From Ascidiella aspersa (Eukaryota), in assembly GCA_963924565.1 (NCBI GenBank), contig OZ004609.1, positions 15,376,001-15,440,000 on the forward strand: 64,000 nt of DNA, read 5' to 3'. The position numbers and the translations under genes are program-made. The notes below the pieces were generated by a model. It made no database searches, was not told where the DNA came from, and saw only the letters and a program-made list of their open reading frames with translations. Positions 1 through 64,000 of this stretch are shown here, piece after piece (position 1 is the first letter of the stretch; every line of letters begins with the position of its first letter).

Positions 1-103
1 GATCTAAAGATAAAAATACAGTTTGTTAAATGGCATTCTTAAATTTTATTGATCAGCGTATTCATATATAAATATTGAATAACAGTCTTAGGCCTATATG
101 ATG

Positions 104-1338
104 CTAGACAAAAAAACCGGCGTTGCCCAGGGTAAATAGAACATTTACCAGTCATTCTAACTGGTTAAAAAGCACATACAATAACCACCATATTGTACGA
201 AGTCTACCTGAATTTTGTCTGGTTAAACAAAATGAAACAATCCATCATACTGTGGGCTCTTTATTAATATTGCACATTACGTTGTAACATGTTAAACTGC
301 TAGCCTCATGTTATAGCCTATGATTATGGAAGATAAATGTGGTAATGAGCATATACCCAAAAAATAATGTTACGGATAGCGTAAGATCTTCGTAAGAGGC
401 ATAAATAATGCAAACATGTTTTTTTAAATGTCATAACAAATTTGCTTATGCCTAAACGTTTGCACTGCGTGTCATTAAATATAAATTTCAAATCATGTGA
501 TGTGTTTCAAACCATGTCATATCGTGTGTCTAACATCTATTAACTTATCAGAGTAACACCCGCAATCAGAGTAACACGCCACAGTCTATATGAAGGCAGC
601 ATTAATGTGAAAGCGAAATGGCAGTCATTTGGTTAAAACAGTGTAAAGATAAAAAAAATTAACGTATAACCTAAAAACCAGTTTTGTGTCTGAACTAGGT
701 CACTCAAGGAAAGGCGCGAACGCGCTGTGACCATTTAATCACTAATCCACGTGTTACCAGCATTCTATAAGCTTGTTGAAGCCGCATGTTATAGCCGATA
801 ATTTAAAAAATTATCTGGGTATTTAACATCATACCAAATTGCTAAAAGGTTTTGCGAGAAGTCGCACGCGCACCCCTTGGATTTAACACGCAACCAAAGT
901 ACAATGTTTTTGAAATGGTACGACTAAATCGACTATAGCACACAACACTTGGCTAAGCATGTCATACATCTTTTAAGTAACGAAAACCCGTGACATTTGT
1001 CAATTGAGAATAACTCTCAAACGTAAAATTTTAGGTTGTAGCAGCAATTGTTTAGACTTGCTTGATAGCGTGATATGAGTTGCTAACAAACGCCTTAAAA
1101 ATAAAAATTGGTTACCCGTGACCGGTTTGCGTCGGCGCTCGCTTAAGATGCGCGACTTTTTATCATCAAAAGAAACAAATTTTTTTCTGTCTGGGAGCAC
1201 ACGAGTCTCTTTCTATTTTACTAAGAGGCCCGGCGATTTGCTTAAGAGGAAGCAGTATGAGCGACGTTGCTCTGTCTGTCTTCAACGTGTGTGGACGACC
1301 GACCGTCGACCGACAAACTTTCCAATTAATATAGTAGA
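104..1338 (-). mobile_element. Non-autonomous Helitron (~1.24 kb)
   Basis: Minus strand starts A|TCTACTATATTAATTGGAAAGTTTGT (5' TC at 1338) and ends CTAG (104-107), with a GC-rich subterminal hairpin CCCTGGGCAACGCCGG (117-132) about 10 nt before the end. No TSD and no coding capacity. The 3' flank base is C rather than the canonical T. Confidence 0.75.
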
Positions 1339-2565
1339 TTCAAAAGTTTAAGCCGCAATTTATTTTTTTTAATTATCATTATTAGTAAATAAATATAGTT
1401 ATTTCGCCTTAACCACAGTACGCAAAAAGTACCTTGTAGTTAATTTGACTTTTTTAGTTCGTTGCGCGGTTATCATGTCTTGTAGAATAACAAGAGAAAA
1501 AAGTTTATGGATTAGAACAGTGGATCTTTATATTGTTGTCTTGGTGGCCCTTCAGTGTCCTTTAAACAGGCGGAGACCCCCGAAGAAGTACAATTTTACA
1601 AGCATATTTCGTTTATCATATCTCCCAAGGGAACCTATTGTTTTGGGTCAAATAATGAGGAAAATTACCAAACCATATTTTATTAATTATGCTCAAAAAT
1701 ATGGAAAATTCCATGGATCACCCCTGATTAAGAAAGCGCTTTTTACTCTGGCTGGTTGAGAACCGCTAGGTTAGACAATTCTAACCCTAAGATCGACGTG
1801 CAATTTTAGCTGACGCGTGTATAACAATAAAACGGCACGATATTTTAAAATTAGGATAGACAAGTTTTATGTACTAATAAGCTTCGAAACCCCCCCTTTT
1901 TGTAAGTGACGTTATCTGTTTCGTTTTTGTCAGGGTTTAACTCACCGTCCTAAGCGGCAATGTTTTTTATGTATTGAGCACGCGTCGGTAATGCGAAACC
2001 AAAATCAAACGTAGAACGCCGATTTTCGTCTCCTGTTTGGTCGACCGTAAACGCAGGATATTTTTATTTCGCCTTTCGTTATTCGTTCGAGTTGGTTGAT
2101 CAGCAAGTGTGTGTTCGACAATTAACAACAATAAATCAAGCGATCTCCGTTTTTCTCGCTAAAAACGTCGAGTTTAGGCGGTGTTGATGTTCCTCGCTGT
2201 GCGCTGTCCGCGCTTATATCCAATGTTGGTGTAGGACGTGCTTGTATTTTAGCTGACTTGGCACACAGCTCGGCGCAGATGTTGCGCTAATCGTGGCATA
2301 ATAACACCCGGGAAAAAACGATCTTCGTTTAGTATTGCAGGTTGCAAGAGACGTGCTTGTAATTTAGCGTAGTCCCGTACATAGATCTACCAAAATCAAT
2401 CAAATATATTTCACGGTATTGGTTTAGTTTTTTGCCTAAAAACGATTGCATACTAAGCGTTTTCGCAACTGGCGCCTGGCAGGATTTTCGACGACGCACG
2501 CGTTCGCTTTGTGTCTAAAGTTTCGCGTTTGCTGGACGTTAATAGACTATTTCTGATTAGTTTTT

Positions 2566-2630
2566 TTTTATGACGTCACTACAATCGCTATTTTATGACG
2601 TCATTCCCGTCACTATTTTATGACGTCATT
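2566..2630. repeat. Three 25-bp-periodic units, each with the palindrome TGACGTCA (CRE/ATF-type motif)
   Basis: TGACGTCA at 2571, 2596 and 2621, each preceded by TTTTA. Lies just inside a probable MITE end (...GGATACGCCCCTG at ~2710). Confidence 0.8.
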
Positions 2631-2983
2631 AACATGAGACGGAAAAACGGAAAATTCCCTAAGTTGAAAACTCGGGACCCCCCCTTTTAGGATTTCTGGA
2701 TACGCCCCTGTATGGTTCACGTAATTAAGACATTTATTCACAACACTTTTGCGGGGACTTTTGAGGGGAGTTCCTGGTACCCTTCTTGACATGAATTAAA
2801 AATGCAATTTGTTTGACTTTTTTACCGTATAGCCCAACAACATGCCTGTTAGAATGTTTTAGTTATGATTTTGCTCGTCTGTTGTTCACGATTACAAAGT
2901 TTAAATTAGATTACTATTTAAACGGCTGTAGTATAAAAATTTATTCGGTTGGCCAACAAAGTTTATTGATTCACACGACTTAC

Positions 2984-5900
2984 CATTGGTTGCAACTGTG
3001 ATGTCAATTGACATGACGGCTCGTCCGACAGGATTTTCTACGAGGCAGTATACAGTCCTACTCTTTTTTATGGAGTTCGTCCTCCAATGCTTACCAGTAA
3101 TGGTTGGCAAATTTTCTGACCTCCAAGTGTAGCTTAAAGTAAATATATAGTTAAGACTAACAAAAAGCATGTACAGTACATTAAAGTATAATTTGCTACT
3201 GAAACATTATCTGAATCATTTAAACCCTTGTTAAATTGTACGAACTGCTTTAGCTATGCTGAAAAAACGAATATGGTAATTAATAAAAAAGTAAGGATGG
3301 CCTCGGAAACCTACATAAAGTTTACCATTAGTCTATAAATAACCTTAACAACGTGACTACCTTGGTTCTGGAAAAGCTCCGTCAGCGGCAATGGTGACCA
3401 CAACTGATGTGTTGACTTTAACCACTTTGGCCGGGGCAACTTGCATCTGAATAAGGCCTGGGACGTATTTGACCTCTGAACTGAGATCCGGCTGACTGCT
3501 CTCATACGAAGCGTCTATAGCAGGGGTGGGCAATTATTTTTTACCGCGGGCCACATGAGAAAATTAAAATGTTATGGTGGGCCGGGTGAAAAATAGGATA
3601 TCAAATACGCGCAATAAATCATGTAAGTAAACGAACTTGTTATTACGTTTGGAGTTGTGCGAAAATGTGCGATTTTAGTCGATTTTAACAAAGTAGCCAC
3701 AAGATGTAAAAATTTGCACCGTGATGCATAGAGCAGAGATAAACAACGTACATTGCTTCATATATTGGCGATTATTAAGTTGTTGGGCGCATTGACCCAA
3801 AAGTTAAGGTTAAACTACGTAAAAATTTCGCATAAAAAAAACAATTTGTTTTGCTTTTTGAGGCTTTAAGTTAACCATATTAAAGACGGTATAAATCGGG
3901 AGAAACACACAGCATGGCATTAGGTAAAGTAGGTTGACAAAACTTAAATCGTTATTTAGAAAACGGTTGGTATTTCGTTCATATTTTAAAGACAGAATAC
4001 ATTTGAACTAAGCGCAAAAAAAACATAAATATTAGGCTAAGTTTGTTAAATTTTCGTTGAAGAGAGTGTCACAGTGCAGAGGACGTTTTTTGTCCTCTGC
4101 ACTGTGACACTCTCTGTGTGTATATTGGGGTAAAAACTATAGCGAGAAGGACATCAAACTGAAACGGATAGTATAAGTTTCTATAAAATTTAGTTAGTTA
4201 AGATAATTAAAATAGCTAAAAAAAAAAAAAAAACTAAAAAAATTGGGCTATAAACAATAGTAGCAGGGCTACATGAAGCTTATACAGCAATGATCATATA
4301 TATATACCAATTTTATAGAATTACACATTATTGTTTAAGTTGACCAGCACCACCTAGTAGCTGAACTACTGCTTTGTTTTCATTTTCATCTAATATATAG
4401 TGACCGCATGTAATCGAAAGGGAGTATGTCATCAATGATTTTAAAATTTACACGAAAATAATATGATTTTGTATGCAACCACTTTGCAGGTATAAACCTA
4501 ATAAATGCCGAGTACTTACAATCGACGGCACCGCCGAGCCAGTCAAATTCCATAGCAACATGATGTAACAAAGAAGGAGAAACTGTCAACATAAAAAAGA
4601 TGCATGAAAAACTTGTATTTAAAATAAAACTATCCTAACAGGTAAAATAAAAACAACAATAGGTTTAACCCCAGGTACTCTAACATTACCATACCGAGGG
4701 TCACATTTCGAATAAGAATTGTTCTAGTTTCAGGATGATAAACAACGCATTGAAAAGTGGTGTCTTTGTCGGCTGATTCTATTGTCCAGTACAAGTAACC
4801 AACTGTGTCCACAAGGTTATCATCAGTGGACTCGATCACCATCTACAACAGGGGCGTGTAACAGTTTTTACTAGCGGGTTCAACTCAAATATCATATGTT
4901 GAAAAGCAACAAATTCTTATAACTGCACAAAAAGCATAATAATCCAAGGATGCCATTAACACAAGCTAAACACAAATTCTATCAGCACTTATAACAGTAG
5001 TCAGTTTTGTATTTTTCTAGTTAAGAGCTTAAATGTTAACTTGAGTAAATAATTTTATATCAGTATCATTGCTGGGATGCAACGCGAGTAGAACTGCCAA
5101 TGGGTTCCTGGGACAGCGGTTTCTAACATTTTTATTCTTGCGACATCTTTTTTAGCTTTTAAAACATAAATGACGCTCTAATTCTAGTGTATTAGACATA
5201 AACCAAATGCAACATATTTACATTTGCAAAACGTTTACATTTCTGGCCCGATGATTGCATCGTTAAACAAAAATGTTAGAATTTTCCGTCAGACCATGTA
5301 CGTTATTTTTAGACCTAAATTAAGGATATACTACAAAAAATTACATAATAATTCAAAGGAAATGCAGGGGCCATATGGCTATGTGCAACGTGGCTTGGAA
5401 TTGTATAAGTTTGACAAATGTAGTTGCGGTGAATATAATGGTCTAGAAATATTTGGTGGCGATCTAGCCCCTCGGAAGCTGCTTTCGACCAACGATTACG
5501 GCTTCCGTGTCATAGTACACCGAAAAGCCATCGCAGACTAACCAACACTGTCAATCAATGATGCAAGCAGGGCATGCTAGAAAAACAACTAGCCTGCAGT
5601 GCGGTTCGAACTCTCCGGTCATACCGGGACCACCGCTCTACCAACTAAAGCTACACAGGCTCAAAGAGGGGCGAGTCGAGAAACAACCGTTTGCCAATGT
5701 TTGCTACATTCTGTTAGTACAAAGAACTTCACAATGAACGGGAGCTATTGTACTGTATCATTCAATAAAAAACGCACACATATGTGTTTATTAACAACTG
5801 TGATCTAGCCCCTCGGAAGCTGCTTTTTGAGTAATTTAGAGTTACATTAGGTTGGCGCATAGCTAGAAATTCTCTGAATTTACCGCCTAATTTAATTTGG

Positions 5901-8900
5901 AGGACATGACCTTGTGCCCCCTCTGAATCCACCCGTTTGAGTAAAACCTAATAATAACCCAAACCTGGATAACAGCCACATATCTAGTATTAGGCCGACT
6001 CGCTTTCAGGCGTAAAATTTACGATTCAGGTGCGGCATTGGTTCTACTTACCACCTATGCAACTAATTGACTTAGTGTATATTGTCTCGGGCTTATATTT
6101 TCGTCATAATGAGTTTTTACAAGTCAAGGTTTAATTTGTGTGACGCCCTTGTCAACTTAAAACGACGCACATTTTTCGATCCTCTGGTTGAAACAAAATA
6201 AATCTGTTTAAAACGTTGTAAAACAAAGGTAACGGCTAATGTTATACAATAAGTTCGTTTTAGCTTTATCGAATTTTCTTGCCTTGGAGGATTGTAATCT
6301 TAAAACTTGTCCACTTTGCTTATACACCTCCCATGTGATTTCTGCCTTCGGCTTTGATCGAGACGAACGACACGTCAAAGTCAAGTTTTTGGTCGACGAG
6401 GGAAATGTTGACAAAGAAATGGACTTTGGGGGAACTATTGAGCAAAAAGTTGTCAATATATATATTGGCAAATATTGTTACCTTTTACGGCTAAATAAGC
6501 TGTTTAAACTTATACATTAAATGCGTAGATAAATGGAACTGTTTCAGTCAGAAATTGGGTATTACAGTATATATAGCCTATGTGTGCGTGTGAGTGTGCA
6601 TGTTTTTGTGAAAAGTATCCTTTATTTCGTGAAAAACAAACTTTTATGCGAAACCTAATATTAAATTATTCGACTAAAAGTATACTTCAGTAAGAGGTTT
6701 TTGCTTGCTTAGAGTTCTTAATAATAACATGTTTCGAAGAGTGTTACTTTGTTTTAAGACAGGAGATTGCAATAAAATTGACAAAAACAATTTGCTATAC
6801 TTACCATTGACAGTAAGGGTCACCAGTCCTTTGTAGATTTTCGGCGTTTCCAAAACACCCTCAGCTATTGTTCCATTCCTTTCTATACCTTGACACTCGT
6901 AAATTCCTTCATCGTTCAACGTTACTGGTTTTAAAATCAGTGATGATGAGTCATTGTGTAAAAAAGCCCGTCCCTGCGTACGTTTCGATGTAAAATGAGT
7001 TATTCAATACCAAGATAACCAAACTATAATATAGTGTGCAATCCTGGTAAAAAGCGACTTAATGGCCATGTATAAGAGATGAAAAATTAAAGAACAGTTT
7101 ATAAAACTTATAGTGTATTTGCACTTATACCATAAGTTAATTTTTTTGTTATACATCAATTAGCAACGAAGCAAAAGTATTAAGGCGATTATAAAGCATG
7201 GGCGTGGACATTGAGCGGTCCTCGTAAGCCAAGTAGGTCAGGCGCTTTTTAAATATTTCGCCAAATATAGGATGCATTGTAAATTTGTAAATATCACAAT
7301 GGACGATTTATTGTTTAAGCTTTAATTTGATCAAAGATAAACGCAATTAGCAAGAAACTTTTAATATCTGTTACTTAAACTAAGTTACTTTCTTGGAATT
7401 ATAAAGAATTCGGGATTTATCTATGCAGCCAACACAGTGGTTCTCAACCTTTTCCTTCCAGTGGACCCTATTAACCTTTGTTTAAAACTCAATCCCCCCA
7501 AAACAATTAGCACCTGCAAATATACCTTTAAATATTTCAATAGAAAAGAGAGTAGAACCTCTTTAAAACGATAAGCACTGTACCAAATTATGTAATAATA
7601 AGGCTAGCAGATTGTTTTGCCTAAATTCGTTTTTTGGTCGCTCCCCTAAAGTTAAATGCTATGTTCGCCTAGCCATAAGCCCTTAAGAAATGTATCAACC
7701 TTGCCATGTTTAGGCGATAAACAAGGCTATCACAAGTAAATTAGTTATCAAAAAGTTGCGCCGAAGTTGCAAAAAACTGTTTCTACTTAGTCGGACCGTC
7801 CTAAGGACGTCGGGCGTGAAGTAGACTAGTCTATTCATAGCCTGACTTTATTTAGTTTTAGGCATAATAATAGCATAAACAAACAAACAAACAGGGTAAA
7901 GTATTTACAACGTGTATTGTCAACAACTGTTAGGCATGGCCTGGTGAAGGATAGCCAACGCTTTTTAAGAATTGCACAAAATTAATTCCTGCAGATTGTA
8001 AAAAAAATATTATGTGATAAAATATGTAGAAGCAACCTTAAGCTTTTTCTGTGAAATGGATCTTTAAAAAAAAAAAATATTTTTTATAAGTTTATGGTTG
8101 ACTAAAGTTTGTACACTTCAGTCATAACAAGGTTTTTCTTATTTGCAAGAACACACCTGTACTGTTTAGATTTTGTAATAAGCTCTGCTCATAACTTGCT
8201 TCAATATATTCACATTCAATGATTACGCCTAAAATGTGATTTATATGGTTTAAATTTTATGCCCATACCTTGATTTTTTGACAGTAATTATACTACCTTT
8301 GAAAAGAACGAGCAAAAAAAAAAAAGTTTTTTCCGGTTATATTGGACAGTGATTTCCAAAAGTGGTGCCATTTCTAATGTTTAAGGGTCCTGATATTTGG
8401 GAATCTGATTTTTGCTTAATTGGTAAGCTTCTTACAATTCTTAGTGTGTACGATTTGAGAACAATAAATTAAATTTTACATTCCGACGTTGTGTGGAGTA
8501 GATGTGTGTTGTCTATCTCCTTTATTTTGACATTACGGTGAGCTTGAAGTGTCGCAATCTAATTAATATTTATAAGGGGTGCCGCAAGACATTAAAGATT
8601 TGGAACTACTGTTGTATGGTTTTGTAGTGGATAAACGAGCCCCACAGTTTCACACAATGTTGGTTAACTGATTTAGGAGGCTAAATGGCGTACTGGACAA
8701 AAGAGTTTGCTCGAACTCCAGCTAATACATAATTTAGGAGGAGAACTATAAGATGATTTTTCAACAAGTTGTAAGAGCATTGAAACCACAGCTGTGTGAA
8801 ATTTTCGTTAGCTAATGCCTAAAAGTCATCGGTCAAGGAAACCACCTGTAAATAAAAACGTCGAGGATTTCGCTTGTCCCAGTAAAGCACGTAGCCAAAA

Positions 8901-11900
8901 AAAAAGTAATACAAACATAGATGACAAAAACACACAAAACTATGATTCACCACCCCCCTTTAAAACTTCGAAATTCACCCCTAGGTGTCCATTTTCCCGG
9001 TTGAAACCCTCTGAGTTATCATCTTCAAGATGTTGTAAGGGTCTTGTGTATATTTCATTCGTATAATTTGATACTTATATTATCATCACTGATTAATACA
9101 GCATCCATAAAGTGTTTTACCTTATAATCAGGAAAAGGAATATTGTAGGTCGGTGGGTCGTAGTAATAGACATACTTTTCAGAATTGTCCATGCGCTTGC
9201 TCCTGTGAAAACCATATATTTGTTACCACACACATAAAACAAAGGTGGGTGTAGCATTTTGTTTTAGGGGTCATGAAAAAATTCAACGATGACATTTAAA
9301 AATTACGGCATAACCTGACATTATATAGCAAGTAAGAAAGCATCTGCTGAAGATCGAACTTGTGGTAAATTGACAACTAAATCCAAGAAAAAAGTTTAGC
9401 GCGAAGCGTGAAATATTGCGTTACTTTAGTTAAATCGATACAACTTTTAATATAGAAGGGGATGTGTCGCTTTGAGGAAACAAAACGATTCGCACTTCGC
9501 TCGACAGAGTGACATTTTTAAAGCTTAAGTTGGCAAAACTTTTGTCAGAGAATGTCATGGCACGCACGGCAAATTGGGACTAAATTTATCATAATGAGAT
9601 ACAGATACTGCAAAGTGAAATAAGATTTATATTTTTGAATTTACGTATTTTAAATAGGAAAATGATGTATAGTTTTACCACGAGGCCATGGACTTGCCCC
9701 CTGTCAGGACAACTAGATTTATTTTAGCTCTATAAAATTAGATTAGAATTAGAATTAGATAATTTATGTTTTTTTTCAAATTAGATTATAATTCGAATTA
9801 CCGAATTCTTAAAAACCTAAATTTAAACATGAATTTGAACTAGAATTACAATTTTAATTATGTACAATCAGTTAAATTTAATCACAGTATGTTCTTATAA
9901 GAATGTGAATGGCATTTTTTTGTGTGCTAATTTTTATATGACTTTTGCCTATGCTTTTCAGGTTGTAAAAATCACCTACAAATCGTAATCACAAACTATA
10001 GATTAGAATTAGAATTAGCCGCATTTTGCTCTAATTCATTGAATTAGAAAACTAGAATTATCTAGTTGTCCAAGTTTGCCTGCCAGCAAATTAGACGATT
10101 GCTACGCAAAAGTAAAAATATTTTATCCAGTTGAACACGAAAAGTTTTAAATTATAACCTATTAATCCAAGCTTGAAAGCCATACCGTGCAGTGGTCGGC
10201 AAACTGTGGGCAACAGAGGCATTTTTAGTGGGCCGCGAGTTACTTTTGAATCATGTAGTTTTTGGCCGCGTGATAGCCGTACAATCATTGCATTAAGTAC
10301 ACGTCTAAACGATTGGCTAACTTAAACCAATAGACACATGTTTTTGGCGTTACGCGTTTTAGTTGAATAATGCCACATTGGTTGATTCGAGAACACCACG
10401 TTTCCTAAATTACTTGTAGCCTACTTGTTTTAGTTGAATAATGCCACACCGGTTAATTCGAGCCGAACGGTGGATGGCGGACGATGCCATGTGTTCGCCA
10501 AGTGGGTCGCCGGTAAACGAGGCAGACAGAGGAACGGCGACGTCACACTCGTCAAAGTGCGTTCGCTTCTCCACGGGCTCGCGCGCGACATATCGTACGT
10601 AACCGCGCAAAACTGTTTTTCAAGCGCAATTACCTGCGTAGACATTAAAAATCCAATTAAGTATATTGTCTTAATTAAAGGCTTTACGTTTGTGGGGGGT
10701 TCTCTATCAATATATTTCACGGGTTTTTGTTGGCCGACCATCGCCTTCTCTAAAAGCGCAATTACCTGTGTGGACATAAATTTAAATTAATCACATTGCC
10801 TTAATAAAAATTTATTTAGATGTTTTCAATTTAAGATGTTTATGTTTAAGAACTTCTTGAAGTATGTTACCGTGCAAAATTTAGGTGGAGTTCGCTTACG
10901 TTTGACGCAGTATATTTCGTTACGTTGGAGCCGGTTAGGTTAGCGCCTATACTAAACCATCCCGATGACCATCGCCTTCGCTTAATTGTAATGGTGTTCC
11001 CACTACAAAACTGGCTGTATCCTTAAAAGTTTTATTTTAAATGTGTAAGTTTCAGTTTCAAACGAGATTTTACTTACGTTGGGCGCAGTATGGTACCGGG
11101 AATACGTATTTGCTCGAACATCACGCAATGCAAATATTGGCTGCTATAACTTATGGTTTTACATAACGGAGTGTTGCTCTTCCAGCAGTATATATATATT
11201 ATATATACTGCTGGAAGAGCAACACTCCGTTAAATATTATGCCTGGCAGCAATAGCTTATTTTATGGTTTTACGTTTATGAGTGGTTCCCTATCAATATA
11301 TGTCACTGGTTTTCGTTAGAGCCGACCATTGCCTTCGCTAAATTGTAATGGTGTTGCCATTACAGCACTGGTCGTATCCTTAAAATGTTTTATTTTAAAT
11401 GTTTCGACGACCTATTTTAGACACAATACGGAAGATTATCTTTCGGTTACATGCTAAATTGCCAAAAGTAACGCAAGTTGCTGCATTTCAAATTAAGCAA
11501 TTGCACATTTGATGTTTGGAAATCACGGTTAATGCTACGCATCCCACAGCTTATGATGCGGTCCACATGTGCCTGGCCTGGGTTTGGACCACCCTGAACT
11601 ATACACAGATAATGGCTAATAAACGTCATTAAACACAATTAGGCTTACTACAACTATTTATATTTGTAAATCAATTTGTTGAACATACCAGACAAGGTGT
11701 TCGATGTACAAATTTTCATCATTCGACGGAACATTACATGGCAGAATAGCGTCTTCATTGGACGTAGCGCTAACTTTAACATTAGTTGAACGCACAACGC
11801 TTGAAACTATAAAGTTGTACAAAATAAGTACGAATCTGCTTCTGCATGTTTTTCTGATTCGTGTACAACAGAGGTTCTCAAACTATGTGTCGCGACGCCC

Positions 11901-23688: not shown

Positions 23689-25199
23689 GATATATTAAAA
23701 ATGCTTTTTTACAAATAATTAAAACGTTTAATTACACATGAAAAACATTTGTTTATTTAATCAAGCAAAATTCATTAAAATGCTACTGTACAAAAGTTTG
23801 TTTTCAGCCAAACTCTAGCGATTTTCCTTAAGCAATGTAGTAGTAGTCCCCATACTGCATCTAAGTATCCGTTGGTGTTCTGACTTTTGCTTCTTGTTTC
23901 TTCACACCAAGCTATATAAGTATGTTGTTGCTAGCCCCCAGTACAGTATCATGTTGTAATATCAGAACTAATAATTTAAATAGTTCGTACTTACTATGTG
24001 ATGTCCATATTAAAGAGACACACCATGCCTTACATCGAACCGTCTAACACACTGCAAAAATTAGGCGTCTTGCCACCCCCTGGTTATGAACTTCATAAGC
24101 ATCGGAAAACCAGTTTATTGAATAGTGCAACCCCAAAAATGTAATCATACCCAAATAATTTAAACATGCTTGCTGTTTGTTGTTAAGTTATATTTTTTAA
24201 TTAAACATTAAACCCTCAACGCTATGCAGCATTACAATAATTCAACAGTGCTTTGCGGGCCACGATTGATGATGTCTGGCCTTGGTTTAAACCACCCTGG
24301 TTTAGGTCAAACAAAAAATTCCCTCTATAAACTTGAAGTTTGAGGCATAAATGGATGCATGTCAAATTCTGTTTCCTCCTGTTTAAATAATTGTACTTTT
24401 CAAGTGGCTTACTATTCTCCATCTTACTTTTACAGAACTATCTCCTTAACTATTTAACCTCATGTTAATTGACCTTCCACTGGTAATAAAGTAACATGAA
24501 TCGTATGTATGTTCGAGAGTTTCACTGTGGTTAACTTGCAACACTTTATGGAAATGTCCTTGGACAAGCTGGGTAAAAGTTAAATATCCTAATGTCTCCC
24601 AAATAACCACAAACAAACAAACAAACTGTCTAATTAATCATTCAACCAAACATATTAGGCTTCGTGCTGCATTATAGTATTTTCAGTTTTATGCCCAGGT
24701 CTGCAATGTTTAGGTTTAGGTCGTCACACATGTTACACTACATGAGACATAACTTTACAGGTGTTTACTATGAAATTACAAAACAAAAGTTTCTGTCATT
24801 TTTTGTGATACCTGTAATGAAACAGGTAAACATATTAGTCAACACAACTTTCATAATTCCGGGACACTGCCAACACGTTTGGTATAACTGGCAGGCCCAA
24901 CAGCATCTCAGTCCTTTTCTGGCAAATATTATTGAACCAAGGAAGGTATGCAGTTTTAAAGTTAATCATGTAATAATTCAAGAAGTAAAGAAGGACCATC
25001 GACTTGAAATTTTCACACATCACTTAAAGTAACCTCACGAATACAGCAATAAACTTTATTAAAAAATATTTAAGAAAAGTTTATTTTCATATTTAAGAAT
25101 TTTGAAATTCAGTCACATACGGCCCTAAAAATCAAACATGCAGAAAGTTATTCACTTAGGGAACAAGTCTACTCTTTTTTAAACAAGTCTTCTCTTTAT

Positions 25200-27923
25200 C
25201 TTCTTTCGTGTGTCAAACACGGAGCTCTGTTGACGAGAGCCATTTCAGAGTGTCATTGTCGAGGTCTCTGAGGCCTCGTTCCCCATGGGGTGGACGGTAG
25301 GTGGTACATTCCTCCACGATGTGATCCGCAGTTTGGTGTTGGGCGCCACATATGCAAGCTGGATTGTCGGTCAAGCCCCACTTCAGCATCGACGCTCCGA
25401 AACAGCCGACTCCAGTGCGGAGGCGGTTAAGATTAACCCACTGTCGCCGTGGAAGGTCCAGGCCTGTTACTTCATAAGGGCTGTCTATGTAGCGATGTAA
25501 TCTTGTTTGTGGTGCTGCTGACCACCTCTCCGTCCACCGGTTCTTTACCCAGGTGTCCTTGGACATGCCATCTCTGACGACCTGTAGCATCGTCTTTGCC
25601 TGGGCAGCAAAGGAGTGCCTCGATTTTAGGCGTTGATGGCAGGTCTTATTAGTGAGAACTCTGTGCAGTAGATGTTGTTCGTTGCAGAGCGCTTTTCTAC
25701 AGAGGGCTAGGGTCGCTGCCTCTCGGCGGATGTCAGGCGGTGCTATGCCGGCCAGCACGGGCAGCTGCTCGGTTGGCGTGGCACGTAGGCAGCCAGATAT
25801 GACACGCAACGCACTATTAAGGGTAGTGTCCACCTTCTTAGCGTGGCTACTTCGGCACCACACAGGGGCACAGTACTCAGCAGCGGATAGCACCAGTGCC
25901 TGGACAGATATACGCAGCACCTTAGTTGAGCCTCCCCACGCAGTACCGGCCAGACGGCGTATAAGCGCAATGCGAGCGGTTGCCTTCGCCCTGACGCTGT
26001 CGACGTGATGCTTGAACGTCAGCGTTCTGTCAAGCTTGACCCCGAGGTATGTGGGGGTAGCATTATGCTGCAACAACGTGTTGTTGACTCGGATGTTTGT
26101 AGTACGCTTGGCTTCCCTGTTATTTAGGTGGAACATTGTGGCCATAGTTTTCCCCATGCTTAATTTTAGTCTCCAGTTCTTGAAGTAGGACGACAGGATC
26201 CCCATGTCTGCGGTTAGACCTTCTTCGGCTTCGCCCCATGTTGGCTTGCTGAATAGAATTGCAAGATCATCTGCATAGCCATATTTCTTCGACTGGGTGG
26301 CGGGTAAGTCGTGAATATATATGTTAAATAACATAGGAGCAAGGACGGAACCTTGTGGTACGCCATTCCTCAGCTTTCGAGTCCTACTGCATTGACCGTT
26401 AATTGTGTGGAGCTGAAAGCTACGGTTACTCAGCATGTTTAATATGAAGTTGACCATATGCATATCTGGGATCATCTTCAGGAGCTTTAGGTGAAGACCA
26501 CGCAACCAAACGGTGTCATACGCAGCCGTGAGGTCGATGAACACGGCTCCGACTTTTTCACCAGCCTCAAACCCATTCTCTATATCTTGGCACAGTAGGG
26601 TAACCTGATCTGTGGTAGATCTGCCACTGCGGAAACCCGCTTGCTCCTTGGGCAATTGTGGATCGATAATAGGATTTAGGCGCGTGTGGAGAAGTCGCTC
26701 CAACATCTTATAAGGAACACACAATAGCGATATAGGGCGATAACTCTTCGGGTCGCCTTTTGGTTTGTTTGGCTTCGGTAAAGCTATTACCTTCGCCCGA
26801 CGCCAGATCTTGGGTAACCTGCCAGTTCGAAGACAGGTCGAGAAGAAAGAGGTTAGCCATGAGGACATTTTCCTTCCTTGATGTTTTATAAACTCTGGAT
26901 GAATTCCATCGATGCCTGGTGATCTGCCCACTTTAAGTTGTTTGGTGGCTTCCGCAAGTTCTTGGTCGGTGAAGTCGATTGAAAGGTTGGAGTTACAGGT
27001 GGGGGACGCACGAATTTCTTTGGTCTTGGCATTAATTCTTCTGCTGAAGGACCTGTCTACATTAGGGCAACGGTTGTTGCTGAGAAGTTGGGCGGCAATC
27101 GCATTGGCCGTGATGGGGCATTTACTTGGTTTTGCCGACCTTCCAGTAAGCCTGTTGACTGTTTGCCAGGCTCTACGACTGGAATGAGTAAAGTCTATTG
27201 ACTTCACTGTTTCATTCCATCTCTCCCTTCGTTGTTCGTTTAGTCTGCGGATGAGATCATCGGCAGCCCTTTCTCGATCATGGATGGATTCCGCCTCGTT
27301 TTTTGTGCGAAGTAATTGCTCGCATTCTTCGTCCCAGCAAGGAACGTAGCTCCTTCGAAAGCCGCGGGGAATGTTATTCTTCGCAGCAGAGGTTATAGCC
27401 TTGCAGAAGGTGCTATAGGCGCAGTTGATGTTGACTGAGTTCGGGGACGGCAAGCCAACAGCTATCGCATCGAGTTGTTGACTGAATCTTTTCCAGTTGG
27501 CTTTGCGGAAATTCCAACGCCTCACGGGATTCCCTTCAATAGGCTGAACTAACGCTGGGGTTAGAATCAGCGATGGACGATGGTGAGAATGGGGGAATCT
27601 ATCCAGAACGCGCCTCTCCGGCATTGGCTCACCGGCGCAGCTTTTAAAAAAGGCCAGGTCGCGATTGGTGTCGGTGTTCCAGCGCGCGGAGTGGAATGTC
27701 GGTTGCTCTTTCGGATCGAAAAGTAGAGTGGCGTCAATGGATGAAGCCCATTCGATAAGGGTGTCGCCGTCTGCATTGCTGACGCTATAGCCCCAGTCAG
27801 TGTGATGGCAGTTGAAGTCGCCGACGTAAAGAGCTGGTGCGGTGACATCTGGAAGTGAGTCGAGATACAGTCTGCTGGGTGGTGGCTTGTAGATGTTGAC
27901 GATGGTAGTGTCTTGTACCTTGG
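25200..27923 (-). mobile_element. 5'-truncated non-LTR retrotransposon, I-group (Vingi/Ingi-like)
   Basis: 10-bp TSD TTCTCTTTAT (25190-25199 and 27924-27933); very short 3' UTR ending CACGAAAGAAG; GC content clearly above the flanks. Confidence 0.9.
25213..27921 (-). CDS. APE endonuclease (N-truncated)-reverse transcriptase-C-terminal CCHC ORF of the LINE
   Basis: Frame stays open ~99 codons upstream of the listed Met (NIYKPP, VGDFNCHH, TFHSARW, SHHRP = APE). RT motifs YRPISLL, QAGFR, DLTAAYD, GVPQGSVLAP, YADD, YLGV; C-terminal CICG..QTADHIVEEC; no RNase H recognised. Confidence 0.92.
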   Translation of the reverse strand, partial: KVQDTTIVNIYKPPPSRLYLDSLPDVTAPALYVGDFNCHHTDWGYSVSNADGDTLIEWASSIDATLLFDPKEQPTFHSARWNTDTNRDLAFFKSCAGEPMPERRVLDRFPHSHHRPSLILTPALVQPIEGNPVRRWNFRKANWKRFSQQLDAIAVGLPSPNSVNINCAYSTFCKAITSAAKNNIPRGFRRSYVPCWDEECEQLLRTKNEAESIHDRERAADDLIRRLNEQRRERWNETVKSIDFTHSSRRAWQTVNRLTGRSAKPSKCPITANAIAAQLLSNNRCPNVDRSFSRRINAKTKEIRASPTCNSNLSIDFTDQELAEATKQLKVGRSPGIDGIHPEFIKHQGRKMSSWLTSFFSTCLRTGRLPKIWRRAKVIALPKPNKPKGDPKSYRPISLLCVPYKMLERLLHTRLNPIIDPQLPKEQAGFRSGRSTTDQVTLLCQDIENGFEAGEKVGAVFIDLTAAYDTVWLRGLHLKLLKMIPDMHMVNFILNMLSNRSFQLHTINGQCSRTRKLRNGVPQGSVLAPMLFNIYIHDLPATQSKKYGYADDLAILFSKPTWGEAEEGLTADMGILSSYFKNWRLKLSMGKTMATMFHLNNREAKRTTNIRVNNTLLQHNATPTYLGVKLDRTLTFKHHVDSVRAKATARIALIRRLAGTAWGGSTKVLRISVQALVLSAAEYCAPVWCRSSHAKKVDTTLNSALRVISGCLRATPTEQLPVLAGIAPPDIRREAATLALCRKALCNEQHLLHRVLTNKTCHQRLKSRHSFAAQAKTMLQVVRDGMSKDTWVKNRWTERWSAAPQTRLHRYIDSPYEVTGLDLPRRQWVNLNRLRTGVGCFGASMLKWGLTDNPACICGAQHQTADHIVEECTTYRPPHGERGLRDLDNDTLKWLSSTELRV

Positions 27924-28305
27924 TTCTCTTTATAAAGAGCCATGAGTTGACCGCCGGTTATTCACTATTGGGGTATTGATATTCACTTAAAAATTCACTG
28001 TAAAAACTTTGGATACGGTTGATTTGATTACTAGTTAAAAAGTATAAAAAAGCCTATGGTATAAATATAGCAGAATTTTGATGTGGAAATTTGAATAAAA
28101 AATTTTGGTATAAATCTTGGTTGGCCAAAAATTAAGGATTTTTTTTAATTTTACAAATTTCAACTTGTCAATATAAATATAACCTGTACGTACAGCTCAA
28201 TATAAAATAAAAATCTTGATATTTTAATTACATATTTTTTTGCAGTTCGACTGTTGCTTAAACAATTGGAACACTAAGTTATTTAAAAACAAACAATTTT
28301 TAATT

Positions 28306-31300
28306 ATGTTATCACAAATTAGGCAAATTGGTTTGGTCCCTGCTGGTTGTCAACCGTGGAACAAGAATATGGTTGCTGGTTGTGGTTCATCATTCGCCTA
28401 TTGTGCAACGCTGGCTGTCTATATTTATGAAGTATGTTTTTAATATTTTCTGAATAATTTTTTGGCATATTTTAATGTGTTTTTTACATATATTGCATAT
28501 ATGGTTAGTTTGACATAGAGTGCGACGAGTACAAGTTGACTTCAATAAATGCCATGCATTCCAAAACAATATTATCTATTACGTGGAACTTATCGAAACC
28601 TCAACTTTTTGCAACTTCTGGAGCAGATCAAAAGGTCTTTGTTTGGGATGTTAAGCAGAGGAAATGTGTCGCCAAGTTACTCAAAATACAATGTAGGTTT
28701 GTAGTTAGAAATATTGTATTTTGTGTTAATATTTGAAATTTTCAATGTTACAATCAAAATGTCCTAAATCCAAGATGTTGCTAAAATGGAAAACATAAAT
28801 ATATGTTTTTGCAAGTTTTACTTTTAACCCCAAAAAGCGATGTTTCTTAAAAAAAAAGTACATTGAAAATTATTCAAAAGTAGAAAATATTTAATTTGAC
28901 AATGATGTAACATTATACTTCATGTTCCTTGTAAAAGTGTTAAACGCTCATAGTTTTGGTTCACAAATTAATAAAAACTGTTTATAACTAAATCGTGTAT
29001 ATCTTTATGCTAATTTAGCAACTTATTATAGTCTTACTTAGGTATACCCAAATCAATTTGTTGGCTACCTGGCGGTAGTCATGCAGACATTCTTGCTTTT
29101 TTGGGACCTCAAGGGCCAATATATTTATGGGATACTTCAAATGATTCATTGTCAACCTTTCCAGAAACCAATGGGTTTGATAGTGAAATCACTATTTTCA
29201 AATGGCATCATACAGATACAGCAAAGTTTGTGTTGGGTCATATTGATGGAAGCCTGTCGTTTTTCTCTTCAGGTAAGTTTTTTGTTTTTCTAATATTCAA
29301 AATGTTATAGCGTGATTGTTTTAAAGTCATTATTACCTACCAATCAGTTAACATGTACAAAGATTACCCTTAAACTGTGTATGAATGATGCCATGGGATT
29401 TAAAAATTGAAAATGATGTCCTAATAAAAACATCAAGCCTAATTTAAAACTTATGCAGCAAGCAATTTAGGATAATTGCATAAAAATAATTCTTTGTGGG
29501 ATACACATAACTGTATTTCAAAAAAACTTAAGAAAATTAAATTGACTTATTTAATTTGGTAAAGAATTTGTTTAAACTTTAAAAAGTTTTTTTAAGAATA
29601 TGAAAGAAGGTTTTTATTTTTCTGAATCTCTGATTTTTATGAAAAAAAAGTTATTTTTTTAATGATTCAGGTAAAGTTTATAAGGCTTTTTTAGAAGAGT
29701 AATGGTAATAGGTTAGTAAAATATGGTATCTAGAAAAGGGATTGCTAATCTGTGGCACATTGCAAGTGGTACACTCGAACAATCATATGTGGAAATGTAG
29801 GCGTAATACCCTGAAAAAGTACCTTTAAACATTTCAATTTCATTTATTTTCTCTGATTGAGCATATTAATGATCAGTATGGCAAAGCACCATTAGGTGTC
29901 AAGACTTGAAACGGGGTTCTCCCTTTGGCGCGGAAGCCAAAACAGAGTGAAGCAGATGGTTAGGATCAAGTACTCAAAGGGCCAGATATAAAGTTGCTTG
30001 TGTATTTGCTGTTTTACTTTGACTGGTAGCACTTTTGACTTTAATTGAGATAGTCACAAGTCCAAATAGGAGCTTTAGGTTGTATTTTTGTAACCCCCTT
30101 TTGGTAGTTTTACAAAATCTTGTTGTCTTGTTTATTTGTGTGGGAGGATGGTTTCCCAATAAAGGTTGGTGTCTAACATATATAGCTGATCCATTTTGTC
30201 CAGTTGACCATCCAAGCAAGTAAATAAACATGAAGACTTGTCATTTAAGAACTATGTATATGCAGAACAATTAAAAGGCACTTCTTTGGGTAATGTTATC
30301 ACTAGTTGTCTTGCTAATTTGGTTAAAATGTGTTTTGTTACCCACTCTGGAACCTTGACCAGACTGAAATCCCCTTGAATGAAAGGGTTGTGTTTCGCCG
30401 TCAATCATTGTAATTACTTCGGTGATTGATAAATCCATGCATTAAAACAAACAAATAAGTACCTTGGAAATTTGTAGATGGCGTACTCACCTTTTTTTGT
30501 TGTGTATAATTTCCTGTAACTGGCGAATAAAAAATTTTATTGAATATTTAACCCTGGCTTGAAATGTAAATTTCAGGTAAGAGAAACAAACATTGCTTGA
30601 GATCTTCAGATGTTTCCACACCCACTGATGTTGATCCTGTGTTGGCTCTTTTATGGGATCCACTTTCCACAGATTACCTGCTTGTTTCAAGAAAATCTTC
30701 TGGTTAGTAGGATTTTGTTAAATTCCTGTTTAGATTTATTTATATTTATGCATGATTTCAGGCATTCAACTTTTGGATTCAAATTTGCTGACTGTCATAA
30801 CAAAGTTTAAATTGCCAAGTCACATGGTTTCTACTCAAACATTGTCATGGGTTGACAGTGCCCCGGGGATGTTTCTAACTGGTGGTACTATAAATCTTCC
30901 TTCTATTTTTGTGACTCTTAAGTCTTTATAACAGTAATGTTATTTGTAAACATCAATATTTGCTTTTATTTGGAAATACTGCAAAGTATTCTTATAATAG
31001 TTTTTCTTTCATTTTTTATTAAGTGCATAATTTTTTTGCTATGTACGTTTATGGCTAGATCATGAAACTGGTGTAATGCGACTTTGGAATGTTTCCAACT
31101 CATCACCTCTGCAAAATATCCCTCTGAAATCTAATGGATTTCATTGTTTATATGCTCTTGATGCACCAAGTCAAGACAACACAGGTAATATCTGGACAAA
31201 AAATTATATATTTGGAATTTTAAGAAAGTAAACTTGAGTTCAGCTCTTAGACTGTCCTATGCTTAAATATTATGCATGTGTAGTTCAGTAACTTTTTTAT

Positions 31301-34300
31301 AATTTTTTTGTGTTTGGACTTATTTTTGGAAAAAGTTGGTATAATCTGTTTTAGTTTTTAGATGCATTTTGTAAACAGGGTTTGGACACCAGGCCATCCC
31401 TTCCCATACTATATTTTTAATTTAGTAAAGTAACTGCAGAACATATTAGCCCTTCAAGTATTTTTTTTAATATTTATTTGTTTTTTCCTCTTTTAATGAT
31501 TTTTTAAGGCATAATGAGAAATAAACACGATATTGAAAGTATAATGACCCTATTCAATTAATTTTGGCCTACTTTGTAAATATAAAAAAGTTATCTGGCC
31601 TCCATAGGTATTTTTTCTTACACCTTTTCTATGTGACAAATAGGCTATGTGACTCAGACTTTATTGTCTAGCTATTGTAGTGTGGGTAATGCCCTTTAAA
31701 ACAAGATAAAAGCTATGAACACTTATTTCACTTCTGTGCTTTGACAAACTATGTTTATGATTACTATAACTACATTATTGTAAAAATATTCCTGTTCAGT
31801 GTATATGTTTTTTGTTGCCATAGGGATGTGGGGACCAAGGCTCTAAAGTTATAAGTTATATACTTGATCATTTGCAATTAGCCTTTTCATATAGCCAAAT
31901 TAAAAGGTGACTTTTTAAAATGGAGCTGCCTATAAAAGGTGGTCAGTTTGCACAGCCATTTTTGAGCTGTGACAGGTTTGTAGATAGTATTGTAATGATG
32001 ACTATGTTTGCGATTGACAATTCACAATGGCCGATGGCGGACTGCCTACAAGCATGTTTTGCAATACCATCTGGTTCACTTATTCAGTTTAGCAGTTAAA
32101 TCCTTAAAATATGGAAATTCCCCTATTGTGAAAACTTGCTAAATAGGCTGTATTGTAACCAAATGATGGAAATTAGTACTGTAAAATGTTATACGAATAT
32201 GCATATACAGAACAAAGAGCATTGCAAATTAGCTTAAAAAGTCATTTTTTTGCCAAGATATATTTTTTAAAGTTTGGAAACAATTGCTGCTGTTCTTCTA
32301 TGACTTGCAGAAGGCTAGCGTGCTGCTGTGCATCATCACTGATGTCAGTGATAAGTAGTCAGTGTTTAACTTGACCATTCTCTCAGCCACATCAATAACA
32401 ACATGACAGTATTTATAAAGCGAAATTTACTTGGCGTCGGCGTATCCAACATTTTTCTGTATATTGCCGCTTTCTTTCTTTGCCCATAGTAGATGTTAAT
32501 TGAACAATTAAACATCACAATTTTTCATTGAGGTACCAATGATGCTTTAGCAACTTGTTTAGGTAACCTCTTCGACCTGGTTGTCATATTTTGAACATTC
32601 TTTCATCTCCAGGTCATTCATTGAAGCATAGGAACCAATACTTCTTTTTAACCAAGCTGGAACGTAAAAACAAGACAATAAACTGGTTGATGCGCTCCAA
32701 CTGGTTTACAAAATCTTGTTCGTAGCCCATCTGTTTCATCCACATGAACATCTTTTGACAGTATAGCACCTAACTCGTCTATCAAGCGCTGCGTGTAGCC
32801 CCAGGTCTACAAAAAGAGGAACCAGTAATGTCTTTAAATATAACAAGAGTAGTGTGTCTCGCACATTTTTTGTGGTCACCCCTTAGAAATACAATTTATG
32901 TTTGTTTTACTTGAGTAAGAAGAAATCACCTTTAACCGGTTTTGCTTTTTTCAACAACCATTCATTTAAGATTAGCATGGTTTGAAGGGCATTTTTTGTT
33001 AAGCGTCTACCATTTTGATTTAAAGCCATTAGGTAAACTGTGCTCGGGACCAGTTGTTTTATGCCAAACAACTGTTTCCCTACGGATCCTATCAGCAATT
33101 GGTATATATCAGGGGTGGGCAAATGTAGTCAATGGAAGAGCCATTTGCAGAAAATACTAGTACCAGAGAGCCTCAAAATTATTCCAATACAAAAACTGTT
33201 AATAATGCAAGTTCTGCAATAATAACAGAATTGTAATATAACAAGCATTAGATGTCATCGTTTCATTTTGCAGTGTATTCAAGCAGACTAAACTGAGCTC
33301 AAGCTTACTGTCTGAGCAATGAAATTGCGTTGACGTTGACTTGCTGTTAACTAAATCTTCGGATTCTCTGCCTAGTGTTACGTCATAAACGAAATGCTGG
33401 CCTAATAGAAACGTGCATAAACGGTATCTTGATAGCCTTTACAATTTTTTTGGAATTTTATGATTCGACTAGAAGAGCCCAAAAAAACATGCCCAGTTTG
33501 CCCACCCCTGGTATATATGAAGGCGACATGCAAGACATAATACCTTTTGCAACCTAGGTGATCAACAGGGGGACAGCATCACGTATCCTGACACTGTTAG
33601 AAGCTGTCGGGTCAAATACTAAAGCTTTGGAAAAGCTGATCCAAATATTCTTTTCTTTTAATTAATTTAATTAAAAAACAAACAAGTGTATTGATAAGGG
33701 ACGACTGCAAAGAATGTGCGATAAACACTCATGCTACATTACCCAAAGTTCCTTCTCTTGTCATAGACCTGGCGCTACACACTGCGTTTGATGGATGAGT
33801 CAGGTCCTACACAACCAAAAGATATTCATATGGATGAAACAGATAGGCTACAAACAAGATTTTGTGAACCAGTTGGGGCACATCAACCAGTTTATTGCCT
33901 TGTTTTATGTTCCAGCTTTGTTAAAAACAGTTATTGGTTTCTATGCTCCAATAAATGACCCGACGCTTTTGCAAACCATCAAAGAGAATTCAAAATTTGA
34001 CAACACAAGAAGAGGTTGCCTAACCAAGTTGCTGAAGCATCATTGATACCTCAATGAAGAAATTGTAATGTTTTATTATGTTCAGCTAACACCTACTATG
34101 GACGAAAAACGAAAAATAAACAGAAAATTTTAGGATAAACCCAAACCAAGTAAATTTTGCCACGGGTTGCCAGTATTGTATTTAAATGTAACAGAAAGCA
34201 GACTTTCAGTGCAACTGGCTGAGGCTTCCAGTTTGTGACTAGCTGCAAGATAGAGACTAACGAGTTGAGGAAAACTTTGTAAATACTGTCAAGTTGCTAA

Positions 34301-37300
34301 TGATGCTGCAAAAATAATGGTCGAGTTCACTGATTACTCATCACTGACATCACTGATGATGCACAGCAGCGCGCTAGTCTCCTGGTAATTTGCAATGCTT
34401 CTTTGTGTTGAATATGCGTATTTCTTGTTGATGTATTACAAATAACATTTTACAATACTATTGTTAAATAAAAAAGGGTAAGAAGAACCAAATTAGACAA
34501 GGTGTGGTTTAGTCTTTTAAGCTGGTGACACTGTGACACTGTAACACAGACGTTCTCCAAAATTTGTTAGTTGAACTTTTAAAGAAATACAAAAAGAAAA
34601 AAACATATTGAAAATATTTTAGCACACCATTCCACAAGCATCCCTATGCGTGGCTGTCAAAGTTTATCCTCTACCCATAGCCAAGCACACGCTGTACCAC
34701 CAGCTCGCATTGTATGTGCATTTTCAGATGGCGGTGTGGGCTTGTACAATTTGCAACAAAATAGGTGGAGCTTTTTAAGAGAACAGGTACACTAACTTAC
34801 ATTTTTTGTTCTGGTATTCAGGTTTGTTAATCCAATTTTGTTAATTTATTTTGATGTAAAACTGAGTGCATATTCAGCCAGATGGTTGCTTATTCAGCCA
34901 GATGGTATGACATACTGGTTGTCTTTGGAAAAGCTATTACCAAAATGAGTTGGCCTGAGAATTGCAGTGCAAGCAAGACTAGGCTAGAAATATCCAACCT
35001 GTGATGAGGTTCCAACTAACGACCTAGACCACAGGTTCCCAACTTGGGCAGCACCGCCCCCATGTGGGCATTGGCAAGTTACAAGGGGGTGTTTTTGGTC
35101 TTTGTCTCATTTAGGGGGCGCTGAACGCACATCAGGTGATGTTACGTAAAAGTACTTCCGTAAAATTTTATAAACACTTTACATAAAAATAGTAACAAAC
35201 AGCACTGTAATACTGTATGTAACATTTAAGTTTAAATGGCAACTTTCGTACTGCGAACTTGTGGTAGTTTCCCCGCCCATTGTTAACTGGTGTCATAATT
35301 GGCTTTCTTATGTAAGGTTGATGGTTGTTGTTGCATTTCACCATTTTATATGCAACAAAATGTTTCTTTATGCAGAGTCTTGGTGCAGAAAGTTGAAGTT
35401 TTTCTGGTAATAACATAACCTTGAGAAATAATGTATGTATATTGGGAAGTAATTTGGCGCTGGTATAGAATCCTACCACATCGAACATTATTTGGGTTAG
35501 GGTGAAGGTTAGCGTTTGGGTTTGGGTAGGTTAAGCACTATTATTAAATAATAATATTATAATTGTTTCAACGCTGTGGTAGGGTTCTATAGACTAGGGT
35601 CAGCAAGTAGTGTGTCGCGACCCAAATTTGGGTCGCTTAACGGGATACTAATGAGCATTATTGTCTCTATTAATAATAAATTTTTGTTAACATTAACTGC
35701 TTAACCAGGCTATTTTTCAAAAACACGATATAAACAATCTATTATAAGATGCTTTATGCGAATCTTTATGTTGTTAATGCGCTGTGGGACACTAACGTCA
35801 TGGTAATGTAACCTAGCTTTTTGGAAATATATGTTTGGTGTGGTCAAGCATTGTCCATCTTTTCAAATAAGAAGCTTTTCCAGCTTGACGCATTGAGTTA
35901 GGCTGGGCAAAGCAGGGTTATTTAACGTTATTGTGTTAAATTTTATATTGCCCCCTCAAAAATCCTTAGACCCGTGCCTTATAGTGTTGAGCTTATAATG
36001 TTGAGTTTCCTAAAACAATTGCGAGACGTCCGGCATCTTTACTGAGGCCTGCCAAAAATCTTAACACACCTTGCCAGTAATTCTTGCTGTAAGCTAAGTA
36101 GCGGGCGAGGGGGGTAATGGCGGGGAGTTGATGGGGCTGCCACCGAATGAGACATCACAAGTAGTAAAACTCCGGGCTTCTTTCAAGTTGTGTTACAGAA
36201 CCCTAAATGAACAAAACACATAACACAGATTTATTTTCATCAATAGAGACACAATAAGTTACTGTGTTGTTTTGTAACAAAGCTATTTATTAAAAACAAC
36301 TTTAGGTATTTGGGTCGCAAGACCTTGATACTAGTAATTTTGGGTCGCGCCAAAAAGTATTTGTGGACCCCTGCTATAGATCACTGCTCTGCAACTTGTG
36401 TGCCGCGTAATCATGCCTGGTGTGCGGCGACGTACCCGGAGGTGTGTTAATTACGTTTTTAAGGGTACTGTGACAATCCCAGGGTGTAATTTTATGAACT
36501 TTTCAGAATATTTAAAACTTATTTAAAACCTATTTTATCTTCTAACTAATCAAATATCAAAATATATTTGTCAACTCACAACAAATATTTCCAAACTTTA
36601 CAGCAAAGTCAAGATTAACTATAAGCTCGAAACCCATAAAATACAACTGTATTTATATTATTGACATTATGTGATTGTGTAATTAGTCTTGGCAGCAGTT
36701 TTGAAAAAAAATTATGCAAAAAAAGTAAAAAGCACCAAGGCAGGTTTAATTTTTCGAATGTTATTAAAAGCCTTCTGTTATCTAATCAGCTATTGCAAGG
36801 GGGTACAATTTTCCGAACTTTGACCGGCTTTATAAATTTTAGGCAGTCTGCGAAACCGCAAAATTTGAATACATCATTCACTTCTTTTTCTATTGGCTGC
36901 CTCAGTATTTTGCTGATGTTGTGTATTGTCTGTCGACATATATTTTGTAGGTGTGATGCCAAATTGTTTTAGGTCTGTAGGTGTGCCGTAAGTGGAAAAA
37001 ATATTGTGGAGCACTGTTCAAGACCAGCCAAAGTAATCTTTCATGTTGAACAAACGACAAAACTGGATTGCATTATCAAGTTAAATTTTCCGCAAAATGC
37101 AGTGTTATTGTTATGTTTTAGTATGCAAGAAACAAAATTATGTTGAATCGTCAGCCATTTTTGCAGTAGTGCAGAGTAGTTTGCATCAGTGTGTACCTTA
37201 GCGCAATTATTGTTGTATGCAAATTATATATATGCCTTAATTTTTTTTTTTTTTTTTCTATGCACCTACGTCAATAATTGAGAGGGGCATTTGAAATAAT

Positions 37301-40300
37301 ATGGAGCCCAAGGGGGCTCTAGTGTAAAAAAGACTGGGAAACACTGACCTAGACCATACTGGGGTTTTGGACTATTGACTGATCTACACTGGCTCAGTGT
37401 GAGATGATGGAGAAACAACCATACAACTGTTTTTTTGCTGCATCGTGTTCATACACACAACGATATACCATAATCAGGCTACATAGCTTATTATGCAGAG
37501 TGACCGGGGTATGACAAATGTTATTGGATCAAACCTCATCCCAGGCGAGATTTTTCCTACCTTGCATTGCTTGCACTACAATCCTAATCAAACTTATTTC
37601 GTAAAAAGGCTTTTCCAAGACAAACAGTATATTATATACCATAATATGTGGTTACTACTACTTTAATAGGGTTATATCACAATATTATATAACCATTGTG
37701 GGGTAACCTAGTTGCTTGATTGGCCTGTTCATCCCCATAATATGAAGTTCTACAGCAGAATTAGTTCTTTGGTCTTTCTTGACCAGCTCCCACTAAGCCT
37801 GTATAGCTTAGTTCGTAGCGCAGTTGTCTAGTATGTCTGAGCTCATAAGTGCAAACCTCACTGCAGGCTAGATTTTTTCTAGCCTCATCTTGCTGGCACT
37901 AGAATCGTGATTAGGCCAACAAATTTCAGTAATAGCCTTTCCGAATGCGCCCAGTGGCCAGTATATTAGCACAAGTATATATACCGTAATCGTTGGTCAG
38001 TATTACTACTTCAACATGGCTAGATCACAGTATATACCCATGTCTTTTCAAGGACTAGAGTCCTTTATTACTTTTTTTGTCTCAATTAAAGGCTCACATC
38101 GAGACTATATTTGACTGCAAGTTCAAGCCTGACAATCCTAAACAACTGGCCACCGCTTCTTTTGACGGAACTGTCAAACTATGGTCAGTAGATGACCTTT
38201 TGACTATCCAATCGACCACTGGAAATGAGGGCGTTATATATTCAATATCATGGGCTCCAGGTGCACCTTGTTCCTGTGTCAAACAATACATGATTTGTTT
38301 TTTTAAGATTTCTCTGTACTTTTTGTTAAATGTTGGTTTACCTCATATTCAAGATTATACAAAGTGTAACAAAAAAGTCAACTGATCTAAATTTATTAGT
38401 CCAAGTTATGAACTCACCATAGGCAATAAAGTGCTATAAATCACCTACAATTTGCAATTTAGTGCAGGCACTTGGCCAAATATGGTGAATGGTTAATACA
38501 TTACATAGAATGATTTCATTATAACCTCACACGTTGTAATGTAAATTAAATTACTACAATGGGGCTGGGGGGGTCCGTTTGTTGACCGTTTAATTTTATA
38601 TCACACAAAAGACTGGTACAATTAATTTATCAAGCAGCCTAATACTTCGCTGAGGAAATGTTTAAAGCTGTGAATGCTTTTCAAAAAAATTATGCAATTT
38701 AAGTGCATGCCATCAGGACAAAAGATAGAAGCATGTTTGAGTTGGAAACACCTTGGCCACGATTTTTGCAACTATTATGCATATATCCAGACCAAAGGTT
38801 TATAAACTTTTTGCCATGACCCTTGTTTTTATTTAAACCCGTGACTAATCTGTTTAAATGTTTTTCCAAAGTCACACATATGTGTAGCTGGCCTCCATGT
38901 ATTATTTGAGTTCTCAAGTGTAGTTGCAGTAAAATGTTTTTATAATGTTATGTCTGAAAAATAGCCCCTAAACAAAATCACAGAGCAGCCATTGACACCC
39001 CAGTGAGTTTGAATTTAATGAATGATAAATCATACATTTTGTTATAATCTTTACAGTTTATTTAGATGTACCGTGACATTTTGTAATTTAACAAGCTATA
39101 TAATATTTAAAATATAAATATTTAAGAAAAGTGGGTGTTTGCAGATACAATGTTTTGTGTGTTGAACAGTTTGTCTTTGTAGCTACCAATGACATTGTAA
39201 TGTTTAAGAGTCCATTAGACAGTTTCTGTCTAAATAGAAGACTGTATAACATTTTATTAGATAATGCTTGCTCAATGCAATCTATGTTTACACAGCTGAT
39301 CTCAACTGTTTAGCCTGTGGAACTAGAAAACGTGGAATATTTGTGTGGGATCTCAATAAGTCAAAAATTATTCGCCGATTCAAAGAAGTAAGTCAATCAT
39401 AAAGTAGTACTAAACTGTTTTTTTTTAAAGCATTTGCTTTCCCCCAACGAGTTACTTAGTTTAATGCTATACCCTCTGTTCTTTTAAGAAAGATACTTTA
39501 TTTTCACATTAACTTCACAATATTTATGCTGTATTTTGTAGTCCAAAAGTTTCAACAATCTTTTTTTGCGGTACATATTTCCATGAAAATACTGTCAACA
39601 TATATTCTTTTTAAAACCAGTATTTACTATGATTATATTGATCAAATCTGCAATTTTATTAAAATTGGCACGTTTTCCATCGCAGCATGGATTCAAAGCA
39701 GTGTATTGCGTAGCGTGGAACCAGAGGGACTCTCATCGACTTGCATCCTGTTCTGAGGATGGACTGTGGTGCGTACTAAAATGCATAAATTAGCTTGCTA
39801 AAATTGTTTAGCCAAAAAATGCAAACACAATACAGACTTACTTGAATGTCGCAATATTCTTTTTACAACCGCATTAAGGTCACTGCGTGGCGTAGTAATT
39901 CATAAGTACAACATAAGTAATCCTAATAGATTAATAATAATATGTACGTTGGCAATATAAACTTCTTTCTAATCTCATCATACGTTATCAGTAGGGCGAT
40001 TATTTTTTTACTTTAAAAATGAGAAATTTTCACCTAAAAAAAAAATTTTTGACAAAATTTTGACCCATTAGGAATACCTTCAATTAAACAACGCATTGTT
40101 TTATAAAGTAGGCTACTAGTGTTCGGACGTTGGCAGTCATATGTTTTTGATGTCTTACAAACGACCGGTGGAACACAATTCGCTTGTTTTTTTCAGGATT
40201 ATGCAAAACTTGAAAATGCTTAGTTAATATTTGTGGCATATAAAAAGGCGAAAGAAAAACAAGACGCAGGTTATTTTAGAAAAGTGTTAAGGAAACAGTT

Positions 40301-43300
40301 TGGTTGAAATACAAGATAAAAATAATTGCGAAAAATTAAAGACCTATAGCATATTTATCGTAATAGGAAATAATTACAAATTACCACCGAAAATAATATA
40401 AAAAATACTAATTTCGACGAAATTAGAGATACGTATCTATCTGAAGCAGAAACGTTTTCTTAAAGCTAAAGCTATTCCGATAAACCAGACCTGCGTGGTT
40501 AATTCTGGCGACTCGCGTATATCATTATATTTCTCTAATGAGGATATATTACACTTAAAGTGCTGTTGGGTGTATTTCAAAACTAAATTTGATAAAATCG
40601 TAAACTGAACGACAAATAGTTCACTACAGTTATTGCTATTTTGGAAACGACTTTGACTTGCGTATATATTTTGACAAAATTTAATTTTTTTTGACAAGGC
40701 AAAATTCGCCCTGCTTATCAGTTTTAGGCTTGTTTTACAAGTGGTTAAGCGATAAACTTTAGTATAAGATTATGTGTTAAAGAATGGTAGATTCTTGTCA
40801 AATTAACGAGCACAAAATACATATTACATTTTGGAGAGACACAAACTGCAAGGAGATTTAAATAATTTAATTGTGAGGAGATACTAGCACGATCATGTTA
40901 CACAACGATGTTAAACAAGATAAACAATCCCTCATTTCGTAAAAATGTTTTGCAGTAACCTTTGACGTTATAAGGCCGGGAACCACTTGTTTAGTTCTTA
41001 ACCAAAATTTGAAACCCGTATTTAGATAACGACTCTAAAACACGCAAACAAGAGGCGACATAATCAGTTAATTTTCATGAATGGTGAAATATTCATACTT
41101 AAATGCAGAAAACATTCTTGCCGTTTTACAAAAAAAGCAATGGGCAAAGATAACGATGTAGTTAATATAATTGTGAGGCGATGTTGGCACGATCAAACCA
41201 CACGACGATGTCAAACAAAAATAAAAACATGTCGAATATCATGACTATCCCCAGCTGCACAAACCGTAAGCAACAAAGATTGTAGAAATGGTTTGAGTCA
41301 ACAGGATGAATAATGAGCTGACATGAAGTCTAGTGGCGCCATTCTCCCCGTTGTTACGGTGTGCTCCTGTGACTGTCGATGAGTATGCCAAGGTATTGGA
41401 AGATTTCGGGTTGGTGCTGCTAACACCAGTCGGGCGTGGTGTGAATCTGCTGACCTGGTGTGAAACCCAGTTCTGGGTTGTCGTTTGTATGAAAGAAGTT
41501 AATGGTTCTTGTGTCGCCACTGCAGAAGTTTCGTTTACCATGCTTTCAACTGCTGTATTTGGTGCTGTCGATTGCAAAATGATTGACCGACTTGTGTCTG
41601 GCAAGCCAGTGGTCCTGTTTGTTACACTATTGGTGCTGGTTGCTATAGCCACTGTGGATTCTTTATTTGTGTTGTTAAACGCCGGTTCTGTGATTGTGCT
41701 GGTTATTATTTTTGAGGTTGATGGTTCTGATGTAGTGTATAAAGAATTGTTCTCTGTCGTTTCAGTTGTAGCCATAACAATGGGATCCCTAATTGTCGTG
41801 TCCTCGGTGGTACGATCGGTGGTTGTTTTTTCTTTCTCCATCAATTTGGTAGATGATATTGATAGGTTTTGACGTCTTGTCGTCAAAGCTTTAGTCATTG
41901 TGGTGGTTGACATAGTGTTCGATACTGTTGTATTCAACGCTTGTGGACTTGTAGGTGATTTTGTGGTATCCTGATCAACCATTGCATCGGTTTCGTTGTC
42001 AAACACTTCAAAGCCTGGGACCGCAGTCGTGGTTTCACTCTCTGTGTCAAATGCATTTCGTTTAACTTTATTTTTGTAACGAGTATATAAAGTATTTTTT
42101 ATCTTAGCGCAAATATTCGTTTCAGTTTTACAAGGCAGGACAGAAGGTAAAAAAACATTAGTTAAATTTTGTGTTTTATTTTTAATTAAATAATTGTTGT
42201 TTATTTTTTAGCTGTAATATTTGTATATACAAATTGGTGTGTTTTCTAATCATGGGATGTCGTATAGATTTTATTTATAAAGTGTATAACTAATGCGTTA
42301 AGTATCACCATACAATTACTTGGGATCTTACCACCATCCGTTGGACAGTTCAGCTCATCATCGCCGTTGTTGCAGTCCTTTTCACCGTCACATATCCAGA
42401 ACATAGGTATGCAGTTTCCCGCCGAACATGCGACGTATTCGGGAGGGCATCCTTCGGCAACTGATATACAATTTAAAATGGTTACAAACTTTTGGTTATA
42501 TATTGTTTTATAGATAAGCAAGTTTGTTGTTTTATAGATAATCAAGTATAAGTATCAAATCTGCGTTTTAAAACTGTTTTTGCTTACTTGATGATTGAGA
42601 AATATCGGAAGTATTTGGCCGAGATGTTATTTCGCCAGCCGATGCATCCATCGTGATCGTTACATCTTTGTTTGGTGACGTAGTTACAGCGCTTGTTCCA
42701 ATTTTCACAGGAGTTGTAATGACAGGAGGCGACAGGTTATCGTCCGCTATGGATAAAATTATATTTGAGTACGCTGTGTGCCATTTATTCAACCTTCCCA
42801 CTATAAACATTTTAATGCTTACGACAGTTAAGTTCATCGTCATTGTCCGGACAGTCTTGAACTCCGTCACAAAGATAAAATCCAGGTATGCAACCCACAC
42901 CGGAAATACACGCGTACTCGAAAACAGTGCAATCTACAATTTTATGAAAATGAAGTATGGTATTGGGTGATTTTACAAACATGCTGAATAAAAACACGGC
43001 GTTTTTCTGACTAAAAATAAATATATATATATAAAGATATATTCTAAAAAAGATTAGCATACATATATCGAAAAAAATGTTTTTAATACTGCGGCTTACT
43101 CTGTGGAGGAGGTGTGAACCCTAAAGCTTTGGAAGTCTCCGTTGCAGCTACTTCGTTGTCGTCTGTCGTAGGCATACCTAAGCACGATCACAAACATACA
43201 ATTACGTACGTCGGATCGAAGAATTTCAAGTGATAAAATCATAGTTATAATAATATCGACTTCGAAGCACATTCCATTAAAATTGCTGGTTGCATGGGTT

Positions 43301-46300
43301 GTGTAATAAATCTCGGTCGTTTTGTATTGCATTAGCGCTTTGGGTATTAAGTGCTTGTTACTTACACTTTACCTTTACCCGTAATTTAAATATCATGCCG
43401 ATCCATAAGAAACAAATCATTATTATTGAGCCAAAAATAAAACAGAAAACACTACCTTGTGTTGTTGTTGTTGTTGTTGTTGTTGCCTCGCAGGCTGAGC
43501 GCCGCAAAGTAACGTCATCGATTGCGATGTCCCCTTGGTGGCCATTGCCACGAATACCCACAAAAATGATCTAAATTGACATTTTGGTGATTGTCAGCAC
43601 AATTCGTTTTAGATTAATACGTCGTATAAGTTAAACACTTTTTATTTATACCTGTGTTGGTGTGTCGCTGTATGGGATAGTAAGATTTCCTTTTTTCCAT
43701 GTAAGTGCTTGCTGTCCTGTCCTGAACCAACTGATAGTACTTGTCAAATTGTTTGAGATCTCTACTTGAAGGGTGCCGATGTGTGGACCGTACATGTGAT
43801 ACCTACACATAACAATAATAACTGCAGGTGTTCCTTTTTTATAGGCAATAATTACTTTTGGTTCGAGTTATTCTGTTTATTCGTAATTTGTGCCAGTTTG
43901 TAAAATGCTTTATTTAGTTGTGTTGGAATTAAACCAAACAGGTTAGTTGCTGTATTAGAATACGAATATTTTTAAACATTTACCAAAAGTTAAGACACAT
44001 TTCCGATTGAGCGTTATTGAAGTTGATCGTGGGCATAGACAGCATGGCAATATCACCCATTCGTTGAGGTAAGGACGATTCTACATATACGTACTGACCA
44101 TCTGCGAATACAAAAGATAGATAGATAAGTACGATTATATTTTTGAAAAAAATACCAGACGAAATCGAAAATTGGCAAAACTTTTCTCAGGGGTCATGGA
44201 ACAACTAATTTAATCAAGTCTTTTGTTTAGATTCAATTCAAGAAAATATATATACATATCGAACAAACTCAAAAATTGAAACTATTTTACAAGGTTGCAG
44301 TCGCAATAAAAATAATAAAAATAAAATATCAAAAAATACAAACACCAAGACATCAATTAAAAATCTTAATTTTGAATTACGGACAACACACAACAATGCT
44401 TTGGTTTTTGTTAAAAAGCATGTGACATTTTACCCAAAGTTGTGACGCTTAATTGCGCACGTATTCGCTGTTTTAACCTAGATTTGATTTGATCAGATCT
44501 TTTGTCTAATTGGTTTTAATCAAATATTGGTAGTGCTTGAAGTTTTTTTGTTTGTTAACAAATTTGAAATGTTGCTTTACTTACTCATAGTCACTTCTAG
44601 AAATTTATACGCTATATTTTGTTTTACTTAAATAGACATTTTTTTGCTTGAAAACTTTAGTAGTAAACAGTAAATGTAGTTAATTACTCACTGGCACCCA
44701 TTCGTGTTTTGTCGAACGAGGGTCCAGTGAGTGACGTCCTGGTGTTTCCCCTGTTGAGCTCCCAGTCGAAGTCGTCGGATGGCGAAGGCAAGTTTTTCCA
44801 ACCAGCACACAAACCTTGCTCAAAGTTGCAGTCATGTTGATCTGTTAAAATAAATGTGCAATTTGATTTAGATTTCTAACAGGTGTTATACGCTTTGCTA
44901 GTCAGTGGTCGCAATTTAATTATTTCACTTTTTAAACACGTTTTATCGCACAATACCTTCTGGAGGAGCAACCACTTTCCATTTTATAGTGAATCCTGAT
45001 TCCTCGGTATCTTCGTCCGAGTAAAAGTGAACAATCACTGAATTTGTCTTGCTTTGAACGCCGCTAAAGCTCTCGTCTCCACAGAAACGCGTTCTTCCCA
45101 GAAACTCACTTATTTGCGAATCGTCATTGACGTCATTCACGATATCACCACTCGGTCTGGCGTCGTAAATAATAAAACCGTCGTATGGGCAAGCTGGTGA
45201 CTGAGGCTCGATGCTCACTTTTTCGATAAGAAACTGTTATAAACAAGGTGAACTTAAGTATTTAGTATTTTTAGTTTTTATGTATGCTGTTGACGATCGT
45301 AAAAAACTGAAAGCGTGTTCTATAGATATATCGTGCACAACTTTAGGGGCAGTTAAAACAAAATTTAGACGTTAGGTTTAAGTGTAATTATCTTACCTTA
45401 ATTTGCATTCTATCCGGAGCGGAGATTTGCCATCTACAGGAGGCCATTGAAGGATATTTGCCCTGCGGGGTTTTCGGACTGACAATGAGGCCTGAATCAC
45501 CTGTTAGTTGGCCCCCACATTGATCTGAAAGTAATAATGGTTTATATGGCTTAAATGCATACTTTCAAATTTGTTATTTTCGTGTTTTTTGTTTTTAATT
45601 TCGTTTGTATTGAGTGTATAGTATATGAATGGCGATTGTTGAATTTAATCAATCTATGTTGTTGTTGAGGCATTAACATGTGATCGTTAAGGTAGCAGGT
45701 TTTGCTGTATACATTGATACAAGTGCAAGGTTACAAATCGTAATCTTTTCTGGTTAGCTGAAATCCATTTTCGTATTTTCTAAAAGGTGCTTTCTGTAGT
45801 TTGGCGCCTAAACATTACAGCTGGTTCGTTTTTGTCAGATTGTTAGCAATAAAATAGGTAAACCAATTCCTCGGATACTGTTTTATATTTGAAAAAAATT
45901 AAGTAAAAACAGCAATTCCTGTAGACAAAAATCGTTCTTCTGGTATAAAGGAGTTATAAACCAAGTCCAGTTGGGCTCATCAGTAGCTTACTAGGAAATA
46001 TTTCACCCGCACTTCTATGATTGCACCTTCGTTTGGTCGCACACCTTCTAAACTAAGAGCGGCCGACTCCGATTTCTATCGATCCTCTAAAGTGCGCTGT
46101 GGCATGTCAAACAACAGTGACCTATTTATTCAATAAACGATCCGTTTGCTAAATTCCTGCTAACAGCTCAAACGTATTTGTAGCTAAATATTATCCGGCT
46201 TGTTTTTTCTCCGCCCATCTAATATTTAACGATTTAATAAATATAGTAATACTATAAGGTTGAAATGTTTGTTGAAATTACCGTCACTAGTCAGTTATTT

Positions 46301-49300
46301 AGATTAGTTATTTATTTACCTCAATCAGAACTGTGATTGTACTGTGTCTTACCTTTAGTCTCTAAAAGGATCTGTCCAAATACCAATTCGAAAAAGACTG
46401 CGAAACACAGCAATCTGTTCATTTTTCTATCCTGGTTCACAGGTTATCTTTATAAAAAGTTTTAGCTTAAAATATCGGACGTCAATCTACAAATAGAATA
46501 TAACCTCTAGATCAAATTTCTGTAAAGTTTAAAAAAAATATACATATTTTTCTTTTACTTCTTCCTGCTTCTATTCAGTAAATTTTAACGTCATACTCCC
46601 TTGGCGCTTTATTCTCATAAGTTGTTTTAGCAGCGTGATGCTACATGTGAAAAGTAAAGCGTGCCTTTTCAAAGAATCTTCTTTATGATGATGAAGCGCG
46701 CAACCACCTGGAAGTATAACGTCTTGTCGACACGTCACCATCCGCACGACGGGCCTTATAATTGGCAGTCATGAACAGGCAGTGTTAGGCGTGACGTTCA
46801 TCTGCTGACAACGGCTTGGCTAATTCTCCGTTTAAAATTGTTTTCTTGTTGGACGAGGTATTAGACATTCAACTAACATCTTTGGTAATCGTACTTAAAC
46901 ATAAAGTGATGAAATATCTCTCTTTTCCTAAAATGTTTTAACCCCCAAGGTAGCGTTACCGTTATGACGTTATTAGTTAATCCATAATTTGAATCGTGAA
47001 AACATAATGATACACAAAAAAGTGTATTGTTTTAGTCTGTCGTATTTATAAAAACAAATTTATTTTTAGAAATAATAAATTAATAGGCAAACACATCGGG
47101 CTTGCTTTAGTTTCAGATACGATTTGGATTACCGCCATCGGCTTGTAAGCTAATCCAAGCTGGTTATTAAGTGTTATTATTGTTACTATACACGTCAGTT
47201 TAGCGGATGTGGACAATACATGCCCAAAATTACACTGAATTGGTCATTTAAAAACTTGGTAACATTTTCACACAATAATTTTAAACGAATTTTTTGCGAC
47301 ATACAAATTTGTAAATTGAATCGGTATATTATGAACAGGGATTGGCAACTTATTTGCGGCGCCAACGATAAAGATTACGGATTTACCTTTCGAAACAAAA
47401 ACCAAGGTCGTCCTGCTAAGTTATTAGTCTATTTATAAACATGGTCAAAATAACTGGTTAGTTTCCTGAAGATCATGTTATGGTATTGTTACCCCCAAAT
47501 AGTTATAAATCAATAATAATTAACTGAAATTCTGTTTAAAATTTACGCACTATGCTCTTGCGCTAACTGTTTTAGCACTGCCATTCTTGTAGCATGTAAA
47601 ATATGAACTAGTTTTCCTAGCTACGCCACGAAACAAGTAATTCTGATCTCGTAACACCGGCACATCCACTAATTATTGAAGGTTGGGTCTCAACGCATTT
47701 TTTCTTGCCGCTACAAAACCTATATTTAAAAAGTGCCGCTTTCAAAGCTATTTAACTATTGCTTTGTCCTTTGACAGCCTGCGGTCAAACCGCCTTTTGT
47801 TTTTACAATGGCTATTGCACGTTATCCTTCAACCGACAATTAAAATGTTTTCGGCGGTTTGACTGAAGAATCTTGCCACAAGAAGCGTGAAAACAGTTTA
47901 ATGGGCAGCTTTAGCCTTTGGTGGCTTTATGTTGCAGGAAAAGCGGTTTGACTGAAGAATCTTGCCACAAGAAGCGTGAAAACAGTTTAATGGGCAGCTT
48001 TAGCCTTTGGTGGCTTTATGTTGCAGGAAAAGCGAGTATCAGCATGAAACTACATTTTCTCCTTATGTTGTCATATTTTTATTCACTAACATAAACATTT
48101 GTGGTTGTTTATTACAAAATTCTATAATCGTGCTTTTGTTACACGAGTATATGTTTCAATCTTCTAACGAAATAAGTTAAACAAAAATATTTATGAACGA
48201 TAATTATGAATTGCAAAGCCTAAAAGGTCGAGTAGATCGATATCATCTTGATTAAGCCGTTTGGATACCAGCTTGTATCATATTTAGTTAATGGATTTGA
48301 AATTCATTATTAAGCTACAATAGAGATTATGAAGCTTATTGAAGAAAGTATACGTGATATTTAAGTTAAAAGGAAAGAAAACTATTTAAGGTACACAGAA
48401 ACAAGCGATTTATTGATCAGCACTAGATATAAATTTCGCTTTATGGTTCGCTGTACACCATCTTTGTTTAAGCTGATTACGCATTTTTGCTAACATTAAT
48501 GCAACGCCCAAACTTTCTAACTAAAACATTTTTTTAAACTACTTGCAGTGCGATAGAAAAAAAGGTCTTTCTAACGCTGCAAGTGACCACTTCTAAATGT
48601 TATTGGTATAGTAGGAAGATGAGGTCAAAGTCATTCGTAAAGCTTGCAAATCTTTTAAAGCGAGCTTACTCCCAATACACAAGCTGCTTGAGCCAAATGC
48701 AAACCTAATACTTGCATAATGTATGAGAAAAGCAAATTGTTGCATTTAGGGCAAATGTTTTTGTGAGTATAGTTTATGCTTGTATCAAGCTTTGTATTTG
48801 CAATATAGGTGAGCAAACTAATGATTTCATTGCCTCGTGAAAATTCACTGATCTACAAATAAAAGAGTTTCTTTTTTGTGCCAAAAAACTATGTCCGTAT
48901 TTGAAAATAAATGCGCAAGTGTATCTCACAATACTTAAAATTTAAGAATATGTGGGTAATATTGACGGCAACCCATTAAAACATTTATTAGATTGGCAGA
49001 AATTGAATGCTTTATCATTGTAGAACATGTTTGTTCGATTTATGTGATTCCATTTTTGCGTTTGTTTATGTTTTTAACATTGATTGCACATTTAGTATCG
49101 TACGTCGATTAGATGGCGAAGAGTTAAAGAGATACGAACACCCGGAACCTGCCTTCGGGTGTGATTGGAGCATTGTTGATAAGTAAGTCGTACATTAATT
49201 GTTTTTTGCATTTTTTTAGTTGTTTTAAGAGCTTAGGTTTGCGTTGCATGGTTCGCTTGTTGTAATGCGCCATTGGAGTTATTGTGTCTACACTATCAGG

Positions 49301-52300
49301 GATATTCTAGCCACTGCATGTAGCGATGGCATTGTTCGAGTGTGGAACTTTGTGTCAACATCGTCAACACCGTACCGATCTCTCACTGGTCATACAGCCA
49401 AAGTGTTTCACGTTCGTTGGCATCCACTTATTCGAAACATACTTGCCAGTGGATCTGATGACACGTAAGGATTGTACAATGTTAAAATTTCTTATTTGAA
49501 TAAAATAATCATTAAATCGATTTAGGGTTGGGAATGTCTTGTTCGGATGGCGTTATGCCTATTCGGCTTCTAAAGAGTGTTTTTTACTCTAAATTAGGGG
49601 TTCTTAAACTTTTTTTACCGCGGACCTCTAAAATTTTTTTTAGCCTCGCGTGGACCACGGTAGACAAAAAAAATTAAAAAATTATGTCATAAATTGACGT
49701 CACAATCATATAGACTTCATAAATTTGCGGATTTCGATCCCAAAAAAAAGTGAAACGGAGTTTAAATATACATTCAGTGCAAAACCGTTTTATTTTTAAT
49801 TAAACTGTTTTCTTTGATAAATTGATTACTTCTTAAATGTACACCAACTTTCTTAAATGTACACACCACTAATTTCAATTAGGCCTTCACGGACCCCCTT
49901 AAACTTGTTCACGGACCCCAGTTTAAGAACCACTGCTCTAAATCTAAACTTCAATATCACTCAATGCAACAAAGATAAGCAAGTAAATTGTTTTCACGTT
50001 GTTAAACCTAGACAGTCGTGGCACCTCCGTTTTTAGAATGCATTTTATCTTATTATCATAAATAGTCTGTAAGATAAAAAAAAATAATATACAAGTGTTG
50101 GTGTTTTGCCCTTTACGGATATATGTCGGTAATGCGCATTCTTTAATTATACTTATTTGTAGTTCCGCAACCAGCAATAAGTAAAGGGACCTGGGAGGGA
50201 CCAGAATTTTTGTTTTAGGGGGCGGACGGGCGTATAATATTTTAGACATGAAGTCAAACCAGCAGGTGAAAAATAATGATCGAATTCTAAACCGGACAAA
50301 AACATTGTCTTGCGAAGTTAAAGGGCTGACATGCCGTCTCGTTGTATTAAAAAATATGATTAAATTGACCTAACACAAGTTATCTTCTTTACAGTGTGTT
50401 TGTGCAAGTTGCGCGCTCCTAAATGTGTATTCATTTAAATTGAAATGTGTAAAACTCGCATTTAATTTATTTTGGATAGTACCATCCGCGTGTGGGAGGT
50501 AGAGAGCTCGACGTGTCTTGCTGTGTTAGAAGGTCACGTGACTTGTGTGCGGGGGTTAGCGTGGAATTTTGAGCTAGCTCATTTGCTCATTTCCGGTTCA
50601 TGGGACAGCACCTTGCGATTGTGGGATGTCAGAGATGGAAAATGTATAGAAACGGTAGATGACCACGGAGCGGATATTTACGGTATTTTTAGAAAAAGTT
50701 TTTTTAAACCTTTTGAGACAAATAACTAGACTATAAAATATGTACTATTTTTAGGAGCAATTATGTTAGTTTTTATGAATATCTTCACGTATGCCAAAGG
50801 TCGTAAAAAATTTTCAGTCACACTCACATTGCCCAATTACCGGATACCACCGTTAGTAGCCCAGCGTTAAAAAACAAGGATTAATTTAGTTTAGTTCCAA
50901 AGATAATGGAGGGTTGAACGATTAATTAATGCAACATTTGTGGCTTCTGAATATAATGCAACATCGGATGGACATATTAAATTTGTGGCTTTAGCAAACT
51001 GTCACTGCAAAGCTACGTTGTTTGAAGACTAAGTCAATACCGGCATATTGAGTAATTAATAAATACCACAACCCAGCGGCTAAAGTTATTTTTCTCCCTA
51101 GGTGTCGCCACCCACCCAAATAATCCCTTTACAGTTGCAACCTCATCACGCGACTCAACTTTACGTCTTTGGTCACTGGAGGGTGTAACACAACGACTGT
51201 TTCTTCAAGTGTTGGCCGATTTTCCTTGTTCGGAAATAATAGCACCTCCTGGTATGTTTTTATATTTTCAATATTTTTTTGTTAGCATGTTACAACACTT
51301 AGGTTATGTTCTGATTAAAAAACCCTAACACGTACAAATCATAAACCTCACCAATTTAGATGAAACAATGAAGGCGGGATATCCCCTGAAGCTGTCTGGT
51401 AACATATCGCGACATATTTGTTCGATGTTACAGGCAAAGGCAAACAACGACTGCGTTAAACTCCGATGGTTTTCTGAATTATTTAGTGTGAGTTATTATT
51501 TTTTTAATAGAACAATTATGGAATTTTTTATTTGGTAAAAGCGGACGAAACATATGTTATTTACAGTCGACGCGTGGTTTAGAAAATTTATGGGATCTTG
51601 TTTGTGCTTGTCGAGGACAACGTGAGTCGACTTTATCCCAATCGTACAGGAAAGGAATTCTTCACACTAAACATCTCACAAAGTATAAGGCGGTAAGCGG
51701 TCTCGCCACAACTAGAAATCCGTGCATTGATTGAAAGACTAAAAGTTGTAATACCAGGAAACTAGAAATGTGTTGAGGTTAAGGAAACTCGCTATAAGGT
51801 AAAAAATTCGCGACTTACACAAACGATTCCAGTTGACATTCCAACTTTAAATCTAGTTTTTCTAAATTTCTTTGATAATCAGGTATTTCATCGAAAGCAT
51901 TAAATCGGAAATTTTACACTTTGTTTACACCGGTTTGATAAATAATGTTAAATGGAGTCTTCGTGGTCGAAATAATTCATAGAATTTCCCTTTTCTTACT
52001 GAACACACAACAAAATCTAAAAATTATTTTATAAATTTAACTAATCTTACCTTTTTGTGTCGTATACGTAAAATATTTATATCTAATTTACGGTCAACGA
52101 GTAAACCTTATTGATATCTAAATGTACGAGTTAACCATCTTTGTGACATGTAGTTAAAGAGCGATGTAAAAGTAGAAGCATCTGATTAATATTATTCTTT
52201 TTTAGGCCGAAGCGCAGGAATCTGAGCATGCATCATCTCAGATTAAATCTGGACTACGTCAGAAGAACAAGTTATTGTTGCGCGCAGCAGAAGTGCACCT

Positions 52301-55300
52301 CAAGTTAGGTAATGTTCGGCGCTATTGCGAATTATTGACGGAGTTGGGTGACTGGGAACGGGCTATTGCACTTGCACCTGGTGTGTCTCTTGCTTTCTGG
52401 GCTGGTCTAGTTAAAAGGTAAATCTGTTACTGACAAATCCTCTTTATCTGTGTGTCTTGTCAATGTTTGGTGTAAAAGTAGTTTATCTGTTAATATAAAT
52501 GTGGAAAATTTTAGTATAGCGTTTACCCCTAAGAACTTGTACTTCTTTTTGTCAAAGATATGCCTCCATTTTGGAATCTGACAGTGACAAGGACTCTGTG
52601 GCCTTTAGAATTGCAACTGGTGAAATAACGGAAGCTGTCGAGTTTATCACGGCACGAGGGGATTTGCAGGTAGCTCGGGCAACTTGTTTGTGTCGTTAAA
52701 AAAAGTTATAATATATGTCCTATGTTTTTCTGCTTTTACTCCATAATTTCTTTCTATGTTTCATAAACGATGTTAGGATATTTTGACAGGAGTGCACGAC
52801 TGCATATAAATGATTAAATTATTGTTTTATTGTTTTAGCCTCCCTCAAAATTTAAATTGTAGCTTGAATTCATATTGCAGGATGGACTTCTGGTTGCCCA
52901 AAGTGCGAAAGAGTGTAATACTCCACATCCAACTTTCCCTGAGGAATGTAAAAATATAAAAAACAATACTGACGGCAAAAATTATGACGAGTAAGTGCTT
53001 ATGCTTGAATTTAAAAGAAAAATATGAATGTGAAGGAAAACAAAACATTTGTTTTGCTGCTAACACAGGCAACTAGATATGTTATAATTTAATAAAGTTT
53101 GCATTGTCCTAAATACAATTAGGTGTGTTCTGCTTTTTAAGAAATAGATATTGCAAAAAATAACGTTTCTTGGTCAGCATGTCTGTTGGTTTACGGCAAA
53201 CACAAATGCACACCTAGTTCTCGCATTTGGCTACAGCTTGTCTCTAACCACGAGATTGCAATCTGTGTTTAAAATTCGCCTGATCGGTCCGGCCTTCTTT
53301 CGACGAATGTCGACGATATACAACGACATATATATCAGCTAAACCCACATACAAATAATTTATTTAGCGCTGCAAAAATAAGAGGTTAGAAAAGTCAAAC
53401 AACCGATCTGAATTGGTAGTTTCCTTGGCTTAACCTATCGCTGAATAGTTCGTCTCAAAATGTCTGCCACAAATAAATTTGTTGTTGTACTCAATATTGT
53501 TTTATTATAATTAATTATCTACGGATGTGTTGTAATGGAAGTAATAATGACGGTATTTGGATTTGGTAGAATATTACATTTAAAAAGAACGCTGATCTGA
53601 TTACTATTATAAAAAATCTTTAAAAATGGCCATATTTGTCCAATTCTAAATATAATAATCAGGTAGCACTATATAAAGACAAATTGTATTGATTCTCGAC
53701 AAGCTTTCGTACAAACCGTGCCTTATAAGGTCAAAGTAGAAATGAAAGCCATTGAAAATATTGTTTTTGTTTCAGTCACATACGTCTTTGCGAGCATGTG
53801 CCTGTGTATTTATTAGACTTTTGTTCTTATCTGATAGATTTATTTAGACCGTTATTCTATTATTAAAATTATTGAAATCACCTAAAAAAAAAACTCGCCT
53901 TCTGACAAACTAAGGGTTGTTTTATGTCATTTTACAATCGCCAACTGACTTATTCTTTTTTTATTCTCGAAGCCTTGTGTCTGGATGTTGCGTCAAGATG
54001 GCTGACCGTCACTACAAACGATCATTATCTTTGTCAGCAGCATCCATTCATTTGGCCCAGGATGACGTGGGAAAAGCTATAGACTGTCTCGTTAGGGTAA
54101 GTCTTATTCGACTGAGAATTTTTTTTATAATGCTAACATAATCAACTTTTTCTTGTGGTGCTAATTTTTTATAAATTATAAAACCATTCTATTACCTAAA
54201 ATACTTCTATAGATAGGCGGACTAAAAAGAGTGAAATATTAGGATTTTCTAAAAAAGAAGTCCGCAAAATTGACGTTATATGTATTCATAATATGGCAAA
54301 CAATTTGAAATGATGCTGCCCAATCGAGATTAGTCTTATAATCAAGCAGAGACAAAAATGCTGCAAATTAATATATTGTTTCATAGTGTCACAGTATACA
54401 GATAAAAGGATGGCATACATGAATTTAGCCACTTGACACTATTGTCATATGTCAATGCGTAGTGACCTTATTGGGCCCTAAAAATCGGTCACTTGGTTGG
54501 ACATCTCAAAATCTGTCACTGGTTGGTGTAGCGTGTATTTCATGTTTGCGAAAAATTACTGTTAAAACCGTGCGAGACTGGCGCTCCTAGAGCACGGAGC
54601 AAAATGAGCGAAAAAGTTAGCTATGCACAAGCGGCAGGCGAAAGTGCAGTGAGTGCACTGAGAAGGCCTAACTGTTTAAGCTTAAGAGGAGTTAATCAGC
54701 TTAAAAGAGAAGACTTATGGAATTTAATGAAAGAGGTTGATTTTCATCTGACAAAAAATAATAGGAATTACGGAAATGAAAGGGACTCTAGTAGACGTGA
54801 CGTGTACGTCCAGGGAAAATGTGCTTCACCTTCATAGAAGACTACTGAATGTGTCATACATTCGGAATGTTCGTCTTTACGAGTCCGGTGTTATAAATGT
54901 GGGAAATGGTTGGACACCAATTCCACTCCCAAATGAAGCTATTGAAAGTCGGATTGAAGAACAGTTTGGAGAAGTCAAAAAAATGACACACAGAAAAGAC
55001 AAAGAAGGTTTGTTAACGGGAATGCGGATTGCAACAATGAACAAAGCGGATTTAGAAACGAATCCAATACCAAGTTATGTACGAATGAACGGTTGTGAAT
55101 TTTATGTTACCTACCACGGACAAAAGATTACCTACAAGTATTGTGGCGAAACTGGCCACAAACAAGCTGATTGCGCAAAGCGAAAAGCAGATTACCCACA
55201 GCTCCACAGTAAGGCAAACCAATCAGCAACTCAACCGCCGATAATTGCGTCAGGCCAGATTACCAGCTCATCAACGCCTCTGCGCTCAAAAGCTGGTGAC

Positions 55301-58300
55301 AAAACTGCAGCGCAAACGCTTGAGAATAGAAACGACTCACTGCCCGGGGTTGATGCAATCCCCGCTGATAAACTAAAAACATCCCGAAAGCGACTCCGCA
55401 ATAGACCACCTTTTCTTCCTGACAGTAAATTAAGAATCATGAGCGAAGTTACCGTCTCACTGGATTGTCAAAATTGTCACACGGACAGTCTTCTGGATCC
55501 CCAATGCCGACATTTTTACTGCTGCAAATGCAAACAAGAATACAGGGTTACCAACGCATGCAGTGATGACACCGTCTTGTTTTTGGTGCCTTTGAAGGAA
55601 ACCATGGCTAACTGTCCCAAGTGCCAGGCCAAAATGAGACTTATGCCCTGCTGTGAGGAAATACAACCGGAGTTCCGAATGGACGGCAACATGTTTCAGT
55701 GCATCCAATGCAAAAGGCATGCAATAACGTGTGTGTGTGTAAGACAGTAAATGCTCTTCCAAACGTTACAATGTCTTAAGGAATGTTTAAATCACCTATG
55801 CAAGTATAAATTGATATACTGCAGTTGCTGGAAAAAGTCCGCCGAGGTTATTGAACCGAGTCGGCCATATAACTGCAGTTGCGGGTTCGAATATGAATGG
55901 GATATCGGATTAGGAGTACAGAAGAATAATTAGATGTGTTATGGTAACTATTTTGGTGTATATTTTTTGTTGTTGTATAATGGGTTTCAATATCGCATCA
56001 TTTAATGTCGGGGGTATTCGAAATCCCCGCAAACGAAAGCCAATCTTTAACTTTCTTAGAGAAAAAAACTTTAATATTGTCTATTTGCAGGAAACGCACT
56101 CCTCAGTAAGGGAAGAAAAATTATGGGAAATGGAGTGGGGATTTAAAATATTATGGGCATATGGCTCTACTCACAGTAAAGGGGTTGCCATTCTATTGAC
56201 AAAAAATACCTCGATTTCGATTAAGGAGCTAGAAATAGACCCCGAAGGGAGGTATCTGGTTGCCTCGTTAACGGTTGAAGGCAAAACGTTTAAATTGTGC
56301 AACGTGTACGCCCCAAACAACGACGATCCTATGTTTTTCGATCGACTATTTGCAAAACTAGCATCTATTGACAACTCGGAGTTAATTTTGGGGGGTGGTT
56401 TTAATACAATTTTGCAAGGTAACTTAGATAAAAAACAGGGTCCCTCTCATTCTAACCGAAACTCTCGTGCCAGAGTTCTATCGCACATGCAATCCTACAA
56501 GTTAAGTGATGCGTTTCGATATTTCCACCCTACGGCCCGCCAATACTCAAGGTTTCAGGTCAACCCCATGAGCGCCACGCGTATTGATTTCTTTTTAATA
56601 TCGGAGTCATTATTAAATTGCCTAAGTTCCGCAGACATCACACCAGGCATTAAATCAGATCATAAAATAGTAACCCTTTCGATGACAGTCTCGAGTTCTC
56701 CTCGTGGCAAAGGATACTGGAAGCTAAATACGAATCCGTTGCTTAACAACGAATACATAAAAAACCCGAGGCGCACAATACGTGATTATGTGGCCAACAA
56801 TCCTAAACATGAGTTGAATCCACACATTCGGTGGGGTGCTCTTAAAGCAGCAATACGTGGGGTTCCATTAAACACAGCGCCAAAGTAAAACGAGTAAACC
56901 GCAGTCAACAGCAATATCTAGAACGGGCGATAAAAGGCGTTGAACTGGAATTAACGCTGATAAACCAAGCCAGCACGGCTCAAAGCGATAAACTGGCAAA
57001 TTTATAACTGGAGTTAGATAACTTGATTAAAACGCGTACACAAGGTGCAATTATTAGAAGCAGAGCGCGCTGGGCAGAGAAGGGTGAAAAAAACACAAAG
57101 TACTTAGAGAAACGCCACATCCAAAAAAAATCAATCAACCGCCTAAAAGTGGGTGATCAAATCCAAACAGATCCATCGGATATTCTGAAAGAACTGGCCA
57201 ATTTTTTTGAAAGTCTATACAAACGATGCGATTCTAAATATACTAAGACACAAATTAACGTACACTTATCGACACGAAATCTGCCGCGGCTAGACGCAAT
57301 ACAGAAAGAATCGTCCGAGCGCCCAATCACGCTTGAGGAAATTCTGGCGGCAATTCCCACTATGCCGAGGAATAAATCCCCGGGACTTGATGGATTGCCG
57401 GTAGAATTGTATCAGACTTTTTGGCATGAGATAAAAATCTTGATTTACGATGCTTGGATGTATACTGAAGAAACCGGTAAATTTAGTCAAAGTCAAGCGC
57501 AAGGTGTGGTAACGTTGATCCCCAAGCCACATAAAAAAAAAGCTGATAACTAATCACCGCCTCTTATCTCTTTACTTAATGTGGACTATCAAATTATGTC
57601 AAAAGTTATAAACAACAGAATTAAAACCAATATCGAGTTCCTAATCAGTCGAGACCAAAATGGGTTTATGAAGGGTAGATATATTGGGGATAATCTCCGC
57701 CTGCTCTTTGATATTATCGATTCCTCCGATTTTTATAAAATTCCGAGTTCCATACTTCCTTAGGACAATTACAAAGCGTTTGACACCGTTGGTTGGGATT
57801 TTATTTACGCAGCATTAGATAATTTCGGCTTTGGAAATAACCTAATAAACTGAATAAAATGTTGTTATGCGGATCCTACCTGTAAAATAACCAACAACAA
57901 CTTTATGTCGCGCGAGTTTAAAATCGAAAGAGTGTCCGGCAAGGCGACCCTTTATATCCAACGCTTTTTTTGCTATGTGTCGAATGTCTAGCAACGGCGT
58001 TGCGAAAAGACGAATTTGTAGGACTAAAACTGAATGACGACGAATTTAAAGTATCTCTACTCGCTGATGATACGTTAATCTTTTTAAGAGGCGAACAAAC
58101 TGATTTCGAACGAATATTTGTTGTGCTAGATAAATTTGGAGACATGTCCGGATTTAAAATTAATATGCAAAAATCGCTTGCATTCCACGTAGGAGCCAAT
58201 CGTTCTTCGACAGAAAAACCTTACGCGAACAAAGGCCTCGAGTGGCCAGAACACTCATTTAAGTACTTAGGTATAAAAATTCCACTAAAAAACCCAAAGG

Positions 58301-61300
58301 AACTGTTTACGCTTAACTTTGGTGAATTTATAAATAAAATTAGTGCAGTTTTTAATATTTGGTCTTCTAGGGGGCTAACTCTTCTGGGACGAATTTGTAT
58401 ACTAAAAACCTTAGTAAATCCGACACTAATTTACAAAATTAGTGTTCTTCCGGTCAACTTGCCCGAATCATGGTTGCGTAAAGTTAAAACGAAATTATTT
58501 CAGTTTTTATGGGGATCTAGATGAGAGAGAGTTAAGCGAACGAAATTATGCGCAAATACTGAACACGGAGGAGCAAATATGTTGGACTTTGACGCATATA
58601 TCATGTCGCTGAATATTAAATGGGTGTCAAAACTTTTTGACGACGAGTATAATGCACCGTGGAAAACGCTTGAAAAGGGTGTTCGAACAGACAAAGAATT
58701 CGAATGCTGGCTGCGAGGAGACTTGTCTGCCACATCGAGGCAATGTTCTAAACTAATACCTTTACGCACTACTAGAAAAGCAATATCAGACTGTAGGAAG
58801 TATATGACCATAACACAATTGCAAAGACTTAAGGTCCGTCCTCTATGGGTAAACAAAAACGTCCGACTCAAGACAGAAACGTTTTATTTAAAGTCACTTA
58901 TCAATGCGGGAGTTATTGACCACAATGATCTTCTAAACGACTCGGAACACTATATGACCTATGATCAACTGGCAGTTAAGTACAAATTCCACCCAAACAA
59001 TATAGATTTTGAAACCTTTATTAAAATGATCACTGCTCTCCCACCCGTGTGGGACCACTCCATGGTAGGCTCCCCAGCCGATACTAAGCTAATCACCACT
59101 TTAAGGCAAATATTTCAGGTACATAACTCATCAAAAACTTTATACAATGAGATAAAAAACATACACTACTGTTCGTCCGCATAAAGAACAAAGCAAGTGG
59201 AAACGGGATTTAAATCTTATACCGAACACAACTCCTTGGGACAGGTTATATAAAAACACTTGTAAAGCCACAATTGAAACTAAACTGCGATTCTTTCAAA
59301 CTAAACTTAATCTTCGTGCCATTGTGACCAATGATGCGCTATTCTCGTTTGATATAACTGAAACCAACCGTTTTTTTTTGCAACTTAAATGTTGAAACAA
59401 TTTCTCATGTGTTTTTCTATTGCGAACATGTTGCAAAGTTTTGGGAAGAAGTCACTGCTTGGATTTCATCAAAACTTTTTATATCCCTTCAAACCATTCC
59501 AATAACTGTTCTGTTTGGTACTGTAAATGAGAATGATTTGCTAAACTGTTTACTGATTTGCGCTCGCTTTGTGATTTAGCGGGTAAATACGCCAAAACTT
59601 TGCCTTCTTTAATGATGTTTAAGAACATGGTAAAAACAGTGAAAAAATCAGAATACCATATTGCGCTAGGAAATAAGAATCTTGGTGCTTTTTGAGTTAA
59701 ATGGGCCAGTCTTTTATGTTGTAACAACCAATTACTAAATAAAATGTGGTGGATATTTAGCAATCCACTCATAGGGTTGTCATATAACTTGTCCACCAAA
59801 ATACGTGGTTGTTAAATGTTCTACCATTTGGTATTTAAGATTTACAGTGTGCCGCCTTGTCGGTTCAGAATTTGATACTGCGCATTAGGGTGGAGTGAAA
59901 AATAATTTTTTTTTTCAAATCAAAATTGAGGGGTCTAAAATGTTGACAAACATCTAAACCATCAAAACATTGGATTTGTTGAGTTGTCTCCCTAACTGAC
60001 CTGGCTAACTCCCCTTAAAGGTCATACAAAGGTCAAAATAGCCAAAACGGCCATGTGTGGTAGCAACAATTCAGGCCGGGTCAGGCCCGCGGGCCGTATG
60101 TTTTCCGCCCCTGCTCTAAAGGTTAAAATTTCACACTGTCGTCTGTTCCTCCTCAAACCTATGGACAACGTCAAAACTCGATTCGACACCTATCTTACTT
60201 GTCTATTTAGAGCAGGGATGTCCAACCTTTTAGCAGAATGGGTCGCATTGCCACTAGGCCGCAAAACCTATTAAATTAAAGGGGTGAAGTCATAAGTTAC
60301 GTAATATCGTGATGTCGTAAAACCATTTACCTTATAAACACCCGCTCTTCGAGAGTGATCTCGTGCGCATATATGCAAGCAAATCTCGGCCTTATTTATT
60401 TTTTTATTTATTATAGCGAAGCGCGAAAAATGTAGTTTACATGCCGTATCATGCAATGATTGCAATGGCACAACACCTTTGGGCTGATATGTTTCCTTAA
60501 AACGGTCCGCAAAAACACACATCTTGCTTAGCAATGATGGGTTCGCAAAAGTGTTCGACGGATGTTGAAATGCGACATTAGACTCGATTGAGGCCTACCA
60601 AATACTGCGCGTTCTACGCGTTTTGATGATAGTCGAAACAATTGTATTCAATAAAGCCTACAGAAAGTGAGAATAATTTGTGGGCCGCACGTAAACATCA
60701 GGCGGGCCGCGGGTTGGACATCCCTGATTTAGAGCATAATTTAAACTGTATTATTTTTCTACGTGTTTTAAACTTCAAAAAAATTTCACCCTACTAGTTT
60801 GTTCTTGTTCGCTTTGGGAGAACCATTTAACCCTCACAAGGGTCTGCCTGGGGGAGGAAAGCTTTTACGAAATAAGAGTAATGCCAGCATTGTGTTTTTT
60901 TGTTCTTTTAAAATGTGTATACCTTTGTTATATGCAGATTTAAAATAGGCCCTTACACGAAAAGACGGTTAGTTGTTTCACTAATTTTTGAACATTTTCG
61001 GCAGCGATTTAGTTTTAAACGTTTTTCCCTCTGTCTTTCGAAATTTAGTCATTTTTTCTTGAAACCGTCAAAATATAGCGAGCATTTTTAGGACCGAATG
61101 TTCTCCGTTAAGAAATAATCTTATATAACTAGTTTTCATTTATAGATAACAATATAATTTGTCCAAATAGCCGAGATCCCATGACGTTTTGTCTTGCAAA
61201 TGTAGCGCTTTCCTTCTTGTTTGATAGGCCAATCAACTGTCTCTGGCCTTGTGCGTGGCTCGCAACTTGAACGGATGCTTTAGTGGCGCCAAGATTGCAG

Positions 61301-63984
61301 CTCGTTTGCTGACAAGAAAGCTTTCTAGGTACATTGTTTTTACGTTCTGATAGATTTACAATTTAATAGTTCCTTGGCTATTTTGGGATAGTAATAAAAT
61401 TAATATCAAACTCATAAACTTGGTGCTTAGCGTTCTACTCTTTCCGAGTTTTATCGTGTTTTTTTGCATAGATTTAGCTTTAAAAGAGCTAAAACTTTAC
61501 TTACAGCTAAATAAGTTTTTAATATAAGTATAAGGACCACGGTCCACGAATATATTATTATTATTTATTATACGAATTTAAGGCAGCAAGATTACGCGGC
61601 TTTACTACCTATTCTATTTTAACTTGATACCTATTTTAATTTGTTTGATTGCGACACCAACATTAGATACAATTTATCGCACTTGACTCGATTAACTTTT
61701 AAGGGCACCCTTTTGATGTTGTATAGTACAAATGATCTAGTTTTATTTTCCCATATATTTTATATATTTATACATTTTTGTTTCAAAAAAGGCTTTATAT
61801 TCGAAAGGTAGCTTTTAATTATATATATCCAACCCTCTAACAATACAGTCTTCAAATGCACGATGTCGCAATTAAGCTGCTCTTAGCCTTTGACCCACCA
61901 TCAAAAGATTGCGATTGGTCTTCCCTGCATGAACTATGTGCAAGTTGTGATGTTAAAGACACCAACGAAAGAGCGAAACTTTATCAACAAGCGGGTTAGT
62001 TTCGATAAAAAAATGTTTCTTGTAACTAAGGAAAACTATCGATCGTTTTAATTACTTACTTATTTTTTAATAATTTTGTTAATTGCTTGTGTGTGTAGTA
62101 ATGACTTTATAGGCAAGACTAACTAATTGAATGATTACCTATTCATACTGCTTATTTTAGGACTACTTTCTCCAAGCTCGTATCGTAATCGCGCAGTGGC
62201 GCTGCAGGGTAAAGGCCAATTAGTTGAATCTCTTAAGTATCATATGTTAAGTGACGACCAGCAAACCGGCTTGGAGACTGCCGTACAACTTTTAACAGGT
62301 ATGCTACGAATTTTATATGTTCAACCTTGCTTTTATTTAACCCCTAAAATGTTGCATTCATTGTACGAAACTGGTACAACCGCAGTGTTCCAACTATCAA
62401 CATTGCAATTAACTACTTTAAACAGACCTCGAAAGGTTTAACGCGACTTTTTATATGTTGTGGGCGATCTATTTTATGAACATAACCCAAATATTTTCTG
62501 ATTTTGCATGGTTGAACATCATAATTTTTTAAGCTGCTGGCCTAAATTAGCTTTACATTTTTGTTGTAGCATTCATTTTAATAGTTATATCGTTATGACG
62601 CCGCCTCATTTTCCGAGCTTAAAGCTTTGTCACAGTACAGACAAACACTTAAAAATATATTTAAAATATATGTGCCATTGTATGGTTGGCTTTAAATTAA
62701 TATACTGTCCATTAATATAACGCTCTCGTAAAATTGGCAAAATTTTATTGTTTTAATTTTAGATTGGTTTCTTCCTTTTATTGGTAAACCTCTAAGCAGG
62801 TAAATTTGTAAAAAAGTCAACAACAAACTTTTTGTTCAGCACACTGCTCAAGTCACACGAATAGCATACCATCCTCTAGTCTAGGGCAGAGTTTACCAAA
62901 CTTTTTAGGGGTCAAAAAATACTGACTGGCGATCGAGAAACGGACATAAAACTTGTGGCGAATTTTATTGACTGAATGTTCGTAAACGAAAGGAACATAA
63001 AAACCAAGCTTTATAAAATTAACGTTAAGTTGAAAATGTCATTAGGATTAGTTTGGATTTGCTAAAACGTTTTATTTTCTGAGTCATGCTAAAAAATTAT
63101 ATATTGTACAACTCGAAGCAAATTCCAGAAAGGTAATATTTTTTAACGAAACTGTGTAGCTCGCTTGGTCGAGGACAACAAGTGGACAGTGGACAGCGTT
63201 CTGGACGACTTGGGTGCTGCCTTTACCGCTCGGTCAAGCCTTCTGCAAACCCAGAAGAACAAGATCCTACGAACAAAACTAATCGCTTTTGCAGCTTATT
63301 TTGGTGGTATTTTGGCCACTAGAAGGCGCTATAATTCCATTGTCAAGCCTCTTTTTCAACAAGCGAAGTGAGTGTGCTATTTTAATGAAGGTTTTGTGAA
63401 TAATATTTGTGTAGATTTTGAGGGTTACTCCATTGCTTTATTCAGTCTATTAGAACGGTAAAGATATGATTTTTTTCATTGTACGATCCAAGCACCTCAC
63501 TGAAATACGTAATAAGTTTAAATAAGGATGTTAAAAATATAGAATTAATTATTTGAAACGTTCAAGACATGCTAACTATACTTCTGTATTGGCTTTGATA
63601 TAAATTTTACGGCGAACTACTACATTCTCCAGTAATTATGGTCCAAGTTTGAATAAGATAAACTGGACTGAAATTTCAACTAACGAAATTCATACTTTTT
63701 CTTTTAGATCTTTGGTGGAGATCAGCCGCTCATTCGACATACACTTCCCTCTGTCGCCATCAGTTATACAAGAAGAGTTCGAGATCATCCGGGCTTACCC
63801 GGAGCTCTGCTCCACATCGACACCAATCGCGATGCAGCAAAACAACAATATAGCTGCTCAATTGCGTCATCGTGCAGGCGACGAACCTTACTCTTGCTTG
63901 TTTGGTGTGACAGTGGTCGACGCCTCGGAGCATCCCTCCCATTCAAACGTCGCTGTGTCAACCATTTCGGGAACTAAAATCAGC
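28306..63984 (+). CDS. WDR17: WD repeat-containing protein 17 (25 coding exons in window, final exon beyond 64000)
   Basis: N-terminus [33 protein letters not shown] and motifs [47 protein letters not shown] match recalled vertebrate WDR17. GT-AG phase-consistent exons: 28306-28431, 28509-28692, 29042-29272, 30577-30702, 30762-30884, 31059-31184, 34623-34786, 38092-38260, 39296-39387, 39686-39768, 49096-49182, 49300-49464, 50480-50682, 51102-51251, 51360-51487, 51567-51692, 52206-52417, 52558-52669, 52881-52990, 53973-54096, 61228-61328, 61849-61994, 62161-62298, 63160-63367, 63708-63984. Confidence 0.95.
32160..33100 (-). pseudogene. Decayed DNA transposase fragment (PGAxHxARWM family, probably hATm-like), copy 1
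   Basis: Reverse-complement homolog of 33690-34460; broken frames give TGPEH...FKSKW and RPGATR.. Confidence 0.6.
33110..33510. mobile_element. hAT (Buster-type) MITE
   Basis: TIR CAGGGGTGGGCAAA / TTTGCCCACCCCTG; perfect TSD GTATATAT. Confidence 0.93.
33690..34460 (+). pseudogene. Decayed DNA transposase fragment (PGAxHxARWM family, probably hATm-like), copy 2
   Basis: RDDCKE..RPGATH...[31 protein letters not shown](W)YLNEE, with stops and frameshifts. Confidence 0.65.
35595..36373. mobile_element. hAT MITE (nested)
   Basis: Ends TAGGGTCAGCAA / TTGTGGACCCCTG; TSD CTATAGAC / CTATAGAT; GGGTCGC subterminal motifs. Confidence 0.8.
36382..37016. mobile_element. hAT MITE (nested)
   Basis: Ends CACTGCTCTGCAA / TTGTGGAGCACTG; GTGTGCCG subterminal motifs; TSD degenerate. 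Confidence 0.7.
37797..38030 (+). mobile_element. tRNA(Thr)-derived repeat, second copy
   Basis: GCCTGTATAGCTTAGTT...CTAGTAT...AAACCTCACTGCAGGC (37797-37868), then TAGATTTTTTCTAGC and the tail CCGTAATCGTTGGTC..GGCTAGATCACAG shared with the 5461-5660 copy. A more degenerate head lies at ~37478-37546. Confidence 0.65.
39992..40713. mobile_element. hAT (Ac-type TSD) MITE
   Basis: Ends TAGGGCGA / TCGCCCTG; TSD GTTATCAG / CTTATCAG. Internal sequence related to fragments at ~17380-17720, ~19800-20230 and ~23290-23390. Confidence 0.7.
41245..46422 (-). CDS. Nested gene: SP-CUB-MAM-LDLa-LDLa-mucin protein with probable GPI-anchor signal (~760 aa)
   Basis: 12 phase-consistent GT-AG exons: 46422-46353 ([16 protein letters not shown] signal), 45524-45397 and 45233-44957 (CUB: CGGQL..SGLIVSP..YP...CRWQI..CPYD..RFCG..VHFYSD....SGF), 44841-44692, 44101-43984, 43802-43652, 43570-43456 (MAM: [36 protein letters not shown]), 43177-43100, 42933-42823 (LDLa), 42746-42588, 42460-42332 (LDLa), 42041-41245 (Thr/Ser-rich stalk, ENGA plus hydrophobic tail). 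Total 2283 nt. Confidence 0.9.
47854..48031. repeat. Perfect 89-bp tandem duplication
   Basis: Identical units start at 47854 and 47943; GCG microhomology at the junctions. Confidence 0.95.
49595..49935. mobile_element. hAT (Buster-type) MITE
   Basis: Ends TAGGGGTTCTTAAACT / AGTTTAAGAACCACTG; perfect TSD CTCTAAAT; CACGGACC subterminal motifs. Confidence 0.92.
54604..55933 (+). pseudogene. Tx1-like ORF1: RRM-like region, CCHC knuckle, long Cys-rich C-terminus
   Basis: [11 protein letters not shown] start; frameshift in the A-run near 54755; [31 protein letters not shown](C>Y)[13 protein letters not shown]; then about 20 Cys in CxxC/CC/CxC pairs. Confidence 0.8.
55980..59720 (+). pseudogene. 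L1/Tx1 ORF2 (APE endonuclease-RT-C-terminal zinc finger), disrupted
   Basis: [94 protein letters not shown] across several frames. Confidence 0.9.
59886..60793. mobile_element. Non-autonomous element with TAGGGTG...CACCCTA ends (hATm-like termini)
   Basis: TAGGGTGGAGTGAAA at 59886 and TTTCACCCTA at 60784-60793; no convincing TSD; contains a nested MITE. Confidence 0.45.
60213..60726. mobile_element. hAT (Buster-type) MITE
   Basis: Perfect 15-bp TIR CAGGGATGTCCAACC; perfect TSD ATTTAGAG. Confidence 0.95.
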
Positions 63985-64000
63985 GTAAGACAGTATTACA

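Follow-up and report, generated by a model that had tools for sequence, protein, structure and literature searches.

The locus examined here raises the question of whether a series of exons lying antisense within an intron of WDR17 in Ascidiella aspersa forms a real gene and, if so, what its product would do. The window (the whole stretch of DNA analysed) comprises 64,000 nucleotides.

A twelve-exon gene within a WDR17 intron

A complete gene of 12 exons was found at 41245-46422 on the minus strand, inside a WDR17 intron; coordinates, strand and exon count agreed with those of the initial annotation. The coding sequence (2283 nt, 760 aa) has no in-frame stop ahead of its single terminal one, all 11 introns are GT..AG, and all structural Cys residues are present. 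The features of the locus are as follows.

46353-46422, minus strand: exon 1 (coding part), ATG and signal peptide; cleavage predicted after Gly16 (by rule; hydrophobic N-terminus)
45397-45524, minus strand: exon 2, first part of CUB with Tyr47 of the calcium-CUB signature (PF00431, E=2e-6)
44957-45233, minus strand: exon 3, second part of CUB with Glu75, Asp84, Asp139 and a long variable loop (PF00431, E=3.4e-7)
44692-44841, minus strand: exon 4, MAM profile 1-40 (PF00629); 150 nt, equal in L028
43984-44101, minus strand: exon 5, MAM profile 42-78 (PF00629); 118 nt, equal in L028
43652-43802, minus strand: exon 6, MAM profile 78-131 (PF00629); 151 nt, equal in L028
43456-43570, minus strand: exon 7, MAM profile 131-158 (PF00629) and poly-Thr
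43100-43177, minus strand: exon 8, Thr/Pro spacer 1, phase 1-1; the least certain exon of the model
42823-42933, minus strand: exon 9, LDLa repeat 1, six Cys and acidic calcium cage (PF00057, E=4.7e-10)
42588-42746, minus strand: exon 10, Ser/Thr spacer 2, phase 1-1; its start aligns with Phallusia and Ciona
42332-42460, minus strand: exon 11, LDLa repeat 2 (PF00057, E=5.4e-11)
41245-42041, minus strand: exon 12 (coding part), Ser/Thr stalk of ~230 aa, candidate omega site Asn729/Gly730, hydrophobic tail and stop (rule-based)
39686-39768 (start approximate), plus strand: WDR17 exon before the host intron (exon map, junction reads)
39769-49095, plus strand: host intron, the tenth coding intron of WDR17; 9327 nt, GT..AG (4 X5 junction reads, exon map)
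49096-49183, plus strand: WDR17 exon after the host intron; its counterpart flanks the L028 orthologue

The Pfam scan was run exon by exon and covered exons 2-7 and 9-12; the MAM stretches of exons 4-7 were contiguous in the profile, and no family was found in exons 10 and 12. Intron phases are 1,0,1,1,2,0,1,1,1,1,1, i.e., phase 1 in 8 of 11 introns and in all seven introns between modules, a class 1-1 modular build in line with the mostly phase-1 boundaries described initially. Such borders are the norm for CUB, MAM and LDLa-type modules and give no date for the gene.

WDR17 had been proposed as the host, with the gene in intron 10. A plus-strand exon flanking the intron shares 84% identity with Phallusia WDR17, and tblastn with that protein placed ten coding exons (two of them within one gapped hit) before the host intron, so the label fits. 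In RNA run X5, four reads pass directly from 39768 to 49096. Only ~6% of this run was read; this shallow sample was compared with exons 5-12 of the nested gene and contained no reads across their junctions, so the proposed RNA check of these junctions gave no support. About one read pair at 41216-41603 (exon 12 region) had the orientation of the nested gene, and intronic reads were mostly in that of the host.

The nested gene is real and not a chance assembly of exons, because orthologues align gap-free over five well-aligned junctions within and between CUB and MAM, and because exons 4-6 (150, 118 and 151 nt) do not differ in length between the A. aspersa gene and L028, the locus of the orthologue in a second, distant animal. 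Over 137 codons of these exons, identity between the two loci by codon position was 0.66/0.69/0.37, which, judged from the aligned codons, is the pattern of purifying selection. At the borders read, phases were the same in both loci; exons 1 and 8 and the final part of exon 7 lie outside this comparison.

Orthologues and conservation

Full-length orthologues were found in Phallusia mammillata (CAB3264078.1, "mucin-5AC-like"), Ciona intestinalis (XP_026693488/491, "mucin-5AC" and "FLO11") and Clavelina lepadiformis (LOC143467328), and a partial one in Ciona savignyi (H2Z7Q7). Their database names are automatic and misleading: the VWD, C8, TIL and cystine-knot domains of gel-forming mucins such as MUC5AC were not found in the orthogroup by Pfam. 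Identity to the A. aspersa protein was 35-44% (Phallusia 43.8% over 530 aa, E 7e-146; Ciona 43%; Clavelina 35-40%). The order CUB, MAM, LDLa, LDLa, Ser/Thr stalk and hydrophobic tail is identical over the full length, and the long CUB loop, the small-residue/Gln context of signal peptide cleavage and a Pro-Pro motif ahead of LDLa1 (exon 8) are also common to these proteins, whereas spacer lengths and stalk sequence differ. A word-seeded search with exon 3 found no homologue among 15 candidates; an exhaustive search recovered homologues. Within the A. aspersa genome, exon 3 matched only the nested gene itself (1 match). The gene is a conserved single-copy ascidian gene.

Conservation is concentrated in the head. 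Residues identical to Phallusia numbered 54/128 in CUB, 83/166 in MAM, 24/37 in LDLa1 and 26/36 in LDLa2; in the stalk (50/216) only composition is kept, with Ser+Thr of 0.34-0.48. The Asp/Glu cage is conserved in both LDLa repeats. In the CUB domain, Tyr47 is kept in all seven homologue rows covering the position, and Glu75, Asp84 and Asp139 in 8/8; these residues align with equivalent positions in the CUBs of PCPE-1, cubilin and MASP. The accessible text of one study describes this Tyr-Glu-Asp-Asp motif as a mark of calcium-binding, ligand-recognising CUBs (PMC10850435). The signature is also carried by secreted paralogues, and is therefore generic. An acidic insert in the CUB domain, singled out in the initial annotation, is indeed acidic in A. 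aspersa (6/3 acidic/basic residues), but not in several orthologues (3/3 in Phallusia, 3/5 in the L028 protein, 1/1 in one fragment). What is conserved in this variable, low-confidence loop is its length; acidity was rejected as a functional feature of the insert.

In a tree of 12 rows, from which six distant or partial rows had been dropped, the 7 orthogroup rows fell on one side of a branch with 68/93 support, not flagged as firm, and enteropeptidase formed a separate clade (100/100). The architecture had been called lineage-specific, as opposed to a well-known conserved orthogroup. This holds at the level of ascidians and fails for a single species; given the same architecture in Phallusia, Ciona and Clavelina, the orthogroup is old and conserved, though not well known. 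A literature search for six of the orthologue identifiers found no paper containing them.

Protein architecture and known relatives

The module order and the lack of a protease domain were as first described: the chain runs from signal peptide through CUB, MAM and two LDLa repeats to the stalk and a GPI-type tail, with a stop after the hydrophobic tail, and Pfam detected no trypsin family in the exons scanned or in the orthologues. The mucin-like stalk (aa 497-725; 38% Ser+Thr, no Cys) and the GPI-like C-terminus, also anticipated, were recovered, the latter as a prediction. By a hand rule, all five full-length sequences tested have a signal peptide, small omega and omega+2 residues, a polar spacer and a terminal hydrophobic tail; in each, a small-residue cluster lies 27-33 aa from the C-terminus, ahead of a tail whose maximal 19-residue hydropathy is 1.64-2.35. 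These features predict a GPI-anchored product at the cell surface, although the tail could alternatively be a transmembrane anchor without a cytoplasmic part. The AlphaFold model was of low confidence (mean pLDDT 47.8, pTM 0.32), and a homodimer prediction for Phallusia CUB-MAM scored 0.00, which points neither way.

The closest solved and predicted structures were those of the non-catalytic heavy chain of enteropeptidase (TMPRSS15), also the best PDB match by sequence (E=7.5e-32) and by fold. The two proteins share adjacent CUB-MAM (25-32% identical) plus LDLa; however, SEA, a second CUB, SRCR and trypsin domains were absent here by Pfam and profile searches, and enteropeptidase has type II topology, whereas the nested-gene protein has an N-terminal signal peptide and a C-terminal anchor. 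Locus L012 (C4), considered as an enteropeptidase-like parent, was rejected after no trypsin match was found in the 30 kb read. A similar CUB-MAM(-LDLa) head (32-34% identity, with the calcium signature) occurs in ascidian CUB-MAM-LDLa-TIL proteins (Ciona LOC100177508; L017-L019 of the A. aspersa genome) and in the Styela CUB-MAM protein XP_039257610, but these lack stalk and anchor, have a short CUB loop and other exon borders, and are multi-copy.

Other relatives share fewer features. MDGA1/2 combine MAM with a GPI anchor but contain six Ig domains and one FN3, neither of which was found in the orthogroup, where CUB, LDLa and a mucin stalk are present instead. MALRD1 and MAMDC4, which dominated profile and atlas matches, are transmembrane proteins with a tail and have many alternating MAM-LDLa repeats, compared to the single MAM here, and no CUB in the listed hits. 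Compared to NETO and neuropilin, the protein has one CUB rather than two, no cytoplasmic tail and no FA58C. CD320 (E=5e-7) carries an LDLa pair on an O-glycosylated stalk, and PCPE-1 and cubilin capture ligands by calcium-CUBs; the functions of these proteins and of NETO1/2 served as working analogues, and none of them joins CUB, MAM, two LDLa, stalk and GPI tail. The best feature scores in atlas searches (0.76 and 0.83) are leads only.

No non-tunicate protein with the complete architecture was found in our searches, which were lossy. The profile search was dominated by multi-MAM proteins, and is weak evidence of absence elsewhere because the known Ciona and Clavelina orthologues were missing from the matches listed; among these, three rows combined CUB, MAM and LDLa without trypsin: the Phallusia protein, the TIL paralogue of Ciona and a truncated enteropeptidase from a fish. 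The searches run matched no named family, as had been supposed, and the protein belongs to an ascidian orthogroup of ordinary, known modules without a family name in these searches. The gene defines an unnamed, misannotated surface protein whose module order was not found outside tunicates in the searches run. Nothing is overturned: neither a nested antisense gene nor a shuffled mosaic of CUB, MAM and LDLa is unusual, and public databases already contained the proteins.

Possible function and the nesting

As proposed initially, the sequence is best read as that of a tethered binding protein; specifically, we favour, with a probability of roughly 55%, a GPI-tethered, non-catalytic, calcium-dependent co-receptor that captures ligands. 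After removal of the signal peptide, the last ~30 residues would be exchanged for a GPI anchor near Asn729/Gly730, a site predicted by rule, and the O-glycosylated 230-aa stalk may raise the head some tens of nm above the membrane. Calcium-binding modules of the CUB and LDLa types recognise protein ligands by their Lys/Arg side chains, and binding is weak for one module but strong for several together; the Thr-rich spacers could allow CUB-MAM, LDLa1 and LDLa2 to hold one ligand at several points. Protein ligands would likely be captured by calcium-loaded acidic pockets and handed to a partner. Having no intracellular part, the protein would not signal alone and would therefore concentrate its ligand on, or present it to, a transmembrane receptor, endocytic partner or protease, much like an enteropeptidase stem minus the enzyme.

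A homophilic or heterophilic cell-cell adhesion molecule using MAM in the manner of MDGA or RPTP, possibly neural or synaptic and auxiliary like NETO or LEV-10, is possible though unlikely. MAM plus GPI recalls MDGA (MDGA1 MAM E=8e-31), and CUB plus LDLa recalls NETO, a weak match; however, Ig, FN3 and a cytoplasmic tail are lacking, only one CUB is present, and the ectodomain has no unpaired Cys for a meprin-type covalent dimer. In addition, long, heavily glycosylated stalks such as this usually oppose close membrane apposition. In the portion of a Ciona study available, KH.C3.474 (best hit MDGA2) is a marker of the cerebral ganglion in adults (PMC13542503), which would suit a neural role, but no link of this marker to the nested gene was found.

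With ~40% of the chain mucin-like, a barrier role can also be considered, in which the protein is mainly a membrane mucin of a protective or lubricating glycocalyx on gut, endostyle or branchial epithelium, its head cross-linking mucus or trapping particles and microbes. Consistent with this are the overall Ser+Thr content of 22-30% in every full-length orthologue, the widely varying spacer length, with spacer splice isoforms in Ciona, and the mucin-like database names. We consider it improbable, since the head domains and the residues of the calcium sites are under strong purifying selection, as would suit a specific partner protein, and tandem repeats, SEA and VWD domains were absent from the exons scanned and the orthologues.

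More doubtful still is a gamete recognition protein of sperm or egg: such proteins are expected to evolve fast, whereas this head is steadily conserved across distant genera. According to the available text of a review, ascidian sperm do carry GPI-anchored binders (Urabin) and CUB proteases, but whole-word mentions of MAM or LDL number 0 in that text (PMC9265791). The initial suggestion of ciliated epithelium or gametes as the site of action gained no support from our analyses. That the gene is silent or decaying in A. aspersa, as the lack of junction reads in ~6% of X5 might suggest, is very improbable given a frame intact over 12 exons, canonical splice sites, a full set of structural Cys and codon positions that indicate purifying selection.

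The nesting itself is probably old, because in L028 the orthologue, with matching exons, runs antisense to WDR17 and sits upstream of the exon corresponding to 49096-49183, which has the same acceptor and phase; the remaining 20.2 kb of L028 contain no further WDR17 exon, the far one lying beyond the locus. Most likely, the nesting would be an old insertion kept by default, with its own promoter inside the intron. A broader scenario is a long shot: a tunicate-invented receptor family, built as an enteropeptidase-like stem whose enzyme was swapped for a mucin stalk and GPI anchor, would have been confined to one and the same WDR17 intron throughout the evolution of ascidians by regulation shared with its host, capturing ligands as a co-receptor on ciliated or sensory cells that express WDR17. 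In human, the accessible part of one survey counts 972 nested genes and reports that MUC15 overlaps TMEM16C (PMC2151771), likewise a lineage-restricted mucin-like gene overlapping an ancient one; most overlaps described there are not conserved, whereas the WDR17 nesting is apparently common to two distant species. The gene is usable as a synteny marker and tractable in Ciona.

Structure and genomic setting of the nested gene

The gene that the initial annotation had described on the minus strand of a WDR17 intron proved real and was accurately drawn. Its spliced model (41245-46422, minus strand) joins 12 exons into 2283 nt encoding 760 aa; the only stop is the terminal one, and 11/11 introns have GT..AG borders. 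A Pfam scan of 13 stop-to-stop frames (10 over nested exons and three over host exons) placed CUB in exons 2-3, MAM in exons 4-7 as four contiguous pieces, and LDLa in exon 9 and exon 11, and found no Pfam family in exons 10 and 12. All 20 ectodomain Cys residues lie within CUB, MAM and the two LDLa repeats (4+4+6+6). The predominance of phase-1 boundaries was also borne out (8/11 introns, including 7/7 between modules). The protein is a set of known modules in a new arrangement. Within exon 12 (41331-41975, minus strand), five single-base differences were present in a further run, X2, three of them altering a residue; the stalk is polymorphic.

For the host exon at 38089-38262 (plus strand), 516 of 533 candidates matched at E<=1e-10; named matches were WDR17, with Phallusia mammillata highest at 84% identity and Ciona at 79%, which points to an ascidian close to Phallusia as the source. 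Phallusia WDR17 mapped onto the window as 10 coding exons (28306-39768) and, after a gap, resumed at 49096. In X5, an RNA run of the source species, four reads pass from 39768 directly to bases at 49096, indicating that the 9327-nt intron is real. The ~6% of X5 used, with 93 reads over 38500-44300 (exons 5-12 of the nested gene), contained no nested-gene splice joint. Most reads across the intron were oriented like those on the WDR17 exons and are interpreted as pre-mRNA of the host; opposite-orientation reads within the nested gene were confined to 41216-41603 at a depth of 0.6-0.9, about one pair.

Further features of the window
6677-7003, minus strand: frame judged by eye to carry an Ig-like motif at its C-terminus, belonging to another gene
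25216-27957, minus strand: uninterrupted 914-aa endonuclease and reverse-transcriptase frame, presumably LINE-like by motif; its end is ~350 nt short of the WDR17 start (28306)
39990-40700: short repeats of high copy number, immediately beyond the 3' end of the nested gene; contig depth up to ~100-fold over flanks
40855-40927 and 41155-41227: 73-nt direct repeat (75%) just downstream of the nested-gene stop
47854-48031: two perfect tandem copies of 89 nt, upstream of the nested gene
~54500-59200, plus strand: broken L1/Tx1-like retroelement (by motif: ORF1-like, endonuclease and RT pieces) in a WDR17 intron further downstream, flanked by the exons at 54114 and 61228

Orthologues and probable shared nesting

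An exhaustive phmmer search of 1.84 billion representatives with exon 3 gave 151 matches. Among the best 150, most were multi-CUB proteins and at least 14 were single-stretch; of 10 looked up, five are named clusters, every one of them ascidian.

Named clusters matched by exon 3
Phallusia 'mucin-5AC-like'
Clavelina LOC143467328
Ciona intestinalis 'FLO11/mucin-5AC'
C. savignyi H2Z7Q7
Styela CUB-MAM

Compared with 158 fetched proteins, the spliced model matched 11 at E<1e-50 before a drop to 1e-20; Phallusia was best, at 43.8% identity over 530 aa. The Phallusia, Ciona and Clavelina orthologues each have CUB, MAM and two LDLa; protein P0028 has a single LDLa, and the Styela protein is CUB-MAM only. 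At the splice junctions within CUB and MAM and at those between the two domains, the orthologues show no alignment gap. The gene is therefore not a novelty of one lineage within ascidians, as 'lineage-specific' might imply: it is an old, unnamed orthogroup of several genera, already in databases under misleading names. At a broader level, no non-tunicate of this architecture appeared among the best 120 of 132 matches of a profile search, which overlooked known orthologues, and atlas matches all scored <0.9; judged from these comparisons, restriction to tunicates is likely, short of proven. In its own genome, exon 3 had one match among 15 candidates and the next-best MAM and LDLa matches were 39-56% identical, so the gene looks single-copy. 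In literature searches, with most subscription papers outside their coverage, neither this gene nor six of its accessions nor any gene nested in WDR17 was the subject of a paper; the one match for the last topic concerned human retinal start sites.

A metagenome scan with protein P0008 returned two loci, both from one animal. In locus L028, an orthologue extends from ~9690 to beyond the locus end at 20354; it includes CUB and MAM, the exons of both LDLa repeats and a last exon rich in Thr. Its CUB-MAM is 49.7% identical to the nested protein, and exons 4-6 have equal lengths in the two genes; their codon-position identity (0.66/0.69/0.37 over 137 codons) reflects third-position saturation, which shows that the two animals are distant. 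On the opposite strand, L028 136-49 is a WDR17 exon, the counterpart of 49096-49183 (77% identical), and the two agree in acceptor position and in phase. No other WDR17 exon was found in the remaining 20.2 kb. Nesting in the same WDR17 intron is thus probably common to both animals; the far host exon falls outside L028. Nested genes are described as common (972 in human), and most gene overlaps as not conserved (PMC2151771).

Candidate function

The acidic cage is kept in both LDLa repeats and the aromatic residue in most; this residue stacks on ligand lysines. CUB residues Tyr47, Glu75, Asp84 and Asp139 are kept in every aligned row covering them and line up with the CUBs of PCPE-1, cubilin and MASP. 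This motif marks calcium-binding CUBs, described as recognising protein ligands by multipoint contacts, each weak (PMC10850435). In 5/5 sequences the stalk (223-320 aa, 34-48% Ser+Thr) lacks Cys, and the C-terminus has small residues and a hydrophobic tail without a cytoplasmic domain. Among solved structures, the non-catalytic chain of enteropeptidase comes nearest in both sequence and fold. The acidic CUB insert proposed earlier persists as a long loop (Cys81-Cys117, 35-46 residues in eight long-loop homologues examined), but not as an acidic one, its charge varying among homologues; it was modelled at pLDDT <50 and spans 23-29 residues in Styela, the TIL paralogue (Ciona LOC100177508) and one fragment.

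Taken together, the CUB calcium motif, LDLa cage, stalk with hydrophobic tail and likeness to the enteropeptidase chain suggest a GPI-tethered, calcium-dependent ligand-capture co-receptor (probability roughly 0.55). Structure and conservation are established, GPI anchoring is a rule-based prediction, and ligand capture would follow from the domain families. An adhesion or neural auxiliary protein seems unlikely; a barrier mucin, the reading that the Ser/Thr-rich stalk brings to mind, is improbable, and a role in gamete recognition is more doubtful still. That the gene is silent is extremely improbable.

Other MAM-bearing genes of the source genome

Contig C1 has at least three genes of the CUB-MAM(-LDLa)-TIL type that are similar to Ciona LOC100177508 (L017, L018 and L019; 29.15 Mb and 12.72-12.74 Mb), two of them adjoining on opposite strands; this CUB-MAM-LDLa-TIL group is separate from the nested gene. 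Contig C4 (21.68 Mb; L012 with L030 and L031) carries a divergent CUB-MAM-LDLa gene that also has additional LDLa and a piece resembling SRCR; a phase-0 intron divides its CUB at the position where the nested-gene CUB is divided, and no trypsin match was found in 30 kb. An Astacin-TSP1-CUB-MAM gene is located on C7 (L010, 15.248-15.253 Mb). On C9 (L008-L009, 22.247-22.258 Mb), MAM exons are followed immediately, on one strand, by exons for VWA, FG-GAP and integrin-alpha Ig; these may be either a single integrin alpha gene whose product begins with a MAM domain or a pair of adjacent genes. In addition, dozens of MAM exons form a dense run at C1 34.61-34.88 Mb, which is probably one giant gene, or a cluster, of the MALRD1 type.
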